Shown here one piece after another: positions 1 through 64,000 of a stretch of 64,000 nucleotides of DNA. The notes below the pieces were generated by a model. That model was given only the letters and a program-made list of their open reading frames with translations. It was not told where the DNA came from and did no database searches. Each line of letters starts with the position of its first letter. The stretch's first letter is position 1. The position numbers and the translations under genes were made by a program. Source of the DNA: Candidatus Uhrbacteria bacterium (GTDB lineage Bacteria > Patescibacteriota > Patescibacteriia > UBA9934); contig JABHCP010000007.1 in assembly GCA_018673485.1 (NCBI GenBank), positions 9,890 to 73,889 of the forward strand, in the 5' to 3' direction.

Positions 1-5
1 ATTGT

Positions 6-1067
6 TTGCGGTATAATATATCAAGTATGATTGAGTCGAATTTTGATGAATCGTGTGAAGAGCCCAGAGAAGTCTCTGGGGGATCAAAGGATGAAGAAGA
101 GATCTTCGAGGTAAACCTACGACCGCGGTCACTCGCAGAATTTGTTGGGCAGGAGGAACTTAAAGATGGTTTAGACATCTTTATTAACGCTGCCAAAAAA
201 CGAGGTGAACCGATTGATCACACACTTCTTTACGGAAACCCAGGACTTGGAAAGACCACCTTAGCGCATATCATTGCTAATGAAATGGAAGGAAACATTA
301 GAATCACCAGTGGACCCGCCTTGGAACGTGTTGGTGACTTGGCTGCAATTTTATCCAACCTACAAAAAGGCGACATTTTGTTCATCGACGAGATTCATAG
401 AATGAATCGCGCAATCGAGGAAGTGCTCTATCCGGCAATGGAAGACTTTGCCCTGGACTTAGTAGTTGGAAAAGGACCATCAGCCCGCACTCTACGCCTA
501 GGCCTTGAAAAATTTACAATCATCGGAGCTACCACTCGCCCGTCACTACTATCCTCTCCACTTCGTGATAGATTTGGTTCAACTTATCGGCTTAACTTTT
601 ATAACAATGATGAAATGGGAAGCATCGTTAGTCGAAGTGCGGGAATCCTTGGAGTGAAAACAGATGACACAACCTGCCAAACCATCGCAGAACGTTCTCG
701 TAAAACACCACGAATTGCAAACCGACTTCTAAAACGAGTACGAGACTATTCTCAGGTAAAGCACGATGGAGATCTAACATCAGAAATTGCAAACGCAGCA
801 CTCGACATGCTCGCAATCGATCCGCTAGGGCTTGATGCGGTTGATCGCGGCATCCTGGAAGTGATTATCGATAAATTTCATGGTGGGCCTGTTGGACTAA
901 CAACTCTTGCCGCAGCAACCCAAGAAGAAACTGCTTCACTTGAAGAAATCTACGAACCATTCTTACTTCAACTCGGATTTATTGAAAGAACTCCTCGCGG
1001 ACGTATCGTTACCGACAAAGGATATGAACACTTAGGCCTTGAAAAACCAACTGACACACTTCTATGA
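6..1067 (+). CDS. ruvB: Holliday junction branch-migration ATPase RuvB
   Basis: 353-aa ORF with Walker [16 protein letters not shown], Walker [10 protein letters not shown] and RuvB C-terminal winged-helix region. Confidence 0.9.
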
Positions 1068-1321
1068 TCTTCCCAATGTACTATTTCCTAATCCTATACT
1101 GCGTCTTTCTTTTTGCAGGTGGAGTCTTTGTAATAATAAACGTAATGCATTTGCTTGCATTTGGCCTGCAAGGCTTCAAAACAGCATTTGTAGTACTCCT
1201 CTACCTTGGTGCGACAATTGCCATCATCGGTTATTCCTACGTGCTGATAATGCAATACGACTGGTCGCAGGAATTCATGTTGAGTGAATTTACAAGCTCA
1301 TTAATGAACCCAATTCTATGA
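1064..1321 (+). CDS. small hydrophobic membrane protein (hypothetical)
   Basis: 85-aa ORF with two predicted TM helices; 4-nt overlaps with ruvB and the downstream ORF suggest an operon. Confidence 0.4.
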
Positions 1322-1866
1322 TTAGCTTAAAGCAGTTACCGAATCAGGAAAGAGACGAGAAGGCGATTCTATTCCTACGGCGCCATTGGATAGAAGTGCT
1401 ACGCATTTTATTCTTTGCCTGTGTTTTTGCGGTGATACCCGTAATCTTCTACTACATACTTACCGACAATGGAGTAGACTGGAACGGTTACTGGGGTCAG
1501 TTTGGCGCGTTATTAGTATCGATCTATGCATTGTTCGCCTTGGCTATACTCATGACAATGTTTACAGACTATTATCTTGATACCTGGATTGTTACAACTC
1601 GTCGAGTAATTAACATTGAACAAAAGGGACTTTTCTCGCGCGTTATCTCCGAGCTTCACCTAAACCAAGTGCAAGACGTGACTGCAGAAACCCACGGATT
1701 CATAGCAACAATATTGAGCTACGGGCATGTCTATATCCAAACCGCAGGAACACGAGAACGATTTGAATTCAAAATGGTTAACGACCCAGTCAAAGTAAAG
1801 GCAAGAGTTTCCGAACTAGTAGAAAACGACAAAAGAATACACGGGGATGCATCAAAAGTGACTTAA
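1318..1866 (+). CDS. membrane protein with bacterial PH (bPH_2/YdbS-like) domain
   Basis: 182 aa, N-terminal TM hairpin then a RRVINIEQKGLFSR...YGHVYIQTAG segment typical of the bPH_2/DUF304 family. Confidence 0.55.
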   Translation: MISLKQLPNQERDEKAILFLRRHWIEVLRILFFACVFAVIPVIFYYILTDNGVDWNGYWGQFGALLVSIYALFALAILMTMFTDYYLDTWIVTTRRVINIEQKGLFSRVISELHLNQVQDVTAETHGFIATILSYGHVYIQTAGTRERFEFKMVNDPVKVKARVSELVENDKRIHGDASKVT

Positions 1867-1883
1867 TATAATTAAAACACTAA

Positions 1884-1910
1884 AGACCAGCTTCATCACT
1901 GGTCTTTTTT
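1884..1910 (+). terminator. rho-independent terminator
   Basis: hairpin AGACCAG-N8-CTGGTCT followed by TTTTTT directly after the 1318..1866 stop. Confidence 0.6.
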
Positions 1911-1987
1911 AAATACCTGACCACAGACTCAGTCTATGGCTTAGCTATTTCGGCTTAGCCCAAATGGCTAAGCCTTACTTATAATAT

Positions 1988-3067
1988 TTACTCAGTAGCA
2001 AGATTTAGCGATGACCTCTCCCAGTTAAAATTATCCCACGCCCAGCGTGCGAGTGTTGCTGCATCGTCGCAACTTTCACGTCGACCATCAGATCCTAATA
2101 ATACGATCAGTACAGATTTATCCTCACTGTCACCCATTGGGTGCATGCGTACGACTAAGTTCCAACCTGCTTCTGGTAAGTATCCTGTCTTACCAGCTGT
2201 CACATACACGTCATCATAGGCTGAATCGTAGAGTAGCCAGTTTGTGCTACTAATATCTCTTGTGTAATTATCGTCATTGAGTGCTTCAATATGAATTCCA
2301 GATGTGCCAGCGATCTTACGAAGGTTCTCGTTTGCAAATACCTCGCTAGCAAAATATGCGACCTCGCGTGCGGTCGACACATTATCAACTTCAATGCCAG
2401 TCGGATCTACAAAGACTGTGCTACGAAGATTTAATGATTGTGCAACTAAATTCATCTTGCTCACAAAGTCTTCTTTTTCAAAACCAGTCAAACGAGCAAT
2501 CGCATTTGCTGCATTGTTAGCCGACGCTACGAGTGTTGCCTTAAGCAAATCAATCACAGTAAACGTTGTTCCTCCATAAACCCATAACTTTGCTCCCCCC
2601 ACATCGTCCTCATCCTCCACCGAACCAATACCGCCACCATCAAGACCGTAGTCAAGCGCTGTCTTTGCAGTCATCAACTTTGTGATTGATGCAATCGGCC
2701 AAGACTGACCAGCGCTTTGAGCCGCAAGGATAGCACCAGTCTGATCATCGATTACAATATAGTTCGGAGTGGCTATTAATGGAGCGTTTGATAGACCCAG
2801 ATACGTTGCAGGTGCTACTTCCGGAGCATAATCTGAAAGCTCGTCATATGCCTGCCACCCATACTGCCTTGCCCAATCCTCAAGATCAATCAAAAATCCT
2901 GCACCCGACCCTTCAATGCCTTGATAAGTATCAGGATCAAATGCGCCCTGCAGATCTCCGCGTTCTTCATATATCTCGACGAGCTCATCGGTCATCGCAA
3001 AGCTCAAAGACGGCATCAATAATGACGCCGCTATGATTGTTAAAAATATGTTTCTTATAATGATCAT
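1988..3067 (-). CDS. D-alanyl-D-alanine carboxypeptidase (S11, PBP5/DacA-like), secreted
   Basis: signal peptide; SxxK active-site motif ASITKLMTA; 359 aa. Confidence 0.7.
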   Translation of the reverse strand: MIIIRNIFLTIIAASLLMPSLSFAMTDELVEIYEERGDLQGAFDPDTYQGIEGSGAGFLIDLEDWARQYGWQAYDELSDYAPEVAPATYLGLSNAPLIATPNYIVIDDQTGAILAAQSAGQSWPIASITKLMTAKTALDYGLDGGGIGSVEDEDDVGGAKLWVYGGTTFTVIDLLKATLVASANNAANAIARLTGFEKEDFVSKMNLVAQSLNLRSTVFVDPTGIEVDNVSTAREVAYFASEVFANENLRKIAGTSGIHIEALNDDNYTRDISSTNWLLYDSAYDDVYVTAGKTGYLPEAGWNLVVRMHPMGDSEDKSVLIVLLGSDGRRESCDDAATLARWAWDNFNWERSSLNLATE

Positions 3068-3081
3068 GTGTTTTCATTATC

Positions 3082-3110
3082 GAGAAGATCTCTCCTCGAC
3101 GTCGAGATGG
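3082..3110 (+). repeat. short GC-rich repeat module (GAGAAGATCTCTCC-N6-CGTCGAGATGG)
   Basis: 28/29 identical to the right half of the element inserted in the O-antigen ligase gene at 10208..10270 (reverse orientation). Confidence 0.5.
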
Positions 3111-3152
3111 TAATTATTTATCCATTTCGATGCACCGAAGAAATCCTCTAAC

Positions 3153-3242
3153 TTCGATCGAACGTTGAGCTATCTACGGGATCCTTCCTCCTTCGCTAAA
3201 GCTACGGCGGACTTACAGTCGTCGCCTTACTCCTCTGGATGG
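3153..3242 (+). repeat. modular GC-rich repeat (CGATCGAACGTTGAG...GGGATCCTTC...CTCTGGATGG)
   Basis: shares both terminal blocks with the copy at 42684..42761. Confidence 0.45.
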
Positions 3243-3273
3243 TGGTTATTCTGAGTTCTGTATTCTGAGCTCA

Positions 3274-5100
3274 CTATTCCCACCAAGCCTCTAATTCAAT
3301 GTCTGTGTAGAAATACTTCAAAATCTCGTCCCACATGTAATCATCATTTGCCATGTGTAAGGCACCGAGTGCTGACATTCCGATTCCGTGGCCCCAAAGT
3401 ATGCCACCTTCTTCCCATGGGACTTCTACTGACTGGCACCAAGCCTTTGTGCCGTTCCACACTTCATCCCAAGACCGAGTTCGTCCGTCTGAGCGTGAGA
3501 AATACGGTGTAATCGCAAGCTCTCCATTATAGGTCACGATCGTACCCCGAGTATCAACAACCGCTTGCACGATTGTTGGCGAATCCTTCTCGTGCTCGTA
3601 TCCACGATACACCTGATCATCAGCATAAGCATTTACATGCATGAATTCTCCTCTTTCAGAAACCTCATAACGCGAATTTGCATAAGCATATGTCCTTGCT
3701 GCAGTCACTAAAGCTTTTTGATATTCAGCAGGTGACACGTCTGAAGTCTCAGCGAGCCCGTACAAATACTGCTCGATTGGTAATTCATTTATCACCCAAG
3801 TTCTTTCTTTATAGTCGTTATATCTTAACTCTAAAATATTTCGATATGTATTGTTTGCAAATCCTGCATTTCGAGTCTCGCGATAATCAAAGTTAACTAT
3901 CGTCATTACCGCGTTTTCCTCCTCTGGCACCCATCGAAGACCGTATGAAGAAACCTCCTGCCCACGCCCAAGATCAAAATAATATTTACCATCATCATAA
4001 TAACCTGTGACCAACTCTCCAGAGTCCAACTCTGCAAGCAAATTCCCTTGCGTGTCTTCAAGCCGGAAATCTGATTCATACGAAGTAATCACGGTTTCGT
4101 AATCTGTTTCTTCGTCTATGGTTAAAAGACCAACTCTGATAATTGGCTCTTCGTCCAATTGGTAATCGATCATTGCATCATCATCTTCATTATCAACTGT
4201 AGCCTCAGCGCCGCCTGTCACTTCAAATGGCAACTCAATGATTGCATCCTCAATCTGCTCTCCATTGGCTGAAAATTGGAATTCAGCTGTGTGAAAACCA
4301 TTTGTGACTGGTGACATTAAAGCGAAACTTATATAAGCAACTTCGCCGGGTGCCACTGGCTCACTAGCATAAGCAAGTTGAGATCCTGACCACGATGGGT
4401 GTTCAAAACTTACAGCTGACGATGCGTAAGCTACATCCATTTCATTTACTGAATACGATGTCCAGCTCTCTGTCCCAATATTTGTAAATCCAGCGGTCAT
4501 TAATATTGAAACTCCTGCTTTTGCCTTAATTGATTTGGCGCTCAAGATGGTCAACTCTGCCTCAAGCCCACTATCAGCTTCGTTAAGCTCTGTGATTGTT
4601 ATCATCTCCTGCACTTCGCTTGTAACATTAATTGAAAAACTAATCTCTCCTCCATCAACCCACGCAATATCCTCTGACGCTAAATGGAACACCTCCACAT
4701 AATCACCTTCAGTGCTTGGCGCGTGCAATTCGAACATCATACTTGCTGTTTCTCCAGGCACGACCACAGGTTCGATAATTCGTTTAACTTGATCCGGCCC
4801 AAGCCATGTTCCAGGATCAAATGAACTTGATCGATACTTTGGCTCATAAGTATAAAGGGAGATATATCCAGCGCCATCGTTATACCAAGTTAAGTCTCCG
4901 TTATTTAGAAATGTCACGCTAACCTCTTTTACTTCCCCTGGAGACATTGTCAGCTCGCCACTTCCAGAGATTGTGACAGGTACCGCCTCGTAAGATGCGG
5001 CCTGAACTGCAGTTGAGATAAAAAAGAACCCGCAAAGCATTAATGCGGTTAAAATTCCCCACTTTTGTAATACATTCATAGCGTTTTGCATTGGTTTCAT
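3274..5100 (-). CDS. secreted SpoIID/LytB-domain protein with long N-terminal beta-rich region
   Basis: signal peptide; C-terminal SpoIID-like motifs EQYLYGLAE, ALVTAARTYA, TPYFSRSDGRT. Confidence 0.65.
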   Translation of the reverse strand: MKPMQNAMNVLQKWGILTALMLCGFFFISTAVQAASYEAVPVTISGSGELTMSPGEVKEVSVTFLNNGDLTWYNDGAGYISLYTYEPKYRSSSFDPGTWLGPDQVKRIIEPVVVPGETASMMFELHAPSTEGDYVEVFHLASEDIAWVDGGEISFSINVTSEVQEMITITELNEADSGLEAELTILSAKSIKAKAGVSILMTAGFTNIGTESWTSYSVNEMDVAYASSAVSFEHPSWSGSQLAYASEPVAPGEVAYISFALMSPVTNGFHTAEFQFSANGEQIEDAIIELPFEVTGGAEATVDNEDDDAMIDYQLDEEPIIRVGLLTIDEETDYETVITSYESDFRLEDTQGNLLAELDSGELVTGYYDDGKYYFDLGRGQEVSSYGLRWVPEEENAVMTIVNFDYRETRNAGFANNTYRNILELRYNDYKERTWVINELPIEQYLYGLAETSDVSPAEYQKALVTAARTYAYANSRYEVSERGEFMHVNAYADDQVYRGYEHEKDSPTIVQAVVDTRGTIVTYNGELAITPYFSRSDGRTRSWDEVWNGTKAWCQSVEVPWEEGGILWGHGIGMSALGALHMANDDYMWDEILKYFYTDIELEAWWE

Positions 5101-5634
5101 GCAGATTGATTATAGCGCACTCTCGGCGTTGGATAAAATATGTTTTCAACAGGATATTAACAAAACAAGAACCCCCACAACAGCGTAGAGATTCGAGTGT
5201 CAGACCAGTGGCCTGATACACCTCTACGGTGCGGGGGTAGATTGGACGTTGTGGGGCCTAAGGCTCACCCACACCCGTCCGCTATGACACTGGCATGCAT
5301 TCCTCGCTCTATCCCGTTTGACGATTGGGATAGCCAAGGGCGAACATGTTCTCCAGCATCTACAGTGACCGCTTCAAAACCACCTCATGACGACCAGTAA
5401 CGTAGGGCCGCCATGGTGACTAGTGATCATCCACGGTCGTGAAAGGTGTGAAACATTGGATAAGTGAACTAGCCACCAATCCGAGGGCTAAGAAGGCTGT
5501 GTCTGGGGAGCCAAGAACCCAGGAGGAGCGCCCACACAAAGGCTCAACCACAGACACAGATACGTTAGCTTGCTACGAGTCTAGATCATTCCAATCAAGG
5601 AGGCCGTGGCCGTACTTGATCTAGGTCTCGCTTG

Positions 5635-5679
5635 CAAGCAACTGAGAAATGACAGAATCAGCTCTCAGTTAACTGCAAT
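5635..5679 (+). repeat. 45-nt direct repeat copy 1 with internal hairpin AACTGAGA-N15-TCTCAGTT
   Basis: 40/45 identity with 6067..6111. Confidence 0.7.
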
Positions 5680-6066
5680 GTTGAAAGTTATGGCCTGCCG
5701 GGAGCAAGTTTTGAACCAGGGAGCACCCAGTGCCCCCGGTCAGACCAAGAAGTTTTGTGGTGAGACACCAGAGGCGGTGACCACTCTGTGCAAGGAGTAG
5801 CCATCCGCTCTGGTGTCACTTTCGTATAGGTGGGTTGCGATCCACACCTAAACTCAGCTGCAATTACCGCGTCATGCACTCAGCCTCTTGGGGCAAGTGG
5901 TCATCCTTTTCCAGGATAATAGGGGCGTGCACTGATCTCTCCCCATAATGACGAAGTTCGTTCCGACATCTTAGCGCTTGGAGCGCTTTGATGTCCGCTG
6001 TATAGGCCACCACAGGCCTAGGAACTAAGTGAAGTTTGCTCGCAGGACCACTCAGGATCCTACTTA

Positions 6067-6111
6067 CAAGCAACTGAGAAGTGACAGTATCAACTCTCAG
6101 TTGCCTGCAAT
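6067..6111 (+). repeat. 45-nt direct repeat copy 2
   Basis: 40/45 identity with 5635..5679; the same hairpin is retained. Confidence 0.7.
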
Positions 6112-7262
6112 CTTAAACTCCGATTGCTAGCAACGCGCCTATAACAAGCGAGTAACTAATATAAATAATTGTTTCCATATATACACCTCCTAGATTATCA
6201 ATTTCTTAATCTCCTAGCAGGGGTCCCAGGGTTCGACAGATGTCTATTACCTGGGAGTGATGTTGATGCGGCGGACACTTCCGTCCTTGCACCTAGTCAC
6301 TACGACCTTCGGCTTTGCGGCATGATCCGACGCCCTCGCCTGCTGCCGAAGCTTGGCAGGGGAGGTCGTGAACCACACACGCTGGCCCCGAAGAGGCCCG
6401 CACTGACTGGTATCCATAGTATCTCCATGTCAGGGTTGAACAGATTGTATTTCAGGGAACTGGGTCTCTCCTTTCCCAGTTCCCTGGAATAAATCCAGGG
6501 ATCTCTCAGTCTTTTCACAGACAGGTTGATGATTATATTCATAACCCTCCAGATGAACCGTCTCTGTCTCTATATAGCTGCCGAGGCAGCGGTGGTTATC
6601 AGCCGTTCACAACAGGGGTCGAGGTTTTGACGAATCCTCCAGACTCTCATCTGAACGCGCATGGGGGAATACGTCCAGGTGAGAATCAAGTGGATATTGA
6701 AATTGGATCGGGAGAGGAGCTACTGAGAGTGGCTCCTCCCCCGAAACACGATCGTACCTTGGTGAACCTCCGTTTGGACTATGGGGCTCACCAATGACCT
6801 ATCATACCCTCACCAGTACCTATCGCATGCGTTAGCACGCGATACCTAAATGGCTGGCGACAGGTGATATCGGTCTAATGACACTTCAAACTCGATACGT
6901 TAGGACGCAACCGCTGTGTCCAGCAGCAATCTGAATCGAGCTCAAATGGGACATGTCACCTTCCGCAAAACTGCGGTTCCCAGGAATATGGTGTGGTAAA
7001 TCACCTCTCCCTTGTCATCCCTCTGACAAGCTAAAGGAATGGCAAGGATGGTGATTTTTGTTGTTAAGTGCTCACTTGAGGAATCTGCCTCATCAGCGAA
7101 CAAGGAAATCTATCATATCTATCAGAATCTGTCAAGCCCTTGATGTACAAAAAAGGTCATATTTGGGCATAATTGGCTAAAATTAAACAAAAAAAGAACC
7201 AATTTTCATCGGTTCTCCCTGTATAGTTTCAGCTTTATACTTTCAACTTTCTATCCTCCCCC

Positions 7263-7291
7263 TTGACAACCAACCACTTTTCATGTATAGT
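7263..7291 (+). promoter_or_regulatory. sigma70-type promoter (TTGACA-17-TATAGT)
   Basis: perfect -35 hexamer, 17-nt spacer, TATAGT -10; points into 7298..7576. Confidence 0.5.
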
Positions 7292-7535
7292 ACTGGGTCG
7301 TGCTGCAGATCTGCGGCGCGCTACACTAGCGGCCCTGAGCCGCTACATCTCGGAGTCATCATGAACGCGTAACCCCGTTGCGCTGTGAGGACCCAACCCC
7401 ATCCAGCCTGGAAGGTTCACAAGTCAACTGGCCCAACGGCCAGATATCATCGCGAACGCACGCCCCGTGCGTCGTGAATAGGAAGACTTCTGCAACCAAT
7501 CAGGAGGTGTGATGTGGGAGGAGTTTAACCACAGC

Positions 7536-7576
7536 GCGGGCCGTCGACTAACCATCGGCGGCCTTCCTATTTTTTA
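7536..7576. terminator. putative bidirectional intrinsic terminator
   Basis: GGCCGTCGAC...GGCGGCC hairpin followed by TTTTTT on the plus strand; lies immediately 3' of the minus-strand TrmB gene. Confidence 0.4.
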
Positions 7577-8322
7577 AATATCAATTTTGGCTTTTTCCCA
7601 GACCTCCACATTGTCTCAAATAAAGCTCTCATGGAATTAGCAAACATCTCACTCTCCATAACGATAACTGTCATGGTGCCAATGTATGAAATAAAGAAAA
7701 TATATTTATCAAAAATTGTTATATTCCCTCTGAACTCTAAATCTTCCGGCAGTGTTCTATACTGATAACCCTTTCGTGGATTCCTAGCAGTACCCTGCAA
7801 TAAAATTCTAGCATTCTTTGGTGTGTGCTTGTATGCGCTTCTCGCGGAGAGCAAAACACCTTCATCTAGATAATCATAAACATCATCAACGTTGGAAATC
7901 TCATCAAACTCTCTTGGCTTTATTTTTTCTATATAATCAAAGTATGCAGTTAGTGCTTCCTTGCCCTCATACACCTTCACAATTGGCTTTGCACCTCCGC
8001 CTAACAACTTAAGTGCATCGATTGATCGAGTAACGTCCTCGATTTTTGTTTTGAACTTTTGCTGTTCTTCTTTTAGATACGAAACTATGCGCTCAGGATC
8101 CTCTGCAGCGTACAGCTGCTTCTTTCCAACAATGGAGCTGCTCATTAGGCCACGTTCTGAAAGCTGACTAATGGCGTCATAAGCGGCAGTTCGTGAGATG
8201 CCAGATTTTTGTGCAATAGCTTGCACTGGTGATGGTCCAAGCTCGAGTGCTGCTAAATAGACTTTTGATTCGCTAGGCATTAAACCAATGGACTCCAAAA
8301 GTGGTGTTAATTTTTTTCCCAT
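7567..8322 (-). CDS. TrmB-family transcriptional regulator
   Basis: N-terminal HTH KVYLAALELGPSPVQAIAQKSGISRTAAYDAISQL typical of TrmB; 251 aa. Confidence 0.75.
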   Translation of the reverse strand: MGKKLTPLLESIGLMPSESKVYLAALELGPSPVQAIAQKSGISRTAAYDAISQLSERGLMSSSIVGKKQLYAAEDPERIVSYLKEEQQKFKTKIEDVTRSIDALKLLGGGAKPIVKVYEGKEALTAYFDYIEKIKPREFDEISNVDDVYDYLDEGVLLSARSAYKHTPKNARILLQGTARNPRKGYQYRTLPEDLEFRGNITIFDKYIFFISYIGTMTVIVMESEMFANSMRALFETMWRSGKKPKLIFKK

Positions 8323-8360
8323 AATATTTTATTTATGTACATATTTTATCACATTTTCGA

Positions 8361-8404
8361 AAAACTCGACTGTATACTGCCTACTGCATACTGTATACTG
8401 TTAC
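8361..8404. repeat. TACTGNN heptad-like tandem repeat
   Basis: TATACTGCCTACTGCATACTGTATACTGTTACTGC between divergent TrmB and flippase genes; related runs at 29590, 46818, 49020. Confidence 0.4.
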
Positions 8405-8408
8405 TGCT

Positions 8409-9848
8409 ATGAACAAAACAAAGGCGCTTGCGCAAAACGCAGCTATACAAATCATTGGTAAAACTGCTGCAACATTATTAGGTGTATTTACAGTTGCGAT
8501 TCTAGCCCGTCACTTGGGCGTTGAAGGCTATGGTCAGTTCACCATCGCGCTTTCGTTTCTTTCTATATTTGCAGTGATTGTCGACTTTGGACTCACGCTC
8601 ACCACAACGCAGATGATCTCAGAAAAAGAAGCAGATGAAGCGACACTGCTTGGAAATCTATTAACACTGCGGATTATCTCAGCAGTAGTGTTCCTGGCCT
8701 TGGCTCCTGTTGTGGCATTGGTATTTCCGTATGATAATGTAATCCAATTAGCAATCGCCATTGGTGCATTCTCATATCTTTTTGGAACTACAGCGCAGAT
8801 GTTTGTTGGCGTGTTCCAAAAACGAATGCTTATGTCGCGTGTCGTAATAGCTGAGCTTGCAAACCGCACCGCTGTACTAATCGGGGTGTTATTCGCACCT
8901 TACTTTGGCTTTGGTGTAGTCGACATTGTTTGGTTGCTCGTAATCGGTAACGCAATTCAATTACTGCTCATGCTTTGGCAGACAAAAGTTCTCGTTGCCT
9001 TCAAACCGAAGCTCAACACCGCAATCTGGAAAAAGATAATCTTACGCAGCTGGCCAATTGGGGCATCCATTTTCTTTAATTTGATCTACCTCAGAGGTGA
9101 TATTGTATTTCTATCAATCTTCCGCGACAATGCCGAGACCGGACTTTACGGAGCGGCATACAAAGTTGTTGATGTGGTTGCTGCAATCCCAGTTATGTAC
9201 ATGGGAATCGCCCTTCCTCTTCTTGTTGCCGCATGGAGCGCGTCGCGAACCAATAGATTCAAAAACTACATGCAAAAGTCTTTCGACTTTTTATCAATTG
9301 CAGCAACGCCAATGATTTTTGGAACAATCGCGCTTGGTGTGCCAATAATGCAACTGGTCGCCGGCATGGAATTCACTGAATCTGGAAGAGTTTTGATGAT
9401 ACTTGGTCCAGCAGCGGCAATCGTATTTTGGAATTCACTTTTTGGACACGCCATCGTTGCACTCAACAAACAAAAAGTCATGACCTGGGGTTATTTAGCA
9501 GTCGCCATCCTGACAGTTGCTGGATACATCTACTTTATACCAATCCACGGCATGTGGGCTGCTGCCTGGCTAACACTTTTCTCTGAAGCTCTCATCGGAA
9601 CGCTGACTTTTGTAGTTGTATGGCGCGTGAGCAAATACTTCCCGTCGCTTAAGATGCTGTCCAAGGCAATTCTTGCGAGCGTTGTAATGTTCATCGTTTT
9701 GGTAATTCTCCCGAATGTACACGTCTTGCTACTAATTCCTCTCGCGATGATCATCTACGTGGCAGCGCTAACCGCGCTTGGTGGACCAAAGCCACAAGAA
9801 GTGTTAAACCTATTCCTACCGGAAAAACCACCTATTAGTCAGCCTTAA
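8409..9848 (+). CDS. polysaccharide biosynthesis protein / Wzx-like oligosaccharide flippase (MOP superfamily)
   Basis: 479 aa, about 12-14 TM segments, N-terminus typical of the PST family. Confidence 0.8.
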   Translation: MNKTKALAQNAAIQIIGKTAATLLGVFTVAILARHLGVEGYGQFTIALSFLSIFAVIVDFGLTLTTTQMISEKEADEATLLGNLLTLRIISAVVFLALAPVVALVFPYDNVIQLAIAIGAFSYLFGTTAQMFVGVFQKRMLMSRVVIAELANRTAVLIGVLFAPYFGFGVVDIVWLLVIGNAIQLLLMLWQTKVLVAFKPKLNTAIWKKIILRSWPIGASIFFNLIYLRGDIVFLSIFRDNAETGLYGAAYKVVDVVAAIPVMYMGIALPLLVAAWSASRTNRFKNYMQKSFDFLSIAATPMIFGTIALGVPIMQLVAGMEFTESGRVLMILGPAAAIVFWNSLFGHAIVALNKQKVMTWGYLAVAILTVAGYIYFIPIHGMWAAAWLTLFSEALIGTLTFVVVWRVSKYFPSLKMLSKAILASVVMFIVLVILPNVHVLLLIPLAMIIYVAALTALGGPKPQEVLNLFLPEKPPISQP

Positions 9849-9853
9849 TTGCC

Positions 9854-9982
9854 TGTCACCCCTGGCTCCGACCAGGGGCCCATCAATTATCGATTCATTG
9901 AGCTTGATGTAACGATGGATCCCCCGCCTACCGGCAGGCAGGCTGCTTTCGACCCGTCTGACGGGTTTCGCAGGAATGACAA
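9854..9982 (+). repeat. about 130-nt structured intergenic repeat (copy 1) carrying a nested CCGG-centred palindromic module
   Basis: near-identical to 62653..62775 apart from a 24-nt insert CCCCCGCCTACCGGCAGGCAGG; compensatory hairpins CCCCTGG/CAGGGG versus CCCGGC/GCCGGG. Confidence 0.6.
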
Positions 9983-9988
9983 AATCAT

Positions 9989-11305
9989 ATGACCACGATT
10001 CTTCTAATCATCCTCTTCATCCTTTTCGCACTTTTAGCCAAGCGTAACCTTAAAGCTGCGCTTATTTTGTTATCTGGACTGTTGCCAATATATCTACTTA
10101 GGATCGAGATTGGACCGATACCCTCAACCACGCTCGAAGTATTGATCTTGATTTGTGCTGTTGCCTGGATCATGAACCTTATCCGTCATCCTGATTCCCA
10201 CACCTCACCATCTCGACGTCTAGGAGAGATCTTCTCAAACAAGAAGACTTCTCACTTCGCTCGAAGTGGGGGCATTAAATGGATTCGACCAACCCTACTA
10301 CTCATTGCCGCAGCTAGTTTCGGGGTCGTCGTTGCACCAGACCTTTTTGGAGCACTTGGAATCTGGAAAGCATACTTCATCGAACCAATTCTCGTTGCAA
10401 TAATGATGCTAACGACCTTTAATCGACGTGACTGGACTCGAGCACTGCAAGCTTTGAGTGTTTCAGCGATCGTACTTTCGATATTCGCCATCGTTCAATA
10501 CTGCACCGGCACCGGAATCCCAACTCCATGGGACATAGAGCTTCGAGTGACAAGCTTTTTCGACTACCCCAACGCACTCGGCCTATTCCTAGCACCAATA
10601 GTGTCATTGAATCTTATCTTGTCATTCCTGCGAAAGCAGGAATCCATCATTTTTCGATCGATCTCGATCGTAACAATCATCCTCGGCCTCACAGCAATCA
10701 TCCTCTCCCAAACCGAAGCAGCACTCGTTGCCATCCCAGCCGCCGTGATAATCACACTACTCATTTCAGAAATTTCAAAAAAATCTAAAGTTATTCTACT
10801 GGTCCTATCGGTCCTACTGGTCGCATGCTCACTACTCATCCCTACAGTCCGCGAAAAACTAACCCTCCAAGACTACTCAGGACAAGTTCGAATCTCACAA
10901 TGGACTGAAACGCTCGAGCTCATTAAAGACAAACCATTCTTTGGCGCTGGACTAAACGGATACCCAACAGCGCTCACGCCATATCACAACTCAACACTCT
11001 ACGAAATCTTCCAGTACCCTCACAACATAATCCTAAACACCTGGACCGAACTCGGACTCCTCGGCCTAATCGCATTATTCTGGTTTGCATATCTAATCCT
11101 AAAACAAACCATCTCGACGCCCAGGAGAGATTCTCTCAAGAAGACTTCTCCTGACGTCGAAGTGGGTATACTACAACTCGCCCTCTTTGCAGCACTCCTC
11201 ACGATCCTCATCCACGGCCTGGTCGATGTCCCCTATTTCAAAAACGACCTTGCAGTCATGACATGGATACTGTTCGCTGGATACATCGCCATTAAAAGAA
11301 AATGA
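9989..11305 (+). CDS. O-antigen ligase/polymerase family membrane protein (Wzy_C domain)
   Basis: 438 aa polytopic protein; C-terminal block GAGLNGYPTALTPYHNS...HNIILNTWTELGLLGLI typical of Wzy_C. Confidence 0.75.
   Translation: MTTILLIILFILFALLAKRNLKAALILLSGLLPIYLLRIEIGPIPSTTLEVLILICAVAWIMNLIRHPDSHTSPSRRLGEIFSNKKTSHFARSGGIKWIRPTLLLIAAASFGVVVAPDLFGALGIWKAYFIEPILVAIMMLTTFNRRDWTRALQALSVSAIVLSIFAIVQYCTGTGIPTPWDIELRVTSFFDYPNALGLFLAPIVSLNLILSFLRKQESIIFRSISIVTIILGLTAIILSQTEAALVAIPAAVIITLLISEISKKSKVILLVLSVLLVACSLLIPTVREKLTLQDYSGQVRISQWTETLELIKDKPFFGAGLNGYPTALTPYHNSTLYEIFQYPHNIILNTWTELGLLGLIALFWFAYLILKQTISTPRRDSLKKTSPDVEVGILQLALFAALLTILIHGLVDVPYFKNDLAVMTWILFAGYIAIKRK
10208..10270 (-). mobile_element. 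63-bp MITE-like GC-rich element inserted in frame in the O-antigen ligase ORF
   Basis: imperfect TIRs CCCACTTCGA / TCGAGATGG; internal half 28/29 identical to the intergenic copy at 3082..3110; encodes the extra peptide SPSRRLGEIFSNKKTSHFARSGG. Confidence 0.5.
11109..11166 (-). mobile_element. 58-bp MITE-like element, second in-frame copy in the same ORF
   Basis: same termini and internal GAGAAGTCTTCTTG core as 10208..10270; encodes TPRRDSLKKTSPDVEVG. Confidence 0.5.
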
Positions 11306-11345
11306 ACCAACAGCCTTGACAAAAGGCTGTTTTGGGTTTAAATAG

Positions 11346-12146
11346 ATGCGTCCACTCTTGGGCCCCAACAACGGAGAGCACATGACAATTCGCCCCCTCC
11401 CCTGCGCTGATGACAACGTGAAAGCATTGGTATCACCCTTCAAACTGAGTGAGGTGGTAGTCACCTCGCCTGATGATCGCCGGCGAGCCGTTGAGTACAT
11501 GGCCTTCTGGTTTGGCCAGGACGAGCACATGAACCAGTTCTTTGGAGCCCTATGCAAACATGGAACTCCGGAACAGCAAGCGTCTGCACGTCGCGCCATC
11601 TTTGACATCTTCCTCGACGACGCACTCAAGTGCGCCTACCTGCGTAGCTTGGACGGTGAACGCACCGCATGCGAAAGCTGGTGGACGTACATGTACCCAA
11701 AAACGATCCGCGAAGACCTTGAAGAAACTGCTCAGCAAGTAGCTCGTGGATTCGAAGCTATCGGCTGGGCCAAACTCTTCTACGGTTTCCAGGTACTGAT
11801 GGCTGTCAAAAACCACGCTGTACCCAAAATTGATGGAGCGATGATCCCGCACCTTCAACTCAGCAATATCGCAACCGTTGAGGACCTCCGTGGAAGAAAG
11901 CACGCGACAGCTCACATCGTAGCGGTCTGCCGCGTCGCTGATGACCTCAACCTGCCAATTGCGCTGTGCTATGCGCGCCCCGACAATGCCACGTTTTACG
12001 CGAAGTTTGGATTCGAGGACAAGGAACGCATTCCAAAGCTGCCTGACAAATGCCCGTTCTACAACTGGATGTTGCGCATACCAGAGTCGGGACCAGGTGG
12101 TCACACAATGCACATCTGGCGAGCACGCAGACTCCTGCAAGCCTAG
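11346..12146 (+). CDS. hypothetical protein, possibly GNAT-fold, in a high-GC cassette
   Basis: 266 aa; C-terminal NATFYAKFGFED resembles the GNAT motif; about 57% GC; flanked by a promoter-hairpin and a terminator repeat. Confidence 0.45.
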   Translation: MRPLLGPNNGEHMTIRPLPCADDNVKALVSPFKLSEVVVTSPDDRRRAVEYMAFWFGQDEHMNQFFGALCKHGTPEQQASARRAIFDIFLDDALKCAYLRSLDGERTACESWWTYMYPKTIREDLEETAQQVARGFEAIGWAKLFYGFQVLMAVKNHAVPKIDGAMIPHLQLSNIATVEDLRGRKHATAHIVAVCRVADDLNLPIALCYARPDNATFYAKFGFEDKERIPKLPDKCPFYNWMLRIPESGPGGHTMHIWRARRLLQA

Positions 12147-12336
12147 CGACAACAGTGCAGCCCCTTAACCCGCCAAACTCGGCGGGTTTCACGCTTGCAA
12201 TATTAGTTAGTTGCGCCTAAATCCTCTACTTTTTTCACAAAACTCCCCTAGAGACAGTAGCCTTGACAAAAGGCTGTTTTTTATATAATCTTTCGAGTGG
12301 ATTTAACTTCAAGCCACGATACCCCCGAGGTGAAAC

Positions 12337-12738
12337 ATGAGTCGCAGCTTCGCAGAAGTCCGCCAAGCGGCACCACCGATCCACGCCTTTGTGCCGGCGC
12401 ACAAAACCTTAGTGGATAAAATGATGGGCACCGTGACTGGCGACAAAGTCACGATCCTCGAGCCCAACACCATCGACGAACAGTATAGCGACACGCCTTT
12501 CGGTAGTGATGCTGCTACGAGCTATGTCGCGGGTGACGGCAATCGCAAAACCCCATACACCCTCAAAAGTGCGGCGCCAATGTCTGCACACTACGGTATG
12601 GTTGGCCTATGGTGGCTCTTCCAACTCAGCCTGCGCTCATGCAAGCGTCCGGTGTACATCAAGGTCAACGATTGGATCTTCGAGATCACTCCCGAAGGCG
12701 TCATCGCCCTCGACGGTACACTCACGAAGCTCATCTGA
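12337..12738 (+). CDS. hypothetical protein in a high-GC cassette
   Basis: 133 aa; preceded by the same AGCCTTGACAAAAGGCTGTTTT element and followed by the same GCGGGTTTCAC-CTTGCAA-ATTAGTTA terminator repeat as the previous ORF. Confidence 0.45.
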   Translation: MSRSFAEVRQAAPPIHAFVPAHKTLVDKMMGTVTGDKVTILEPNTIDEQYSDTPFGSDAATSYVAGDGNRKTPYTLKSAAPMSAHYGMVGLWWLFQLSLRSCKRPVYIKVNDWIFEITPEGVIALDGTLTKLI

Positions 12739-12879
12739 GCTACTCTCTCGTTGAACCCGCAAGGACCTTTCGTGACCCGCCTCACCAGGCGGGTTTCACT
12801 CTTGCAAAATTAGTTAAGCCAACTCCTTTCTCCAACTAAGCTCACCTGATATAATAGTTTCATAAATTAATCACGCACT

Positions 12880-13824
12880 ATGTTAGCATTTTGGATTGTC
12901 GTCTTTATCGTATCGTTGGCCGTAATGGTCAAGGGTGCTGACTGGCTTATTGCCAGCTCTGAGAAAATTGGTTTGTCCTTTGGACTATCTCCTTTCATTG
13001 TTGGTGTAACCATTGTTGGTTTGGGAACATCGTTTCCTGAGCTTGTTTCGTCTTTTGTTGCGGTCATGCAGGGCGCAACAGAGATCGTAACTGCAAACGC
13101 GGTGGGGTCCAACATCGCCAACATCTTACTTGTCATTGGATTTGCTGCAGTAATTGGTAGGCGTCTTACAGTTACAAAAAACTTAATTGACCTAGACCTT
13201 CCATTGCTTGCAATCGGAACCGTGCTATTAATTGGAGTCGTGTTTGACGGACAGGTAACACTTGGTGAAGCAATTCTATTGGTTGTTACTTACGGAATCT
13301 ATTTGCTTTACACAATTATTCACACAGAAGAGGAGGAAGAGGGTCAAAAGAAAAAGAAGAAAGCAAAACGACCAAAGGTTACTATCAAAGACATCGTTCT
13401 GCTAATCATTGGAATAGCCGGCTTGGTACTTGGAGCAAAATATCTAATCGATTCACTAGTGAATCTTTCCACCATGTTAAATGTTGCAACTGGTGTGATT
13501 GCAATTACAGCTGTTGCGATTGGTACGTCCCTGCCAGAGCTACTAGTATCTGTAAAAGCAGCTCGCGCTGGAAAGCCGGAGGTCGCGCTTGGAAACATTT
13601 TTGGATCTAACATCTTTAATGCCTTCATGGTAATCGGACTCCCTGGACTAATGGGAACACTAATGATTGATGACATGACCTTAATGATTGGAGTCCCAAC
13701 CATGGCGCTCGCAACACTATTATTCGTGATCTCCGGAATCTCACGAAGAATCTACATGTGGGAAGGAGCGTTCTACCTAGCACTCTACGTTCTATTTATT
13801 GCGAAACTATTTAACTGGTTCTAG
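12880..13824 (+). CDS. Na+/Ca2+ exchanger family (CaCA, YrbG-like) antiporter
   Basis: two alpha-repeats GTSFPELVSS and GTSLPELLVS with an acidic linker; 314 aa. Confidence 0.85.
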   Translation: MLAFWIVVFIVSLAVMVKGADWLIASSEKIGLSFGLSPFIVGVTIVGLGTSFPELVSSFVAVMQGATEIVTANAVGSNIANILLVIGFAAVIGRRLTVTKNLIDLDLPLLAIGTVLLIGVVFDGQVTLGEAILLVVTYGIYLLYTIIHTEEEEEGQKKKKKAKRPKVTIKDIVLLIIGIAGLVLGAKYLIDSLVNLSTMLNVATGVIAITAVAIGTSLPELLVSVKAARAGKPEVALGNIFGSNIFNAFMVIGLPGLMGTLMIDDMTLMIGVPTMALATLLFVISGISRRIYMWEGAFYLALYVLFIAKLFNWF

Positions 13825-13933
13825 ACTGAAATACTGAACGAACATAAAACGACCTGTGCAGAGCATGGGTCGTTTTCGCTTCCACCACGCAGAGCACTTT
13901 GATATAATAAAACCACTTAAACCCCCAAATTTT

Positions 13934-14803
13934 ATGCAAAAAATACGAAAAGTTGTGATTCCGGTTGCGGGCTATGGAACTCGATTCCTGCCTGTTACCA
14001 AGGCTATGCCAAAAGAGATGATGCCGATTATCGATAAACCTGTTATTCAGTATGTTGTTGAGGAGGCGGTTGATAGCGGTATTACTGATATTGTTCTTGT
14101 GACTGGTGCCTCCAAGCGTGCTGTAGAGGATCATTTTGACTACAATCACGACCTACAGAACTGGCTGAAAAAACAAGGAAAAAATGAAATGCGTGAGCGA
14201 GTGAAGAAAATCGCAGACATGGCGAACTTTACATATATTCGTCAGAAGGGTCCGTATGGAAACGGAACTCCGGTATTAAACGCTGAGCACGTCATCGGTG
14301 ATGAACCGTTTGCAGTAGTATGGGGTGATGAGTTTTTCACGGGAGGTAAGAAACCTCGACTCAAACAACTATTAGACGTATACGAAAAATATCAAGACCC
14401 AGTTCTCACAGGAATGCGAGTGGGAAAAGAAGGCACCGATAGGTTTGGAATAGTCGATCCAGTTGCCGAGGTTCAAAAGGATGTATGGGAAATCAAAGGA
14501 ATCGTAGAGAAGCCAGGACCAAAGAAAGCAAAATCAAAAATTGCGGCAATGGGTGGATACATTCTGCCGCCTGAAATCTTCGAAATCCTCAAAAAGACAA
14601 AACGAGGTAAGGGTGGTGAGGTTTGGCTCGCTGACGCAATAGCGGTACTTGGAAAAACACGGCCAATGTACATCAAGATTGTCGATGGAGCTTACCGGGA
14701 TACTGGAACAAAGGAAGCATGGCTTAAGACAAACATCGCTTTGGCACTCGAGGATAAAGCGCTCAAGACTGAGATGCGGAAATATATAAAATCTCTTCTC
14801 TAA
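13934..14803 (+). CDS. galU: UTP-glucose-1-phosphate uridylyltransferase
   Basis: KVVIPVAGYGTRFLPVTKAMPKEMMPIIDKPVIQYVVEE N-terminal motif; the likely start is the internal Met MQKIRK. Confidence 0.85.
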   Translation: MQKIRKVVIPVAGYGTRFLPVTKAMPKEMMPIIDKPVIQYVVEEAVDSGITDIVLVTGASKRAVEDHFDYNHDLQNWLKKQGKNEMRERVKKIADMANFTYIRQKGPYGNGTPVLNAEHVIGDEPFAVVWGDEFFTGGKKPRLKQLLDVYEKYQDPVLTGMRVGKEGTDRFGIVDPVAEVQKDVWEIKGIVEKPGPKKAKSKIAAMGGYILPPEIFEILKKTKRGKGGEVWLADAIAVLGKTRPMYIKIVDGAYRDTGTKEAWLKTNIALALEDKALKTEMRKYIKSLL

Positions 14804-14811
14804 TAACTTTT

Positions 14812-16200
14812 ATGAAAAAACTTTCCATCCTACTTCTGTTTACACTGCTTGTTACAGTGGGGGCAGGATGCACAGGAGGCACCAGCACCGCCTCATTTGA
14901 TGATATCGACATTGTTATCTGGCGTGTTTTTGACGACGACGATACGTTCGACGCAATTATCGACAACTACCGAGCGCTGCATCCAAATATAAGCGTTGAA
15001 TATAAGAAATTGCGCTACGACGAATACGAAGACGAGTTAATCCAGGCCTTTGCAGAAGGCCGTGGACCAGATGTGCTGTCATTGCACAACACGTGGTTGC
15101 CAGACTACCAAGTCTTACTCGAACCAATGCCAAGCTCAACAACCGTTTCCTACTTAGAGACCCAGGGGACACTGCGTAAAGAAACTGTTGTCGTGTCGCG
15201 CACCACAAATACAATGAGCATGCGCGAGCTTGAAAGTTCATTCGTCGAGCAGGTCGCAGAAGATGTTGTTTTGGACTACCAAATCGATCCAGATATTGAT
15301 CCAGTTGAAAAAATCTACGGTCTACCAATGGCTATGGATACAATGACACTTTTTTACAACAAGGATTTACTAAATGCAGCTGGTATCGCGACACCACCGT
15401 CAACTTGGAGCGAATTTCAAGATGACATTATTGCGCTTACCACCTATGACAGTGATGGCAATGTGGACCAGTCAGGTGCGGCTATCGGAACATCTGATAA
15501 TGTAGAGAGAGCTGCTGATATTCTCTCACTCCTTATGATGCAAAATGGAACAGAGATGACAGATGAGCGTGGGCGTGTGTACTTCCACGAGATTCCAAAG
15601 GACTCTCCAGAGGGAGTATACCCAGGATATGACGCCACTAGCTTTTACACTGACTTTGCAAATCCAACTAAGGAAGTTTACACATGGAATGATAACTTTG
15701 ACAGCTCATACGAAAGCTTCGCAAACGGAGAGACAGCAATGTTCTTTGGCTATAGTTACCATATTCCCCTATTGCAAGCTGCGGCACCAAAACTCAACTA
15801 TGCAATCGCGCAGGCTCCACAGATCTCTGGTGGACGCGAGGTAAACTTTGCAAACTACTGGGTGGAGTGCGTAGCTGCTGCATCAGAGAATCCAGAATGG
15901 GCGTGGAACTTCATTCTATTTGCCACTGACGAGGATCAAGTTATCAACTATCTTGACGAGGCTCAAAAGCCAACTGCACTACGTAATTTAATTGGCGGTC
16001 AACTGGACCACTCATTGCTAGGTGCATTTGCCGAGCAAATCCTGACGGCGCAAAGCTGGTACCACGGATATGACGCAGCTGTTACAGAAGACGTATTCGG
16101 TGACTTGATCGATACGATACTAGCCGGCACAGACGATCCAGAAAATGCAATGAACAGTGCGGCATCAAGAATATCTGACACTTACAACAAGAGCGATTAG
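14812..16200 (+). CDS. ABC transporter extracellular solute-binding lipoprotein (family 1, sugar-type)
   Basis: lipoprotein signal LLVTVGAGC; SBP_bac_1-like sequence; 462 aa. Confidence 0.8.
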   Translation: MKKLSILLLFTLLVTVGAGCTGGTSTASFDDIDIVIWRVFDDDDTFDAIIDNYRALHPNISVEYKKLRYDEYEDELIQAFAEGRGPDVLSLHNTWLPDYQVLLEPMPSSTTVSYLETQGTLRKETVVVSRTTNTMSMRELESSFVEQVAEDVVLDYQIDPDIDPVEKIYGLPMAMDTMTLFYNKDLLNAAGIATPPSTWSEFQDDIIALTTYDSDGNVDQSGAAIGTSDNVERAADILSLLMMQNGTEMTDERGRVYFHEIPKDSPEGVYPGYDATSFYTDFANPTKEVYTWNDNFDSSYESFANGETAMFFGYSYHIPLLQAAAPKLNYAIAQAPQISGGREVNFANYWVECVAAASENPEWAWNFILFATDEDQVINYLDEAQKPTALRNLIGGQLDHSLLGAFAEQILTAQSWYHGYDAAVTEDVFGDLIDTILAGTDDPENAMNSAASRISDTYNKSD

Positions 16201-16221
16201 TGACGCTACATAAAATTCAAT

Positions 16222-16255
16222 AAAAAAACTTCCGGTTAAGCTGGAAGTTTTTTTA
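16222..16255. terminator. bidirectional intrinsic terminator
   Basis: A7-ACTTCCGG-N-CTGGAAGT-T7 between convergent genes. Confidence 0.7.
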
Positions 16256-16272
16256 TTGATCACCAATCTTTT

Positions 16273-16548
16273 CTACTCAATTCGTATTGCCTTACCTTCA
16301 ACTAAAGCCCCTGCGACCTTTGATAGTCCAGAGGAGATTATCCTCTGCAAGGTGCTTTGTGAAGTCTGCATTTTTTGTGCTGCTTGCGTTTGAGAAAGTC
16401 CTTCATATTGAGTTAGGCGAATTGCCTCAAACTCCTCATCATCGAGCGTGATCACCTCCAATTGTCGCATGGGCACACCCTGAGGTTTAAAATATGTAAC
16501 CTCAGGGGAAAACCTGATACGCCTAGACATTCGTGGTCGTGGTGACAT
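16273..16548 (-). CDS. DUF134 (UPF0251) predicted DNA-binding protein
   Basis: 91 aa with a sigma-70 region-4-like HTH LTQYEGLSQTQAAQKMQTSQSTLQRII. Confidence 0.7.
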   Translation of the reverse strand: MSPRPRMSRRIRFSPEVTYFKPQGVPMRQLEVITLDDEEFEAIRLTQYEGLSQTQAAQKMQTSQSTLQRIISSGLSKVAGALVEGKAIRIE

Positions 16549-16550
16549 AC

Positions 16551-16736
16551 TTATTCTTGATCTTGCCGGTTTCTTCCTCTTCCGAAAAATCTACCGAGCA
16601 TACCGCGTCCACCACGGCGCATTGCGCGACCTCTTCCTTGGCGTGGGCAGGGCAACTCACTTTTGTCACAGGGCCCTAAGGCCTGCCCAGTTTTTGGACC
16701 TTGGCCATCTGGACCGGTCCCATCTCTATTTGGCAT
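16551..16736 (-). CDS. DUF5320-like small Gly/Arg-rich protein
   Basis: MPNRDGTGPDGQGPKTGQALGPC N-terminus resembles DUF5320, which commonly pairs with DUF134. Confidence 0.5.
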   Translation of the reverse strand: MPNRDGTGPDGQGPKTGQALGPCDKSELPCPRQGRGRAMRRGGRGMLGRFFGRGRNRQDQE

Positions 16737-16840
16737 AGAATTTATGGTTAATACTTATCTATTTTGAATATATACCCATATCTATATTCTGTCAACTGTT
16801 GAAACGTTTAAAATGTTCAATCGTAAAGGCGTTGCCCTCA

Positions 16841-16889
16841 CTTGTTGAAATTGTTTACTTCGGAATAAACACTTTAAACAATTTAAACC
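16841..16889. promoter_or_regulatory. conserved upstream element (TTGTTGAA..TTGTTTAYTTCRGARTAAACACTTTAAACA..TTTAAAC)
   Basis: second copy at 22059..22126 upstream of a pilin-like gene; contains the hairpin TGTTTA-N8-TAAACA and TTTAAA half-sites. Confidence 0.5.
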
Positions 16890-16949
16890 TTTCTTCAAAA
16901 GCAAAAGCTGCCCTCTCCACGAAGGAGGGGCAGCGTACGGTTCGGGGAT

Positions 16950-17618
16950 CTATTCTTCCCCGAAGTCACGACTCCAGTGCCAGTCGAGATATTTGTCACC
17001 TGTCCGGAACTGGATCCACTTGTTGGAAATCGAGAACATCACCTTGTGCTCTGTGGTATGTATACGACCTGGAACACCAAGCGCTGCGTAACGCCCATTG
17101 GCATTCGTAGGCTTGAGCTGCTCGGCAGTGTAGTGCCACTCGGCGTGTCCACGAGCATCGACTCGTGTATCTGGGAACACGAGGTGACAGCGCTCACCAG
17201 GGTTGAGCACATAACTCTCCTGACCGCTATCCATGACAACACGGTCAGTACCCTGGTGCGCCACGACTGTAGTCTGGCCATCAGGCATCTGCGCGAGCAT
17301 CGGCATGGCTTTCCACACACTGACCGGGAAACCATCGATACTGAAGCGGATCGGCGCAGGGGTGTCGTTCGTGAACGTCGCCTCGAACCATCCTTGGGCT
17401 GCGTTGGGTGGCAATCCACCGATGTAACACTTGCCTGGGACGACCTCACGAGCATCGATCATAGGCGAATACGGACTCGAATGGGTTTGCGTTGCAACGG
17501 TCTGCCGTTGTACGTCCTGTCGTTGCGTCTGCTGCTGCACCGGGGGTGGAGCATGGCGAGAGTGAGGACCCGCAAAGGTAGTAGCGGCCAACAAGACAAT
17601 GCACGTGAGATGACTCAT
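16950..17618 (-). CDS. secreted hypothetical protein in a high-GC island
   Basis: signal peptide MSHLTCIVLLAATTFAGP; about 60% GC; opposite-strand ORFs are Arg-rich antisense artefacts. Confidence 0.5.
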   Translation of the reverse strand: MSHLTCIVLLAATTFAGPHSRHAPPPVQQQTQRQDVQRQTVATQTHSSPYSPMIDAREVVPGKCYIGGLPPNAAQGWFEATFTNDTPAPIRFSIDGFPVSVWKAMPMLAQMPDGQTTVVAHQGTDRVVMDSGQESYVLNPGERCHLVFPDTRVDARGHAEWHYTAEQLKPTNANGRYAALGVPGRIHTTEHKVMFSISNKWIQFRTGDKYLDWHWSRDFGEE

Positions 17619-17621
17619 GAT

Positions 17622-18272
17622 CTACTCCCCCTCGAGGATGTCTGTGAGGACTTCCTCGGCTGAGTCAGCACGCGCCTGCTGGGCGTCGGCCTCCTTTTGG
17701 GCCTTCTCGCGTTGCAGCTTCAGTGCCTCGATTTGGCTTGCTTGCCGTTGCGTCGTCGCTTCGAGCTCTGCGGCCTCAGCCTCGGCTGCGGCCTGGAGTT
17801 GTTGCGCACCCTGGACCTCAGTACTACGACCATCGGCCCACATCTGAGTAGAGATAATCGACGCTTCGCTGTCGATGATCTGCAAATCGCGTGTGAGCAT
17901 CGGCGGAAGATAGGCACCATACGGATCGTGATACTGATCGTACAGACTGTAGTACTGATCGTACGGATCGCTATACATGTCAGGAGGCGGCGGCACATAG
18001 GTCGGGCCAACCTGAAGGTGGAGACCTCCGCGCACGCGCGGGGTGGAACCACGGTTGTACGCTCGGCGGCGGCTCGGCTCGATCTGCACGTGCAACTGAG
18101 CGGACTGTCCGCTGCACTGGTACCAGCCGTCGCTGTTGCGATAGTCAGGCACCTGGATGGTGCGCATGTCCACGCAATTGCCGTTGCGGTAATCGTAGCA
18201 GACCTGCTTGCAGGAATCTGCGTAGGCGGGGTTCAGGCTCATGGTGAGAACGAGGGCGATCAGGAAGTTCAT
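17622..18272 (-). CDS. secreted hypothetical protein with C-terminal coiled coil in a high-GC island
   Basis: start taken at MNFLIALVLTMSLNPAYA (signal peptide); Cys-rich N-terminal part; Q/A/E-rich coiled coil. Confidence 0.5.
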   Translation of the reverse strand: MNFLIALVLTMSLNPAYADSCKQVCYDYRNGNCVDMRTIQVPDYRNSDGWYQCSGQSAQLHVQIEPSRRRAYNRGSTPRVRGGLHLQVGPTYVPPPPDMYSDPYDQYYSLYDQYHDPYGAYLPPMLTRDLQIIDSEASIISTQMWADGRSTEVQGAQQLQAAAEAEAAELEATTQRQASQIEALKLQREKAQKEADAQQARADSAEEVLTDILEGE

Positions 18273-18542
18273 GACTTCTCCGGGGGTGATAGGACGGGAA
18301 AATTCACTACAAAAGCGCTTATGCTGGCGCTCTGCAGACATGTTAAATTATCATGAAAAACTCATTCGGTCAATACAAAGCCATGCCTCATTGAACTAAT
18401 CAGTCACGACTACCCCAAACCTAGCCTAGTATTCCTGATTGACAATTATGCGAACTTTTGCTAAATTAAACCGTCTTGATCTACTCGTCTTTGGGACGAA
18501 TCAAGTATCCGTCCCCTCAAAAACCACACACAGGAGTGACCC

Positions 18543-20165
18543 ATGTCACCACCGATCACAAAAGCAGAAGTTCTAGCAACGTTTGGCGATGTTGGCTTTG
18601 CCACGATCCGTGAGCAACTGCAAAGCGCAATCGGCAACAGCGATGTCTCCCTCCTCTTGAACCAAACCGGCCTTCGCGCAAAGCTAGCCAAAGCGGCCAT
18701 GGAGCATCCGCAAGGTGCTGCTGTTGGCATTGATGTTTTGACAACTCTTGTTGGCAGAATGGCCAGCCACTACAACCCCTTGCTTGGAAAGACAGTTGAT
18801 GAGCTGGGTGAAGGTGTAGCCTACGGGCTCCGTGATCTAGCTCAAGAAGCTCGAAATGGCACAGCTATCACCGCTGGCAACGTCGAAACTGCCCTGCAAC
18901 AGGCTGACAAAACCATGGCGGTCATCAAAGAACAGCGCAGCGCAAAACTCGCTGAACTCCATGTTGGGCAGCGTCGCGCATTCTTTGCCCTTCTGCTCGC
19001 CAGCCGAGAAGAAGAGCACTTTGACAATACGCCCGCTTGGGCGCTTGACCCGCTTGCAGCACGCCGAAGGCGCCATGGCCAACGTGGATTCCGCGGACTC
19101 GAAGGTCGCGCGTTTCAGACTGAGGCTGGACTGCTCTGGTTGCTCGAAACCGACATCGAAATGCTCAAGCAAGTCCTGCCAAGCGACAAGAGCTTTGACC
19201 AGGTGTACTACTACCCTTCGCGCTGCTGCCAAGAGGCAATCACCGCGGCTACGACCTGCAAGTCTATGCCAATGCAAAAGGCGCTTGACGTCATCGACCT
19301 GATGGTCGACAAAGAAGACCTCAAGCAAAGAGCTGGCAGAACTGCTGGTTGGATCCTAGACACTGCGCGCAGTGCGGCAACCACTGCTCTGATCGCTTAT
19401 CCAGTGTTCATGATCGTCATGTTCGCGCTCTTCTTTACCGCAGCAATCATCTTCTTGGTATGCCACGCAACGCTCCTATTTGCCCCCACTGCGCCGACCT
19501 GGGCTGTTGTAACGATAATCCTGGCCTACCTTGCCTTGCTGCTCTTCCGCTACACATTTACGTTGGTGGACACATTCCATGCCTTTGTTGGCTGGCTTGT
19601 GCAACGGCTTGATGTGACGCGTGAAGATGCGCTCGTAGGCACGATCGCACGTGGCCTCTTGGGCATCTTTGGTAAAGAAGACTTGCTCAAACAGACTCCG
19701 CGTGGAGAAAAGAGGGAATACTCATGGGCAGTCCACTTTGCTGGAACGGCGTTCATCGCCGCAACAGCACTTGCCGCCCTGACCGTACTCCACTACTTTA
19801 TGGGACGAGGTATTGGCCCAGCGTTCATCATCATCCTCACAGAGCTCCTCATCCTCCTAGCAGTTGAGCTCCCACGACGAATGTCAGCCCTGATCCCGCA
19901 TAGCGACAAGATCCAGGACGCCCGTTGGATGCGGAAATGGGTGACGCGTGGTGCTGTAACACTCATCGTTCTGACGGCCATCATCTCGATTGTGGGCTGG
20001 AACACTACCAGCTGGCTCGTGAGCCAAGTTCGCTCAGAACAGGTCACGAATCCAGCCGAAGCTGGTGCTCCAGAGCACAGCTCACCTAAGCTCGAGCGCG
20101 CCTGCGCGCACTGTCGCGAACACGATGGTTGCAGCGACGTGCTCAAGGCCAAGTGTGGTCTCTAG
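18543..20165 (+). CDS. hypothetical membrane protein (soluble N-terminal domain plus about 6 TM) in a high-GC island
   Basis: 540 aa; promoter-like TTGACA-17-TAAATT upstream at about 18435. Confidence 0.55.
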   Translation: MSPPITKAEVLATFGDVGFATIREQLQSAIGNSDVSLLLNQTGLRAKLAKAAMEHPQGAAVGIDVLTTLVGRMASHYNPLLGKTVDELGEGVAYGLRDLAQEARNGTAITAGNVETALQQADKTMAVIKEQRSAKLAELHVGQRRAFFALLLASREEEHFDNTPAWALDPLAARRRRHGQRGFRGLEGRAFQTEAGLLWLLETDIEMLKQVLPSDKSFDQVYYYPSRCCQEAITAATTCKSMPMQKALDVIDLMVDKEDLKQRAGRTAGWILDTARSAATTALIAYPVFMIVMFALFFTAAIIFLVCHATLLFAPTAPTWAVVTIILAYLALLLFRYTFTLVDTFHAFVGWLVQRLDVTREDALVGTIARGLLGIFGKEDLLKQTPRGEKREYSWAVHFAGTAFIAATALAALTVLHYFMGRGIGPAFIIILTELLILLAVELPRRMSALIPHSDKIQDARWMRKWVTRGAVTLIVLTAIISIVGWNTTSWLVSQVRSEQVTNPAEAGAPEHSSPKLERACAHCREHDGCSDVLKAKCGL

Positions 20166-20293
20166 GTAGCTCCCGACTCGCCCGCCCCCTCCCTCGTGAG
20201 GTGTGGCGGGTTTGTGCTTGGGGCAGAATACAGCCGAAGGTCCTGAGCGAGCAAAGCGAGTCGAAGGGAACCCAGCTCATTAAGCTAAACTTC

Positions 20294-20323
20294 CCAGGTT
20301 GAACCTCTGAGGTTCAACCTTGG
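20294..20323. repeat. GGTTGAACC inverted repeat
   Basis: CCAGGTTGAACC-TCTGA-GGTTCAACCTTGG; a perfect 30-bp relative at 48259..48288; both lie at borders of high-GC islands. Confidence 0.6.
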
Positions 20324-20345
20324 TTTCATAATGACACAGTAGAAA

Positions 20346-20385
20346 CAAAAAAACCCCCGAGGTTAGTCAGGGGTTTTCTTTTCTT
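20346..20385 (-). terminator. intrinsic terminator of the pilin-like array
   Basis: A-run, CCCCCGAGG...CAGGGG hairpin, T-run directly 3' of 20394..20774. Confidence 0.6.
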
Positions 20386-20393
20386 CTTTTTTG

Positions 20394-20774
20394 CTAACCA
20401 GCGAGGCCTGCAGTGGTCAGTGACGTAATCACGAAGTTTGAAATCGCGTACGCTGCCAAAAGGATAATTAATCCGATTACAGCATTGATCATGATGTCCT
20501 TTGCCTTTTGAGTCTTGTCTGACTCACCACCGGCTGTCATCCACAAGAATCCTGCGTAGATAACAAGAACTAGCAAGATGATTCCCAATAGAGTAAGGAA
20601 AACTTTGATCAGGTCTCCGATCGTCGCGGCAAGTGGCTCGTCTGAGAACTCTGCAGCTAAAGCTGCACTATCAAGCTCAGTACTAATGTCCTGTGCGTGA
20701 ACTGGTGCTGCAAGCATTGGAACTGACAACAGTCCGATTGCGAGCAATGCGCCTAGTTTTTTGAGATATCCCAT
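20394..20774 (-). CDS. TrbC/VirB2-family pilin-like protein (paralog 1)
   Basis: Sec signal ending AHAQ; two C-terminal TM helices with the loop IYAGFLWMTAGGESDKTQKAKD. Confidence 0.7.
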   Translation of the reverse strand: MGYLKKLGALLAIGLLSVPMLAAPVHAQDISTELDSAALAAEFSDEPLAATIGDLIKVFLTLLGIILLVLVIYAGFLWMTAGGESDKTQKAKDIMINAVIGLIILLAAYAISNFVITSLTTAGLAG

Positions 20775-20836
20775 AGTAATAAATTAATAACTCTTTTAAT
20801 TAGTAATCTTATTTTAACATTTTTTGTAATCCTACG

Positions 20837-21190
20837 CTATATAGCCAACTGTATAGAATCGATAACGAAATTCGAAATTGCATACGCTGCCAATAGGATA
20901 ATTAGTCCAATCACGGCATTGATCATGAAATCTTTTGCCTTCTTAGTCTTATCCGTCTCACCACCAGCTGTCATCCACAGGAATCCTGCGTAGATCATTA
21001 TCAACAATAATATTATACCGAGTATCGAAAGCGCAACACCGATTATACCACCAATCATTACTGGCAAAGTAGCCTCTGAGAACCCGACTTGACCCTGCGC
21101 ATCGTCAACTTGGCTAGTGAAATCAAGCGCCCAAACAGTCACGGGGCTCGCCAGCACCAAACAAACAATTGAAAAAACTAACTTCTTCAT
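20837..21190 (-). CDS. TrbC/VirB2-family pilin-like protein (paralog 2)
   Basis: start taken at MKKLVFS; IYAGFLWMTAGGETDKTKKAKD loop. Confidence 0.7.
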   Translation of the reverse strand: MKKLVFSIVCLVLASPVTVWALDFTSQVDDAQGQVGFSEATLPVMIGGIIGVALSILGIILLLIMIYAGFLWMTAGGETDKTKKAKDFMINAVIGLIILLAAYAISNFVIDSIQLAI

Positions 21191-21555
21191 AATGATGGGG
21201 CGTTGAGCGCTGTAAAGATGTATGTCGTAATGGCGTATGCTGCTGTGATAATTATTACACCGATCACAGCACGAATCATTAAGTCTTTTGCTTTTTGAAC
21301 TTGATCGGAGGCTCCACCGGCTGTCATCCATAGGAATCCCGCGTATACCATCAGTACCAAAAAGATCAGACCAACGAGCGCTAATGCTGGGGTAATAATC
21401 TTAGTTCCAACCCATTGACCAAGAGTTTGATCAAGAGTTCCATAAACCTCGGCACCTGTAGCATCCAAGCCAGTTTCGGATGGATCTAGCTGCGCAAAGA
21501 CAAGTGTGGGGCCAAGAAGCAGCGCAACGGCTGCAAGGGCGATGTATTTTCGCAT
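21187..21555 (-). CDS. TrbC/VirB2-family pilin-like protein (paralog 3)
   Basis: start taken at MRKYIAL; VYAGFLWMTAGGASDQVQKAKD loop. Confidence 0.7.
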   Translation of the reverse strand: MRKYIALAAVALLLGPTLVFAQLDPSETGLDATGAEVYGTLDQTLGQWVGTKIITPALALVGLIFLVLMVYAGFLWMTAGGASDQVQKAKDLMIRAVIGVIIITAAYAITTYIFTALNAPSL

Positions 21556-21601
21556 AGCCAAGTGCCAGCACGTATGTGCTGGCAAAAGGTCATAAGAAAA
21601 T

Positions 21602-22006
21602 TTAACCAGCTGAGGCGGTAATCACGGAATCGATCACAAAACTTGTAATCGCAAACGCTGACAAGATAATCGCCAGTCCGATAACACCAGCAATTAAGAG
21701 TCGTTTCGCTTCCGAGACTTTGTCTTCGTTTCCACTTGCTGTCATCCACTTAAATCCACCCAAGAGAACCATTACTACTGCAATAATTCCAAGGAATCCA
21801 AGGAAAACGCGAATAAGATTCCCAATAGTCTCTTTTAGGTTGGCTTGTCCGAGCCCTGAACTATCTGAAAAATCGTCATCAAAGAAATCTGAAGTATCAA
21901 GTTGCTGTGCGTGAGCAACAGGAACGTTTGTAGCGAAAGTCATTGTTCCCAACAGAGGGATCGCTACTAAGAAACTAAGTGCGAATAGTGATAGCGCTTT
22001 TGTCAT
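21602..22006 (-). CDS. TrbC/VirB2-family pilin-like protein (paralog 4)
   Basis: signal peptide; LLGGFKWMTASGNEDKVSEAKR loop. Confidence 0.65.
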   Translation of the reverse strand: MTKALSLFALSFLVAIPLLGTMTFATNVPVAHAQQLDTSDFFDDDFSDSSGLGQANLKETIGNLIRVFLGFLGIIAVVMVLLGGFKWMTASGNEDKVSEAKRLLIAGVIGLAIILSAFAITSFVIDSVITASAG

Positions 22007-22058
22007 AGTGTTTTATGATTAATAATATTAAATAGTTGAATCGCTCGATTATATCTCG

Positions 22059-22126
22059 CTTGTTGAAGATGTTTAAGTTGTTTATTTCAGAGTAAACACT
22101 TTAAACACCTTCAACAATTTAAACAT
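22059..22126. promoter_or_regulatory. conserved upstream element, copy 2
   Basis: shares the GTTTAYTTCRGARTAAACACTTTAAACA core with 16841..16889. Confidence 0.5.
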
Positions 22127-22132
22127 CAGCTC

Positions 22133-22468
22133 TTAGACGCTTCCAGTCAGAACTGCGCTGAAGATTGCGTCTGTTAAAACATACGCTCCAGCAATCAGGA
22201 TGATCCCCAGAGTCGCCCAAACCAAAATGTCCTTTCCCTTTTTCACCTGATCTCCTTTTCCCATGTCTGTAAGCCACAGGATGCCACCATATACAAACAT
22301 CAGAAGCGCCAATGTTCCGGCAACGGACAATGCGCCGCTAATAACTGTTCCGATGATCACTCGTACATCGTTCTCACCCAAAGGATTAGTAAGAGTGACC
22401 TGAGCTTGTGCTATATATGGCATAGCCAGCGCTCCTACACTCACGATAATAGCCTTAATCTTTTTCAT
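22133..22468 (-). CDS. TrbC/VirB2-family pilin-like protein (paralog 5)
   Basis: signal peptide AQAQ; VYGGILWLTDMGKGDQVKKGKD loop. Confidence 0.65.
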   Translation of the reverse strand: MKKIKAIIVSVGALAMPYIAQAQVTLTNPLGENDVRVIIGTVISGALSVAGTLALLMFVYGGILWLTDMGKGDQVKKGKDILVWATLGIILIAGAYVLTDAIFSAVLTGSV

Positions 22469-22491
22469 AGAAATATTATATCAAGATTTTT

Positions 22492-22992
22492 CTATTGCGT
22501 CTGAATGATATCCGCAGCCCCGGCGCCATCTACTGCATTATCGATTGTATCTTCAATATCCGTCGTTGGAATCTCTCCAGTTGTAATAACAGAAACGACA
22601 ACGTTAATAACGGCATATGCACCCATAATAATCGCCAATCCCACCAAGGCTCCGATAATCGCCTTCTTTCCTTCGTCCACCATTCCAGCTTCACCATGGG
22701 CTAGAATCCACTTCATACCTCCATAAACTAAAATGAACATCATCACAGAACCAGTGATTCCAAAGATGAAAACGCTCAAATTAACTAAAAGCTGCATCAT
22801 GTCCTCGAGCGTACACTTACCATGGTCTCTGCATTCGCACGCTGCACTCGCGCTTGAACAAATACCGGCAAAGATAAGTCCCTGATCTTGAATCTCGGCA
22901 TACCTACCTGCGATTGATTGAGCCTGAACACTAGGCACAAAAACACCCAGCATCGCAAAGGACAATAAAAATGTTAATGCATACTTTTTCAT
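22492..22992 (-). CDS. TrbC/VirB2-family pilin-like protein with Cys-rich insert (paralog 6)
   Basis: signal peptide VQAQ; CSSASAACECRDHGKC insert; VYGGMKWILAHGEAGMVDEGKK loop. Confidence 0.6.
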   Translation of the reverse strand: MKKYALTFLLSFAMLGVFVPSVQAQSIAGRYAEIQDQGLIFAGICSSASAACECRDHGKCTLEDMMQLLVNLSVFIFGITGSVMMFILVYGGMKWILAHGEAGMVDEGKKAIIGALVGLAIIMGAYAVINVVVSVITTGEIPTTDIEDTIDNAVDGAGAADIIQTQ

Positions 22993-23084
22993 ACGGTATT
23001 ATTATAACACGGAGTATGCAGTAGGCGGTATACAGCCGTGCCCGCCCGAAGCCCAGAGGGCGAAGGAGGGTGCTCAGTGCATAA

Positions 23085-23114
23085 ATCAAAAAACCGGCGT
23101 CTACCGGTTCTTTT
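23085..23114. terminator. bidirectional intrinsic terminator
   Basis: A6-ACCGG-CGTCTA-CCGGT-T4 directly 3' of pgi. Confidence 0.6.
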
Positions 23115-23123
23115 AATGTTCGA

Positions 23124-24200
23124 TTATTTTGACAACTCTTTTTTGAACCACTCTACGTGTGGGATGTCGATTGGATCAACTTTATTGAGCATGGCTAGAT
23201 AATAACTCGCAAAACTTCCGAACTGCAACACTTCTGCTACCTCTTCAAACTTCGACGCGCCTCGCGCTTCATACTCAATCACTTCAGCACCCAACTTTTC
23301 AAAAATTTTCGCAGTGATAGGTACACGTTTTTGAACCCTAGTGTGATAATGACCAGACTTTAAAATCAAAACTGTAAATTTTGAAAACATTCCCTTTGGA
23401 AAAGCAAGCCCCTCCATGAGGTGATGATTCAATTCTGGTAATTCGTGCAACTGCGCAAACTGCTTTGCAGTTTCATTGATCTGATTTACCAGAACATGTG
23501 CAACGCCTGTTAAATGTTCAGCGCCAACAATGAACATTGGTCGCCCCTTTAGAGCTTGCGCAACTTGCTTCGCTGGATTCTCTTTTTCCGACACATCAAG
23601 CGCACAACTATCAACTACCTCGATCATCGCACTGACCAAGGCCAACTTTTCTTTCTTAGAGATCTTTACCAAACCAACAGATTCCAATAGCCCTAGCATC
23701 CCAGCAACTGAAAATCCGATTCCGAGTCTTGGCTCCTTAGCTAGGTCGCCAGGTTTAAAGATATAAGCTGGGTACTTCTGACGCTTGGCAAGAGATGCAA
23801 GCTTTCCGCCACTGGCAATCACCATTACTTTTGCACCGCGCGCTTTTGCTTGCTTGGCTGCATATAATACCTCCTCCGTATTTCCTGAAAAGCTCGAGAG
23901 TATCACCAATGTTTTTGAATTAACCCATTTTGGCAAACTATATCCGCGCATTAGATCAATCGAAGCCTTAAGTCGATCTGAAAGCCCGGTCTGCAACACA
24001 TGGCCACCCAAAGAAGATCCCCCCATCCCAATAATTAAAACGTGATCGACCGCTTTATAAGCCTTAGGTACGTTTACGGTTTCAACACCCTCAAACGCCG
24101 CTTTCAATTGCTGACTGAGCCTCTCGACTCCAAATGCAATGTCAGCACTGTCGTACTTTGTGAAAGTCTTTGGGTTATCCAATGGATTTATTGTGCTCAT
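23124..24200 (-). CDS. bifunctional phosphoglucose/phosphomannose isomerase (SIS domain)
   Basis: VDHVLIIGMGGSSLGGHVL SIS motif; archaeal-type PGI/PMI architecture. Confidence 0.8.
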   Translation of the reverse strand: MSTINPLDNPKTFTKYDSADIAFGVERLSQQLKAAFEGVETVNVPKAYKAVDHVLIIGMGGSSLGGHVLQTGLSDRLKASIDLMRGYSLPKWVNSKTLVILSSFSGNTEEVLYAAKQAKARGAKVMVIASGGKLASLAKRQKYPAYIFKPGDLAKEPRLGIGFSVAGMLGLLESVGLVKISKKEKLALVSAMIEVVDSCALDVSEKENPAKQVAQALKGRPMFIVGAEHLTGVAHVLVNQINETAKQFAQLHELPELNHHLMEGLAFPKGMFSKFTVLILKSGHYHTRVQKRVPITAKIFEKLGAEVIEYEARGASKFEEVAEVLQFGSFASYYLAMLNKVDPIDIPHVEWFKKELSK

Positions 24201-25383
24201 AGAGTTTCTTTTCTTGAATTGCTTTTGTAATTTTTGCACGCTCTGGAGTTAGACCAAGTATTACCGCTCCCACAGTCCTACCGCCTCGATCAAATAATTC
24301 GATGGTTGATCCTTCTTGCTCCAACATACGAACGTCCTGCGCGATTGACCTATCGGTATCTCCGATGAATGTAATCTCGATATCTCCGAGCCGTGTTGCA
24401 TACGAACTTACAAATTCGTAATCGCACTTATCGCCCAAAGCATTGGTCGCTGCACACCTTCCTTGCATGATTGCGTTGGTCCAATTCCCTATGTGCATTG
24501 CTCGGTCCATAATACCATCTTCAAACTCGCAAACGTCACCGATGGTGTAGATATCTTCCTGAACCTCCAAAGACTTACTGCAAGTCACTCCACGCTCAAC
24601 ATCAAATCCAGACTCAATAACCCACTGTCCATCCGTTTGCACACCAACACCAACTGCTAAAATAGATCCGCCGATCTCCACGCCGCTTGAAAGCTTCACT
24701 CCCTCAAATTCTGACTCACCTAAAATATCAAAGGTCTCGTTTATATGAATATCAATGCCTAATTCACGTGCTTTATTGAACAATTTCTCTTGCGACTCTT
24801 GTGATATGACTCGCGACCAAAATCCACCAGAGCGCAAAATGATAGAAATTGGAATATCCAGCGCTTGAGCAATATGAATGTACTCCATGGAAATAAACGC
24901 ACCGCCCACAACAATAATTCTCCTTTGCTCCTTTGGTTTGGTTCTAAGATGTGCGATTGATGACTTTAGAATCTCCGCATCATCGAGTGTGCGAAAATAT
25001 GCGATCCCGCGCATATCGACCTCAAGCATTTTTGGTTGCTGTCCAGTCGCAACTATCAACTTGTCGTAGGGAATTTCACGCTTCTCTGACGTTTCCACAA
25101 ACTTATTCTTTGAATCAATCCTAAGCACTCGAGCTTCACTCATGAGTTCTATATTTTTGTCCGTATACCATTTCTCACTTTTTAAAAATAACCGATCACG
25201 ATCAATCTCGTCGGTTACATATTTTGCCAATAAAATTTTGGAATAAAGCCGATGCGGCTCCTGCTCAATAATCGTAATTTCAGCACTCGCATCTTGCCTG
25301 CGAATCTCCTCAGCTGCCGTAGTCCCCGCAACACCCCCACCAATAATGACAAATTTCATATGATTTTTTATTATTAGAACCAC
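24175..25383 (-). CDS. FAD-dependent pyridine nucleotide-disulfide oxidoreductase (NADH oxidase/CoA-disulfide reductase class)
   Basis: N-terminal GGGVAGTTAAEE FAD fold, second Rossmann motif VVGGAFISMEY; 402 aa. Confidence 0.8.
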   Translation of the reverse strand: MVLIIKNHMKFVIIGGGVAGTTAAEEIRRQDASAEITIIEQEPHRLYSKILLAKYVTDEIDRDRLFLKSEKWYTDKNIELMSEARVLRIDSKNKFVETSEKREIPYDKLIVATGQQPKMLEVDMRGIAYFRTLDDAEILKSSIAHLRTKPKEQRRIIVVGGAFISMEYIHIAQALDIPISIILRSGGFWSRVISQESQEKLFNKARELGIDIHINETFDILGESEFEGVKLSSGVEIGGSILAVGVGVQTDGQWVIESGFDVERGVTCSKSLEVQEDIYTIGDVCEFEDGIMDRAMHIGNWTNAIMQGRCAATNALGDKCDYEFVSSYATRLGDIEITFIGDTDRSIAQDVRMLEQEGSTIELFDRGGRTVGAVILGLTPERAKITKAIQEKKLYEHNKSIG

Positions 25384-25704
25384 CTTTTATCTCTCGCTTC
25401 AGTCCCCCGGCAATGTTCCGCCAGTTAGCCCCCGTTCATTCATTGTCAAATCACCCCGTCTGAGAGGGAGCCTGTTGTAAATACTGAGCCTGTCGAAGTG
25501 CCGACCGAACTGGCAATCAGTTCATTCATAGTCACCCAAAAACATTGACTGCAGGCCGCATCATTCTTTGTGGCCGTGGGACTCTCTGAAAAGGCTCTTT
25601 TCCGGCGGAGCCGGACCTGGCTCCGCCATGGCTTTGCTTACTTTCTTTGAGGCGAACAAAGAAAGTAAGTCGGGTGGTTTGGAGGGTGAAACGCCTCCAA
25701 TGTG
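25384..25704 (-). promoter_or_regulatory. structured about 320-nt leader between ferredoxin and oxidoreductase genes
   Basis: 13-bp perfect hairpin CTTACTTTCTTTG/CAAAGAAAGTAAG, GGCGGAGCC/GGCTCCGCC hairpin, repeated TGAATGAAC blocks. Confidence 0.35.
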
Positions 25705-25971
25705 TTAAACCTCAGGGTACAACTGCTTTCCATCCTCACCGGTAACAATCACAGCAAGTGTAGGACAACTCTGCGCCGCCATCAATACTCGATCTAATTC
25801 TTCTTGCGTAACTTCAACTTCGCGCTCGTACTTTGATTCATCAGCTGCTTTTCCATGATCGAGAACGTATGCTTTATTCTCATCATTCATCTCAAAACTT
25901 GAATCGTCAATCGCTACACAACTTGCAGCGCCAATACACAAATCTGGGTCTACTTTGATTGTAATTTTCAT
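25705..25971 (-). CDS. small ferredoxin
   Basis: CIGAASC...SCP cysteine pattern of single-cluster ferredoxins; 88 aa. Confidence 0.7.
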   Translation of the reverse strand: MKITIKVDPDLCIGAASCVAIDDSSFEMNDENKAYVLDHGKAADESKYEREVEVTQEELDRVLMAAQSCPTLAVIVTGEDGKQLYPEV

Positions 25972-25986
25972 AGTTTTATTTATCTA

Positions 25987-26027
25987 GCCCCTCCCCCTTT
26001 TTCCTCAAGGGGGAGCTGGAGGGGGTT
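25987..26027. repeat. GC-rich palindromic repeat (CTCCCCCTT-N-AAGGGGGAG-CTRGAGGGGGTT family)
   Basis: related copies at 43092..43152, 44206..44239, 46746..46777, 60269..60349. Confidence 0.6.
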
Positions 26028-26093
26028 TCTAATCTTTAAAATCAGACCTTATTGACCTCCCCTGACCCATCCTTTTGAAGGAGGGAATTTATA

Positions 26094-26615
26094 TTACTTA
26101 ATTGATCTTATTTTATCAGATTGTTCAGTTCTGCGATAATAATCATCAATCGCGTCACGCAATGCCTGATCGGCTAGTACTGAACAATGAATTTTGCGCG
26201 GAGGCAAACCACCAAGACGTTTTACAATATCCTGAGGTTTGAGATTGCGAGCCTCATCAATGGTTAATCCGTTATTTTCAGTGGCAATTACTGATGTTAT
26301 CGAAGTTGCAGCAATAGCCGACGCACATCCAAACGTCTTCCACCAAAACCTTTTAATCTTTTCATCTTTTGGATCGATCCATAACCAAATTTTCAGCTCA
26401 TCGCCACAAGCCGGTGACCCAACACGGCCCACAGCATTATATTCGCTTTCCTTAAGCTCCCCTTCCAAAAAATTCTGTGGTTTAAAAAAGTGCTCTTTAA
26501 CAATATCTGAATAAAACCATGAGTGCGACTTATCCGCGCTCACAATATCACCCTTGGTGCCCTTAACTTCTTTAGCCTTGTAGTCCGTCATGTACTTTTT
26601 GTTTAACTTGATCAA
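26094..26615 (-). CDS. IscU/NifU-like Fe-S cluster scaffold with N-terminal extension
   Basis: GSPACGD, GCASAIA and KIHCSVLA motifs. Confidence 0.8.
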   Translation of the reverse strand: MIKLNKKYMTDYKAKEVKGTKGDIVSADKSHSWFYSDIVKEHFFKPQNFLEGELKESEYNAVGRVGSPACGDELKIWLWIDPKDEKIKRFWWKTFGCASAIAATSITSVIATENNGLTIDEARNLKPQDIVKRLGGLPPRKIHCSVLADQALRDAIDDYYRRTEQSDKIRSIK

Positions 26616-27210
26616 AAATCAACAATACTTTTTCACATTTCCTTGGATCGACAACCAACTTATCATACTCATTCAACCAACGTTCTTTGATTGTGGGATC
26701 GATTTCTTGATACCAGTCCAGAAGTGGTTGATATGCCTCTAGTCGAGCTGGTTTATTCGTATAAACGTCTTTTTGCAAATCATACCATTTAAAAATCTTG
26801 TTCTTAGACTCTTGGTTCGGGGAATCGTGAACTACTATCTGCGACATCAAGTCTGCACTTACACCCATCACGCGCCATGATTCAATATCTTCATATAATT
26901 TCGCAGCCGTAACCTTATACCAAGCATCAGAAGACGCAGATTCTATTAAATCAATATTGAAAACTTTCTTTAAGAGCTCTCCGCCTAGCTTGTCATAGAT
27001 CACATGAATCTTCCAACCTTTTTCAAAATCAGTGCCTGTGAGCAAATCTTTGGGTTCGATTGAATAATCGTGCGTACACGCTCTATCAATACCGGTTGTG
27101 TACCGAGAATCAGGATACATCACTCCCGCAAGATACTCACCCTGATTCACAATTCCAAGCAACCCCTCAAACTCGAGCGCAAATCTTACATGTGTTGCCT
27201 GCATTGCCAT
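26572..27210 (-). CDS. hypothetical protein (212 aa) within the isc cluster
   Basis: ORF with balanced composition overlapping iscU by 44 nt; no recognisable motif. Confidence 0.45.
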   Translation of the reverse strand: MAMQATHVRFALEFEGLLGIVNQGEYLAGVMYPDSRYTTGIDRACTHDYSIEPKDLLTGTDFEKGWKIHVIYDKLGGELLKKVFNIDLIESASSDAWYKVTAAKLYEDIESWRVMGVSADLMSQIVVHDSPNQESKNKIFKWYDLQKDVYTNKPARLEAYQPLLDWYQEIDPTIKERWLNEYDKLVVDPRKCEKVLLIFDQVKQKVHDGLQG

Positions 27211-27227
27211 ACCTGTTTAATAAATCA

Positions 27228-27267
27228 CGGTTTCACTAATTGAACGATCGTTCAATTAGTGAAACCG
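27228..27267. repeat. 40-bp perfect palindrome centred on CGATCG
   Basis: CGGTTTCACTAATTGAACGATCGTTCAATTAGTGAAACCG, 3' of iscS. Confidence 0.8.
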
Positions 27268-27285
27268 TCCGATCTTCGTAATATG

Positions 27286-28491
27286 TTAATTCGTATACTC
27301 GATTGATGTTTTCACTGGACTCATCTTGCGCAAGCGCTCGACGATCTCTGGAAGAACTTCAAGTACGCGTTTCAGATCTTTCTTTGTTGTTGACCGGCCT
27401 AGGCTGAAGCGTAAACTTCCGTGTGCTACTGCGAAGGGAACTCCAAGGGCTAAAATCACATGGCTTGGATCCAACTTTTCGCTTGTGCACGCTGACCCTG
27501 AAGATGCGTAAATACCTCGCGCATCAAGATAGAGCAAAAGCGCCTCGCCCTCTACATCTAAAAATGAAATGTTGATGTTGTTAGGAAGTCTGTCTATTGC
27601 GTGACCGTTAAGTCGAACTTTTGGAACTCGCTCCTTAACCTCATCAATAAAATAATCTCGAAGTTTTGTGAGACGCTTAACTTCTCGCTCTCGATCACTG
27701 CGAGCCAGCTCAACCGCCTTTGCAAATCCAACTATCCCTGCAACATTCTCGGTTCCTGGTCGAAGCCTACGCTCCTGAGAACCACCAAACATAATTGGCT
27801 CTATCTTGACTCCACGTTTGATGAACAATGCACCCGCACCCTTCGGTCCGTAAATCTTTGAGGAGTTGACTGTCATCAAATCAACGTGCAGAGCCTCAAC
27901 TCGCATGTCCAAATACCCAAATGCCTGACAGGCGTCGGTGTGGAAAAGCGGATATGATGTTTTATTTTGTTTTTTGTATTTATTTATTGCTCGTCCAATA
28001 TCTGCCAGCGGATGAATCGTACCGATCTCATTATTCGCATACATGATTGAAACTAAAATCGTATCATCACGTAATGCTTTTTCAACGTCGCTAATCGAAA
28101 CACGTCCGTACTCATCGACATTCAACAATGTCACCTCAAACCCCTCCTTCTCCTCCAAATGTCGAAGCGCCTCAAGAACGGCTGGGTGCTCAGTCACGCA
28201 CGAGACGATGTGCCTACCGCTATCCTTATGAGCTCGAGCAGCTCCTAAAATTGCCATGTTGTCAGACTCAGTTCCACTGCCTGTAAAAATAATCTCGTCA
28301 GCTCGTGCGTCCATCGCGTCAGCCACCATCTTTCGAGCGCTCTCGATTAAATCTCGAGCCTCCTTACCCTTCATGTGCATGCTCGACGGATTGCCTAGCC
28401 CTAGATTCTCTATCTTACGCATCAAATCAACCACCTCTTTGCGAGTTGGCGTTACAGCAGCGTGATCAAGATAAATTTGTGACTTTTTCAT
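27286..28491 (-). CDS. iscS: cysteine desulfurase
   Basis: class V aminotransferase; PLP-lysine region SSKIYGPKG; active-site SGSACTS. Confidence 0.9.
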   Translation of the reverse strand: MKKSQIYLDHAAVTPTRKEVVDLMRKIENLGLGNPSSMHMKGKEARDLIESARKMVADAMDARADEIIFTGSGTESDNMAILGAARAHKDSGRHIVSCVTEHPAVLEALRHLEEKEGFEVTLLNVDEYGRVSISDVEKALRDDTILVSIMYANNEIGTIHPLADIGRAINKYKKQNKTSYPLFHTDACQAFGYLDMRVEALHVDLMTVNSSKIYGPKGAGALFIKRGVKIEPIMFGGSQERRLRPGTENVAGIVGFAKAVELARSDREREVKRLTKLRDYFIDEVKERVPKVRLNGHAIDRLPNNINISFLDVEGEALLLYLDARGIYASSGSACTSEKLDPSHVILALGVPFAVAHGSLRFSLGRSTTKKDLKRVLEVLPEIVERLRKMSPVKTSIEYTN

Positions 28492-28498
28492 AAATTAC

Positions 28499-28538
28499 AT
28501 GTTTCACATATTGGACGATCGTCAACATTGTGAAACAT
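28499..28538. repeat. 40-bp near-palindrome centred on CGATCG (GTTTCAC arms)
   Basis: ATGTTTCACATATTGGACGATCGTCAACATTGTGAAACAT immediately 5' of iscS; shares GTTTCAC...GTGAAAC arms with 27228..27267. Confidence 0.7.
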
Positions 28539-28718
28539 TTCAAATAAGCTAACTGTCTTCTTTAATGGCCTAGGATATGTGTTTTTATGCCTTCTGTCAA
28601 CAATTCTACCACGGAGCGTGTTGGTTGACAGTTTGTCACTTTTTAGCTAATCTAATCAGCCGTTCCTACGTATTTCGCCCCATTAACCACCGCTGCGCTA
28701 TATGCGCTGAGGATACCC

Positions 28719-29417
28719 ATGTCCGAACCCGCCACCACACGTCAAGAACTTATAATCAAGATCCTGCGACTCGAAGCTGACAATGCTCGCCTGCAGGCTG
28801 AACTCGAGACTGCTAAGATCCGCATCCAGGAGCTCGAAGCTGAGCATGCACCGGAGATGTGCGCCGAGTACGACATCTGTACCCTCTCCAAGCCCATCGA
28901 GGAGTTAGTGCTTTCGAAACGCGTGAAAAAACTTCTCCGGTTTGGCTTCTATGACATGCCTGATGGTTCCATGGTATACATCTGGCAACTCATTGAAAAA
29001 ACTGAGGCCGAGGTACTCCATATCCGCGGCTTGGGGCGCAAGAGCTTTGGTCAAATCAAAGTGGAGCTAGCCGAACTCGGACTCAGCCTTGGCATGGGAT
29101 GCCCGGACGAGATCAAGGCCCAGCTCCCCCACCCCGACTTCAGTGCAAAAATGATCGAAAATCTCTCCCGTACGTGGGATGATATCGAGCTCTCGATTCG
29201 CGCAGCGAACTGCTTCAATCTCCACAGCATCTGGTACGTCTGGGAGTTCGTCGAGTACACCGACAAGAGGGCGCTTGCAGAGATCAAGAACTTCGGACGC
29301 GGGACGCTCAACGAGCTCAAGGAAATCCTCGAAGAGCTCGGGCTAGAGCTCAACACGAAAATACCACTCGAGGTCAGAACCCGGCTACCACAGGACAATC
29401 CGTACCTCAGGCACTAG
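28719..29417 (+). CDS. stand-alone protein with N-terminal coiled coil and two RNA polymerase alpha-CTD-like domains
   Basis: IELSIRAANCF and ELGLSLGMG blocks match the rpoA C-terminal domain (LELTVRSANCL...SRGLSLGM) twice; about 58% GC. Confidence 0.6.
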   Translation: MSEPATTRQELIIKILRLEADNARLQAELETAKIRIQELEAEHAPEMCAEYDICTLSKPIEELVLSKRVKKLLRFGFYDMPDGSMVYIWQLIEKTEAEVLHIRGLGRKSFGQIKVELAELGLSLGMGCPDEIKAQLPHPDFSAKMIENLSRTWDDIELSIRAANCFNLHSIWYVWEFVEYTDKRALAEIKNFGRGTLNELKEILEELGLELNTKIPLEVRTRLPQDNPYLRH

Positions 29418-29481
29418 GCCCCCGCGGCCAACACGCACGTCAAAACCCCACCGCCAACTGGCGCGTGGGGTTCTCAGCTTT

Positions 29482-29536
29482 TAGTAGATCTCTCGTCGCT
29501 CCGACCCGTCAGACGGGTCTTCGCTCCTCGAGATGG
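29482..29536 (+). repeat. modular GC-rich repeat (TAGTAGATCTCTC...hairpin...CTCGAGATGG)
   Basis: termini as at 63653..63681; inner hairpin CGACCCGTCAGACGGGTC as in 9854..9982. Confidence 0.5.
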
Positions 29537-29624
29537 AAAAGGGGGGTAAAGGCTGGGGGGACCTTAAATACAAAACCAGCTTTCGCTGGTTATCTTAAAC
29601 TGCGTACTGAGTACTGCGCACTAA

Positions 29625-30623
29625 TTACTGCCCCTTACATCCACCAAAAGTGAATGCGTAAAAGCTAACATGATCTGAGGATGTTTTTAGTTTCAATGTT
29701 CCTTTGTGATAAACATCTGAATCAACCAAGTTGTACATTCTTGATGCTGTCATTTTTACAATTGCTTTGCCGTTTTTCATCTCAACGTCGGTGCCCAACA
29801 TGTCCTCTGGCAATGGGTGACCGTCAAGCTCAATTTCAACCTCGGCTGCTCGAGTCTTCTTTAGTGACCCTGCCACTAAGTTCACAGAAAACCCGCTGTA
29901 CTTGAGTGCTAAGTATTCGTTCGCACTTGCTAACGCTCTCGTGTGACTTAATTGCTCCTTATCCACCGTCCAGTGTCCGTGCAGATATACTAAATCGTCT
30001 TGGTGTTCGCCCTTGTCATTGAAATCAACTTCACTACCTGGAATAACGCCGTGTGCGTTGCCAAAACGACCACGTAAAAATCCCAAATAAGTTTCTGGTG
30101 TTGTTCTGTAGCAAATCCCCCCGCCAACTGATACGTCGGGTGCGATCTCGGGAAGATCCTCTACACCAATATCACGCAAAGCTTTTTGAATCTCGGCTTC
30201 AGTCTCTGCGTATCCTCCTTCACCGATGTGATCATAAACAATCTCACCATCTTTGTTTAAAAGAAGCTTACGAGGCCACCAACGGTTAGTGTATGCTGTC
30301 CAAACTTTATAATCTGAATCAAGAATTACTGGATACTTAATCTTAAATCTTTTAATCGCACTTTCAACATTCGCTTTCTCTTTTTCAAAATCAAACTCCG
30401 GAGTGTGCACGCCGATTATCACCAAACCCTTGTCTGCGTATCGCTTATGCCAGTCGCGCAAATGATCGAATGTTCTAATACAATTAATACATGAGTAGGT
30501 CCAAAAATCTAAAAGCACCACTTTTCCTTTGAGTGATTTGAGTGTGTGCGAATCTCCATTGAGCCACTCAAGGCCTTTAGGAAATTCCGTCGCATGAATT
30601 TTTTGAAGTCGATGCAAGAACAT
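29625..30623 (-). CDS. thioredoxin-fold thiol-disulfide oxidoreductase (TlpA/redoxin-like) with extra C-terminal domain
   Basis: WTYSCINC CxxC motif in redoxin context; 332 aa. Confidence 0.7.
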   Translation of the reverse strand: MFLHRLQKIHATEFPKGLEWLNGDSHTLKSLKGKVVLLDFWTYSCINCIRTFDHLRDWHKRYADKGLVIIGVHTPEFDFEKEKANVESAIKRFKIKYPVILDSDYKVWTAYTNRWWPRKLLLNKDGEIVYDHIGEGGYAETEAEIQKALRDIGVEDLPEIAPDVSVGGGICYRTTPETYLGFLRGRFGNAHGVIPGSEVDFNDKGEHQDDLVYLHGHWTVDKEQLSHTRALASANEYLALKYSGFSVNLVAGSLKKTRAAEVEIELDGHPLPEDMLGTDVEMKNGKAIVKMTASRMYNLVDSDVYHKGTLKLKTSSDHVSFYAFTFGGCKGQ

Positions 30624-30626
30624 GTA

Positions 30627-31331
30627 TTAGTAAATATCAATTCCAAAATAAGTTGCCACCAGTCTACCAAGCAAATAACCAACCATTGCGGCACTTAGCG
30701 AGATTAGCGTCATCTCCAAACCACTCTTGAGCACGTGCCCGCCAACAACCTTTGCCTTAGCGACTCCTAGCCCAAACAGCACAATGCCAGTAATAATGAT
30801 CGACGGGACAATGGCTTCCATCACAGGCATGAAGAAGTATGGTAGCAATGGAAAAATCCCACCAACCAAATAGAACGCGCCCATTACAACCCCTGATGCG
30901 ACCGGTGATCCGGAAACTGCAGGCGCGAATCTGTACTCGCAACGTTGCACCTCCCGCATCCAAAGCTTTCGCTCTTGAGTCAACACATTTGCAATGCGAT
31001 TGATTTGATCTTTGGTAAATTTCTTGCGCTTAAGTGCCTGCTCGAGCGACTCATTATCCGAGATTCTTTCCTGCAAAAGCCTAGCTCCATCTTGACGCTT
31101 ACGATCCTCAAAAACTTCGCGCGCTGACTTAGATGATAAATAACTTCCGGCCGCCATTGAAAGTCCTTCAACGAAAACTAAAACCACACCGGTTAGCGCT
31201 ACCACAAACTGACTCTGTGATCCCACCGCAACACCAGTAACAACGCCCAGAGTAGAAACCAAAGAATCTTCAAAACCAAAAACGATCTCTCTAATGAAAA
31301 AACCCGCACGGTTTTTGAGTCCCCCTTTCAT
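30627..31331 (-). CDS. VIT1/CCC1-family iron/manganese transporter
   Basis: EDSLVSTLGVVTGVAVG and C-terminal TM block typical of the VIT family. Confidence 0.8.
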   Translation of the reverse strand: MKGGLKNRAGFFIREIVFGFEDSLVSTLGVVTGVAVGSQSQFVVALTGVVLVFVEGLSMAAGSYLSSKSAREVFEDRKRQDGARLLQERISDNESLEQALKRKKFTKDQINRIANVLTQERKLWMREVQRCEYRFAPAVSGSPVASGVVMGAFYLVGGIFPLLPYFFMPVMEAIVPSIIITGIVLFGLGVAKAKVVGGHVLKSGLEMTLISLSAAMVGYLLGRLVATYFGIDIY

Positions 31332-31455
31332 ATCACGGACATTATAACGCTTTGTAGTTAATAATCAAAGAATGTAGAGAGTAGAATGTAGAATGTAGTT
31401 TTTGATCTGAATACTACCCTCTACTTTCTACCTTCTACTTTCTGGGTTATAATGA

Positions 31456-31884
31456 ATGCATATGCAAATCTCCCAACATTATCCCCCATACGAACAAAAG
31501 ACATATGTGGTCGTCACGAATAACGAGCTTGCGCGTGTTTACGTTGCTAAAGAGCGCGAGATTGAGGAGGTAAAAGGATTCAAAGCTAAAGAAGTTGATA
31601 AAGAGGGCACGAATAGTGGCACCAGTCACGACGGGCCGCGTGATTTTGACGAAGACAAGAGGAATGTTCGCCAAGCAATGTACAAATCACTTTCAAAATA
31701 CCTACTCAAAGAGCTTAAAGCTGAAGATGCGGACCTAGTCCTATGCGCGCCAGAGGCTTTAAAAAATGAAGTATTTGAAAGCATGCACACCGACGTTCAA
31801 AAAGCAGCAGAAGAAGTTGTACCAAAAAACCTAGCATCACTAGAGCTCGATCAAATAGTCAGAATACTGCAGGAAGTTAGATAA
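31456..31884 (+). CDS. hypothetical protein (142 aa)
   Basis: ORF with an ordinary composition; hairpin GCCCGCTTT-CAA-AGCGGGC downstream. Confidence 0.5.
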   Translation: MHMQISQHYPPYEQKTYVVVTNNELARVYVAKEREIEEVKGFKAKEVDKEGTNSGTSHDGPRDFDEDKRNVRQAMYKSLSKYLLKELKAEDADLVLCAPEALKNEVFESMHTDVQKAAEEVVPKNLASLELDQIVRILQEVR

Positions 31885-31998
31885 TAGTAGATAAAAACAG
31901 CCCGCTTTCAAAGCGGGCCTTGTGCTTGAAAAGAGTAATTAAACCTGCTACACTCTTCGCGTGGCCATCCGTCTTCGCATAAAGCTACGACGGACACA

Positions 31999-32018
31999 GC
32001 GTGGCGAAGCTAGTTAAC
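31999..32018 (+). other. partial duplicate of the tRNA-Cys 5' half
   Basis: GCGTGGCGAAGCTAGTTAAC matches tRNA nt 6-25 (19/20); a 3'-end-like CGCGTGGCCATCCGT lies at about 31959. Confidence 0.4.
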
Positions 32019-32144
32019 CCACCGACGCTCCTCTGGAGCTTTGGCGGGCACGTCACGTCGTTCGCGAACGACGTGACAGGCGCGACTCCGTCACTCACCT
32101 TCGATGGTGGTCGCAAGTAGTTCTTTTCTATAAATTTATGATAT

Positions 32145-32221
32145 GGCCACGTGGCGAAGCTGGTTAACGCGACGGTCTGCAAAACCGTTACGCGTCGGTT
32201 CGAGTCCGACCGTGGCCTCCA
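32145..32221 (+). tRNA. tRNA-Cys (GCA)
   Basis: cloverleaf: acceptor GGCCACG/CGTGGCC, anticodon stem ACGGT/ACCGT, loop CTGCAAA, T-arm GTCGG-TTCGAGT-CCGAC, encoded CCA. Confidence 0.85.
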
Positions 32222-32407
32222 TCCGTAACAATTTGATACATCGAATTGTTACGGATGTCCTGAGCGAACGAAGAGAGTCGAAGGGCTCACGTTCGATAAG
32301 GGCATCAATAAAATTATCACTAATTACGAATCATTTGGGTTGAACCGTAAATGAGTGAAAAACAAAAACACCCCGCAAGGGGTGGTTTTTGTTTTTATGA
32401 TCGAAAA

Positions 32408-33148
32408 CTACTTTTCTTCTGAGTTGCGCTCAAAAGCCTCATCCTGCAAAAACGTTATCATGGTTCGATATGTTTCCTCACTACTCATACCAGATTCTGC
32501 CAATCGTTTAAATTCATTAAACACCATCTTTGCATCAGCCTCATTTTTTCCTATTTTTTTGATGGAATAATGAAGATCGGAAGGTTTAAAATCTGCAGCT
32601 TCTTGCTGGGTAAGAACAGATGGCTCCAAGCCATGCCATACTATGGTGTAGTTATTCAGAGAATCATCCCAAGCTACACCAGCATCTACCTCCCCTATCC
32701 GAAATCTATCCGAGAATTTCTCAGACTCACTCTCTACGACATCCTCCTCATCAAAACTCGCCATACTCTTTGCTTCTTCAAAAATTGCCTCTGCCTCTGG
32801 TTTATAATACTGGCCCTCTTCGTCCAAAAATGCATTTGCGGCTTCTTGAAGGTTTGCAAGCAATTCTCTCCAATCCAATCCATTAATCGTCTCGGGGTCC
32901 GCCTCGCCAAGCTCAATAAGAGCCCTCTCCACAGTCACCAAACCTGGATTATACGGATCAATCTCTCCAATGCGCTCAGCAAAACGTGCGACAGCCATAA
33001 CCTGAGCCCCCTCCCTAATACCACGTGCCATATTCTCGACCTTCTTCAAATCCAGCGCCTTTTTTTTCTCGGCATCTCTTTTCTCTATCCCTTTTTCTCG
33101 ACCGCTTCTGACCATATCAAGCGCAAAATTCTTTTTTCCATCTACCAT
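32408..33148 (-). CDS. hypothetical acidic protein (246 aa)
   Basis: long ORF; the opposite-strand ORF 32570..33346 looks spurious. Confidence 0.5.
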   Translation of the reverse strand: MVDGKKNFALDMVRSGREKGIEKRDAEKKKALDLKKVENMARGIREGAQVMAVARFAERIGEIDPYNPGLVTVERALIELGEADPETINGLDWRELLANLQEAANAFLDEEGQYYKPEAEAIFEEAKSMASFDEEDVVESESEKFSDRFRIGEVDAGVAWDDSLNNYTIVWHGLEPSVLTQQEAADFKPSDLHYSIKKIGKNEADAKMVFNEFKRLAESGMSSEETYRTMITFLQDEAFERNSEEK

Positions 33149-33177
33149 ATAATTTTATTTAAAAATATAATTTTAAT

Positions 33178-34056
33178 TTACTCAACAATCAACACTCCCA
33201 TCATGTCCCAGTCTTCGTCTGCTCGGAAGTTGTACTCTCCTGGTTCGAGGTCAATGGTTAGAACGATAATCTCTTCTGGCTCTATTTTTCCTGTTGTAAA
33301 TAAATTATCGTCTGACTCTCGAACAGTTAGTGTTTCTGATGTGTAATTTACAAATTTTATAGTACCTCCTTGAGAGACAGTGAGTACGTTGTACCCGCAA
33401 TATGACTCTGTGCAGTTGTCTCCGTCGTCCTCAAGATCGTCGTCCTCGTCGATTGCTGCAAAACGTAGTGGGTCCTCGTACATCATAACTCCTGTAGCAC
33501 TAAACAAGTCTATGCTGTCTGAAATCGTGTAATCATTAAGGTCAATGAAGATTACATCATCGGCCAACACACCAGACAACACCGTATAATGCGGAATAAA
33601 CTCATTTGGAAGCATGTCTACAAGCCCTGTCCAGTCTTCACCAAACATTGCGTTGGCGTTGTCTACATTCTTAACTGCAGCGAGCATATTACTACCAACT
33701 GGAACATAAACTTCCGATCCTGTTGAGAGCTTTAAGAGTCTTGTGGTTGCGCCCTCGTTTCCAAGTTGTGGCCTGTAAGTTACCATTCCACTAAAGGCAA
33801 TCATGTCCATTTCAGAAACCGCTATTGTTTGTACTGAATTGAAATCATCGTACCAAGTGAAAAATGTAGCTTCGTTTGGAAATCCGTAACGCAGCTCGTC
33901 ATTACCAAAATAATAAACTGTGCTCGATGCCGCACTCTTAATAAGTGTTCCTGGTTCGATATCTGCCACTGTTGGGAACTCAAGTGCAGCTGACGCTGGC
34001 ATTGCGATCATCGCACTAACCGCAACTATCGCCAATGATAATATAATCTTTTTCAT
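33178..34056 (-). CDS. secreted hypothetical protein
   Basis: signal peptide MKKIILSLAIVAVSAMIAMPASA; 292 aa. Confidence 0.55.
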   Translation of the reverse strand: MKKIILSLAIVAVSAMIAMPASAALEFPTVADIEPGTLIKSAASSTVYYFGNDELRYGFPNEATFFTWYDDFNSVQTIAVSEMDMIAFSGMVTYRPQLGNEGATTRLLKLSTGSEVYVPVGSNMLAAVKNVDNANAMFGEDWTGLVDMLPNEFIPHYTVLSGVLADDVIFIDLNDYTISDSIDLFSATGVMMYEDPLRFAAIDEDDDLEDDGDNCTESYCGYNVLTVSQGGTIKFVNYTSETLTVRESDDNLFTTGKIEPEEIIVLTIDLEPGEYNFRADEDWDMMGVLIVE

Positions 34057-34073
34057 AAATATTCGCTTTATTT

Positions 34074-34619
34074 TTACTCTGTTAACGTTACTACTTCTGC
34101 ACTTAGAATCACATCTTGAGCATCATCCATGTCCCGCCCCTGCTGCCAAACCATGAACTGATATTTTGAGTCTTCTGTGACAAAGTAGTAATCATAGTTA
34201 AGTCTACCAGCGATCTGACACTCATCTCCATCTTCACAAAGCTTCAAACGATAAAACCCGTCACCAAGGTCTTCGGACTCTGATGGAATAACTCGACGCT
34301 CATCAAGCTTCAACGCTCGGATATATGTGAAATCATCCATATTGACATCACCAAGGGCTTGGAACGCCTCTGTCTCTGGCATGTAACCTGAGCTTGAATA
34401 GACGTTTGCTGATGTACTTTGAAGTACAATGTCAGAAATCTCGCGAGAAACGCCCTCCTCAATTGGTACCGGCTCACTATCAAGCTGATACTGACGAACC
34501 GTCACCCATTCGTTTGGCAAATCAAATGCCAAAAACCAATCTCCCTCTACAGCGGTACTTGGCATACACCCAGCACCCAACAGAACTAGAGCAAATAACC
34601 CTAAAAATACTTTTTTCAT
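34074..34619 (-). CDS. hypothetical lipoprotein
   Basis: lipobox LLGAGC. Confidence 0.55.
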   Translation of the reverse strand: MKKVFLGLFALVLLGAGCMPSTAVEGDWFLAFDLPNEWVTVRQYQLDSEPVPIEEGVSREISDIVLQSTSANVYSSSGYMPETEAFQALGDVNMDDFTYIRALKLDERRVIPSESEDLGDGFYRLKLCEDGDECQIAGRLNYDYYFVTEDSKYQFMVWQQGRDMDDAQDVILSAEVVTLTE

Positions 34620-34784
34620 ATATATTGTTTATTACTGAGTACATCTTAGCATTTCATGTTAAACAAAAAAAGACCCACACCACACCCATCCCGACGTAAG
34701 GAGGGATCCCTCGGCATACGCCTCGGGATGGAGGGAATGGTGGACTAAACAAAAAATCCCGCCACATGGCGAGATTTTTTTATT

Positions 34785-35312
34785 TTATTGGTTTGGGTAA
34801 ACCTCGATATTAATGTTTTGATATCCGAACTCGATAGCGTCATCATACTCTTCCATCCAAATATCTACTCGCTCCCAATATCTAGAGTTCATACGATCCT
34901 CAACGATAAAAATATCATCACCATAGATTTCAGGAATTTTTACGCGCGTACCAATGGGTAAAAAGTTTGCCGCTAGCACTCCGTGTCGTGTAGTTGTTCC
35001 GGATGCGGTAATAAATGGAGTATCGTCAGTCTGCCATGGAAGTGAATTGTAGGCTGTTGCCGGCACCGTAATGGTGTAGGCTGGTCCTCGCAAGTCAGAC
35101 GCAGGCAACTCTCCATACTTTCGGAAGTTGTTCTGGATTGCGTCTATTTCAAGCGCCAATGCTTGATTAGTGTAATCCAGGTCCACACTTGCTGAGGCTT
35201 CAATTGGTAAAACAACATAGGCCAATGCAAAAGTTATAAGTCCAATTAATGCACACTCGATCGGAGACTTTTTAGTTACTTTTATAACCTCCTTAAGAGA
35301 TATGTATTTCAT
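34785..35312 (-). CDS. 3D-domain (MltA-like) cell-wall protein
   Basis: C-terminal GTRVKIP...FIVEDRMNSRY...VDIWM resembles the 3D domain; N-terminal TM anchor. Confidence 0.6.
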   Translation of the reverse strand: MKYISLKEVIKVTKKSPIECALIGLITFALAYVVLPIEASASVDLDYTNQALALEIDAIQNNFRKYGELPASDLRGPAYTITVPATAYNSLPWQTDDTPFITASGTTTRHGVLAANFLPIGTRVKIPEIYGDDIFIVEDRMNSRYWERVDIWMEEYDDAIEFGYQNINIEVYPNQ

Positions 35313-35622
35313 AGGATATAAGGATTTTTAGTAAAATCCTCAGGTTAATATAAGAATTTAACTAAAGGATGTTTAATAACATTCCTTAGCTGAATTCTCA
35401 CTCAATCGACGACCCGCCCAACAGTTGGATTTAGGCACCTTTTTACAGGTATCAAAAATCCCCCGTTGTACGAGGGATCATAATAGTAGCATATTTGACC
35501 CTAAAAGTCAACGGATAAGTCTGAATTTGGGCCAAAATTAGCATAGAAAAAAACACCTCTTTTTTGCCAAAATCACTAATTTCTCGTATACTTCGCGCAT
35601 CAGAAAAAATAAATACTTTGAT

Positions 35623-38565
35623 ATGAGTCGACCGCAATCACCTCGCCGAGGCGCACATTCGTGGGCAAGTTCCAGAAAAAAGGGTTGGAAAAAGAAGCTT
35701 CAAACATACTTTTCATATTTAAAAAAAGCTGACAGAGCAACTCTTGTGAAAAACGTAGTTTTACTTCTCATTGCCGGCGCCTTGCTTGGCAGCATAATGC
35801 TTCTTGGTGCTTTCGCGTGGATCTCTAAAGACCTCCCTGACCCAAACTCACTTACAATTCGTGAAGTGCCACAATCCACCAAGATATACGACAACACTGG
35901 AGAAAATCTTTTATATGAAATCGCAGGGGATGAAAAGCGTACTTTAGTTACCCTTGATCAGATCCCGGAATACATGGTTTGGGCAACGATCACAGCTGAG
36001 GATAGAAGTTTTTACGAGCACAGTGGAATTGACTACAAAGGAATCATGCGAGCCATCTTTGTTGATGTTATAACGCTAAGCAAATCTCAAGGTGCATCAA
36101 CAATCACGCAACAATTAGTTAAAAATGCGATTCTTTCTAATGAAAAAACATGGACGCGAAAGGTAAAAGAAATACTATTATCGCTAGCGCTTGAACGCAG
36201 GTATACCAAGGATGAAATCATGCAGCTTTACTTAAATGAGATCCCATATGGATCTCGCAACTATGGAATCCAAGCTGCATCAAGCGCATATTACGACTCA
36301 GCTGTTGAAGACTTAAGTTTAGCTCAGGCCGCAACACTCGGAGCACTTCCACAAGCAACAACTTACTACCTTAACAATCCTGACGATCTTGAAGCGCGTC
36401 GTAACTGGATCTTGGGTGACATGGCAGAGCTCGGCTACATAACTCAGGAAGAGGCCGATACTGCAATGTTAGAGGACACTAGCATTACCACTTATTTTTC
36501 AGACATCGAAGCCCCTCACTTCGTACTATGGGTAAAGGAACAGCTAGAAGAAGAGTACGGACAGAAAGAAGTAGAACAAGGTGGAATGACCGTGATCACT
36601 TCAATCGATTTTGACATGCAAAACGCAGCGCAAGATGCAGTAGTTAATAACCGCGATGCGCGTTCTGAATCTTATGGATTTAATAACTCTGGACTTGTAG
36701 CAATCGACCCGGATAACGGTCACATACTGGCAATGGTTGGCTCTGTTGATTATTTTGATGACGAAATTGACGGTCAAGTTAATGTGACTCAACAACCACT
36801 GCAACCTGGATCGTCTTTTAAACCAATCGTTTACACTGCTGGCTTTGAAGAAGGTTACACACCAAACACAATTTTGTGGGATGTAAAAACTGAGTTTGGA
36901 ACTACCACTGGGTCTTACTCACCAAACAACTATGACCTGGAAGAGCACGGTCCGCTCTCAATTAGAAGTGCGCTTCAGGGATCTTTAAATATCACGGCCG
37001 TAAAAATGCTTTATTTGGTTGGTGTGACTACCGCTGCTGATTTTGCAGAGCGACTTGGATACACAACACTAACTGATCCAGAACAATACGGACTTTCAAT
37101 GGTGCTTGGTGGCGCTGAAGTAAAGCTCATCGAACACGTTTCTGCCTACTCGGTCTTCGCAAACGAAGGAACTTATTACGAACCTGTTTCAATATTGAAA
37201 GTTGAAGATTCAGACGGCGAAATACTTCAAGAGTGGGAAGAAAGCGACGGGGAAGACGCACTCGACACAAACCTAGCGCGTATGATCACAAATGTGTTGT
37301 CCGACGACTCAGCACGCGCACCATTCTTTGGCGCTGGCGGATACCTAACGCTCGGATCTCGTCCGGCTGCTGCAAAAACTGGTACAACAAACGACTACAA
37401 AGACGCATGGACCATTGGATACACTCCACAACTTGTAACCGGTGTTTGGACAGGGAACACAGACGGAACAGCAATGAATTATGGCTCCGGCGGAAGCTCA
37501 GTCGCTGCTCCAATCTGGAATGAGTTTATGTATGCAGCCCTTGCTGACCAACCAATCGAATACTTCAATGCACCAGAAATTCCGACAACTGGAATAGCAG
37601 TGCTTGATGGGAACATGCCAAGCCAAGAAGTAACAATCGATACTGCCTCAGGAAAGCTTGCAACTGATAAAACACCAGACAGATACAAAGAAACAAAGGT
37701 TTGTGGTGAGTACCACAATATTCTCTACTATATAAACCCAAACGATCCGACCGGTGGTACTGTAAGCGAGCCAGTTGACGGCGCTTACGAACGTTGGGAA
37801 TCATCAGTTCAAACATATATCGCAAACTACAATGAGAGCTTAGAAGAAGATCAAGCTCCACTTGAGGAATGTGAAATTCCAACAGAAGAAGATGACGTTC
37901 ACACTGATCGAAACGAACCAAGTGTGACAATTAGAACCCCTGATAACAACGACTCGGTCGGACGCGAGTTTTCGGTTGAGGTAAAGGCAACTGCACGCCG
38001 CGGGGTTGATCGAATCGAATATCAAATTGATGGGATTATAGTAAAACAAACTAGCAACACATCTGATATTGATCTTGAGCTACCTAGCTGGGTTGATGCA
38101 GGAACACATACTTTGACCGTAGTTGCCTATGACGACGTCGACAACCAAGGAAGTGACGATATTAAAATCAATGTAACCGAAGACGCTGATACAGCAAACG
38201 TAACAATTACAAATCCATTTAATAATCAAGAAATTGGGGTAAGTGATGAGCCTTACGTAATGGTAGTAGAAATGAATGAATTAAATATTCTCTCGATGAC
38301 CCTGTACGCACAAAATCTCTGGGACAGCTCAACGAGCTTGATCTCACACATCGAAGCACCATCTGCTGTAAATGCAGTTAGTTGGACGCTGCCAGGTGAA
38401 GGTGATTACTTGCTCTACGGATTCGTAACCGACGACGCAGGAAACGACATCGACATCGAACCAGTCCAAGTATCAATCGTCGACACCGGCACCTCAAGCG
38501 CCGACAACCCATTTGAGTACTTGTCAGAATCAACAGAAGCGATCGAGGAAGAGATAGTCGAGTAA
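35623..38565 (+). CDS. class A penicillin-binding protein (PBP1A)
   Basis: glycosyltransferase motifs ITAEDRSFYEHSGID and STITQQLVKN; transpeptidase SSFKP/SxN/KTG; C-terminal Ig-like extension. Confidence 0.9.
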   Translation: MSRPQSPRRGAHSWASSRKKGWKKKLQTYFSYLKKADRATLVKNVVLLLIAGALLGSIMLLGAFAWISKDLPDPNSLTIREVPQSTKIYDNTGENLLYEIAGDEKRTLVTLDQIPEYMVWATITAEDRSFYEHSGIDYKGIMRAIFVDVITLSKSQGASTITQQLVKNAILSNEKTWTRKVKEILLSLALERRYTKDEIMQLYLNEIPYGSRNYGIQAASSAYYDSAVEDLSLAQAATLGALPQATTYYLNNPDDLEARRNWILGDMAELGYITQEEADTAMLEDTSITTYFSDIEAPHFVLWVKEQLEEEYGQKEVEQGGMTVITSIDFDMQNAAQDAVVNNRDARSESYGFNNSGLVAIDPDNGHILAMVGSVDYFDDEIDGQVNVTQQPLQPGSSFKPIVYTAGFEEGYTPNTILWDVKTEFGTTTGSYSPNNYDLEEHGPLSIRSALQGSLNITAVKMLYLVGVTTAADFAERLGYTTLTDPEQYGLSMVLGGAEVKLIEHVSAYSVFANEGTYYEPVSILKVEDSDGEILQEWEESDGEDALDTNLARMITNVLSDDSARAPFFGAGGYLTLGSRPAAAKTGTTNDYKDAWTIGYTPQLVTGVWTGNTDGTAMNYGSGGSSVAAPIWNEFMYAALADQPIEYFNAPEIPTTGIAVLDGNMPSQEVTIDTASGKLATDKTPDRYKETKVCGEYHNILYYINPNDPTGGTVSEPVDGAYERWESSVQTYIANYNESLEEDQAPLEECEIPTEEDDVHTDRNEPSVTIRTPDNNDSVGREFSVEVKATARRGVDRIEYQIDGIIVKQTSNTSDIDLELPSWVDAGTHTLTVVAYDDVDNQGSDDIKINVTEDADTANVTITNPFNNQEIGVSDEPYVMVVEMNELNILSMTLYAQNLWDSSTSLISHIEAPSAVNAVSWTLPGEGDYLLYGFVTDDAGNDIDIEPVQVSIVDTGTSSADNPFEYLSESTEAIEEEIVE

Positions 38566-38574
38566 CACAAATAA

Positions 38575-38608
38575 ATAAAACCACCTCGAGTTAATCGGGG
38601 TGGTTTTT
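38575..38608. terminator. bidirectional intrinsic terminator
   Basis: A4-ACCACC...GGTGGT-T6 between convergent PBP1A and dnaN. Confidence 0.65.
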
Positions 38609-38659
38609 TAATCTTTTTCTTTTCTGCCCCTCGACAAGCTCGGGATATTCGCTGCGTTA

Positions 38660-39781
38660 CTACTGACGGATCGGCATTACTATGTAGATGAACTTTTCTG
38701 CGTTTTCTCCGTGTGGGGCAAGGACGAATGGGCTGGCGGGGTCGATCATTTTTATCTCGACTTCGTCTGAATTCATTGCGTTTAGTCCGTCGAGAACATA
38801 TCGATAGTTAAGTGCCATTGTGTTTTCTTTTCCTTCTATTTCACATTTGAGATCAACATCGTTCTTTCCGCGTGTTGCGTCTTGTGCGAATAATGTAAGT
38901 GCTCCGTCTGGCTTTGCGCTCATCTTAATATCATAAAGCCCTTGTTTGGCAAACAAACTAACGCTTTTAATAGCTTGGATGAGGTCGCGACGTCCAACAA
39001 CGACCTTGGTTTCGTGCTTGTCTGGAATAATTTGGCGGTAGTCTGGGTACACTCCTTCGATAGTTCTGGATATTAACTCAACAGACGCGTAACGGAAGAC
39101 TACTTGATTGTTCGCAAGCTCCATTGTAACGCTCTGTGAGGCCTCCACGTCGTCTTTAAACACAGAGAAGACCCTACTTAGCTCAGAGAGTGTTCTCTGC
39201 GGCACAATGACTTCATACTCCTGTTCTCTCGATGGTGTTTTAATCTCAACTTCTGACAATCTGTAACTATCCGTTGCTGCCATTATCAGCTTCTCGTCCT
39301 TGAACTTCATGTAAACTCCGGTGAGTTCTGGGCGCGCCTCGTTCATCGCGGTTGCAAATAAAGTTTGTGCTAGCGCTTTCTTAAAATCAGATACGTTAAC
39401 TTCAAACTTAACTTCTCCCTCTACTGGTGGAATAAGCGGAAACTCTGCTGGTGAGATTCCGTTAATCGTTGTCTTTGCCTTAGCGCAAGAAACAAACAAA
39501 CCATCATCGTGAAGATCCATATTAACAACATCGTCTGGCAGTAAACTTACAAACTCATAAAAGAGTTTTGATGGAACTGTGTATTCACCTTGTTGTTCTA
39601 GTTTCCCCCGAACAGAACAAGTAAGTGCAATCTCAAGATTTGTTGATATTAATTTAAGTCCTCCTTGGTCAGCCTTAAGTAGAACATTGTTAAGTATTGG
39701 CAAGTTAACATTCTTCGTACTTATATGGCTTGTTATTGAGAGCCCCTGAGAAAGGTTCTCTTTTGTGCATGATAGTTTCAT
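38660..39781 (-). CDS. dnaN: DNA polymerase III beta sliding clamp
   Basis: MKLSCTKENLSQGL...NLPILNNVLL N-terminus; 373 aa; immediately downstream of dnaA. Confidence 0.9.
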   Translation of the reverse strand: MKLSCTKENLSQGLSITSHISTKNVNLPILNNVLLKADQGGLKLISTNLEIALTCSVRGKLEQQGEYTVPSKLFYEFVSLLPDDVVNMDLHDDGLFVSCAKAKTTINGISPAEFPLIPPVEGEVKFEVNVSDFKKALAQTLFATAMNEARPELTGVYMKFKDEKLIMAATDSYRLSEVEIKTPSREQEYEVIVPQRTLSELSRVFSVFKDDVEASQSVTMELANNQVVFRYASVELISRTIEGVYPDYRQIIPDKHETKVVVGRRDLIQAIKSVSLFAKQGLYDIKMSAKPDGALTLFAQDATRGKNDVDLKCEIEGKENTMALNYRYVLDGLNAMNSDEVEIKMIDPASPFVLAPHGENAEKFIYIVMPIRQ

Positions 39782-40055
39782 GGGACTTATTATTATATTA
39801 TTAAGTTAAATATATTTATATAAATAATAGTAGTAATAGGGGGTGTGGACAGTGTGTAAAACTCCAGTTTATGTTTTACATTGGTGGCGTTTACTTGTGT
39901 ACGAACAGGGATCTACTGTGAGGGAACCGGTGAGTTTATTGTGGATTACTTTTCGTGATTTTTTCAGCCTGTTGTTGTGCACATATTGTACTCAGGCTCG
40001 CTCACAGGAAAACACATAGTTGTTCACGTGCGGTGCACAGTCTACCCACAGAATT
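39782..40055. promoter_or_regulatory. putative oriC segment (AT-rich DUE plus degenerate DnaA boxes)
   Basis: 53-nt run of more than 90% AT at 39786..39838; TGTGGATTA at 39940 and TGTGGACAG at 39845. Confidence 0.45.
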
Positions 40056-41462
<1,407 letters not shown>

Positions 41463-41689
41463 AAAGCAATGGGGGTAAGAACGGATCTTTACAAAATTCG
41501 TGACCTGTTGATTTATGAGTCCCATATACCAACACCTCATCGAATTTTAGAAAGATCAGATTTTATATCTCTCAGTCGACGCTGTGAATAATATATCAGA
41601 TATCCACAGGTAGCAAGTACCAATAAAATCGTATAAATGTGCAAAAGTTGTGGATATGGTGTGTGGAACTGTACCTTTATCCCCGATTC

Positions 41690-41718
41690 TTGACAAAATA
41701 CCGTATAGTTAGTATAGT
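41690..41718 (+). promoter_or_regulatory. sigma70-type promoter of rpmH (TTGACA-17-TATAGT)
   Basis: consensus hexamers about 57 nt upstream of the rpmH ATG; near-consensus DnaA boxes at 41600 and 41649. Confidence 0.5.
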
Positions 41719-41774
41719 TTCGACACTTTGACTAATATGTTGTTGATCAAATCAATGACAGTAATAACTAAGTT

Positions 41775-41927
41775 ATGCCGAAGAGGACATACCAACCAAA
41801 AAAGCGGCGCCGTGCTCGAAAACACGGATTTCGAAAGCGAATGCTCACGAAGACCGGACGCGCAGTACTAAAACGCCGACGAGCCAGAGGACGAAAGCGA
41901 CTTACAGTTGCAGCCCGAATGGCTTAA
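41775..41927 (+). CDS. rpmH: 50S ribosomal protein L34
   Basis: hand translation [50 protein letters not shown]; below the ORF-track length cutoff. Confidence 0.85.
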
Positions 41928-41963
41928 AAGAAAAGCGACTCAGCAATGAGCCGTTTTTTCTTT

Positions 41964-42021
41964 TAGTAGATCCCCTGCCTACCGGCAGGCAGGCTCGACT
42001 CCCTTCGGTCGCTCAGGATGA
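41964..42021 (+). repeat. modular GC-rich repeat containing the CCGG-centred palindromic module
   Basis: TAGTAGATCCCCTGCCTACCGGCAGGCAGG... shares the module with 9918..9944. Confidence 0.5.
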
Positions 42022-42063
42022 CAACATTGTATATTTACTGTTGTCACTTTATACTGACACCGT

Positions 42064-42408
42064 ATGTTTAAACAAAAGAATAGACTTAAGAAAAAGTTGG
42101 AGGTTCAGGGCACTGTAAAAAAGGGAAAGAGTGTTTTTGATCCGGTTTGTGGGATTAAGTTTTTAAAAAATGATTTGGATGAGTCGCGGTTTGCGGTTGT
42201 TGTTGGGCTTAAGGTTCATAAAAGCGCCGTAAAGCGTAATCGAGTTAAACGTCAGTATCGAGAGGTTGTTCGATTGCATCTTGATTCGATCAAGCCCGGG
42301 TTTGATGTGGTTCTGCTTACGTCGGCTAAAGCGCTTGAACTTACATATGTGCAAAAAGAAGAAAGACTGCTTGCTGTATTTCGTAAAGCTGGATTATGGA
42401 AAGACTAA
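42064..42408 (+). CDS. rnpA: ribonuclease P protein component
   Basis: basic 114-aa protein with the RNR motif region, located after rpmH. Confidence 0.85.
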   Translation: MFKQKNRLKKKLEVQGTVKKGKSVFDPVCGIKFLKNDLDESRFAVVVGLKVHKSAVKRNRVKRQYREVVRLHLDSIKPGFDVVLLTSAKALELTYVQKEERLLAVFRKAGLWKD

Positions 42409-42647
42409 TTCGATATTGGCGCACTGTTGCGGCCTGGCCAATCACCGCATATCAAAAAACCCTCTCGTTTGACCATGGTCCGATGAGGGTTTTGTTTCCG
42501 CACGGTTATTGTAGGTTTCATCCGTCGTGTTCTGAATATGCCAAGCTCGCGATTTTAAAGTATGGAGTCGTCTGGGGCGGCTTGAAAGGCGGGTATCGAA
42601 TTTTAAAATGCAATCCTTGGAATAAAGGCGGGGTTGATAGGCCTTGA
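42396..42647 (+). CDS. yidD: membrane protein insertion efficiency factor YidD
   Basis: YCRFHPSCSEYA signature. Confidence 0.85.
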   Translation: MERLIRYWRTVAAWPITAYQKTLSFDHGPMRVLFPHGYCRFHPSCSEYAKLAILKYGVVWGGLKGGYRILKCNPWNKGGVDRP

Positions 42648-42683
42648 GAAAAAAACACCCATCTCGAGGAGTCCAAAGACGAC

Positions 42684-42761
42684 GAGAGATCCCGTGCGTA
42701 ACCGATCGAACGTTGAGATAGCGGTGGGATCCTTCGGCCCGTCGGACGGGCCTCTGGATGG
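42684..42761 (+). repeat. modular GC-rich repeat (copy of 3153..3242 type)
   Basis: CGATCGAACGTTGAGATA...GGGATCCTTC-hairpin-CTCTGGATGG. Confidence 0.45.
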
Positions 42762-42777
42762 TATGCATTTTCTATGT

Positions 42778-43026
42778 CTATTTGAGAGCGGATAAGTCTA
42801 CAGAATCCGGAAGTTTCACATGTTTAACGCGGCTTGAGTGGCCGCGCTTTATCGTTATTAAACTTTTTGCTACGCCAAGTCGCTTTGCTAGGAAATCGAT
42901 GAGTGCTCGATTGGCTTTACCGTCGACTGCGGGTGCCGCGATGTCAATTTTTACAGTTCCAGAATCAAGCCAGGCCTTCACTTGGTTGTTTTTAGCGTTT
43001 GGTTTGATGTGAACTGTAAGGATCAT
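42778..43026 (-). CDS. DUF167 (YggU-like) protein
   Basis: GKANRALIDFLAKRLGV motif; start taken at MILTVHIK. Confidence 0.7.
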   Translation of the reverse strand: MILTVHIKPNAKNNQVKAWLDSGTVKIDIAAPAVDGKANRALIDFLAKRLGVAKSLITIKRGHSSRVKHVKLPDSVDLSALK

Positions 43027-43181
43027 AGCGTTCGGTTCTCCCTCTTCCCACCCTTCGATATAACTCAGGGTGCCCTGAGCTTGTCGAATGGACAAGGGGG
43101 AGTTAGCTGTGCCAGTCCGAAGCTCTGCAGAGCGAAGGCTGGAGGGGGTTGTCGTTTGATCGAATTCGATCTAATTAAGTA

Positions 43182-44193
43182 CTAATATGAATCAACCGCG
43201 TTGATAATTCGCTTAGCTGCTTTGATGACACGCTCAGGATTTTCGCTGTGAGCAGTTTCGTTGCACAGCATGATAGCCGATGCGCCATCAAGAGCGGCAT
43301 TTGTAACATCTAGTATATCAGAGCGTTGCGGAATGTTTTGAGTGAGCATAGAAGTGAGTGCTCCGGTTGCAACTATCGAGTACTTCCCTTTTGATCTAGC
43401 TCTTGCAACAAGTTGTTTTTGAATAAGGCCAAGATATTCGTACGGAACGGTAAGGGCGAGGTCGCCGCGGGCCACCATGATGCCGTGGGCAAGATCTAGT
43501 ATCTCATCGATGTTGTCGACTCCCTCTTGAGACTCGATCTTCGCGATTACGCGTGGGTTCCAGTCGGGCGTTGTGTGTCGATCGAGCTTCGAGAGAAGCT
43601 GCTCAAGCATAGCGCTGGAGTTCACAAAAGAAAACGCGATCATATCAGGCTTACTTTGTGGTAACTTCTCAAGTATCTCATCGATCATTGGGACAACATG
43701 GTCTAATTGATCAAGTGCGCGGGGTATCGTCATGCCAGTGCATTGGACGATCGTGCCCGAGTGGCATGTTTTTGCAATAAATTCGTTGGAACTATGAATA
43801 GCTACGACCTCAAAGCTCATTTGCCCATCTTGAATATAGAACTGCTCACCCACTCGAAGATAGTCAGCCAGGTTTTCGGTTTGAAATGTTAGGTAGGCTT
43901 GTGGATCTATGGTTTCTGGTCCATGCAGAAATCGAAATTCCTCACCCTCAGCAACTTCGATCTTATTTTGGGGAAACTTTCCTAATCTGAGCTTTGCCTC
44001 AGGCAGATCAGCCAGCAACTGCACATCACGATCGCATTGGTCGATTTGCTCACGGGCCTTCACAAGCGCCTCTGAGATTTTATCAGCGCCCCAATGCGAA
44101 CATTTGATACGCAAAACATCAACGCCGGCCTCAATCATGGCCTGATTGCGATCAAAATAGTAAGGATCTTTCCAAATAGTAGCGATTATTTGC
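43182..44193 (-). CDS. pyk: pyruvate kinase (short form lacking the C-terminal regulatory domain)
   Basis: AGVDVLRIKCSHW, LLADLPEAKLR and MVARGDLALTVP motifs; the N-terminal extension in the ORF track is a translated GC-rich repeat. Confidence 0.85.
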
Positions 44194-44205
44194 ATAGCGT
44201 TCAGT

Positions 44206-44239
44206 CCTCCCCCTTCCCAAGGGGGAGCTAGAGGGGGTT
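44206..44239. repeat. GC-rich palindromic repeat CCTCCCCCTTCCCAAGGGGGAGCTAGAGGGGGTT
   Basis: member of the family listed at 25987..26027. Confidence 0.6.
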
Positions 44240-44380
44240 GCCATTGAGTAAATAAAATCAGGAGACATTCCTCCTGTTTCCGATTGCATTGTATCAAGTT
44301 ATTGCTAGTTTGATCAAAAAGGTTTCACTAAGGTCCCGATCGGCCCTTTAGTGAAACCTTCTTGACGTCGACGGCTTGGC

Positions 44381-45061
44381 ATGAGAATCTGGGCGCATAT
44401 GCAACCCATTGAAGCGCTAGGAAACTTTTTAACACAAACCCCCGAGATGCTCTCGCAAGTACATAGATGGGGAAATTCTCCTTCTGTGCCTAGGCATGAG
44501 CGTGAGTCGGTATTAAAGCACACGTTCCGAGCGGTGGCATTAACTGCCGCCATGGTTGCGATTGAAGAAGAACAAGGAGATTTACCACAGAAGCTCGATG
44601 GTGAGCGTCTATTGCTTGCAGCTTTGCTCCACGATATTGGCGAGGGGCGCACAGGTGATATTTTGTATGCGGTAAAGCAAGATGGGCGCGTTAAGCATAT
44701 GTTGAATGAGATAGAACGCGAGCAGGCGATGTCACTTTTGAAGGATTTGCCATTATCGGTTCGTGATAAATATGAAAGTGCGTATCGATTGGAGTCTGAG
44801 GATTCAATCGAAGGTCGATTTTTCAATGCGGTTGAGCGAATGGGGTATATTTATTATTCCATTGAGCAGTATCGAGATCGTGGGCGTAAAGACTTCATCG
44901 AGACCTTCCAAATGCAGCATGAAAAGATTTTGGTTCTTGAAGAGGAGTTTGTGAGCCTGAAGGTTTTGTACGGTGAGTTTAAGGAATATATTGAAAAGGA
45001 GCTTGAGCTTGAACAGAAGGCTCGCGCTTTTCGTGAAACGACGGGAATAGGATCAAAATAA
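44381..45061 (+). CDS. HD-domain phosphohydrolase (YfbR-like 5'-nucleotidase family)
   Basis: LLHDIGEGRTGDI metal-binding HD motif. Confidence 0.75.
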   Translation: MRIWAHMQPIEALGNFLTQTPEMLSQVHRWGNSPSVPRHERESVLKHTFRAVALTAAMVAIEEEQGDLPQKLDGERLLLAALLHDIGEGRTGDILYAVKQDGRVKHMLNEIEREQAMSLLKDLPLSVRDKYESAYRLESEDSIEGRFFNAVERMGYIYYSIEQYRDRGRKDFIETFQMQHEKILVLEEEFVSLKVLYGEFKEYIEKELELEQKARAFRETTGIGSK

Positions 45062-45119
45062 TAAATAAAGTCTAATTTAAAAAAACAGCCAATTTTAGTT
45101 AAAAAAGCACGCTTTTATA

Positions 45120-45148
45120 TTGACAAGAGCGTGTTTTTGTGTTATATT
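45120..45148 (+). promoter_or_regulatory. sigma70-type promoter (TTGACA-17-TATATT)
   Basis: directed at the 45282 ORF, which has a GGAGG RBS. Confidence 0.45.
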
Positions 45149-45281
45149 TTGCAGTCCTGCTGAGTCTACGGACCAGCTGACAACCTTCCTTGGGCCTACC
45201 ACACAATTCGTGAGGGGGCAGCAAAGAAGGATCCTTTTTCAGGACCTACTTCGTGAAAGCGGAGGGGTTGCTGGAGAAATC

Positions 45282-45656
45282 ATGAACGATAAAGCAGACG
45301 TGATCATGTGCGCCCACCAAGGCACCTTCATGGTGTACCCTCACCCCGAAGGGCGCCTGGCACACCTCTACGAGGAAGTCACGGTCAATATCAGAGGGAA
45401 CGACTTTGTGAAGCCAAAGGTCTGGATCCTTGGTGCGTCCTGGGCCGACACGATTCTCGGAACGCACGGGACTCGTCAGGAGGTGGATACCCTCAAGCGC
45501 TTGATGCGTAGTGAGGGCATCGTATACCAGGTCACGCAAGACGAGATGGTCCCATGCTGCCAGCCTGCCCGTAAGAACAACGAGTGGGTCTGGTACGACT
45601 CTGACCGTGCCCAGCTGCGAACTGACTCGCCTTTGGCGATCTTCTTTAGCGGCTAG
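45282..45656 (+). CDS. hypothetical protein (124 aa) in a high-GC islet
   Basis: RBS GGAGG 9 nt upstream of the ATG; long GC hairpin and T-run downstream. Confidence 0.45.
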   Translation: MNDKADVIMCAHQGTFMVYPHPEGRLAHLYEEVTVNIRGNDFVKPKVWILGASWADTILGTHGTRQEVDTLKRLMRSEGIVYQVTQDEMVPCCQPARKNNEWVWYDSDRAQLRTDSPLAIFFSG

Positions 45657-45885
45657 ACTTAACAGCTTTTTTCTTCCCCCTCTCTCAACCCCCATCAAAC
45701 CTGAAGGACTCCCATGTCCAACTCACGGTTTGTGGGGGGTTCTTCTTTTATAGAAAAAATAGACAACTTACCGCTTAGATGGCCCTGTGTTTTTTTTCTA
45801 TCCATTCGATGTTCGATCGGACATTTTATGAATTTATCAAAATTGCTTTTGAGGCTGATTTAAAGACTGCGTTTAGAGATATCAA

Positions 45886-45921
45886 TTTTCATAATACGTT
45901 CGATCGAACGTATTATGAAAA
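45886..45921. repeat. 36-bp perfect palindrome centred on CGATCG
   Basis: TTTTCATAATACGTTCGATCGAACGTATTATGAAAA; a degenerate relative at 45806..45826. Confidence 0.8.
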
Positions 45922-45982
45922 TAAAGCATCAACGCCCCACTCGTTGTACGAGTTGGGGCGTAGTTGATTGCGCACGAGGGCG

Positions 45983-46666
45983 CTAGCGGGATCCTCGAGC
46001 TGATCCCCACGTTCCTTCTTTGCGTGAACTGCCGAAGATGTATTCGGGTTGGGTCTCTTCGGATATGTCTTGGATGACGACTTGGTGCCCGTCGCCTTGA
46101 AGGACCGAGCTCGCTCCAACTGGCATGATGAACTGTTGGTCGACGTCGCGGGTGATGATCATGCCCTGCGGTTCGAGCAGCGGGCTGTTCTGGTGGTTGT
46201 CCCAGATCAGCATGTCGTTGATCGTGTAGGTCTGGTCAGGTTCGAACCGACCAGAAACCTCCTCGATGATCAGCGTGCCGCCGTCGCGTTCGAAGACGCC
46301 AGTCGTGAAGCCCGTGAATGGGTGGTCGTTGTTCGCATCCTTGAAGATCGAGTTGACCCCAAAGAGCTTGGGCTGGGTCATGCCACGAAGGTGAGCACTT
46401 GAGTCACCGACATAGACTACCACCTTGTGGGCCTGTGGTGTCACAAAGAGCATGAAGTTCGGATCCTCGCAATCGGCTGAGGTGCTGGAGAGCTCTTGCT
46501 CCAGACAGGTCTCGATCGTGGCGAGAAGTTCTGCCTTTCCTGTGTCACGACCACCGTACAATGTAGCCAGGTTGACGCCGCACATGAGAAGAGCTGCGAT
46601 AACGAGTAACACCGTTAGATCAGAGACCTTCAAGGTGATTTCTTTGGAGAAGAATTTGTTTGCCAT
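45983..46666 (-). CDS. hypothetical membrane-anchored protein in a high-GC islet
   Basis: N-terminal TM anchor; 227 aa. Confidence 0.5.
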   Translation of the reverse strand: MANKFFSKEITLKVSDLTVLLVIAALLMCGVNLATLYGGRDTGKAELLATIETCLEQELSSTSADCEDPNFMLFVTPQAHKVVVYVGDSSAHLRGMTQPKLFGVNSIFKDANNDHPFTGFTTGVFERDGGTLIIEEVSGRFEPDQTYTINDMLIWDNHQNSPLLEPQGMIITRDVDQQFIMPVGASSVLQGDGHQVVIQDISEETQPEYIFGSSRKEGTWGSARGSR

Positions 46667-46787
46667 GATTGCTCCCGATCGAGGTCGGATCCAGTGTTCG
46701 CGCTTACATTAGCTTAGAAGTATTCTGCGGTCAAGATTCGACGGCAACCCCCTGGCGTCCCCCTTGGGAAGGGGGACATTTAATTAA

Positions 46788-46820
46788 AACAAAAGAACCA
46801 CCTGAGGTGGTTCTTCCTGT
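46788..46820 (-). terminator. intrinsic terminator of tig
   Basis: GAACCACC-TGA-GGTGGTTC followed by a T-run on the minus strand. Confidence 0.6.
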
Positions 46821-46851
46821 GCACTGCGAACTGAGCACTGCGTACTATATT

Positions 46852-48135
46852 CTACTTCACCATCTTGTCTCGTAGAATGTCTAGTGTTTTCTTATTCTTC
46901 ATCTGCATTTCTACGTAGTCGCGATATTGTGGTGATTGGATGTACTTCTTCTGGTCTTCTTTCTCGTACTTCTCTGCTACTTTTACGATCTCAGCATCCA
47001 ATTCCTTTGCTTCAACCTTTACGTCTTCGAGCTTTGCAATTTCCTTTAGCAGCAATGCTACTTTTACTCGAGTGAGTGCGTTGGTTGCGAAGTCGAGTTT
47101 CATGTCAGCGAAAGTTTTTCCAATTGATGTTAGGTATTCTTCAAACTCTACACCGCGTTGGGCTACAGCTTGCTTCATTTCATTGATCATCTTATCAACT
47201 TCTTGATTCACTAGCAGGTCTGGGATGTCATCAAAGTTTGATTTACCGGAAAGCAATTCAAGCATTTCCTTTTCTTGTCGTCGATCCTCTTCAACCTGAT
47301 TTTCCTTTGTAAGATTCTCGATTAGTTTACCCTCAAGGTCTTTAACGTCCTTCATTCCCAAGTTCTTAGCAAAAGCGTCGTCAAACTTTGGAGTGTCAAG
47401 ATTGAATATTTCCTTAACCTCAACTGTGAACTCGATCTCAGCTCCAGCCATGTGCTTTTGGTAGTGATCCTTTGGGAACGTTAGAGTGAAAGTTTTTACA
47501 TCTCCTTCTTTTGATCCTAATATTTGATCGATGAAGCCATCAACGTAGTAGCTCTCTGATGTGTAGATGCCGTGGTCTTGTCCTTCCCCACCTTCAACTA
47601 CAACACCATCCTTTTTCATTGTCAGATTAACTACAACCTTGTCGCCTTGTTTGAGCTCAGTTCCTGACTTGGCTCGAACTTCTTTTGTCTGCATGCCAAC
47701 TAAGTCCTTCTTTGCTTGATCAATAAGCTCTTGCTTTGGAGCAGAGTCCTGCTTTTTTATTGATAGCTTGCTGTAGTCAGCGAGCTTTTGGATCGAGGGC
47801 ATAAGTGAGACCTCAGCAGTGAATTCCATATCGTTTCCTGGAGCCATTTTGTTCATGTTGAAGTATGGCTGGCCAACAGAGTCGATCTTCTCTTCCAAAA
47901 GTGCTTTCATAAAAGCTGTGCGAACAAGCCCTTCAGTTGCTTCCTCAAGAATCTTCATTTCACCAACACGCTTCTCGATGGTCGCGTAGTCAGCTTTTCC
48001 TGGTCGAAATCCTGCGATCTCCGTATTTTCACCAATCCGCGTTGCAGCTTCCTTCATCGCTTCTTTAACCTGCTCAGCTGGAATTGTAATAGTGAAAGTG
48101 ACCTTATTCTTCTCTGTTTTTACTGTGTGTGACAT
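46852..48135 (-). CDS. tig: trigger factor
   Basis: N-terminal ribosome-binding domain, PPIase and C-terminal domain architecture; start taken at MSHTVKTEK. Confidence 0.9.
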   Translation of the reverse strand: MSHTVKTEKNKVTFTITIPAEQVKEAMKEAATRIGENTEIAGFRPGKADYATIEKRVGEMKILEEATEGLVRTAFMKALLEEKIDSVGQPYFNMNKMAPGNDMEFTAEVSLMPSIQKLADYSKLSIKKQDSAPKQELIDQAKKDLVGMQTKEVRAKSGTELKQGDKVVVNLTMKKDGVVVEGGEGQDHGIYTSESYYVDGFIDQILGSKEGDVKTFTLTFPKDHYQKHMAGAEIEFTVEVKEIFNLDTPKFDDAFAKNLGMKDVKDLEGKLIENLTKENQVEEDRRQEKEMLELLSGKSNFDDIPDLLVNQEVDKMINEMKQAVAQRGVEFEEYLTSIGKTFADMKLDFATNALTRVKVALLLKEIAKLEDVKVEAKELDAEIVKVAEKYEKEDQKKYIQSPQYRDYVEMQMKNKKTLDILRDKMVK

Positions 48136-48258
48136 AAAATTTATTCTCAAAGTGATTTGATTTACGAGCGGAGTATGTCGAATTTAGAGGATTTTGTCAA
48201 TGATTTGATCAGAACACAGACGTAAGACTTTAGACTCCAGAGCAAGGTCCGGTATTCT

Positions 48259-48288
48259 CAAGGTTGAACCTTTAAAGGTTCAACCTTG
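48259..48288. repeat. 30-bp perfect palindrome CAAGGTTGAACCTTTAAAGGTTCAACCTTG
   Basis: relative of 20294..20323. Confidence 0.7.
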
Positions 48289-48385
48289 GCGGTAAACCAT
48301 TGATATTATTGAGTATTTGTGATTACATGCACTTGTCGAAATCAATCGGCGAGTTTCTGGCGAGTACGTCAGATTGGGGTGAGTA

Positions 48386-48922
48386 ATGAGTGTTCCAATG
48401 ATCGGTGATAGCGGTGTGCTCCTGCAGGTTTCAACGATGAGGGCCAATGCTGTCATGCGACTTCTGAGTATGGAGTGCTTCCGTGTAGTGCCCTTCCTGA
48501 TCGATGCTCGTGAGGAGTTCCGTCCCAGCGACTGGTTTAGGACCATCGGTGAGTTCCATGAGTGGGTCATGCAGAGTTCAGAGACGCAGTTTGCTGACAA
48601 GCTCCGTGCGGCATGGGGACAGATCGAAGCGGATCTATATGCCAGAAATATCCCAGCTAACCTTGAAGTTGTGGCCAACCGCATTCGAGCGTTCAAGCTG
48701 CCTAAGGGTACGGAGCGGATTGAATGGTCCCGGGATGGCAAGAACATTGTCATTGAAATCAACGACTGGCATGACGAATTCGATAGCTTGGAACGCTTCC
48801 TGGAACTTCTTGCAAAAGATGCTTGGCGATCGAACGATGACGTACATGCGCATAGCGTCATCCGGCTCGCTCAAGAACTCCTCGCGCTCGACAACTTCCC
48901 GATCCGTAGACCTACCGACTAG
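48386..48922 (+). CDS. hypothetical protein (178 aa) in a high-GC islet
   Basis: the plus-strand ORF has a normal composition; the overlapping minus ORF is a Ser/Arg-rich artefact. Confidence 0.5.
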   Translation: MSVPMIGDSGVLLQVSTMRANAVMRLLSMECFRVVPFLIDAREEFRPSDWFRTIGEFHEWVMQSSETQFADKLRAAWGQIEADLYARNIPANLEVVANRIRAFKLPKGTERIEWSRDGKNIVIEINDWHDEFDSLERFLELLAKDAWRSNDDVHAHSVIRLAQELLALDNFPIRRPTD

Positions 48923-48927
48923 GTAGG

Positions 48928-48947
48928 CTGAGTTCGATCGAACTCAG
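48928..48947. repeat. 20-bp perfect palindrome CTGAGTTCGATCGAACTCAG
   Basis: CGATCG-centred family; immediately after the 48922 stop. Confidence 0.7.
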
Positions 48948-48949
48948 CG

Positions 48950-48986
48950 TCCCCGCGCCCACTCGGCGCGGGGTTCTTGTTTTTTA
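48950..48986 (+). terminator. intrinsic terminator
   Basis: CCCCGCGCC-CACT-GGCGCGGGG followed by TTCTTGTTTTTT. Confidence 0.65.
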
Positions 48987-49055
48987 AAACGAAAGAGCCG
49001 ACTCGCGCCGGCCCTTTTTTATCTGTGTACTGTGAACTGCGTACTGTGCACTTCA

Positions 49056-51047
49056 TTAAATAATCAATGCCACGATAAGCAGTGCAATGATGTTTACGAT
49101 CTTGATCATTGGGTTGATCGCAGGTCCGGCTGTGTCCTTGTAAGGATCTCCAACAGTATCTCCTGTGATTGATGCTTCGTGTGCTAGTGATTTCTTTCCA
49201 CCGTAGTTTCCAATCTCGATGTACTTCTTTGCATTGTCCCAAGCACCACCACCTGTGGTCATAGAGATTGCTAGGAAGAGTCCAGTTACGATTGATCCGA
49301 TTAGCAATCCACCGAGCGCCTCAGGCCCTAGGAATACACCAACGAGAATTGTAGCGACAATTGGAATAAGTGCCGGAACGATCATCTGACCAAGCGCCGC
49401 CTTTGTAACAATGTCAACGCAGGCGCCGTATTCTGGTTTTCCAGTTCCGTCCATGATTCCTTTAATCTCTTTAAACTGACGTCGAACTTCTTCAACGACT
49501 TTTGCTGCAGCGACTCCAACAGCCTCCATGGCAAACGCTGCAAACATATACGGAAGTAGCCCACCAATTAGTAGTCCAGCTATAACGTATGGATTTGAAA
49601 GTGAGAATGTAAATGCATGACCAGCAGCTAAGAGCTCTTCAGTGTAGGTTGCAAATAATACAGTTGCAGCGAGCCCTGCTGACGCGATTGCGTATCCTTT
49701 TGTAACTGCTTTTGTTGTATTTCCAACAGCGTCTAGTTTGTCTGTTGTTTCTCGCACTTCAGCTGAGAGTCCTGCCATTTCAGCAATTCCTCCAGCGTTA
49801 TCTGTAACTGGTCCGTAAGCGTCGAGTGTCACGATTAGTCCTGCAAGGGATAGCATAGACATAACAGCCATCGCTGCTCCGTAGATGTCAGCAAGCGCGT
49901 ATGAGGTCAAAAGCCCAGCAACGATTACGAGTACTGGCAATGCAGTAGATCGCATTGAAAGCGCCAATCCTGAGATTACGTTTGTTCCGTGTCCAGTCTG
50001 TGAGGCCTCGGCAACCTTACGTACAGGCTTGTAGTCAGTAGATGTGTAGTACTCAGTGATTACAACCATTAGTGCAGTCACAACTAGTCCAACTATTAAT
50101 GACCAGAAAATGCTATTTGCATCGATGCCTTCAACTCCACCTAACAACCAGTGTGTTAGTGGGTAGAAAGCTGCGGCAGATAGTAGTCCGCTAACAATTA
50201 GTCCTTTGTAAAGTGCAGTCATGATTCCCTGCTTTGATCCAAGTCGGATAAAGTAGATTCCGATAATTGTTGCAATAATTGCCACTGCTCCAACAGCGAG
50301 TGGGAATGTAATGATGGCCTCAACGTCTCCAAAGATTAGAAGACCAACAAGCATAGCTGCCATTGTTGAAACCACGTAGGTTTCATAGAGGTCAGCTGCC
50401 ATTCCAGCGCAATCTCCAACGTTGTCTCCAACATTGTCAGCAATCACTGCTGGGTTACGTGGATCATCTTCTGGAATTCCGGCTTCAACTTTCCCAACAA
50501 GGTCAGCTCCAACGTCGGCTGCCTTTGTAAAGATTCCACCACCTAGTCGTGCAAAGACGGAGATTAATGAACCTCCAAATCCAAGCCCGATTAGAGCATG
50601 TACGTCGTGTGTGAAGTAGTAAAAACCAGCTGATCCTAGGAGTCCAAGTGTTACCACGAAGAGTCCAGTAACAGCACCTGACTTAACTGCAACGTTAAGT
50701 GCTGGCGCGAGCCCATCTTTTGCTGCAACTGTTGTGCGTACGTTTGCGCGAACAGATACAAGCATTCCAATGTAGCCTGCGATTCCAGACAAGATTGCAC
50801 CGAGCGCGAATCCTGCTGCTGTGGTCCAGTTTAGGAAGAACCCGAGAAGTAGAAATACTACAACTCCGATAAGTCCAATCACGCGATACTGTCGCGCAAG
50901 GTAGGCGTTTGCTCCTTCTTGAATTGCAAGAGCAATACCTTTCATTTTTCCTTCACCTGAAGGAAGCTTCATGATCCATGAGATCAAAAAGACGGTATAA
51001 ATGATCGCTGCGATCGAGATCAACATCGCTATAAGCGTTATATCCAT
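49056..51047 (-). CDS. hppA: membrane-bound proton/sodium-translocating pyrophosphatase
   Basis: [21 protein letters not shown] signature; 663 aa polytopic. Confidence 0.9.
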
Positions 51048-51186
51048 AGAAAGATCTAGGTAATAAGTAATTTATAAGCGGTGTAATGATACGAATCGTG
51101 AGCGGTATTGTCAACGCATTGAGTTTATAAGCCCCACCACCTTGCCTATAGAAAGGTCACCAGTGTTAGTTAAAAAATAGCTGATT

Positions 51187-52611
51187 TTGATTGACTTTTG
51201 GGTCATCTTTTGCTATGGTTATCTATGTTCTAAACATTACCCCATTGGTATAAAAGAGCGATTTAAACAATTCATTGTCGCACATACGCTCAAGGCTGTT
51301 CGTATCCTTATTAGGATCAAGCCTGTTTTTTTGCGTGCACTCAATTCTATATCTGCACCACTAAAGGCTGTTGCGAAAGTTTTGGTATTTGTTCTTGTGC
51401 CAGTTTATCAATTGCTATTTTCAATTAAAAGACATTTGGTTGCGGTTTATAAGCCTGCAAAAAACAAGATGATGTTCTTGATAGCTAATCGGTATACGGT
51501 TCACGGTGTGATCATTGCTATGGTGCTTGTGGTGGGTGTATTGAATTTACAAACCAGTATAGTTCGCGCTGAGGGGTTTGGTGAACGTAGTCTGATGTAT
51601 GCGCTTGTTGCAGAAGATGCTGGGCGGATCGTTCAGGAGTATGCAAGCGATGACAGCGCGTTAAGTGTTTCGGCGGTTGAATATCGAGAACGTACCGGAG
51701 TATCCATGGCCCTTACTCAAATGAGCGCGGTTTTAGAAGAAGGCACAGTTGTACCTGAGGATGGATTATATGGTGGAGGCGCGCTTGTCGCAGCACCCCT
51801 ATCAGACACGCAAGAAGTATCTTTCGTCGCAACTGACAGGTCAGACATTGAGTCCTATGCAGTTGCAGGTGGTGACACTTTGTCATCAATTGCAAATAAA
51901 TATGATCTTTCAATTAATACTTTGCTTTGGGCAAACAATTTAAGTGTAACCTCGGTGCTGCAACCCGGAGACACACTCACAATCTTGCCACTCGACGGCG
52001 TAGTGCACACAGTTTCAAGCGGAGATACCATTGCGCAGATTTCATATGATTACGATATCGATCAGCAAACAATCCTTGATTATAACGGAATGAGTAGCGG
52101 TTCGGTTCTATCAATCGGTAATGAGCTTGTTGTGCCAGGTGGTGAAAAGCAAGCTTCAACTCGATCAACAAGCAGCGCTATAAGTTCATTGTTTACCGCG
52201 CCATCAACAGCCAGCGCGCCGACCACCATCTCTTCTGGTCAAGCGACTGGTTCTGGCTATCTTGTGTGGCCAACAGACTTGCGTGTTATCACACAATATT
52301 ACAACTGGCGTCACACCGGCCTTGATGTTGACTGTTATTATGATAACTATAACTACGCATCAGACGCTGGATACGTTACTTTCTCTGGATGGAATGGCGG
52401 CTACGGATATGTAATTGACGTTGATCATGGAAATGGAATTGTAACTCGTTACGCACATAACGCGGCATTATACGTGTCAGCTGGTCAGTACGTGTCAGCC
52501 GGAGAAGCAATTGGACTTTGTGGTACCACCGGATATTCAACAGGAACACATCTGCATTACGAGGTGATTGTAAACGGAGTAAAGAAAAACCCACTGGAAT
52601 ACATTCGATAA
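51187..52611 (+). CDS. LysM-domain M23 family peptidase
   Basis: two LysM motifs and a C-terminal M23 HxxxD...HLHYE block; the true start may be internal. Confidence 0.8.
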   Translation: MIDFWVIFCYGYLCSKHYPIGIKERFKQFIVAHTLKAVRILIRIKPVFLRALNSISAPLKAVAKVLVFVLVPVYQLLFSIKRHLVAVYKPAKNKMMFLIANRYTVHGVIIAMVLVVGVLNLQTSIVRAEGFGERSLMYALVAEDAGRIVQEYASDDSALSVSAVEYRERTGVSMALTQMSAVLEEGTVVPEDGLYGGGALVAAPLSDTQEVSFVATDRSDIESYAVAGGDTLSSIANKYDLSINTLLWANNLSVTSVLQPGDTLTILPLDGVVHTVSSGDTIAQISYDYDIDQQTILDYNGMSSGSVLSIGNELVVPGGEKQASTRSTSSAISSLFTAPSTASAPTTISSGQATGSGYLVWPTDLRVITQYYNWRHTGLDVDCYYDNYNYASDAGYVTFSGWNGGYGYVIDVDHGNGIVTRYAHNAALYVSAGQYVSAGEAIGLCGTTGYSTGTHLHYEVIVNGVKKNPLEYIR

Positions 52612-52617
52612 TAAATT

Positions 52618-52652
52618 TTAAAAACACCTTGCTTCACGCAGGGTGTTTTTTT
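52618..52652 (+). terminator. intrinsic terminator
   Basis: AAAAACACC...GGGTGTTTTTTT. Confidence 0.6.
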
Positions 52653-52672
52653 ACTTGGTAAAAATGATTGTT

Positions 52673-52710
52673 ATTTTCATGATAGGTTCGATCGAACCTA
52701 TCATGAAAAT
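52673..52710. repeat. 38-bp perfect palindrome centred on CGATCG
   Basis: ATTTTCATGATAGGTTCGATCGAACCTATCATGAAAAT abutting the stop codon of 52710..53252. Confidence 0.8.
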
Positions 52711-53252
52711 TATATTTCTGAAGCATGGAATATTTTCACCCAATCCGAGTTTTTAAATTTTATGCTAAAAAGCCTAGAAAGGTCGTCGCTTACATTCTTT
52801 TTGGTAGTCCAAACACTTCGGTGCATTTGCTTGAATCCGATTCGTTTTAATAGGTGTCTAATTTGTCTTCGAATTAGCTTTTGACTTTCAGGTATATCAA
52901 AAGATACAACACACAATTGGTTTGAGGGCAGATAGTTGGCGTTCATACTTTTTAATCTAAGGTATTCTTCAATCCCTTTTTCTGTAAGCGATATATAGTA
53001 TTGATCAGCGATTTTGTTTTCTAAAATAAATTTCTTTTGACGCAATTTTTTCAGTGTTTGTTTTCGGCTCCATTTTTCTTTGTTGTGCAAATACTTTCTT
53101 GCTCCGTTTATCCCAAACCTAACCACAAGACCTGGCCTAGCTAGGCCGAAGTGGAGATCGGATATTGAATTACCAATTTCAACAAGAAGATTTGATGTTC
53201 TAGAGTTAGTTATTAGTGGATATTTGTTTTCACGATGTGTTCGATCGGACAT
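52710..53252 (-). CDS. hypothetical protein with winged-HTH-like N-terminal region and Cas2/PaaX-C-like C-terminal motif
   Basis: YISLTEKGIEEYL wing; VVSFDIPESQKLIRRQIRHLLKRIGFKQMHRSVWT resembles the Cas2/PaaX_C core; gene is bracketed by CGATCG palindromes. Confidence 0.45.
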   Translation of the reverse strand: MSDRTHRENKYPLITNSRTSNLLVEIGNSISDLHFGLARPGLVVRFGINGARKYLHNKEKWSRKQTLKKLRQKKFILENKIADQYYISLTEKGIEEYLRLKSMNANYLPSNQLCVVSFDIPESQKLIRRQIRHLLKRIGFKQMHRSVWTTKKNVSDDLSRLFSIKFKNSDWVKIFHASEI

Positions 53253-53256
53253 ATCT
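53235..53256. repeat. imperfect CGATCG-centred palindrome overlapping the start codon
   Basis: GATGTGTTCGATCGGACATATC. Confidence 0.5.
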
Positions 53257-53276
53257 TGATTATTATTTATTGCGAG

Positions 53277-54794
53277 CTAGAACCTTGTACATCGATATCT
53301 TAGCGCCTCGGCGAGGTGGTTGATTTCTATATTTTCAGATGCGCATAGGTCTGCGATTGTTCTGGCAACTTTTAGTGTGCGTGTATAAGCGCGAGCTGAT
53401 AGTTGATACTGATCGATCGCTTTTTTTAAAATCACAATACTAGAATCATCAAGTTTGCAGAATTTCCCTAAAAGCCTGGTCGTTAGTTGATCATTAGTTG
53501 CGATAGGTAACTTTTTGTATCTAGACAGTTGTATTTGTCGGGCCTTGGTTATTCTTTTTTTGATGTTTTTTGAGGATTCGCTGACTTGGTTTGATGTTAG
53601 TTTGTCGAATTCAACTCTAGGCACATTAATTGTAATATCAATCCGGTCCAATATCGGACCTGATAGTTTTCTTTTGTATTTTTGGATTTGTCCTGGGGTG
53701 CATTCGCATGGTCTCTTTGGGTCGTGCAGAAAACCACACGAGCAAGGGTTCATCGCCGCAACTAGCATGAAGTTTGAGGGAAAGGTGATTGTTCCAGATG
53801 CGCGTGCGATAGTGACACACTTGTCTTCGAGTGGTTGCCGTAGATTCTCGATTGTCTTGCGAGTAAATTCAGCAAACTCATCCATAAATAGTATTCCATT
53901 GTGCGCGAGTGAGACTTCACCCGGCCTGGGCCACGTTCCCCCACCGATTAGTGCAGTGCTCGAACTTGTGTGATGTGGATGTCTAAAAGGCCTCTCGGTT
54001 AGTAGATAGGTTTCATCAAGAAGTCCAGAGATAGAATATATCTTTGTAGTTTCAAGTGATTCATCAAATTGCAAAGATGGTAGTATCGATGGAATTGCTC
54101 TGGCCAGCATGGTTTTTCCAGATCCTGGTGGCCCAACCATTAGCATATTGTGATTTCCAGCAGCGGCGATTTCCAGGGCGCGTTTAACATGATCCTGCCC
54201 CCGAACGTCTGAAAAGTCGATTAGGTTTTTAGGAGTTGGTTTTTTGGAGGGCTTGTGAGCGTGACAGTCGAGCTCTGAGTTCTCTCGTAGCTTGCTGACA
54301 AGCTCCTGGAGCGTGTTTGCGGTGCATGTACTAACATCCTTCACGATTGATGCTTCATGGGCGTTGTCGGGTGCTACTACCACGCGATCAAGTTTTCGAT
54401 CTTTGCACATTGTGGCAGCCAAGAGCGCACCTTGCACTGGTCTGATCTCGCCGTCGAGCGATAGCTCTCCTAAGAAGACTGATGTTTTTGTTATGTTCGT
54501 CTGTGATATCGCGCCAGAGGCGATTAATATGCTCAAAGCAATGGGTAGGTCATACATTGGTCCTTGTTTTTTGAGGTTTGCCGGTGCGAGGTTGACTGTG
54601 ACTCGCGTTCTAGGAAAGGTTAGCCCACTATTTTTAATAGCAGCGCGAATACGTTCGCGCGATTCGGAAATTGCCGCATCTGGCAATCCTACTATGGTAA
54701 ACCTTGGTAAGCCTGAAGAAATGTCAGCCTCCACTCGCACTGGGACGCTTTTGAGCCCAACGTGGGCTGAAGAATAAATAAAAGAAGATCCCAT
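53277..54794 (-). CDS. YifB/ComM-family Mg-chelatase-like AAA+ ATPase
   Basis: N-terminal Lon-protease-like ChlI region, Walker A GPPGSGKT; 505 aa. Confidence 0.85.
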   Translation of the reverse strand: MGSSFIYSSAHVGLKSVPVRVEADISSGLPRFTIVGLPDAAISESRERIRAAIKNSGLTFPRTRVTVNLAPANLKKQGPMYDLPIALSILIASGAISQTNITKTSVFLGELSLDGEIRPVQGALLAATMCKDRKLDRVVVAPDNAHEASIVKDVSTCTANTLQELVSKLRENSELDCHAHKPSKKPTPKNLIDFSDVRGQDHVKRALEIAAAGNHNMLMVGPPGSGKTMLARAIPSILPSLQFDESLETTKIYSISGLLDETYLLTERPFRHPHHTSSSTALIGGGTWPRPGEVSLAHNGILFMDEFAEFTRKTIENLRQPLEDKCVTIARASGTITFPSNFMLVAAMNPCSCGFLHDPKRPCECTPGQIQKYKRKLSGPILDRIDITINVPRVEFDKLTSNQVSESSKNIKKRITKARQIQLSRYKKLPIATNDQLTTRLLGKFCKLDDSSIVILKKAIDQYQLSARAYTRTLKVARTIADLCASENIEINHLAEALRYRCTRF

Positions 54795-54836
54795 ACACCA
54801 AAAGTGTTGGGAATGTTGAATTAGTAGCGCCTACTA

Positions 54837-55286
54837 TTAACGCTTCTTCATGTCCGTACTAAAACTATACCACAGGGTGATGAAAACTCCAGAGACGATG
54901 AGGATATCTGCTAGGTTGATTGCGGAAAGATTGAAAAATATTAGATAATCCGTCGTAAATCCATTTATGATTCTGTCGATAAAATTGTTGAGAGCGCCCG
55001 CAAGGATGAGTATCGTGGGTGCTGCGTATACTGATGTCTCCTTATAGAACTTGATCGCTAGGTAGAAGATTGAAACGATAATGATTCCTGAGACGACCAA
55101 CGTTGCCCATATAGGAATCGGTATGCTAAATGCGATACCGTAGTTTCTGTGCGTGAAAAGGCAGAAGATTGAATCCAAACAACCTTCCTGGAAAAAAGAA
55201 GGCTGTTTTATTGCTACATATTTGAATGCCCCGTCGATTATAGTTATCGCGATGGCGATGGATAGGGCGAGCGCGTTACGTTTCAT
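54837..55286 (-). CDS. lspA: lipoprotein signal peptidase II
   Basis: NYGIAFSI and FIDRIINGFTTDY conserved boxes; 4 TM. Confidence 0.8.
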   Translation of the reverse strand: MKRNALALSIAIAITIIDGAFKYVAIKQPSFFQEGCLDSIFCLFTHRNYGIAFSIPIPIWATLVVSGIIIVSIFYLAIKFYKETSVYAAPTILILAGALNNFIDRIINGFTTDYLIFFNLSAINLADILIVSGVFITLWYSFSTDMKKR

Positions 55287-55660
55287 TACAATTCTTGCGT
55301 TAGAGTCTTTTTACATGCAACACATGATGTCGATGTTGGTCGAGCGCGCAATCTATCTTCTGTAATATCAGTTTCGCAGTATTTACACACTCCGTATGCT
55401 GATTTTTCGATTCGATCTATTGCGTTTTTAATATCTCTGACTTCTTTTTCCAATTTGTCCTCTAGTGCCAGGTTGTTGCTATAAGTTGCTACTTCTCCAG
55501 CATTTTCATCCTCGTCATCACCATACTCTGGAAATTTGGATACAAAATCAGCACGCGTTGCCTTTGGGTCTTGTTTGGCAAAGCCAGATAGGTCTTTGAT
55601 TATTTGTGATAGTTCTTTTTCGAGACGTTCTTTCATCTCAAGAACAAATTGTTCATTCAT
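55286..55660 (-). CDS. DksA/TraR-family C4 zinc-finger protein
   Basis: coiled-coil N-terminus and CKYC...CVAC finger. Confidence 0.75.
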   Translation of the reverse strand: MNEQFVLEMKERLEKELSQIIKDLSGFAKQDPKATRADFVSKFPEYGDDEDENAGEVATYSNNLALEDKLEKEVRDIKNAIDRIEKSAYGVCKYCETDITEDRLRARPTSTSCVACKKTLTQEL

Positions 55661-56161
55661 ACGTAACTGATTATCTCATTATTTATCAAAATTATCCAGC
55701 AACTTCATGAAAAGTGTCTTTCGATCATAAAATAAAAATGAGAAAAAGAAAAGAGCGCGTGCTCTACGGACTGTATTTATATAAATATTCCGGAGCTCGC
55801 GCCCACGAATGGGTGTAGGGACACCGTTGTGGGCGTGGGGTTCTGCTCAGATTAGTACATCTGTTCAAAACTCCACGTCCATCGGCGTCTAGACCTATAT
55901 ATCCCATTAAAGGACAACTGCCCTGCCATGTACTGGCTGGACCGGTAAGACGGTTTTGCCACGTTCGATCCGCTTGTTCCCCAAGAATGCAAGCGAACTA
56001 ACACCGCAGCGCAGTAGGGCTGTTCCCCGAAAGTGGGTTCGGGAAACTTCCCCTGACGTCGTCAGGTGTTGTAGAAAGAGCTATGTTCTATATATATTGT
56101 ATTCAGTTGAACACATATTGTCAAACGTGCAATACCCTGTGTTAACAGGGTATTCTTGCTA

Positions 56162-56234
56162 TGTGGATAAAATATTTACACATTACTTATGCATGCCTGT
56201 GGATAAGTTGGGGTTTATCACAGGTTTATCCACA
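56162..56234. promoter_or_regulatory. cluster of three perfect DnaA boxes
   Basis: TGTGGATAA at 56162 and 56198 (reverse) and TTATCCACA at 56226 within 73 bp. Confidence 0.55.
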
Positions 56235-56243
56235 GGCTGTGTA

Positions 56244-57443
56244 TTACCAGCAAAGATAGATGGAACGGTTGTTTATAGCGATTGTATCGAGCTTACTGAG
56301 TACCGATGAACCTAAAGTGTTGTCAGTTACGCTCTCAATTATTACGAAGGTATGTGCATTTGGCTTGCACTGACTAGTTACCTGAATATTATCCAAGCTT
56401 GGCGAAGTATTGTGGTTTGTTGTAAGTAAATATGAGGGAGTTTGTGTCATGTGCAACTCTGTATCGCCTGAGGAAAGGTGAAGAAAGTGAGTGTCTTGTT
56501 CTGTGGCTATAGATATCTCGGGCTCATATACTGATCTGATCTCAGAGACGGTTGATTTATCATCTAATGTCAACGCTATGGTAGACAAACTGGATATTGA
56601 GTTGAGATTTCTTGCAATCTCAGCAAGTACATCGATCTCAAAGTTTTCTTCTATTAACAATGAATAGAATATATTTTTATCAGTATCCTGCGTTACCACA
56701 AGCTTCCAAGGACTCGATAGACTGTTGATTATTTCACTCATCGGCTCTGATAGATAGCTCGACAATGTATTTGTCGTTTCTTGTTCTTTCTCTGTTGATG
56801 TGATTTGAGCAATAACGTCAGTTTGTTCTGGAATCTGCAATTCAGTTTTTATTTGCGCCTTTGCTCCAAGTCCGTGCAATGTTAGCCCTTTACTATGAAC
56901 TGATAGCCAGCCATTTTGATCAATAGATCGAATTTTACCGTCAAAGAATGGATTTAAGGCATGAAAGGTGAGTCGCGTGTTTGGATTCTGGTTGTTCTCG
57001 ATCGTATCTGTACTAATTAGCGTTCTACCATTGATTTCGATCGAACTCAGCCCTATCTGATCGAATTGAGCCAGTTTATGCTCGCCAAGCTCGTTATCAA
57101 TAGATATTTCGCTTATTTGACCCAGATTATTGAAATGCAGAGCGAATTCCCTGTTTGATAGTTCAATTGCGTCATCTAATGTCAAAGGCCCCAAAATTGC
57201 TGCAGCTCCAAGGTTTTGACTTAGCAATTCAGTGCTTCCAACGTTTTTAAACACCTGAATCGAAATATTGGTCTCATCGGAATGAAAATTACTTACCGTA
57301 TCGCGCGTAATCCAAAGTCGAAACACCACGAGCGCCAATAAAACAACACACCCAGCATAGATGTACGTTTTAACATTCGACCGCAGATGCCTTTTAGGCA
57401 CCTGAGCGTGCATTGAAATATTCAAGTCCTGCATGCTTAGCAT
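56244..57443 (-). CDS. hypothetical membrane-anchored protein (399 aa)
   Basis: single N-terminal TM; Ser/Thr/Asn-rich. Confidence 0.5.
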   Translation of the reverse strand: MLSMQDLNISMHAQVPKRHLRSNVKTYIYAGCVVLLALVVFRLWITRDTVSNFHSDETNISIQVFKNVGSTELLSQNLGAAAILGPLTLDDAIELSNREFALHFNNLGQISEISIDNELGEHKLAQFDQIGLSSIEINGRTLISTDTIENNQNPNTRLTFHALNPFFDGKIRSIDQNGWLSVHSKGLTLHGLGAKAQIKTELQIPEQTDVIAQITSTEKEQETTNTLSSYLSEPMSEIINSLSSPWKLVVTQDTDKNIFYSLLIEENFEIDVLAEIARNLNSISSLSTIALTLDDKSTVSEIRSVYEPEISIATEQDTHFLHLSSGDTELHMTQTPSYLLTTNHNTSPSLDNIQVTSQCKPNAHTFVIIESVTDNTLGSSVLSKLDTIAINNRSIYLCW

Positions 57444-57502
57444 TCTATCGCAGTTAAGAGATCTTAAAAAGCGAAAGAGCTTCTATATCGTATTTCGTTT
57501 GT

Positions 57503-57516
57503 TGTCCGATCGGACA
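57503..57516. repeat. palindrome TGTCCGATCGGACA
   Basis: CGATCG-centred family. Confidence 0.6.
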
Positions 57517-57580
57517 TCAAGTGAACTCACACATAGTCGCTTTTGAGTTGATTCTAAAGACCATATTTATGAACGCCAAT

Positions 57581-57614
57581 GTTCGCGTTAGGTTCGATCG
57601 AACCTAACGCGAAC
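57581..57614. repeat. 34-bp perfect palindrome GTTCGCGTTAGGTTCGATCGAACCTAACGCGAAC
   Basis: CGATCG-centred family; shares the TAGGTTCGATCGAACCTA core with 52673..52710. Confidence 0.8.
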
Positions 57615-57639
57615 AGAAGATGCTCGCATTGGAATTTAA

Positions 57640-57668
57640 AAGAACCGCATTTACGCGGTTCTTTTTTG
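57640..57668. terminator. bidirectional intrinsic terminator 3' of pnp
   Basis: AAAAGAACCGC-ATTTA-GCGGTTCTTTTTT. Confidence 0.7.
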
Positions 57669-57675
57669 CTATCCA

Positions 57676-59985
57676 TTAATCCTTTTTTGGATGTGCTGGT
57701 GGGGTTGGGCGTGGGGGTCGGGGGCTGTCGTGTTCGCGACGTGGTGATCGTGGCCCGCTTGGGCGTCCACCTCCGTGTCGTGGCCCTCTGTCGCCTCCTG
57801 GGCGTCCACCTCCGGCTCCAGGCTTTTGAGCCTTCGCCTTCATTTCCTCAGTGTAGACGTTGCCCTCAGCCTGCTTCATAGAAAGACTTGTCTTTCCTGA
57901 TGGGTCTACCTCAATAACCTTGATTTTCACTTTGTCACCAAGCTTTACGATGTCTCCTACTTTATCAACTCGCCATGGTGCAAGTTCTGAAACGTGCACA
58001 AGTCCGTCGCGACCTGGTAGGTAGCTAACGATGGCACCAAAGTCCATTAGGCGATCAACTGTTCCTTCAAATTCTTCGCCAGCCTGCACTTCTCGTACGA
58101 TGTCTTCGACAATCTTTTGAGCTTTATCTGCTGACTCACCGTCTGGCGCTGTGATAAATAGTAGTCCGTCATCTTCAATGTCGATAGCACTTACTCCAGT
58201 GTCAGCAATGATTCCATTGATAACTTTTCCACCTGAACCAATAACTTCTCGAATTTTATCAGGATCAATTTGCATCTTAGTAATTCTTGGAGCGTACTTT
58301 GAAAGTTCTGCTCTAGGCTCTGCTATTGCGCTTTCGATTGCGTCGAGCACTTCCATTCTAGCCGTGTATGACTGCGTTAGTGCCTGTTTGATGATGTCGA
58401 TTGTAAGACCATTGGTCTTTGTATCCATCTGGATTGCCGTAATTCCATCACGAGATCCTGTAATTTTGAAGTCCATCCCACCTAGACCGTCTTCGATGTC
58501 TTGCAGGTCGGTAAGAACTTTCCAGTCTGTTCCGTTTGATGCAAGCCCCATCGCGATTCCAGCAACTGGTGCCTTAATTGGTACCCCAGCGTCCATAAGA
58601 GCGAGCGTTGAACCACAGGTGCTGGCCATTGAGCTTGATCCATTGGAATCCAGTGTCTCTGACACAACTCGAATTGTGTAAGGGAAGTCTTCCTTTAAAG
58701 GAATCATCGGGTCGAGTGCTTTCTCTGCAAGCGCACCGTGACCAATATCTCGTCGACTAGCGCCTCGCAATGGCTTTGCTTCACCAACAGAGTATGGAGG
58801 GAAGTTGTAGTGGTGCATGTATCGCTTTTGTCCACTGATTTCCATTCCGTCGAGTGTCTGCTCGTCACCTGGAGAACCAAGCGTACAAATTGAAAGTGAC
58901 TGTGTTGTTCCACGCATGAAGTGTCCTGTTCCGTGCACGCGTGGTAGAAGTGCGACCTCAGATACAAGATTTCGAATTTCTGTAAGCTTACGTCCATCGA
59001 TTCGTTTGTCTTGCTCCAAAATCATTCGTGATGCTTCGTCTTGTGTGAAGTTATAGATCAAGTCTTTTGCGAATTTGATCTCATCAGCCTCGTGACCTTC
59101 TGATTCGAGGTATTTCTCTAGTTGTTTTGCAAGTTCACTTTTCGCTTCATTGATTTGAGTCTTGTTGGTCAGTGACTCAGATAGGATCATCTTTTCAAAG
59201 ATCGGTCGCATGAAGTCTTTTGACTTTTGTGCTAGTGGCGCACGTTTTTCCAAAGTCTCAAGTTCCTTTTCAGTGTTCAGTGCTTCGAATGTAAGTTTTT
59301 CTTTTCCGACGGTAGATCGAACCTTTTCAATAAGGTCGATAATCGGTTGAATGCTTTGCATTCCAAACTCAAATGCTTTACTTATATCTTCTTCAACTGC
59401 TTCGTTGGCTCGAGCCTCAATCATGATTACCTTTTCCGATGTTCCTGCAACGTCCAGATCGAAATCAGTTTCCTCACGCTCAGCGTATGTTGGGTTTAGA
59501 ATAAACCCTTCATCTTTTTGAGATACTCGAAGCGCACCGATCGGTCCATTCCAAGGGATGTCACTTATGTGAAGCGCACACGATGCACCAATAAGTCCCA
59601 AGATGTCTGGGTCATTCTCTCCGTCAAACGATAGAACTGTAACGATTACTTGAATATCGTTTCGAATTCGATCATCAAAGAGTGGTCGAAGAGATCGGTC
59701 AATAAATCGACCAATAAGCACAGCGTCGTCTGTTGGACGACCTTCACGCTTGATGAATCGAGATCCTTTGATTCGACCAGCAGCGTAGAGCTTTTCTTCA
59801 TAGTCGACCATTAGTGGAAAGAACGGAAGTCCTTCACGTTTGGTCTTAGACATTACAGCGGTAGCAAGAACAACTGTCTCACCAAGCTGAATAAGGCAGC
59901 TAGCGTTTGCTGACTGCGCGAACTTTCCCGTTTTAATTGTCAGCTCTTTGCCGCCAATGTCACAGGAGAACACTTTCTGTTCCAT
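57676..59985 (-). CDS. pnp: polynucleotide phosphorylase with Arg/Gly-rich C-terminal tail
   Basis: two RNase PH domains, KH and S1; FIKREGRPTDDAVLIGRFIDRSLRPLF; start taken at MEQKVFS. Confidence 0.9.
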   Translation of the reverse strand: MEQKVFSCDIGGKELTIKTGKFAQSANASCLIQLGETVVLATAVMSKTKREGLPFFPLMVDYEEKLYAAGRIKGSRFIKREGRPTDDAVLIGRFIDRSLRPLFDDRIRNDIQVIVTVLSFDGENDPDILGLIGASCALHISDIPWNGPIGALRVSQKDEGFILNPTYAEREETDFDLDVAGTSEKVIMIEARANEAVEEDISKAFEFGMQSIQPIIDLIEKVRSTVGKEKLTFEALNTEKELETLEKRAPLAQKSKDFMRPIFEKMILSESLTNKTQINEAKSELAKQLEKYLESEGHEADEIKFAKDLIYNFTQDEASRMILEQDKRIDGRKLTEIRNLVSEVALLPRVHGTGHFMRGTTQSLSICTLGSPGDEQTLDGMEISGQKRYMHHYNFPPYSVGEAKPLRGASRRDIGHGALAEKALDPMIPLKEDFPYTIRVVSETLDSNGSSSMASTCGSTLALMDAGVPIKAPVAGIAMGLASNGTDWKVLTDLQDIEDGLGGMDFKITGSRDGITAIQMDTKTNGLTIDIIKQALTQSYTARMEVLDAIESAIAEPRAELSKYAPRITKMQIDPDKIREVIGSGGKVINGIIADTGVSAIDIEDDGLLFITAPDGESADKAQKIVEDIVREVQAGEEFEGTVDRLMDFGAIVSYLPGRDGLVHVSELAPWRVDKVGDIVKLGDKVKIKVIEVDPSGKTSLSMKQAEGNVYTEEMKAKAQKPGAGGGRPGGDRGPRHGGGRPSGPRSPRREHDSPRPPRPTPPAHPKKD

Positions 59986-60268
59986 ATGTATTGTTGGGGA
60001 TTTCCCAGTCGGCGCATCGCGGTGTCGAAATTTCCGCTCTTTGCTCGCCGTACATAACAGTACGTCTCGCAGAGTGCTCAATTTCTCCTAGCGCTGCATC
60101 CAGCTGGAAAAATCCCTGAGTTATCGCTCGGTTTGAAGCTGAAGGTTTCAAAGAAATGAATCTTTGACGACCTTGTGGTCTCAAACCGAAGCGTTAAGTA
60201 AGTTATCGAACGAGTAGAGAAGATCGAGTGCTCGGTCTGCTCTACCCGTTTGAAAACGGGTCTTAGTG

Positions 60269-60349
60269 ACCTCCCCCTGCCCCTCCTTCGTAAGGAGGGG
60301 AGATTCGATCGAGATCCTCCCCCTTACGAAGGGGGAGATAGAGGGGGTC
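60269..60349. repeat. tandem GC-rich palindromic repeats
   Basis: CCTCCCCCTGCCCCTCCTTCGTAAGGAGGGG...CCTCCCCCTTACGAAGGGGGAGATAGAGGGGGTC in the pnp leader. Confidence 0.6.
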
Positions 60350-60357
60350 TTCGAAGC

Positions 60358-60912
60358 TCACTTTTTCTTTACCGGAGCTTTTCGTTTCTTTACAGGTGGC
60401 TTTCGTTTTGAAATCTCTGGCATTAGAAACTTTTCTGGTTCAGCTGATAGGTTTGTGTAAAAATCTGTAACTTCTAAAAGTTCTGAAGAAGTTGATTCGC
60501 GGAATGACGCTACGTGAAACAGGCGCCCTTTGCCACGTACGTAATCTGCAAGTGGAGCGAAGTCACCGTCACCGGACACCATTACTACAACGTCGAGCAT
60601 ATCAAGCATGCGTACAACATCGATCGCCATACCAACATCCCAGTTTGCTTTTTTGTGACCTGAATCGTATTCGACCAAGTCTTTTGCTATTACTTCGATA
60701 TTATTTTTCTCCAGCGCCTCCAAGAATGGACTTTCGTCCCCTGCCTCGGTTGTTACCGCATAGGCAAGTGCACGAACTAGCTGTCCGTTGCCAGTAGTTT
60801 CTTCGACGATCTTGGGATAGTTCACTTTACGATTAAATACATTGCGCGCGCTGTAGTACATGTTTTGCACATCGATGAAAACGCCAACTCGGCGATTTGG
60901 GGTCTCTAACAT
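60358..60912 (-). CDS. NYN-domain (LabA/DUF88-like) putative ribonuclease
   Basis: GVFIDVQNMYYS and VVVMVSGDGDFAPL catalytic blocks; Lys-rich tail. Confidence 0.75.
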   Translation of the reverse strand: MLETPNRRVGVFIDVQNMYYSARNVFNRKVNYPKIVEETTGNGQLVRALAYAVTTEAGDESPFLEALEKNNIEVIAKDLVEYDSGHKKANWDVGMAIDVVRMLDMLDVVVMVSGDGDFAPLADYVRGKGRLFHVASFRESTSSELLEVTDFYTNLSAEPEKFLMPEISKRKPPVKKRKAPVKKK

Positions 60913-60996
60913 AAAAAGGGGGTAAAGGATTTAAAAATGGGTCGTTATTAAAAAGACTCAAGCCCGGCCGAATTATCGAGCCGGGCTTAATATAAA

Positions 60997-61272
60997 TTAA
61001 TCATTCAAAGGTCGGATCTTGAGGTCTGTGATCAACGTTTCGTATGCTGCCTTGTCTTCACGTCGTAGGTATCGCATAAGACGTCGTCGCTCTGTAACTT
61101 TTTTTACAAGTCCACGTCGAGAGCTGAAATCCTTTTTGTGAGTACGCAAGTGCTTTGTCAGCTCTTTTACTTCCTCAGTTAGGATCGCGATCTGTACTTG
61201 TGGGGAACCTGTATCTTTATTATGAGTTTTGAACTTCTCAATGATCTTTTGCTTTTTCTTCTTGTCGAGCAT
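60997..61272 (-). CDS. rpsO: 30S ribosomal protein S15
   Basis: 91 aa, SPQVQIAILTEEVKELTKHLRTHKKDFSSRRGL. Confidence 0.9.
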   Translation of the reverse strand: MLDKKKKQKIIEKFKTHNKDTGSPQVQIAILTEEVKELTKHLRTHKKDFSSRRGLVKKVTERRRLMRYLRREDKAAYETLITDLKIRPLND

Positions 61273-61724
61273 ATTTTTGCTTTATGCCAATGATCGGAGT
61301 AAAGCGTCGCTCGCGTGTCGCTAAACCTCGGTCAAAGGTCTGATTTATGTGCTTATACTAGCTGGATTGTTGATTTGTGTCAAGAAAAGACGGATGCCGG
61401 GGTGGATGGCGTATCCACCCCGGCATAAGCAGCGCTCAAGTCACGATTGGGTCTACTGCGAGCACCAACCCGCATCCCAAACAGAGCCTTGAATTGCTTT
61501 TGGGCCTCTCTTTTGTGGGGGGGCGCAAGTTATGGATGAGTACCGGCTGGTTCTCACTTGCTCTAAGAGTGGTCCCAGCGGCAACGCCAGGTGCTTCTGC
61601 TTTCACTTTTGGCTGGCGCAAGCAGTTGCAGGTACATACTGACACGCCTCGACAATTAGGTCAAAAGGTAGCAATCAAGCTTTTGAAGTGCATTATTAAT
61701 TCTTGTGTCGTATAATGTAGACAT

Positions 61725-62645
61725 ATGGAAAAGAAAAGTGTACTACAGAAATATATTAGGCAGTTCTTGGAGTATCTTGAAATTGAACGCGGTCGGTCGG
61801 AGCGAACCGTACGCAACTATGATTTTTATTTACAACGATTTGCTAACTGGGCTAAGCACCCACAGCCAAATAAGATAACTCAAGAGATGGTTCGAAAGTA
61901 CCGGCTGTACCTAAATCGATCAGTCGAGGGCCGCGATGACGTCACTCTTAAAAAGTCCACTCAGAATTACCACCTAATAGCCCTTCGATCATTTTTGAAG
62001 TATTTATCAAAGCGCGATATCAAGACAATGTCAGCAGACAAGATCGAGCTGGCGAAAACCGGAGACAGAAAGATTGAGTTTTTAGAAGAGGATGAATTGC
62101 GTCGAATGTTGAATGCCACAAAGGATACAGGTGGCCTCATTGGACGACGTGATCGAGCGATTCTGGAAATGCTTTTCTCAACTGGCCTACGCGTTTCTGA
62201 GCTTGCACAACTGCTCATCAAAGAAGTGAATATCAAACGTGGTGAGTTTAGCGTTAATGGAAAAGGTAGCAAGCACCGAGTTGTGTTCTTATCAGACGAT
62301 TCCCGTGATTCAATTAAAGAGTACCTCGATGTTCGCAAAGACATGTCTCCTTACTTGTTCGTGAGTCATGATCGTGCCAAGCACAGAAGAGATTCTTTAC
62401 CGATCTCTCCACGTACCATCCAAAGAATAGTCGAGCGCTACGCAACGGCCGCGGGAATTACAAAAAAGATCACACCACACACTCTAAGACACACATTCGC
62501 GACTGATCTACTCAGAAACGGTGCAGACATCCGATCAGTCCAGGCAATGCTCGGCCACGAGTCAATAACAACAACTCAGATTTACACCCACGTGACTGAC
62601 AAGCAACTTAAAAAGATTCACAAAAAGTTCCATGGGGCGAAATAA
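61725..62645 (+). CDS. tyrosine recombinase XerC/XerD family
   Basis: core-binding N-terminal domain; catalytic R..HxxR..Y region (HTLRHTFATDLL...ITTTQIYTHV). Confidence 0.85.
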   Translation: MEKKSVLQKYIRQFLEYLEIERGRSERTVRNYDFYLQRFANWAKHPQPNKITQEMVRKYRLYLNRSVEGRDDVTLKKSTQNYHLIALRSFLKYLSKRDIKTMSADKIELAKTGDRKIEFLEEDELRRMLNATKDTGGLIGRRDRAILEMLFSTGLRVSELAQLLIKEVNIKRGEFSVNGKGSKHRVVFLSDDSRDSIKEYLDVRKDMSPYLFVSHDRAKHRRDSLPISPRTIQRIVERYATAAGITKKITPHTLRHTFATDLLRNGADIRSVQAMLGHESITTTQIYTHVTDKQLKKIHKKFHGAK

Positions 62646-62652
62646 TTCACTT

Positions 62653-62775
62653 CTGTCATCCCGGCCGTAGAGCCGGGATCCATCGAGATGCAGAATTCGA
62701 TCGAACTGAATCGAGCTTGATGTAACGATGGGTTCCTGCTTTCGACCCGTCTGACGGGTTTCGCAGGAATGACAA
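62653..62775 (+). repeat. about 125-nt structured intergenic repeat (copy 2, without the nested module)
   Basis: see 9854..9982. Confidence 0.6.
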
Positions 62776-62840
62776 GTGCTCAAAAAGCGAGCAACCCCGG
62801 GTCGTGAGACTCGGGGTTCGAGGTATGCGGGGTAGAGCAA

Positions 62841-63068
62841 CTACTTTGCGCTGCCAAGTTGCTTGGCTGCGATGTGGCTTCCATGCGAGGCCTTATGCTC
62901 TAGTTCGCTTTGTGAGCTTGGATCGCCTTGAGTGCCAATGATCGCGAAGCCTACCATGATGGCCAAGATGGCGATCAAGATGAGAAAGTCGGGCCCCGCC
63001 TGACCGTCTTCTTCTCTTTCACCAATAGCACGGTTGAGTTTGGTGTTAGTAGTCCCGAGCATATTCAC
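62841..63068 (-). CDS. small single-TM hypothetical protein
   Basis: 75-aa ORF in a high-GC islet. Confidence 0.4.
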   Translation of the reverse strand: MNMLGTTNTKLNRAIGEREEDGQAGPDFLILIAILAIMVGFAIIGTQGDPSSQSELEHKASHGSHIAAKQLGSAK

Positions 63069-63571
63069 TTCCTCCAGATGAGTAGCTCACCGTTGTGTGC
63101 TGTCAGGAGCTGGGCAGGGCCGATGCAGTTGGGCTGCTCAGCGCAGACTTCAACTACGTGGCCAAAGTTGGCGTCGACCCAGAAGTTGAGTATCTGAGTA
63201 GCGAATTCGACTTCTTCACAGGTCATGATTGGCGTATTGCGCTTTTCCTTGAGGTCTGGAATTCCGCGGCATCCCATCTTGGCCCCGGTATCGATGCTTT
63301 CATCGAGCGGGTCATCGAGATATCCGCAGAGCAGCATCATGTCGAGTGCTCTTGCGTGGCCGTTGCTGAACTCCATGTAGGCTAGGTGGACGTCACACTC
63401 CTCGACAGGTTCGACCTGGTCGCTCTGTTTTGAAGCTGATGTCTTCGTACTCCATTTTTCGATAAAGCCTGGCACTACGAGTGCGGCGAGGATACCGAGA
63501 AGTGCGGCGATGATTGCAACGTTGAGCAGTGTTTGATTGACCGGTGTCTCGCTGGGGTTTGTGGGTTGCAT
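63065..63571 (-). CDS. hypothetical membrane-anchored protein
   Basis: N-terminal hydrophobic helix; Cys-containing C-terminal domain; 168 aa. Confidence 0.45.
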   Translation of the reverse strand: MQPTNPSETPVNQTLLNVAIIAALLGILAALVVPGFIEKWSTKTSASKQSDQVEPVEECDVHLAYMEFSNGHARALDMMLLCGYLDDPLDESIDTGAKMGCRGIPDLKEKRNTPIMTCEEVEFATQILNFWVDANFGHVVEVCAEQPNCIGPAQLLTAHNGELLIWRK

Positions 63572-63652
63572 GATCTTGCATCCTTTTGAGGTTGTGGGGA
63601 CTGAAAGAGCAAGGAAGTAAGATTAGCGGGATTTGGTGAGACTGTCAATTGC

Positions 63653-63681
63653 TAGTAGATCTCTCCTAGGCGTCGAGATGG
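63653..63681 (+). repeat. short GC-rich repeat module TAGTAGATCTCTCCTAGGCGTCGAGATGG
   Basis: matches 3082..3110 and the internal halves of the intragenic elements at 10208 and 11109. Confidence 0.5.
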
Positions 63682-63722
63682 GAAGATGGAAGACCTGAGA
63701 AGGGGGAGGATTTAGTTGCTCA

Positions 63723-64000
63723 AATGAAGAATCAGGACTACTATGAATTTATAATCATAACCCTTATTCATATGGTGTATGGTCCAGTTTTGATAATTGT
63801 TCTTGTTCTGCTTGTTGCTACTGTGCGGCAGGTGAATCAGGGGCATATTGGCGTGAAATATCGCCTTGGTAAGTATGTTGGAATGCGTGAGCCGGGTTGG
63901 CGAATTGTTGTTCCGATATTTGAGTCTATGCGTAAGGTTGATATCCGTGTTAAGGCGGTTGATGTGCCTGATCAGGAGGCGATTACAAAAGATAATATCA
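63723..64000 (+). CDS. SPFH/band-7 (stomatin/HflC-like) protein, 5' partial at window edge
   Basis: hand translation MKNQDYYEF...RIVVPIFESMRKVDIRVKAVDVPDQEAITKDNI matches the SPFH domain N-terminus. Confidence 0.6.

Follow-up and report, generated by a model that had tools for sequence, protein, structure and literature searches.

We analysed a 64,000-nt stretch (hereafter, the window) of a genome of Candidatus Uhrbacteria (Patescibacteria/CPR), in which positions 5101-7566 separate a SpoIID-domain gene, on the minus strand, from a minus-strand regulator gene of the TrmB family. No ORF longer than 107 aa overlaps this interval in any frame, the largest being at 6169-6492 (+), and GC content is raised (0.47-0.54 in 400-nt windows, about 0.50 per kb, vs. 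0.39-0.45 in the flanks), although it is nearer 51% than the 55% given by the initial annotation. All other sequence-level statements of that annotation were checked, and its observation of a GC-rich, repeat- and hairpin-bearing region without ORFs of ordinary length is confirmed. Specifically, a 55-nt direct repeat at 85% identity occupies 5631-5685 and 6063-6117 (self-BLAST E-value 6.5e-12 in the window), each copy reading AACTGAGA-N15-TCTCAGTT, with a partial third copy of the 3' half at about 5841-5859; the GGAGGAGC/GCTCCTCC inverted repeat at 6708-6744 and the GCTGCC-GAG-GCAGC hairpin at 6579-6592 are present; and so are a minus-strand terminator at 7220-7191 and a TTGACA-17-TATAGT promoter at 7263-7291 (11 of 12 matches). 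Folding exceeds chance, with 200-nt MFE z-scores on the minus strand averaging about -3 over 5101-7100 (minimum -8.1) vs. about -0.3 in the coding flanks. However, the absence of ORFs holds only at the length threshold originally used, since two conserved small ORFs of 56 and 21 aa and two ORFs of 3-4 codons lie inside the interval.

Five diverged relatives (loci and genomes used for comparison carry L numbers below) keep the block at 55-78% identity. A codon-phase test gave a max-phase fraction of 0.57-0.88 with no indels in the flanks, as opposed to 0.33-0.53 with indels across 7566-5100; that is, the block lacks the codon periodicity of its neighbors. Only two σ70 promoters are positionally conserved, and they point to two predicted units on opposite strands with a control region between them. 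The module is also dispensable: it is absent in L018, L113, L114 and L115-117. Exact-protein look-ups returned only 100%-identical copies of the window, which are uninformative for covariation, and a first scan of genome contigs with SpoIID peptides found nothing.

The regulator gene, the predicted small RNA and the control region

The neighboring gene at 7567..8322 (-), which the initial annotation called trmB, encodes a 251-aa TrmB-family winged-HTH regulator and not the tRNA methyltransferase. Its N-terminus matches Pfam PF01978 (E 9.8e-13) as well as NCBIfam TrmBL1 and TrmB N-terminal models, and its AF2 model (pLDDT 86) has TrmBL2 5bpd (E 6e-13) and TrmB 3qph as best PDB matches. No sequence match was found beyond residue ~100, and the size and predicted fold agree with TrmBL2, which lacks the sugar-binding domain of TrmB proper, and with PLD/Nuc-like proteins. 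The gene is gained and lost together with the RNA block, both being absent in L018 and L115-117, and a ~2.1-kb conserved non-coding stretch also follows the regulator in the distant pair L092/L095. A search with a control-region HMM and tblastn with the regulator found no second copy.

The promoter at 7263..7291 (+), with both hexamers and the 17-nt spacing kept in all 5 close relatives, would drive a ~280-nt small RNA at 7298..7574 (+), its start being inferred from the -10 element, which is convergent with the regulator gene and antisense to its 3' region. Equivalent promoters pointing at the regulator's stop codon occur in 24 further loci. The plus strand folds better than the minus strand here (z -4.1 and -4.5 vs. 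-2.7 and -1.8), there is no codon periodicity, and Rfam gave no match. The predicted RNA ends at an intrinsic terminator at 7538..7574 (+) that abuts the regulator's stop codon. It carries two Shine-Dalgarno-led tiny ORFs: ATG AAC GCG TAA (MNA*) at 7361..7372 (+), with GGAG 6 nt upstream, and GTG GGA GGA GTT TAA (MGGV*) at 7514..7528 (+), with AGGAGG 6 nt upstream and ending 9 nt before the terminator stem. The former is kept in L013 with a synonymous change and a different stop codon, and in L016 with identical codons. Across 25 such small RNAs there are 46 ORFs of this type on the sense strand, compared to 4 on the antisense strand and 2.8±1.7 in shuffled sequences.

The minus-strand terminator at 7191..7220 (-), whose hairpin and T-run are conserved in the close clade and in L083, L079 and L075, most likely ends the regulator mRNA after a ~350-nt 3' UTR complementary to the small RNA, although this UTR reading is an inference. 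Between the two divergent promoters, at 7175..7188, lies a candidate operator, GGCTAAAATTAAAC here and a clean palindrome, GCTAAATTTAGC, in other clades, based on a control-region alignment across about 15 loci; it is also present in L118. The extended -10 promoter of the predicted long RNA (TTGACA-17-TG-a-TAGATT) at 7107..7135 (-) is positionally conserved and is found across distant Uhrbacteria clades.

The predicted long transcript and its small ORFs

The predicted long transcript occupies 5160..7101 (-), running from 7101 to ~5165 (~1.94 kb), and is about 88% non-coding. Its 5' end, GUUCGCUGAUG, is conserved across clades, the first strong terminator lies 1934 nt from that end, and no other positionally conserved promoter exists. 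The start, the 3' end and single-transcript status are inferred from motifs alone. It begins with a hairpin (GUUCGCU...AGUGAGC) at 7068..7101 (-), the stem of which is kept with G-U and compensatory variants in L068, L075, L093 and L101. The 5' CUGAUGAG looked hammerhead-like, but L013 has CUGGUGAG, there is no GAAA after stem II and there is no Rfam hit, and hence this identity was rejected. A ~370-nt structured insertion domain at 6688..7062 (-) is present only in the window and L013 and absent in L016, L068 and L071; in this two-sequence alignment, 18 of 75 predicted pairs are changed on both sides (covariation term -12.25), and the MFE z-score is -8.1. A near-invariant 257-nt core follows at 6439..6695 (-), the span of the covariance-model hit, with 105 of 147 columns invariant in 5 sequences and 92.9% of cells paired. 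A covariance model of the core, core-motif regular expressions and a full-length nhmmer search found no core homologue outside the five close relatives, which fits co-evolution with a partner but does not prove it.

The core forms the 5' leader of ORF-A at 6247..6417 (-), an unannotated 56-aa basic micro-protein with the signature W[FHY]TTSP...VVxRRxG. ORF-A is open in all 5 relatives with the same stop codon and one in-frame indel, its BLOSUM sum is 1602 in frame vs. 580 and 782 out of frame, and its dN/dS is 0.26-0.62 in frame vs. about 1 out of frame, although its codon-position bias is modest ([20,22,31]) and a canonical start codon is lacking at the aligned position in 3 of 5 relatives. 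Homologues occur in other Uhrbacteria clades (L100, L089, L105, L074 and L075), and one is P0224; L118 has the operator, promoter and ORF-A without an adjacent regulator gene. A 5-sequence ORF-A profile against 5.8 billion proteins gave nothing, the family, which gene callers almost never predict, has one cluster among 1.84 billion representatives, and single-sequence AF2 reached pLDDT 64, too low to use. Pfam, NCBIfam and PHROGs searches with the ORFs and a PDB profile search gave no significant hit; the C-terminal half of ORF-A weakly resembles the bL36 β-hairpin (E 0.66, not significant).

ORF-B at 6113..6178 (-) encodes a 21-aa hydrophobic peptide, METIIYISYSLVIGALLAIGV, kept in all 5 relatives with substitutions by codon position of [6,1,14] and [4,1,15], and found only in this clade. 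Its strong Shine-Dalgarno is sequestered in a predicted hairpin at 6186..6221 (-) (CCUGCUAGGAGAUUAA / UUGAUAAUCUAGGAGG; helix 11, 14 pairs, 98.6% paired, 2 compensatory pairs). Directly after its stop codon lies copy 1 of the hairpin repeat, at 6064..6110 (-); copy 2, at 5631..5685 (-), lies within the conserved block 5765-5615, and its helix is kept in L068 with a different sequence. A conserved 3' structured domain at 5230..5350 (-) has helices (2-4) that are 95-100% paired with 2-3 compensatory pairs each, and the unit ends with a long terminator hairpin plus U-tail at 5160..5228 (-) (terminator call at 5194-5169), the stem of which covaries between the window and L013.

Pairs changed on both sides exceeded the shuffled and slid controls in every module examined: 8 in the core (4.3±1.3 in shuffles, reached in 1 of 500; 0-3 in slid controls), 13 in the pre-ORF module (0 of 500), 10 in the 3' domain (14 of 500) and 18 in the insertion domain. 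It should be noted that only five sequences carry the core, which makes these statistics weak in the R-scape sense, and that some alignments were structure-naive (MAFFT). The strand assignment is supported by alifold energies of -80.0 and -63.2 for the sense vs. -72.6 and -46.1 for the antisense strand, and by G-U cells numbering 61 vs. 10 and 36 vs. 14. RNAduplex between the small and long RNAs gave only long unspecific duplexes with no conserved site, and GGAGG is not clearly enriched in the long RNA (5 observed vs. 2.2±1.4 expected), and thus the idea of a ribosome sponge was dropped for this RNA. Self-BLAST found no paralogue of the region elsewhere in the window, and a comparison of window positions 11346-12146 with L013 showed no homology.

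Interpretation and alternative readings

The interpretation of the initial annotation, a single giant ncRNA of the GOLLD/ROOL/OLE kind, is only partly supported. The block is conserved, overwhelmingly non-coding and folded, with its own conserved promoter and terminator motifs. However, the evidence points to two units rather than one 2.4-kb RNA, the textbook promoter at 7263 belongs to the small RNA and not the large one, and the long RNA carries two ORFs under purifying selection. We favor the hypothesis (with a probability of roughly 60%) that the block is an RNA locus of Uhrbacteria tied to a TrmBL2-like DNA-binding regulator, consisting of the long minus-strand RNA, the small plus-strand RNA and a palindromic operator between their divergent promoters. 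In this view, the long RNA is a dual-function RNA, or an mRNA with giant structured untranslated parts, and not a pure ncRNA. What the analysis establishes is the anatomy, conservation, covariation and coding signals; transcription, translation and all function are inferred. That is, the regulator may bind the operator and set transcription of both RNAs; the small RNA may pair with the overlapping 3' UTR of the regulator mRNA as feedback, modulated by ribosomes on its mini-ORFs; the near-invariant core may control translation of ORF-A, whose start codon is ATG, GTG, ATT or ATC/CTG, most likely through binding of the basic ORF-A protein itself (an autoregulatory RNP); and the covarying hairpin may keep ORF-B silent until the RNA is remodelled. 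Regulatory activity of the RNA separate from its peptides is likewise inferred, only from the indirect argument that conserved non-coding domains are larger and better conserved than the ORFs, and none of the observations assigns a role to the ~950-nt 3' part.

Alternatively, the long RNA could be a pure giant structured ncRNA of the OLE/GOLLD/ROOL type working as an RNA or RNP machine, with the small ORFs incidental and untranslated. The predominance of non-coding sequence, a core more conserved than ORF-A (46-50% amino-acid identity), covariation throughout, including inside ORF-A, and the long RNA without detectable ORF-A in the L092 clade agree with this reading, but we consider it unlikely given the in-frame dN/dS, conserved stop codon and in-frame indel of ORF-A, its recurrence in distant clades whose RNA sequence is otherwise unrelated, the third-position substitution pattern of ORF-B and the lack of any Rfam match. 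About as doubtful is that several independent short RNAs or mRNAs are packed side by side, for example the leader, ORF-A and ORF-B ending at the 6110-6064 hairpin and a separate 3' RNA: the region 6060-5750 is variable, L071 has a weak terminator-like site 1152 nt from the 5' end, and in L118 the unit ends about 150 nt after ORF-A. However, no conserved internal promoter exists on either strand between 7100 and 5165, the post-ORF hairpins lack a U-tail, the only strong minus-strand terminators are at 7220-7191 and 5194-5169, and the conserved, covarying 3' domain has no promoter of its own.

A type I toxin-antitoxin-like cassette, in which ORF-B would be a membrane toxin, its long, folded mRNA would keep the Shine-Dalgarno hidden and an antisense RNA would neutralise it, is also improbable. 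Its hydrophobicity, its occluded ribosome binding site, the patchiness of the module and the presence of an antisense-type small RNA would be consistent with such a cassette, but there is no positionally conserved plus-strand promoter between 5165 and 7100, the only small RNA overlaps the regulator's 3' end more than 1.1 kb away, the peptide is limited to one clade while the promoter, ORF-A and long-RNA unit is Uhrbacteria-wide, and the transcript would be 4-8 times longer than known type I toxin mRNAs. Finally, decayed coding DNA or a degraded horizontally acquired segment (the alternative raised by the initial annotation), or a cis-acting 5' leader of the SpoIID-domain gene, could be suggested by the raised GC, the patchy presence and the position directly upstream of SpoIID on the same strand, but these readings are contradicted by the data. 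The 8 longest ORFs gave no Pfam hit at E<=10, blastn against phage and plasmid collections gave no match, and two 16-mer scans of viral contigs gave only chance hits with no extended similarity, while blocks of the region are more conserved than the flanking genes and show compensatory changes. A strong terminator lies 65 nt before SpoIID, which keeps its own TATAAT promoter, also kept in L018, which lacks the block; in most clades the unit is not followed by SpoIID, and the downstream genes in other clades are unrelated to each other.

CPR genomes are tiny (under about 1 Mb) and densely coding, and keeping about 2.4 kb of mostly non-coding, tightly conserved and folded RNA thus implies an important function. 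The locus adds three unannotated element types to this poorly understood lineage: a 1.5-1.9-kb predicted structured RNA, the WxTTSP micro-protein family, and a small RNA with conserved 2-5-codon minigenes, a natural system for asking what such minimal ORFs do. It also shows that screens for ORF-free, GC-rich gaps must test for micro-ORFs before calling a giant ncRNA. A further hypothesis, on present evidence unlikely, is a previously unrecognised three-part regulatory module made of a TrmBL2-like chromatin or repressor protein, an antisense RNA whose two 2-5-codon minigenes read out ribosome or translation status, and a giant, fast-evolving structured RNA forming an RNP with its own encoded micro-protein, which in this clade would have grown to 1.9 kb and captured a membrane peptide. 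That would make it a new class of RNA-protein machine in ultra-small CPR cells.

Comparison with known RNAs and regulators

A covariance-model search against Rfam 15, which had been set beforehand as a check, found nothing at gathering score, and over 4900-7800 on both strands at E<=10 only chance microRNA and snoRNA matches (E 0.8-9), with no match to OLE (RF01071), GOLLD (RF01998), ROOL (RF03087), HEARO, raiA or group I or II introns; relatives also gave no match, and no reverse-transcriptase or homing-endonuclease ORF was found. Like OLE, GOLLD and ROOL (PMC12286853), the predicted RNA is very long for a bacterial non-ribosomal RNA, GC-enriched relative to the genome and modular, with near-invariant blocks alternating with variable inserts, covarying helices, its own promoter and terminator motifs and linkage to a specific protein gene. 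However, it is 2-3 times longer (these RNAs measure about 600-800 nt), contains two ORFs under purifying selection, is restricted to Uhrbacteria with sequence turnover between clades, and is linked to a TrmBL2-like protein, not OapA/B/C. Dual-function RNAs such as S. aureus RNAIII/hld, SgrS/SgrT and SR1/SR1P combine a structured RNA having its own promoter and terminator, which here are conserved motifs only, with a very small encoded peptide, the structured regions being much larger than the ORF as they are here, but are 200-520 nt with one ORF and act by base pairing, as opposed to 1.9 kb and two ORFs with no known target pairing here. Type I toxin mRNAs (hok/sok, tisB/istR-1 and ibs/sib) share an accessory locus and a small hydrophobic peptide with a Shine-Dalgarno sequestered by conserved structure, but here no antisense RNA gene was found at the peptide, the predicted transcript is far longer and the peptide is a clade-specific addition to an older unit. 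The arrangement of a long, conserved structured leader directly upstream of a small basic protein with an often near-cognate start codon (ATT, ATC, GTG) recalls autoregulatory leaders (ribosomal-protein leaders; infC with its AUU start codon), although ORF-A is not a recognisable ribosomal protein, its binding is only inferred, and the leader differs between clades.

The regulator shares with TrmBL2 and TrmB (5bpd, 3qph) an N-terminal wHTH, a long helix and a PLD/Nuc-like C-terminal domain in its predicted fold, but it is bacterial (CPR) rather than archaeal, about 16% identical, without a detected sugar-binding subdomain, and linked to RNA genes. Finally, the tiny ORFs of the small RNA resemble minigenes such as phage lambda bar, synthetic 3-8-codon minigenes (PMC2490762) and the axe-txe minigene (PMC8708949) in having a strong Shine-Dalgarno, a start codon, 1-4 sense codons and a stop on an otherwise non-coding RNA, and any peptidyl-tRNA drop-off, ribosome sequestration or effect on tRNA pools or termination would be by analogy only. 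They differ in that two are present per RNA, at fixed positions, on an RNA antisense to a regulator gene, and are conserved in 25 Uhrbacteria loci, with the second codon mostly Gly, Phe, Trp or Asn.

Sequence features, relatives and non-coding character of the interval

The observation made in the initial annotation holds, since the interval 5101-7566 has no ORF above 107 aa in any frame and has a raised GC content of 0.47-0.54, compared to 0.39-0.45 in the flanks, although this value is nearer 51% than the 55% that had been proposed. The direct repeat is also real, with copies at 5631-5685 and 6063-6117 that share 85% identity over 55 nt (self-BLAST E-value of 6.5e-12), and each copy folds as AACTGAGA-N15-TCTCAGTT. 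The GC helices that had been noted, the minus-strand terminator at 7220-7191 and the TTGACA-17-TATAGT promoter at 7263-7291 are all present. Further, folding energy exceeds what composition would give; that is, minus-strand z-scores average about -3 over 5101-7100, with a minimum of -8.1, whereas those of neighbouring genes average about -0.3. In contrast, the interpretation of the interval as a single giant non-coding RNA is only partly supported, for the reasons described below (two predicted units on opposite strands, and small ORFs within both).

The proteins encoded around the interval are a SpoIID plus NBR1-Ig protein at 3274-5100 (-), a TrmB-family HTH regulator at 7567-8322 (-), a polysaccharide flippase and a Wzy-type polymerase, and their homologues are named Candidatus Uhrbacteria / Patescibacteria. 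Identical copies of the locus occur in several metagenomes, with the ENA samples ERZ27245997, ERZ23491424 and ERZ27237607 carrying identical contigs. Diverged relatives keep a gene-free gap of 2.0-2.3 kb between the regulator and SpoIID, namely the loci L013/L073 (SpoIID 83% identical), L015-17 (81%), L068 (74%) and L071, and the pairwise identity of the gap is 55-78%. In the relative L090, whose regulator is 52% identical, the gap between the regulator and SpoIID (5792-9132) is about 3.4 kb and lacks the conserved promoter/GUUCG motif. Other relatives (L018, L113, L114 and L115-117) lack both the regulator and the gap, and therefore the regulator and the RNA block form one dispensable module. 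Two of the relatives that lack the module carry a diversity-generating-retroelement-like cassette (bAvd plus a weak RVT_1 match) a few kb beyond RuvB (L115, 11551-12987; L116, 8310-9746), which is not present in the equivalent region of the window.

When the window was compared to L073, both flanking genes concentrated substitutions in one codon phase (0.57-0.88) and had no indels, while across 7566-5100 the largest phase fraction was 0.33-0.53 and indels were frequent. The eight longest ORFs of the interval gave no Pfam hit at E<=10, and no phage or plasmid similarity was found. Decay of a known gene, which is related to the alternative offered in the initial annotation (a degraded, horizontally acquired segment), is not supported.

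Predicted transcription units and RNA structure

Only two σ70-like promoters are positionally conserved over the whole 2.5-kb alignment: a minus-strand extended -10 promoter at 7135-7107 and the plus-strand promoter at 7263-7291. On the minus strand, the only strong terminators are those at 7220-7191 and 5194-5169, the latter being the tip of a long hairpin (5228-5169) whose stem covaries between the window and L013. From the conserved 5' end GUUCGCUGAUG at 7101, the first strong terminator lies 1934 nt downstream, which gives a minus-strand unit of ~1.94 kb as inferred from sequence motifs alone. The plus-strand promoter, together with the terminator at 7538-7574, defines a separate predicted RNA of ~280 nt. 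The SpoIID gene keeps its own TATAAT promoter (5098-5114, minus strand) only 8 nt before its ATG and has no Shine-Dalgarno, and thus looks like a leaderless mRNA; this promoter is conserved in relatives, including L018, which lacks the block. The block is therefore not a SpoIID leader.

Compensatory changes were found in each of the four modules assessed. In the core (6695-6439), 92.9% of cells are paired and 8 pairs changed on both sides, compared to 4.3±1.3 in shuffles (1 of 500) and 0-3 in slid controls, and 105 of 147 columns are invariant in five sequences; the clade also has an invariant 22-mer, TTCAGATGAGNNTCTGGAGGAT. In the pre-ORF module (6440-6170), 13 pairs changed on both sides against 5.5±1.6 in shuffles (0 of 500), and in the 3' domain, where three helices are 95-100% paired, 10 pairs changed against 5.8 (14 of 500). 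The insertion domain (7062-6688) is shared only by the window and L013, and 18 of its 75 pairs changed on both sides in this alignment of two sequences only. It is important to note that, with only five core-bearing sequences in existence, this is good but not R-scape-grade evidence, and that some alignments may be imperfect in the variable regions. The second hairpin repeat keeps its helix in L068 with a different sequence. Consistent with structure on the minus strand, consensus energies are -80.0 and -63.2 for the sense strand against -72.6 and -46.1 for the antisense strand, and G-U pairs strongly favour the minus strand.

Small ORFs in the long and the small RNA

The predicted long RNA contains two small ORFs, and about 12% of it is coding. 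The shorter one, ORF-B (6178→6113), encodes METIIYISYSLVIGALLAIGV behind AGGAGG and is kept by all five relatives, with substitutions by codon position of [6,1,14] and [4,1,15]. Its Shine-Dalgarno is paired in a predicted 14-bp hairpin (6221-6186) that is 98.6% paired and has two compensatory pairs, with the anti-SD arm at 6221-6206. ORF-B is found only in this clade. The longer one, ORF-A (6417→6247, 56 aa, basic), is open in all five relatives, keeps the same stop codon and has one in-frame 3-nt indel. Its BLOSUM sum is 1602 in frame, against 580 and 782 out of frame, its dN/dS is 0.26-0.62 in frame, against about 1 out of frame, and a six-frame scan found no other segment with pN well below pS. 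GGAG lies 5-6 nt before the start position; the start codon is ATG, GTG, ATT or ATC/CTG depending on the relative. A profile of ORF-A found homologues on the RNA-sense strand downstream of the regulator in other clades (L100, L089, L105, L074 and L075), and one cluster, P0224, among 1.84 billion representative proteins; the shared signature is G...W[FHY]TTSP..L...[VI][VI]xRRxG. Searches of ORF-A against Pfam, PHROG and PDB gave no match, the best PDB hit being bL36 at a non-significant E of 0.66.

The small RNA (7298-7574), which is convergent with the regulator, folds better on the plus strand and carries GGAG-N6-ATG AAC GCG TAA (7361-7372) and AGGAGG-N6-GTG GGA GGA GTT TAA (7514-7528), with the second ORF ending 9 nt before the terminator stem. 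Twenty-four other Uhrbacteria loci from species-representative genomes, downstream of TrmB homologues (within L069-L107), have the same arrangement: a promoter located 270-500 nt beyond the regulator's stop codon and pointing at it, with usually two tiny ORFs. Across the resulting 25 loci, such Shine-Dalgarno-led ORFs of only 2-5 codons (e.g., MNA*/MGGV*, MGSM*/MGNC* and MF*/MW*) number 46 on the sense strand, 4 on the antisense strand and 2.8±1.7 in shuffles, and the second codon is Gly in 24, Phe in 8, Trp in 7 and Asn in 5. Natural conserved minigenes on an antisense RNA appear to be undescribed.

Control region, proposed mechanism and comparison with other RNAs

The regulator models with pLDDT 86, and its best structural matches are the archaeal chromatin protein TrmBL2 and TrmB, with a C-terminal domain that is predicted to be PLD/Nuc-like. 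The family is expanded in this lineage, with 102 homologues in the protein search, and one Uhrbacteria genome (L075) has a second TrmB-family paralogue (6225-6977, minus strand) about 4 kb from the first. The stretch between the two promoters is conserved far beyond the close clade and contains, in order, a terminator T-run, a palindrome GCTAAATTTAGC (GGCTAAAATTAAAC in the window, 7175-7188), about 25 nt of spacer, TTGACA-17-TGaTAGaTT, and the RNA 5' end GUUCGCUGAUG, which forms a 5' hairpin with covarying stems. In the distant pair L092/L095, about 2.1 kb after the regulator is conserved but shows no codon periodicity. In another locus, L118, the same candidate operator, promoter, ~330-nt leader, ORF-A and terminator occur without an adjacent regulator gene; directly after this terminator lies a 113-aa ORF (MTRYFGFAFSASMLP...; 5347-5688, plus strand) of unknown family, which may be a functional partner in genomes where the regulator is not adjacent. 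Therefore, the ancestral unit appears to be operator, promoter, structured leader and ORF-A, usually next to the regulator and its antisense small RNA, with the window's clade having enlarged the transcript to 1.5-1.9 kb and added ORF-B.

While the anatomy of the locus, its conservation, the covariation and the coding signals are shown by our analysis, the mechanism that we propose, including transcription, translation and binding, is inferred. Specifically, the TrmBL2-like protein would bind the palindrome and control both divergent promoters, and the regulator mRNA would run on to the terminator at 7220-7191, such that its 3' UTR would be fully complementary to the small RNA, allowing antisense feedback. 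Ribosomes on the second minigene would sit next to the terminator stem and could modulate read-through into the regulator's antisense strand. The near-invariant core would be the leader of ORF-A; it differs between clades while ORF-A persists, which suggests a co-evolving partner, most simply the basic ORF-A protein itself (an autoregulatory RNP). ORF-B translation would require the opening of the Shine-Dalgarno hairpin. This model does not extend to the ~950-nt 3' part of the transcript.

The long RNA resembles OLE, GOLLD and ROOL, the classes suggested in the initial annotation, in size, modularity and gene linkage, but it fails their covariance models. It also resembles dual-function RNAs and type I toxin mRNAs in carrying a micro-ORF that appears to be gated, but it lacks an antitoxin RNA, given that no further positionally conserved promoter was found in the alignment, and is several times longer. 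Full-text literature searches found no description of such RNAs in Patescibacteria or Uhrbacteria. We regard the long RNA as a candidate dual-function or large structured RNA, which comes with a previously unannotated micro-protein family and a minigene-bearing small RNA.

Further stretches of 520-710 nt in the window, at 16201-16798, 25384-26093 and 41541-42063, have no ORF of 100 aa or more, and Rfam found nothing in them at gathering score. A second GC-rich stretch (0.54-0.58) at 16950-20165 has long overlapping ORFs on both strands (222-540 aa), none with a Pfam hit, and could represent novel genes or another non-coding region. Finally, a GC-rich stretch (0.52-0.56) at 11346-12738 has two ORFs (266 aa and 133 aa) without Pfam hits and with antisense ORFs overlapping them; the corresponding gene in L013 (256 aa) is not homologous, and this is a variable slot between the Wzy polymerase and the Na/Ca exchanger.

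Follow-up and report, generated by a model that had tools for sequence, protein, structure and literature searches.

Nested hairpin mosaics in a Patescibacteria genome and a 20-nt palindromic module with a small GIY-YIG nuclease gene as its candidate partner

Introduction

Two GC-rich elements, at 9854-9982 (copy 1) and 62654-62775 (copy 2) of a 64-kb stretch of a Patescibacteria/CPR genome, raise the question of how one very small hairpin comes to lie inside another and, if such hairpins move, of what moves them. The original prediction regarded the two elements as near-identical repeats, one of which carries an additional palindromic insert, and proposed that tiny palindromic modules insert into pre-existing repeats. 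All of the sequences on which it relied were found at their coordinates in the window, i.e. the whole 64-kb stretch analysed. Here we describe the anatomy of the two elements, the form, sites and spread of the inserted palindrome, and its linkage to a gene for a small GIY-YIG protein, and we weigh the explanations that these observations permit.

Results

Anatomy of the two composites

From their sequences, both elements are evidently composites, consisting of two inverted hairpin units around a CGATCG/ATCGAT spacer, the layout of the hairpin unit being 5'-TGTCAYYCC, a variable stem-loop-stem, and GGRATCCATC-3' (Table 1). Copy 1 starts 6 nt past the stop codon (9846-9848) of a Polysacc_synt gene, and its right unit ends 7 nt ahead of the ATG (9989) of a Wzy-like gene, the homologs of which carry Patescibacteria/Uhrbacteria names (the lineage of the window). 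Copy 2 starts 8 nt past the stop codon of a XerC/D-like recombinase gene (61725-62645). The neighbouring genes of both composites are co-directional.

Two blocks are 100% identical between the copies, one of 19 nt (9900-9918 versus 62713-62731) and one of 40 nt (9943-9982 versus 62736-62775; blastn E 8.6e-18). Since the shared blocks are limited to these two, the near-identity originally proposed for the repeats holds for their right half only, the left hairpins and the spacers being different. The left stems differ and yet are self-complementary, i.e. CCCCTGG/CCAGGGG in copy 1 versus ATCCCGGC/GCCGGGAT in copy 2, and self-complementary stems are also present in further units, with ATTCCTGC/GCAGGAAT at 10620-10648 and ATCCCCGA/TCGGGGAT in the relative L010. 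As had been proposed for the upstream hairpins, the stem differences read as compensatory variation, in this case from about four simple units only.

The whole copy 2 element folds as a three-way junction with TGTCAT/ATGACA as its closing pair, and the fold is unusually stable (z = -3.85; 0/200 shuffles were as stable). The corresponding value for copy 1 is only -1.47, because the 20-nt insert breaks its right-hand stem. Both composite loci are identical in independent metagenome assemblies, and at the xerC-downstream locus five other assemblies are identical to the window. The repeat family extends beyond the window, as had been anticipated, since metagenomes yielded a third composite copy (L186) and, from other organisms, related copies. 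At the orthologous intergenic site, three relatives hold three unrelated hairpin repeat types, which argues for turnover at this site. A search of the window with Rfam at gathering thresholds matched tRNA-Cys alone, and thus no known RNA family at the repeats; a T-tract terminator was sought at the composites and none was present. Lying downstream of genes, the composites may also have a present role as structures of RNA or DNA at 3' ends.

Table 1. Hairpin units, inserts and related elements in the window, by coordinates
Feature	Coordinates	Strand	Sequence or remark
Copy 1, left unit, NTS/SRM-like	9854..9884	+	TGTCACCCCTGG-CTCCGA-CCAGGGGCCCATC
Copy 1, spacer	9885..9912	.	ATCGAT centre; 3' part 9900-9918 = 62713-62731
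Copy 1, right unit, inverted, with two nested inserts	9913..9982	-	minus strand TTGTCATTCCTGCGAAA...GGATCCATCG
Copy 1, 20-nt palindromic module	9923..9942	.	CCCGCCTACCGGCAGGCAGG, site GGATCC^CTGC, degenerate member of the CCTGCCTRCCGGCAGGCAGG family
Copy 1, nested hairpin	9951..9966	.	GACCCGTCTGACGGGT, in GAAA loop of right unit, flanked by CGAAA/TTTCG duplication
Copy 2, left hairpin unit	62654..62684	+	TGTCATCCCGGC-CGTAGA-GCCGGGATCCATC
Copy 2, spacer	62685..62725	.	contains TTCGATCGAA at 62696-62705
Copy 2, right unit, inverted	62726..62775	-	GACCCGTCTGACGGGT insert at 62744-62759; without 20-mer
Tagged units, TGTCAT/TGTCAC	9854, 62654, 10620	+	
Tagged units, TGTCAT/TGTCAC	9982, 62775, 42024	-	
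Mosaic element between rpmH and rnpA	41964..42024	-	TAGTAGATCC terminus, then 20-nt module (41974-41993, exact CCTGCCTACCGGCAGGCAGG), then GTCATCCTGAGCG...GAGTCGAG unit (41994-42024, minus strand)
Simple hairpin unit in Wzy-like ORF	10620..10648	+	TGTCATTCCTGCGAAAGCAGGAATCCATC, translated SFLRKQESI
CCATCTCGACGTCTAGGAGAGATCT-type repeat, in frame, first variable loop of Wzy-like ORF	10207..10290	-	
Second CCATCTCGACGTCTAGGAGAGATCT-type copy, in frame, C-terminal variable loop of Wzy-like ORF	11097..11175	-	
Intergenic copy of AGATCTCTCCTCGACGTCGAGATGG unit	3082..3111	+	
Intergenic copy of AGATCTCTCCTCGACGTCGAGATGG unit	63657..63681	+	TAGTAGATC terminus
TAGTAGATCTCTC...CGAGATGG element	29478..29536	+	GACCCGTCAGACGGGTC hairpin between TCGCTCC direct repeats
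Mosaic of three units	42659..42761	+	CCATCTCGAGG...GAGAGATC, CGATCGAACGTTGAG spacer, GGATCCTTC-GGCCCGTCGGACGGGCC-TCTGGATGG
Related mosaic	3153..3242	+	TTCGATCGAACGTTGAG spacer, then GGATCCTTC...CTCTGGATGG unit

Related elements in the window

The sharing of repeat blocks in the window exceeds chance: TTTCGCAGGAATGACA has three exact occurrences, and with up to three mismatches there are five matches versus 0.8 expected, a number reached by 0/100 shuffles. Other elements to which the original prediction had pointed indeed share sub-blocks, with GACCCGTCNGACGGGT at 29503-29518 matching 9951-9966, and with 3155-3187 and 42703-42735 being 85% identical. The nested hairpin GACCCGTCTGACGGGT is lineage-specific, being seen in loci of the window's species only. 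Three repeat-derived segments occupy variable loops of the Wzy-like protein, and its orthologs have different inserts at the same three loops.

The host units resemble a class of hairpins described in 2025 by Chenal et al. as substrates of Ssn nucleases, namely the NTS/SRM hairpins (PMC11893778). NTS is given there as CGTCATTCCCGCGMAVGCGGGAATCYRG, and SsnA is a nuclease of 94 aa with a single GIY-YIG domain that acts specifically on ssDNA; its activity depends critically on an upstream GTC and on a C after the palindrome (PMC11893778). The core of the unit at 10620-10648 matches the Neisseria NTS core at 23/25 bases (PMC11893778), and TGTCATTCCTGCGAAAGCAGGAATCC of the window equals the NTS core save for one compensatory base pair. 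The window units share with NTS the unpaired GTC-A/T, a palindrome starting from ATTCC, a GAAA-type loop, GGAAT and a C directly after it; like NTS, they are multi-copy, lie in NIME-like mosaics and are found across phyla. All units have the unpaired tag HGTCWY directly before the palindrome, as TGTCAT or TGTCAC, and the dRS3-like arrangement ATTCCC-N8-GGGAAT with C as the very next base is present as ATTCCTGC-GAAA-GCAGGAAT-CC (10620-10648) and as ATCCCGGC-N6-GCCGGGAT-CC (62654-62684). The published SRM string, HGTCWYN(0-2)YYVSBRHN(0-5)WNVSBRGN(0-2)RNCYNB, gave 0 matches in the window, against an average of 0.18 in shuffles. What excludes the simple unit is a single stem position, at which its T-A pair brings in an A that the string does not allow. 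In view of the lack of matches, we term the window units NTS-like and not, by this string, SRM members.

Form, sites and spread of the 20-nt module

The 4 nt GTTC of copy 2 correspond to 24 nt in copy 1 (ATCCCCCGCCTACCGGCAGGCAGG). The net gain of 20 nt is the palindrome CCYGCCTACCGGCAGGCAGG, which is found again at 41974-41993, in an otherwise unrelated element; the insert is therefore a discrete palindromic module, as proposed, of 20 nt and not 24. The copy 1 module (CCCGCCTACCGGCAGGCAGG) is self-complementary at 16/20 positions and that at 41974-41993 (CCTGCCTACCGGCAGGCAGG) at 18/20, and the two loci share 27 nt with 96% identity (9918-9944 versus 41969-41995; E 1.2e-7). The insertion point of both window modules is GATCC^CT, which corrects the GGAT^C originally suggested. 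Three other versions of the host unit, in copy 2, L186 and L181-L187, are without the 20-mer, so that gain by copy 1 is the more parsimonious history when compared with repeated loss, in agreement with the view that the insert is not ancestral; the right unit of copy 2, without the 20-mer, hence represents the 'empty' state. Comparison of filled sites with matching empty sites on the same contigs reveals clean 20-nt insertion without target duplication. Each of the two window module copies is the same in every assembly compared, so that no recent mobility is seen in the window.

Beyond the window, insertions of the module fall within the loops of hairpins, within tRNA genes at the D, T or variable loop (for instance the variable loop of a tRNA-Met) and within period-7 tandem arrays (8.5% of module sites versus 0.43%), and the module is also found inside its own centre. 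Clean insertions of 20 nt into hairpins, tRNA-gene loops and the module itself thus bear out the proposal that tiny modules enter pre-existing repeats. When nesting in hairpins was scored by a junction-anchored stem count, perfectly paired flanks formed a stem of 6 bp or more at 10.6% of module sites versus 1.6% of controls, and of 7 bp or more at 6.8% versus 0.4%; RNAduplex energies between the module flanks gave a weak signal only, with a high background. The module is mostly extragenic, with long open frames containing 36% of module sites versus 80% of random positions. About 70% of module copies are neither hairpin-nested, nor near a tRNA, nor near a GIY-YIG gene. Direct repeats of 7 nt, which flank 8.5% of module sites, might be read as a target-site duplication; this reading was rejected, since a cut anywhere in a tandem array of period 7 would leave such repeats and since the clean filled/empty pairs show no duplication.

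The exact asymmetric A-variant of the 20-mer occurs at at least 120 genome loci, compared with about two expected, and the exact 20-mer is present in about 12 phyla among the matches listed. In viral contigs, the perfect palindrome was found in 35 stretches, the A-variant in 12 and the A-T variant in one, with two composition-matched control palindromes giving 0 and 0. The host hairpin family is lineage-restricted, whereas the module crosses phyla. Isolates with the module include Olivibacter oleidegradans, Flavobacteriaceae bacterium R38, Thermobacterium salinum, Salinimicrobium sediminis and Mucilaginibacter psychrotolerans. The module sequence has a 4-nt periodicity, (CCTG)2-CCGG-(CAGG)2, and longer CCTG/CAGG runs are present at some sites. 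The 20-mer and its sub-strings had no relevant match in full-text literature searches.

Linkage to a small GIY-YIG gene

A GIY-YIG ORF is present in 9/168 module-selected loci. These nine loci, with lengths of 2.3-14.7 kb (mostly 8 kb), contain 10 such ORFs, each of them at a distance of 0-122 nt from a module. Conversely, five of six loci selected by the protein have a module within about 100 nt, always beside tRNA-Leu. The linked proteins are single-domain proteins of 77-90 aa with PF01541 as their only match, the nearest solved structure being that of the UPF0213 protein 1YWL (E = 0.009). A module-bearing tRNA fragment lies upstream of the GIY-YIG gene, and the adjacent intact tRNA never has a module. 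This arrangement of gene and module is repeated in many protein clusters of <50% identity, and a module-encoded peptide (LPAGRQ, PACRQAG) is read through in 23 of the 150 best cluster representatives. A GIY-YIG gene was sought in the 64-kb window and in 56 kb from three relatives, and none was found; a simple GIY...YIG motif scan of the window gave nothing, and Pfam analysis of 40 window ORFs gave no GIY-YIG domain and no Y1 transposase. On the sequence evidence, the conserved 77-90-aa GIY-YIG gene is most likely the 'autonomous' partner of the module and a candidate for the genome of the window, the window's module copies, by analogy, probably being solo 'orphans'.

As with SsnA, the 77-90-aa genes encode a single GIY-YIG domain of no more than about 100 aa and are flanked by a hairpin repeat of their own, so the 20-mer shares with the Ssn system the architecture of a gene plus flanking hairpin. 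The 20-mer differs from the NTS/SRM hairpins in that it is a perfect palindrome without an oriented, asymmetric GTC tag, in that it is nested in other hairpins and in tRNA fragments, and in that its gene lies beside tRNA-Leu. In the Ssn system, the ssnA gene encodes a single-domain protein of the cd10448 clade and usually has the motif on its flanks; the 77-90-aa proteins may belong to this clade. The window itself has no ssnA-like gene. In a literature search combining GIY-YIG, tRNA-Leu and palindromes, the Ssn paper was the only relevant result, and its available text describes none of these differing features (PMC11893778).

Discussion

On balance, we consider it more likely than not that the two elements are NTS-like doublets bearing inserted hairpins, with the 20-mer being a non-autonomous mobile module and the GIY-YIG gene its likely partner. 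The composites are intergenic mosaics of small DNA hairpins, built by the logic of REPIN/BIME and Neisseria NIME elements from units of the ssDNA hairpin kind to which small Ssn-family GIY-YIG nucleases bind and next to which they cut. Smaller hairpins have inserted on this scaffold: both copies have GACCCGTCTGACGGGT within the GAAA loop of their right unit, and copy 1 alone has gained the CCTGCCTRCCGGCAGGCAGG-family palindrome at GGATCC^CTGC, breaking the host stem. The 20-mer behaves as a free-standing non-autonomous mobile module that favours DNA which is single-stranded on self-folding, whether in the loop of a hairpin, in one of the three tRNA-gene loops named above or in the centre of another module. 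Direct observation covers how the sequences relate, the filled/empty sites, where insertions fall, the occurrence across phyla and the linkage of gene and module. By analogy with SsnA and NTS, we infer that an ssDNA hairpin formed by the module is what the nuclease recognises, and that the nuclease may drive the spread of the module during replication or repair. The more specific proposal that CCTGCCTGCCGGCAGGCAGG is a 20-bp mobile element and the cognate hairpin of an undescribed tRNA-Leu-associated clade of 77-90-aa GIY-YIG proteins, which would excise or copy it and place it into the ssDNA loops of folded DNA (other repeats, tRNA genes and the module itself among them), is one that we advance tentatively.

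The module and the GIY-YIG gene might instead be linked only indirectly, either because both independently favour foldable DNA (tRNA genes and hairpins) or because the cassette homes to module sites, the module itself being spread by something else, e.g. host replication/repair template switching or gene conversion between dispersed hairpins. We regard this as rather unlikely, although most modules are far from any GIY-YIG gene, the mosaic block sharing of copies 1 and 2 resembles recombination between repeats and, to our knowledge, GIY-YIG enzymes cut only, with no joining activity being known for any of them. An indirect link does not readily account for the presence of a module within about 120 nt of every GIY-YIG ORF of the family examined, for the location of modules in the upstream tRNA fragment and never in the adjacent intact tRNA, or for the recurrence of the arrangement in protein clusters of such low identity. 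Recurrent de novo formation of a low-complexity palindrome by slippage or snap-back would draw on the 4-nt periodicity and the longer CCTG/CAGG runs, and an ancestral 20-mer might have been deleted from copy 2; both ideas are very improbable and largely refuted, given that the units of copy 2, L186 and L181-L187 have no 20-mer at that position, that control palindromes of the same design have 0 matches versus 35 and 12, that an identical asymmetric A-variant recurs at so many loci, and that a lineage-restricted host family is entered by a cross-phylum module. An origin in assembly or sequencing, e.g. from a palindromic adaptor or chimeric joins at hairpins, might be suspected from the fact that the carriers are mostly metagenome-assembled genomes among the matches listed, but with the module in cultured isolates, the window loci identical in independent assemblies and the placement precise and structurally sensible, the likelihood of an artefact is negligible.

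The composites could also be selected cis structures (3'-end mRNA stabilisers, terminators or protein-binding sites), with modularity as a by-product. Their starts 6-8 nt past a stop codon between co-directional genes, the compensatory changes that keep the stems, and the stability of copy 2 all fit such a role. We nevertheless think it improbable, in view of the three unrelated hairpin repeat types at the orthologous site of three relatives, the destruction of the copy 1 host stem by the 20-mer, the absence of a T-tract terminator at the composites and the occurrence of like units in frame inside an ORF.

Like REP, BIME and REPIN elements, the window elements are short, extragenic palindromes rich in GC that form spaced inverted doublets and mosaic clusters, lie downstream of genes and at times inside them, and can insert within other palindromes (PMC3116915, PMC3733652). 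REP elements also serve as insertion targets of the IS110 family (PMC3116915, PMC3733652). Copy 1, copy 2 and L186 are, as in REPINs, inverted doublets with a short spacer that fold into a larger hairpin. Such doublets, together with clean insertion lacking target duplication and a preference for ssDNA loops, are hallmarks of 'peel and paste' ssDNA transposition, and for REPs both nesting in palindromes and location within genes are on record (PMC3733652), so that hairpins of REP/REPIN type moved by an HUH tyrosine transposase whose gene lies outside the window, i.e. a RAYT or an IS200/IS605-like TnpA, have to be considered. We give this explanation little credence: the REP palindrome is tagged by a GTAG or CGTC tetranucleotide at one end (PMC3733652), whereas the window units carry TGTCAY and CCATC and neither tetranucleotide; no RAYT (Y1) gene is present among the 40 window ORFs scanned with Pfam; and the gene adjoining the modules is GIY-YIG, not HUH/Y1. 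Moreover, each REP family is restricted to a species or genus, whereas the 20-mer has one and the same sequence in different phyla. Classification of the composites as MITEs was considered and rejected, since a TGTCAT/ATGACA terminal inverted repeat is present but flanking direct repeats are lacking in copy 1, copy 2 and L186, and the 20-mer inserts without target duplication. The Rickettsia RPEs share with the window units the presence of hairpin repeats in frame in coding genes, translated as extra loop residues (as in the Wzy-like gene); their sequence and size (about 100-150 bp) are unrelated and their host lineage is another, so that the likeness is one of analogy only.

Two further groups of small repeats are similar in kind to the module. 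Cyanobacteria have small dispersed repeats (SDRs) of 21-27 nt, reportedly described by Elhai et al. in 2008 as 'very small mobile repeated elements', and STRR heptamer arrays. Like the module, SDRs are mobile-looking, non-coding units of about 20 nt nested in larger repeats, and the association of the module with period-7 arrays is reminiscent of that with STRRs; SDRs are confined to Nostocales, and we know of no enzyme partner proposed for them. GC clusters and palindromic elements occur in the mitochondria of yeasts, other fungi and green algae, and resemble the module in being GC-rich, non-coding mini-hairpins that invade AT-richer spacers and one another; unlike the module, they are organellar and species-specific, and no linked nuclease gene is known to us.

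With its NTS-like host hairpins, a CPR genome joins the lineages in which such repeats, of a kind known to be cut by Ssn nucleases, occur, and NTS-like repeats are shown here to be translated inside a membrane-protein gene. The 20-mer is non-coding by its size, yet it is nearly identical across distant phyla and phages. If the nuclease does recognise and spread the module, the two would provide a concrete, testable enzyme-substrate pair for the long-standing question of how REPs, SDRs and mitochondrial GC clusters move, and a new specificity among site-specific ssDNA nucleases; experiments on this are feasible because cultured carriers exist (Salinimicrobium, Mucilaginibacter and Olivibacter). 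In that case CCTGCCTGCCGGCAGGCAGG would be among the smallest mobile DNA elements known, and nested 'Russian-doll' mosaics such as that at 9854-9982 would be a fossil record of nuclease activity.

Composite repeats and the 20-nt difference

Upon re-inspection of the window, all of the sequences cited in the original prediction were found to be as described. The two copies of the composite repeat (Table) share two perfect blocks, of which the longer, a 40-mer, has an E value of 8.6e-18; both loci are identical across independent metagenome assemblies. The stems of their left hairpins differ, each being self-complementary, consistent with the compensatory changes that had been claimed. Between the shared blocks there are 24 nt in copy 1 and 4 nt in copy 2. 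The 24-nt insert proposed for copy 1 does recur in a second element, but the net gain is 20 nt, not 24, and corresponds to the near-palindrome CCCGCCTACCGGCAGGCAGG (hereafter the 20-mer, or module, M). A cleaner version, CCTGCCTACCGGCAGGCAGG, is present within an otherwise different element, the stretch common to the two sites being 27 nt long, with one mismatch. The 16-mer TTTCGCAGGAATGACA has three exact occurrences in the window and five with up to 3 mismatches, the latter count being reached by none of 100 shuffles.

In each composite, two inverted units form a doublet and flank a spacer that has ATCGAT or TTCGATCGAA at its centre. The unit layout is TGTCAYYCC, variable stem, loop, stem and GGRATCCATC, with paired stem changes among units (ATTCCTGC/GCAGGAAT, ATCCCGGC/GCCGGGAT and ATCCCCGA/TCGGGGAT). 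Copy 2 is predicted to fold as a three-way junction with the closing stem TGTCAT/ATGACA (z = -3.85; 0/200 shuffles as stable), whereas the value for copy 1 is only -1.47, because the 20-mer breaks into its right-hand stem. In both copies GACCCGTCTGACGGGT lies in the GAAA loop of the right unit, with duplication of the loop; this hairpin was seen solely in loci of the window's species. JGI metagenomes yielded a third composite copy (L186), which has another spacer, as well as related units in other organisms, in which the loop insert differs; the repeat family therefore extends beyond the window, rather than being unique to it, an adverse outcome that the original prediction had entertained.

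The Neisseria NTS, CGTCATTCCCGCGMAVGCGGGAATCYRG, includes dRS3 (ATTCCC-N8-GGGAAT); SsnA, a 94-residue single-domain GIY-YIG nuclease, binds and cuts NTS and the wider 'Ssn-related motifs' (SRM) as ssDNA hairpins, GTC before, and C after, the palindrome being critical for the enzyme (PMC11893778). The simple unit of the window matches the NTS core at 23/25 bases, the difference being one compensatory pair, and the units are arranged in a REPIN/BIME/NIME manner. The degenerate SRM search string from the same work gave 0 matches in the window, and no GIY-YIG gene was found within its 64 kb; we therefore term the units NTS-like and do not claim strict membership. Judged by sequence, the host units appear to be of a known kind, here in a new lineage, and the composites to be NTS-like hairpin mosaics.

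Homologs of the Wzy-like gene carry the names Patescibacteria or Candidatus Uhrbacteria, which assigns the window, spanning dnaA, rpmH and rnpA, to a CPR bacterium. Each composite starts 6-8 nt downstream of a stop codon and lies between genes of the same direction; many further short hairpin repeats occur throughout the window. In three relatives with Wzy proteins 69-78% identical to that of the window, the Polysacc_synt-Wzy spacer has three other hairpin repeat types. The variable loops of the Wzy-like ORF contain in-frame repeat-derived segments, and its orthologs have different GC-rich inserts in corresponding loops, e.g. VIPDSDRGSI in P0003, encoded by a TGTCATCCCCGA...TCGGGGATCCATCG unit.

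Table. Coordinates of repeats and other features in the window, unless another locus is named
Feature	Position	Remarks
Copy 1	9854-9982	Polysacc_synt -> Wzy_C
Copy 2	62654-62775	downstream of XerC/D-like recombinase gene
Shared block	9900-9918 = 62713-62731	
Shared 40-mer	9943-9982 = 62736-62775	
20-mer, copy 1	9923-9942	CCCGCCTACCGGCAGGCAGG
20-mer, other element	41974-41993	CCTGCCTACCGGCAGGCAGG
In-frame segments, Wzy-like ORF	10207-10290, 10620-10648, 11097-11175	10620-10648 is a bare unit, TGTCATTCCTGCGAAAGCAGGAATCCATC
GC-rich hairpins	31992-32111	upstream of tRNA-Cys
Partial tRNA-Cys D-arm copy	32000-32019	one mismatch
tRNA-Cys	32145-32221	intact
TTCGATCGAA sites	3153, 45899, 48933, 52687, 57036, 57593, 62696	
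TTCGATCGAA-centred palindromes	45885-45922, 52673-52710, 57579-57616	
CGATCG-centred palindromes	27229-27269, 44321-44361	
Heptamer arrays	8367-8408, 23013-23038, 29590-29620, 46830-46851, 49030-49055, 31375-31440; L009 9920-9990	
Region without long ORF	5101-7566	direct repeat 5631-5685 / 6063-6117
T4SS_pilin genes	20394-22992	direct repeat 20428-20649 / 20862-21083

Distribution and sites of the 20-mer

One genome per GTDB species was searched for exact matches to the asymmetric form of the palindrome (A-variant), CCYGCCTACCGGCAGGCAGG, of which there were at least 120, compared with about 2 expected by chance. Carriers among the matches listed include Bacteroidota (with cultured Olivibacter, Flavobacteriaceae R38 and Thermobacterium), Ignavibacteria, Nitrospirota, Chloroflexota, Planctomycetota, Omnitrophota, Desulfobacterota-type lineages, Acidobacteriota, WOR-3, Stahlbacteria, Gammaproteobacteria and many CPR groups. 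In viral contigs the perfect palindrome CCTGCCTGCCGGCAGGCAGG was present in 35 stretches, the A-variant in 12 and an A-T variant in 1, compared with 0 for each of two design-matched control palindromes. The flanks of the 20-mer are not conserved, and its sequence was not found in the literature searched by full text.

The 20-mer is often inside the loop of another hairpin (e.g. GATTCCCGC[M]TTTCGCGGGAATGACA, a terminator loop and GGAGAGG-type hairpins); perfect flanking stems of at least 6 bp occur at 10.6% of sites versus 1.6% of control positions, and of at least 7 bp at 6.8% versus 0.4%. It also nests within its own centre (CCTGCCTAC[M]CGGCAGGCAGG). In one viral contig it is present in 3 of ~20 copies of a host repeat, the empty copies differing by exactly 20 nt (GGAGAGGG^GTTGGGGG). 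A tRNA gene lies within 600 nt of 12% of sites (about 4% expected), and long open frames are depleted of sites, holding 36% of them versus 80% of random positions. Period-7 tandem arrays account for 8.5% of sites versus 0.43% of controls; a 7-bp target duplication was considered and rejected, the signal being a property of such arrays themselves.

In phage tRNA-Met genes from viral contigs (L168 2239-2330; L145 8616-8635) the 20-mer forms an extra arm in the variable loop, without preventing a tRNA call by ARAGORN; part of the adjoining T-arm is deleted in L145. In a Bacteroidales MAG (GCA_041393315.1; L199 1745-3058) an IS110-family element, with a DEDD_Tnp_IS110/Transposase_20 gene, is inserted precisely within the 20-mer, between CCTGCCTGCCGG and CAGGCAGG; IS110 elements therefore also target the 20-mer, as they do REP and dRS3.

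A linked GIY-YIG gene

Four small GIY-YIG ORFs that had been noticed next to modules served to build an HMM, which, when run on all loci collected, gave 10 ORFs in nine loci (2.3-14.7 kb, mostly 8 kb), each 0-122 nt from a module. The ORFs encode 77-90 residues, with PF01541 as sole match, and homologs from Patescibacteria and Bacteroidota share 61-77% identity. The cassette comprises, in order, a partial tRNA copy, whose D-loop or stem junctions hold one or two modules, the GIY-YIG ORF and an intact tRNA without a module. Searching from the protein side, a module was found within about 100 nt of 5/6 homologs looked up, always beside tRNA-Leu and tRNA-Leu fragments; at the sixth locus an IS110-family element splits the module into 12+8 nt. 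The other five loci again provide clean filled/empty pairs, e.g. GGAATTG[M]GTATACA versus GGAATTGGTATACA, and GCGGG[M]TTCGATTCCCGC. In a cluster-representative library, 2606 clusters gave a match (E of 1e-3 or better), and for 23 of the 150 best representatives the called N-terminus reads through a module (LPAGRQ, PACRQAG); the VAELVD-LPAGRQA recurrent in some corresponds to tRNA-Leu GGTAGA^C, then the module.

In L114 (about 4820-5100) and L175 (about 830-960) the 'intact' tRNA downstream of the GIY-YIG ORF appears to be interrupted, following CT of the anticodon loop, by a long insert that may be a group I intron; the L114 insert itself holds an NTS-like unit, TGTCATCCTCTGGCTTGACCAGAGGATCCAG. 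In the window, about 130 nt upstream of tRNA-Cys, a partial copy of its D-arm lies within GC-rich hairpins, resembling the tRNA fragment plus hairpin remnants beside GIY-YIG cassettes, here without an ORF.

Other features of the window

TTCGATCGAA occurs 7 times (0.07 expected) and CGATCG 35 times (12.8 expected), the former centring several long, mostly intergenic palindromes and the latter two long palindromes; they resemble the highly iterated palindrome HIP1, with a possible link to a CGATCG/GATC methyltransferase. Heptamer arrays (ACTGCRT- and GAATGTA-type), often inverted about a palindrome at their centre (the 20-nt near-palindrome CGGTTCGAGATCTTGAACCG in L009), are reminiscent of cyanobacterial STRR repeats. 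About 2.4 kb between SpoIID-like and TrmB-like genes lacks a long ORF and has an internal 55-nt direct repeat. Three relatives share this gap, with nucleotide identities of 71-88% (87% over 5106-5355). Rfam gave no match in this region, which might represent either a decayed gene or a conserved non-coding RNA of large size. Five small tandem genes match T4SS_pilin (PF18895), with a 222-nt internal direct repeat (73%); the relative L010 has a similar array.

Discussion

The original prediction that tiny palindromic modules enter pre-existing repeats is borne out by filled copy 1 and empty copy 2, and by the clean filled/empty pairs elsewhere. Were the 20-mer instead ancestral and later deleted, or arising repeatedly de novo, it would be difficult to account for the three host-unit versions that lack it, the zero matches to control palindromes and the recurrence of the asymmetric variant. 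Its presence in cultured isolates and the agreement of independent assemblies argue against an artefact. The composites might be purely functional 3'-end structures, but the repeats turn over between relatives and the stem is disrupted in copy 1. Mobilisation of the hairpins by HUH/RAYT enzymes is a further alternative, against which the tag is absent and no HUH/RAYT gene was seen among the 40 window ORFs scanned. From the sequence comparisons, the 20-nt module appears to have entered copy 1 later and to behave as a non-autonomous mobile element.

The closest known systems include NTS/SRM-Ssn, REP/REPIN-RAYT, cyanobacterial SDR/STRR, RPEs and mitochondrial GC clusters; in the literature searched, no such 20-mer shared across phyla was found, nor its nesting or its association with a GIY-YIG gene beside tRNA-Leu. 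No partner GIY-YIG gene was found in the 64 kb of the window. Module and gene might both target foldable DNA, without an enzyme-substrate relation. GIY-YIG enzymes are not known to have a DNA-joining activity that would account for insertion. Our observations comprise sequence relations, insertion polymorphisms, site preferences, taxonomic breadth and physical linkage; by analogy with the NTS-ssnA-NTS arrangement, the autonomous partner of the 20-mer is likely the tRNA-Leu-linked mini GIY-YIG gene, the product of which would recognise the module as an ssDNA hairpin and drive its spread, with insertion occurring in transiently single-stranded, folded DNA.

What the first reader, a model, noticed from the sequence alone, without database searches (positions are those of the whole stretch)
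10208..11166. Two copies of a 58-63-bp MITE-like GC-rich element inserted in frame inside the O-antigen ligase gene
The ORF 9989..11305 carries two similar elements in the same orientation, at 10208-10270 and 11109-11166. In reverse-complement they share the consensus CCCACTTCGA..GAGAAGTCTTCTTG..CTCTCCT-NNN-CGTCGAGATGG, with imperfect terminal inverted repeats. The internal half of copy 1 is 28/29 identical to an intergenic copy at 3082-3110 and close to 63653-63681. Despite the insertions the reading frame stays open, adding peptides SPSRRLGEIFSNKKTSHFARSGG and TPRRDSLKKTSPDVEVG in predicted loops. This is analogous to Rickettsia palindromic elements that colonise coding sequences.
Basis: partly seen in the sequence, partly recalled or inferred. 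Interest (0 to 1): 0.75.

Follow-up and report, generated by a model that had tools for sequence, protein, structure and literature searches.

The report
Hairpin repeats translated inside ligase gene
Two copies of a small selfish hairpin-forming DNA repeat sit in frame inside a cell-surface sugar-ligase gene of a tiny "candidate phyla" bacterium and add two extra protein loops; units of the same design closely bracket all eight small GIY-YIG nuclease genes examined, in several bacterial lineages.

Summary
ORF 9989..11305 is a Wzy_C/WaaL-type ligase of a Patescibacteria (Uhrbacteria-like) genome. It carries two 63- and 58-nt hairpin elements, 53/64 aligned columns identical, read in different frames at their 5' ends. 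A shared 23-nt motif occurs 4 times in the window (0 expected).

Both are lineage-specific loop insertions. Site 1 is 40 aa against a median of 20 in 116 homologues. Site 2 is 49 aa against 36. One close orthologue has ancestral length at site 2, and others carry different hairpins there. AlphaFold confidence dips only at the two inserts.

The "imperfect TIRs" are better described another way. Each element is an inverted doublet of a ~24-nt unit, CCA-N3-CGA...G-N3'-TC. The internal 5-bp stem of the unit covaries: 30/33 perfect pairs over five N3 types. This is REPIN-like, with no target-site duplications. Singlet units and longer relatives bring the window total to at least eight elements, all others intergenic.

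The copies in the gene are 93% identical to those of a 78%-identical orthologue, against 75% for the rest of the gene. This suggests gene conversion or nucleotide-level constraint.

Unexpectedly, units of this design tightly bracket all 8 stand-alone GIY-YIG nuclease genes examined, in 7 loci from several lineages. The nuclease is a candidate mobilising enzyme (inferred). In kind this resembles Rickettsia palindromic elements, but it is unrelated to them in sequence.

The parts
9989..11305 (+). Host gene: Wzy_C / O-antigen-ligase (WaaL-like) family membrane protein, 438 aa, intact
   Evidence: Pfam PF04932 E 2.3e-20. 2288 homologues, mostly Patescibacteria. AlphaFold mean pLDDT 92.2. Best PDB fold match is WaaL 7tpg_B, E 7.9e-07.
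10208..10270 (+). Element copy 1 (63 nt doublet), translated as residues 74-94 (PSRRLGEIFSNKKTSHFARSG)
   Evidence: The loop is 40 aa against a median of 20 in homologues. pLDDT is 60-61 in blocks 71-90.
10208..10231 (+). Unit A of copy 1: CCATCTCGACGTCTAGGAGAGATC (stem ATCTC/GAGAT)
   Evidence: Unit scan; covariation
10246..10269 (-). Unit B of copy 1, inverted: CCACTTCGAGCGAAGTGAGAAGTC (stem ACTTC/GAAGT)
11109..11166 (+). Element copy 2 (58 nt doublet), translated as residues 374-393 (ISTPRRDSLKKTSPDVEVG)
   Evidence: The loop is 49 aa against 36 in 78/116 homologues. pLDDT is 72-83 in blocks 371-390. Site 2 has ancestral length in orthologue L013.
11109..11132 (+). Unit A of copy 2: CCATCTCGACGCCCAGGAGAGATT (stem ATCTC/GAGAT)
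11143..11165 (-). Unit B of copy 2, inverted: CCACTTCGACGTCAGGAGAAGTC (stem ACTTC/GAAGT)
10621..10644 (+). Third hairpin in the same gene, GTCATTCCTGCGAAAGCAGGAATC (stem ATTCC/GGAAT). Same unit design but different tip. It adds no loop length.
   Evidence: GTCATTCCTGCGAAA also occurs at 9966-9980(-) and 62759-62773(-).
3087..3110 (-). Intergenic singlet unit, 28/29 identical to unit A of copy 1. It ends about 20 nt upstream of the start codon (3067) of the D-Ala-D-Ala carboxypeptidase gene.
3122..3245 (+). Long degenerate relative next to the singlet (unit CCATTTCGATGCACCGAAGAAATC at 3122-3145, then ...CTCTGGATGG)
   Evidence: It shares a 33-nt core with 42703-42735 (family D17).
29487..29536 (-). 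Intergenic unit with an internal GACCCGTCTGACGGGTC hairpin module
34686..34731 (+). Short intergenic doublet of the TCC/GGA type (CCATCCCGACGTAAGGAGGGATC plus an inverted unit)
42659..42757 (+). Long intergenic relative between the convergent rnpA and DUF167 genes
63658..63681 (-). Intergenic singlet unit upstream of ORF 63065..63571(-)

Best explanation
The two segments are in-frame copies of a dispersed, non-coding hairpin repeat. They are translated.

Shown: each copy is an inverted doublet of a ~24-nt unit, (C/T)CA-N3-CGA-[5-12-nt loop]-G-N3'-TC. The unit carries its own 5-bp stem, and the doublet as a whole folds as a long hairpin. Units also occur as singlets and as longer mosaics, mostly between genes, in this genome and in related Uhrbacteria/Patescibacteria.

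Shown: two doublets lie in loop-coding parts of the WaaL-like ligase gene. They persist because short variants have open reading frames in two of the three sense frames and because the loops tolerate extra residues. They lengthen two inter-helix loops by about 20 and 13 residues without disturbing the predicted fold.

Inferred: the affected loops lie on the cytoplasmic face of the protein.

Inferred: the copies are kept similar to other genomic copies by gene conversion, or by a constraint on the hairpin itself, not by selection on the peptide.

Inferred, weaker: the family spreads or is homogenised through a small stand-alone GIY-YIG nuclease. Genes for this nuclease are bracketed by the same units in every locus examined.
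For: Repeat family is real. The motif occurs 4 times against 0 expected. The unit scan finds 10 units in the window against 0.7 in shuffles. The exact motif was found in only two GTDB species genomes, one titled Candidatus Uhrbacteria (UBA12070) and one Patescibacteria group (KR13_N2.mb.36), and in 26 metagenome loci.

DNA-level similarity. The copies are read in different frames. At site 1 the orthologues P0004-P0006 read the 5' half in the other frame (HPDTRRDLL).

Insertions. Loop-length statistics support insertion. Site 2 has ancestral length in L013, a deleted derivative is present in L015, and different hairpins occupy it in L010, L014 and L011. The only pLDDT dips fall at residues 61-100 and 371-390.

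A further independent coding insertion exists. L003 ORF 4077..5768(-) reads ISTPRRDLFKSE, the same frame as copy 2.

Unit stem. RNAalifold finds ATCTC/GAGAT with compensatory changes. Among sites that were not used to fetch the loci, 34 are matched against 4.7 +/- 2.0 after permutation. Of 33 pyrimidine-N3 sites, 30 pair perfectly over five N3 types. All 15 elements tested fold as hairpins, 14 of them with z between -2.0 and -8.3 and one (the P0002 site-1 copy) at z -0.87.

Nucleotide conservation. Window against P0001: 63/68 and 56/60 identical inside the elements, against 842/1127 in the rest of the gene and 198/376 at third codon positions. Fisher p = 4.6e-7.

Concerted evolution. The window's site-1 copy and the copy 7 kb away upstream of the peptidase gene share GTC where other copies have GCC, and both lack a 27-nt module. 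In P0001's genome both orthologous copies carry that module.

GIY-YIG link. All 8 genes in 7 loci have a same-orientation unit 8-90 nt upstream. All 7 with downstream sequence have a unit 0-12 nt after the stop codon. Units cluster within 500 nt of the gene: 7/8, 17/18 and 4/4, 9/13 in L050 and 4/4 variant units in L049. The lineages named by source records are Uhrbacteria, Ignavibacteria, Syntrophaceae, Melioribacteraceae and Gudongella.
Against: No transposition event or target-site duplication was observed. Ancestral-length and filled sites were compared between orthologues 63-78% identical to the window protein, so exact insertion boundaries cannot be defined.

Translation of the inserts is inferred from the open frame and the conserved gene. 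No transcript or peptide data were available.

No GIY-YIG gene is present in the 64-kb window or in the fetched loci of the three closest relatives. The nuclease might simply prefer to insert into repeat clusters.

The covariation counts are inflated by shared ancestry of subfamilies.

The cytoplasmic location of the loops rests on the positive-inside rule and on the published WaaL topology (my own knowledge). It was not computed here.
Confidence: 0.8

Rival explanations
1. Classical MITE. On this reading the element is a deletion derivative of an insertion sequence. A DDE-type transposase acting in trans recognises its terminal inverted repeats and creates target-site duplications.
For: The outer arms are inverted repeats, CCATCTCGACG / CGTCGAAGTGG, with 10 of 11 positions pairing. 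The element is small, non-coding, multi-copy and dispersed.
Against: No target-site duplication is seen at nine full copies. The arms mismatch exactly where each unit's own internal stem is perfect. Singlet units exist on their own. No transposase was found among the 38 window ORFs scanned with Pfam, apart from a XerC/D-like recombinase; about 20 further ORFs of 100 aa or more were not scanned. No plasmid match was found.
Confidence: 0.08
2. Functional cis-element. On this reading the hairpins are kept in the ligase mRNA or DNA because they do something there, for example bind a protein, pause translation between transmembrane segments or set mRNA stability. The extra peptide would be a by-product.
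For: The elements are 93% identical between orthologues whose remaining sequence is 75% identical and whose third codon positions are 53% identical. The unit stem covaries. Intergenic singlets often lie just upstream of genes in the same orientation.
Against: Close orthologues differ at these sites. One has ancestral length at site 2, one carries a deleted copy, and three carry unrelated hairpins at the same site. The frame of the peptide differs between lineages. Most family members sit in varied intergenic contexts. No Rfam family matches. Gene conversion explains the conservation equally well.
Confidence: 0.1
3. Intervening sequence. On this reading the segments are removed from the RNA or bypassed by the ribosome, as with the translational-bypass 'byp' elements of yeast mitochondria (comparison from my own knowledge). 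They would then not be part of the protein.
For: Strong hairpins of -27 kcal/mol lie within coding sequence.
Against: In this gene the copies keep an open frame, and the only frames used are the two that are open in most of the shorter family members. Intergenic copies, including the longest ones, often carry stops in all frames, which points to selection for translatability. No ribozyme or intron family matches.
Confidence: 0.02
4. Protein-level duplication, low-complexity drift or chance resemblance of two loops.
For: Both segments lie in hypervariable loops.
Against: The 5' ends are read in different frames although the DNA is 83% identical. The motif is found 4 times against 0 expected. 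The same DNA occurs in intergenic regions of several genomes.
Confidence: 0.005

Closest known systems
Rickettsia palindromic elements (RPE; Ogata et al. 2000, as summarised in PMC10969869)
   Same: Both are short palindromic selfish repeats found between genes and also inserted in frame into unrelated protein-coding genes. The ORF stays open and the insert adds a surface or loop peptide compatible with the fold.
   Different: RPEs are about 100-150 bp, are specific to Rickettsia, and each family encodes a conserved peptide. The elements here are 58-63 bp, come from Patescibacteria, are read in different frames in different copies, and match no NCBIfam model at E<=1 (that RPE domain models are held in that library is my own knowledge). 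No unit-doublet design or nuclease partner is known to me for RPEs.
REP / REPIN elements with RAYT transposases (comparison from my own knowledge of the Bertels & Rainey and Nunvar descriptions)
   Same: Both have a short hairpin unit, inverted doublets that fold as a long hairpin, singlets and clusters in alternating orientation, no target-site duplication, and a small nuclease-type gene flanked by its own repeats.
   Different: The flanked gene here is a 95-aa GIY-YIG nuclease, not an HUH/Y1 RAYT. No conserved GTAG tetranucleotide is present. REPs are typically extragenic, whereas two doublets here are translated.
Bacterial MITEs found inside genes (ERIC, BOX, QMITE1, Correia; review PMC10969869)
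   Same: Both are small non-autonomous repeats with inverted ends that sometimes create in-frame fusions.
   Different: Those elements have recognisable IS parents or target-site duplications. Here no duplication is seen and the ends are hairpin units with covarying stems.
Mobile GC clusters and 'byp' elements of yeast mitochondrial genes (my own knowledge)
   Same: Both are short hairpin-forming mobile inserts inside coding sequence.
   Different: Byp elements are skipped by the ribosome. Here the frame is kept open, so translation is the simpler reading.

Membership tests
MITE | Terminal inverted repeats | tested here: met
   The arms CCATCTCGACG / CGTCGAAGTGG pair at 10 of 11 positions. The mismatches are explained by the two units having different N3 triplets.
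MITE | Target-site duplication flanking each copy | tested here: not met
   No direct repeat flanks nine full copies. The flanks only extend the palindrome, TCC...GGA.
MITE | Small, non-coding, multi-copy and dispersed | tested here: met
   Elements are 50-125 nt. At least 8 lie in the window, with more in related genomes.
MITE | Autonomous parent element with the same ends | tested here: inconclusive
   GIY-YIG genes are bracketed by the units in 8 of 8 cases. That enzyme is not a known transposase, and none lies in the window.
Rickettsia palindromic elements (RPE) | Sequence membership in an RPE family or RPE peptide domain | tested here: not met
   An NCBIfam scan of the whole protein and of both insert peptides at E<=1 returned no RPE model; the two insert peptides matched no family at all. 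That RPE domain models are held in that library is my own knowledge. There is no Rfam match.
Rickettsia palindromic elements (RPE) | In-frame insertion into functional ORFs with the fold preserved | tested here: met
   The ORF is open, all invariant residues of the family are kept, mean pLDDT is 92, and confidence dips only at the inserts.
Rickettsia palindromic elements (RPE) | Host lineage Rickettsia; size about 100-150 bp | tested here: not met
   The host is Patescibacteria/Uhrbacteria. The elements are 58-63 bp.
REP/REPIN-RAYT | Short hairpin unit maintained by compensatory change | tested here: met
   The 5-bp stem A-N3-C / G-N3'-T pairs perfectly in 30 of 33 sites over 5 types. Matched sites number 34 against 4.7 after permutation.
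REP/REPIN-RAYT | Inverted doublets (REPINs) as well as singlets and clusters | tested here: met
   Clusters occur in L003, L004 and L007.
REP/REPIN-RAYT | Associated RAYT (HUH Y1 transposase) flanked by its REPs | tested here: not met
   No RAYT was seen in the loci or in the 38 window ORFs scanned with Pfam; about 20 further ORFs of 100 aa or more were not scanned. The repeat-flanked gene is a GIY-YIG nuclease. The whole genome of the window organism could not be searched.
REP/REPIN-RAYT | Extragenic location | tested here: not met
   This fails for the two copies in question, which lie inside a coding sequence. Most other copies are intergenic.
Wzy_C / O-antigen ligase (host gene) | Pfam PF04932 domain and WaaL-like fold | tested here: met
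   PF04932 E 2.3e-20. Foldseek best match 7tpg_B, E 7.9e-07, TM 0.63-0.68. The ligated substrate is unknown.

The most novel reading that the evidence does not exclude
The hairpin units may be the non-autonomous partners of a previously undescribed mobile element found across phyla. Its autonomous form would be about 400 bp: unit, then a 95-aa GIY-YIG nuclease gene, then a second unit. This would be a GIY-YIG counterpart of the REPIN-RAYT relationship.

Nuclease-triggered repair would copy units into new sites, including tolerant loop-coding DNA. It would also keep dispersed copies homogenised. That would explain why the copies in the gene are better conserved than the gene around them.
Probability: 0.35. 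Interest if true: 0.8.

Novelty: new variant of a known kind. Interest (0 to 1): 0.62.

Why it matters
Candidate-phyla-radiation bacteria have very small genomes (my own knowledge), so selfish repeats that reach into coding sequence, and are then translated, are noteworthy there. This is a clean example, supported by orthologue comparison, of proteins gaining loop segments from selfish DNA outside Rickettsia.

The same three loops of this ligase family vary widely in length among its homologues and carry different inserts in the closest orthologues. They look like natural insertion-tolerant sites.

The unit-doublet design and its tight association with small GIY-YIG nuclease genes suggest a testable mechanism. 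These repeats are rarely discussed (no paper found in the library searched), and units of the same design, with different tips and N3 types, flank GIY-YIG genes in loci from several other lineages. I found no paper describing the association.

Tried and rejected
- Rfam: the gathering scan of the window found only a tRNA. E-value scans of 9900-11400 and of six GIY-YIG loci found nothing.
- blastn of copy 1 against PLSDB plasmids: no match.
- Motif scan of viral contigs: 0 hits.
- Target-site duplications were looked for by eye at nine full copies. None was found.
- L002 4215 first looked like a coding copy inside a 611-aa open frame. It is intergenic, between the ribosomal protein S16 gene and a 547-aa gene on the other strand.
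- L031 is a chance hit of the motif in an unrelated high-GC contig.
- RNAalifold on nine doublets did not return the long hairpin. It returned the unit-level stem, which led to the covariation analysis.
- My first covariation script used the wrong partner pattern and found nothing. It was corrected.
- A protein search with the element-encoded peptide failed. The query was first too short, and the 43-aa version then found no candidate sharing three words.
- tblastn with the GIY-YIG protein against the window and loci L001-L041 hit only L003/L024.
- NCBIfam found no RPE domain.
Full report
**What is there.**
The window is a roughly 46% GC stretch of a Patescibacteria (Candidatus Uhrbacteria-like) genome. 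The closest proteins and the only genomes sharing the motif carry those names. ORF 9989..11305 (+, 438 aa) is a Wzy_C/O-antigen-ligase family protein: PF04932, E 2.3e-20. It lies next to a Polysacc_synt flippase-like gene, and this gene order is conserved in six relatives. An AlphaFold model built on 117 sequences has mean pLDDT 92.2. Its best solved match is the WaaL ligase 7tpg_B (E 7.9e-07, TM 0.63-0.68).

**Checking the observation.**
The 23-nt motif CCATCTCGACGNCNAGGAGAGAT occurs four times in the window against none expected. The sites are the two gene copies plus 3110(-) and 63681(-). Both gene copies fold as long hairpins, at -26.7 and -27.3 kcal/mol with z -4.3 and -5.1.

The shared motif starts at codon offset 0 in copy 1 and offset 1 in copy 2. 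One copy is read PSRRLGE.. and the other ISTPRRD... The frames meet at KKTS after small indels and part again at the 3' end. The resemblance is therefore in the DNA, not the protein. GC content is only mildly raised: 49% and 55% against 46%. An independent metagenome contig (L017) reproduces the copy-2 region exactly.

**Are they insertions?**
I measured loop lengths between invariant anchors in 116 homologues. Site 1 has a median of 20 residues (query 40). Site 2 has exactly 36 residues in 78 of 116 (query 49).

I then aligned the DNA of six syntenic orthologues (63-78% protein identity to the window protein). Site 2 has ancestral length in L013. The same element is present in L008. A deleted derivative is present in L015. 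A different C/G-rich hairpin occupies the site in L010 and L014, and that family also occurs intergenically in the window at 25993, 44205 and 60315. A third kind of hairpin occupies it in L011.

Site 1 carries the element in all seven genes, but the 5' half is read in the other frame in three of them. A third loop (window 10621-10644) holds a perfect hairpin of related design. In L008 and L011 that loop holds a half-element of the family under study.

The only confidence dips in the AlphaFold model are at residues 61-100 (60-83) and 371-390 (72-83), which are the two inserts. By parity from the conserved periplasmic loop, the basic residues in the loops and the published WaaL topology, I infer that all three loops face the cytoplasm. 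This was not computed.

**The family.**
The exact motif occurs in only two GTDB species genomes, one titled Candidatus Uhrbacteria and one Patescibacteria group. A slightly degenerate pattern found 26 metagenome loci, many of them duplicates and two of them fragments of the window's own genome. Most copies are intergenic and often form clusters.

One further independent coding copy lies in a 563-aa membrane protein of UBA12070. It reads ISTPRRDLFKSE, the same frame as copy 2. One apparent coding copy, in L002, turned out to be intergenic.

Most of the shorter elements are open in sense frames +1 and +3, whereas the two longest carry stops in all six frames. The gene copies use exactly those two open frames. 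This fits selection filtering insertions for translatability.

**Anatomy.**
Full elements from different genomes have different interiors, yet all fold as hairpins; 14 of 15 have z between -2.0 and -8.3 (the P0002 site-1 copy, which carries a 21-nt extra insert, has z -0.87). RNAalifold on nine of them returned a local 5-bp stem inside the 5' module, ATCTC...GAGAT, with compensatory variants, not the long hairpin.

Listing every CCANNNCGA site in all fetched DNA showed the rule. The unit is (C/T)CA-N3-CGA, a 5-12-nt loop, then G-N3'-TC, where N3' is the complement of N3.

I excluded the sites that had been used to fetch the loci. Of the rest, 34 have the matching partner, against 4.7 +/- 2.0 (maximum 13 in 2000) when N3 is permuted among sites. 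Among pyrimidine-N3 sites, 30 of 33 pair perfectly across five types: TCT/AGA, TTT/AAA, TCC/GGA, CTT/AAG and CCT/AGG. Shared ancestry of subfamilies inflates these counts. Even so, five matched types require the stem to be maintained.

Each gene copy is an inverted pair of such units, TCT-type on the + strand and CTT-type on the - strand. This is why the outer 'inverted repeats' are imperfect while each unit is internally perfect. With this definition the window holds 10 units against 0.7 expected, in at least eight elements. Only the two in the ligase gene are in coding sequence. No target-site duplication is visible at nine full copies.

**Conservation.**
Between the window and its 78%-identical orthologue, the elements are 63/68 and 56/60 identical. 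The rest of the gene is 842/1127 identical, and third codon positions are 198/376 identical. Fisher p = 4.6e-7.

Loops that are hypervariable across the family are thus among the best conserved DNA of the gene. The peptide frame is not conserved, so the constraint is on nucleic acid.

Two characters point to gene conversion. The window's site-1 copy and the singlet 7 kb away share GTC where others have GCC, and both lack a 27-nt module. In the orthologue's genome both corresponding copies carry that module, which also occurs in a UBA12070 copy. Selection on the hairpin itself is not excluded.

**An unexpected partner.**
In UBA12070 a 96-aa GIY-YIG nuclease gene (PF01541, E 7.5e-14) sits inside a cluster of these units. 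It is flanked by 154-nt direct repeats made of them. The protein family is large and crosses phyla: 2878 hits at E<1e-10, many on very short contigs.

I fetched six more loci from lineages that source records name as Ignavibacteria, Syntrophaceae, Melioribacteraceae and Gudongella, plus two unnamed ones. In all 8 genes a same-orientation unit lies 8-90 nt upstream. In all 7 with downstream sequence a unit starts 0-12 nt after the stop codon, inverted in four cases.

Units concentrate within 500 nt of the gene: 7/8, 17/18 and 4/4, 9/13 in L050 and 4/4 variant units in L049. Outside the CPR the tip is GTCA instead of CCCA, but the core is the same. An example is GTCATTTCGAGCGAAGCGAGAAATC, with further matched N3 types TGT, TAT, TTC and CTC.

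The arrangement unit-gene-inverted unit looks like an autonomous element, with the short doublets as its empty derivatives. Alternatively, the nuclease gene may simply home into repeat clusters. No such gene lies in the window or in the fetched loci of the closest relatives. I found no paper on this association or on the unit sequence, and no Rfam family.

**Comparison with known systems.**
As a phenomenon this is what Rickettsia palindromic elements are known for (review PMC10969869). It is not an RPE by sequence, size or host. In design it is closest to REP/REPIN elements, but the repeat-flanked gene is GIY-YIG rather than a RAYT, and two doublets are translated. It fails the MITE criterion of target-site duplication.

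**Verdict.**
The finding is a real, lineage-specific, in-frame colonisation of a membrane-protein gene by a hairpin repeat. Its anatomy is refined here to a unit doublet. Conservation at the nucleotide level remains unexplained. The nuclease partner is a plausible but unproven addition.

Noticed in passing
window 5101-7566: A 2.4-kb stretch between the SpoIID-like and TrmB-like genes has only one ORF of 100 aa or more (6169..6492, 107 aa). It aligns with the syntenic gaps of L008 and L011 at 69% column identity, with long near-invariant blocks. That is better conserved than the neighbouring coding DNA. It contains paired 55-nt hairpin repeats at 5631-5685 and 6063-6117. It is a candidate large structured non-coding RNA. 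Rfam finds nothing there.
   Followed up: partly
L003 3461-3748 (-), flanks 3301-3454 and 3892-4045: A stand-alone 96-aa GIY-YIG nuclease gene is embedded in a cluster of the same hairpin units and flanked by 154-nt direct repeats (97% identical). The same bracketing by units was seen for all 8 GIY-YIG genes examined, in 7 loci from several lineages.
   Followed up: partly
window 10621-10644; also 9966-9980(-) and 62759-62773(-): A third perfect hairpin, GTCATTCCTGCGAAAGCAGGAATC, lies inside the ligase gene and is read as SFLRKQESI. Its first 15 nt recur in a 40-nt exact repeat, at 9943-9982 just upstream of the ligase start and at 62736-62775. That repeat also holds a GACCCGTCTGACGGGTC hairpin.
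   Followed up: partly
window 25993-26026, 44205-44238, 60315-60348: A second repeat family, TCCTCCCCCTTCCCAAGGGGGAGCTAGAGGGGGT, occurs at these sites. The same family occupies ligase site 2, in frame (PPSQGGAGGG / PPFKGGVGGG), in orthologues P0002 and P0005. One loop has therefore been colonised by different repeat families in sister lineages.
   Followed up: partly
window 27227-27268, 28499-28538, 44314-44365, 45885-45922, 52673-52710, 57580-57615, 48922-48953: Long perfect or near-perfect palindromes (38-42 nt) centred on TTCGATCGAA or ACGATCGT lie in the gaps between the long ORFs listed. Some have GTTTCAC...GTGAAAC arms. The same CGATCG centre occurs inside several long members of the hairpin-unit family. 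Their function is unknown.
   Followed up: no
A3 alignment: P0107, P0097, P0078, P0087, P0043, P0048: More distant CPR ligase homologues have expanded loops at the same three sites. Their peptides include TTKQSPEGLPRFARNDN, ESKQSLVGLLRRFTPRKDN and SLLAMT. These are compatible, by back-translation only, with other N3 types of the same unit (TCATTGCGA..GCAATC). This would mean repeated independent in-frame colonisation.
   Followed up: no
window 20394-22992 and L011 18161-20884: A cluster of five or six small paralogous T4SS_pilin-like genes (PF18895) includes a 222-nt internal repeat (20428-20649 and 20862-21083, 73% identical). The cluster is conserved in a relative.
   Followed up: no
window 11346-12146 and 12337-12738: The ORFs just downstream of the ligase have no Pfam match and are not syntenic. 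In relatives their place is taken by radical-SAM and methyltransferase genes or by other ORFs. The 3' flank of the ligase gene is thus a variable region.
   Followed up: no
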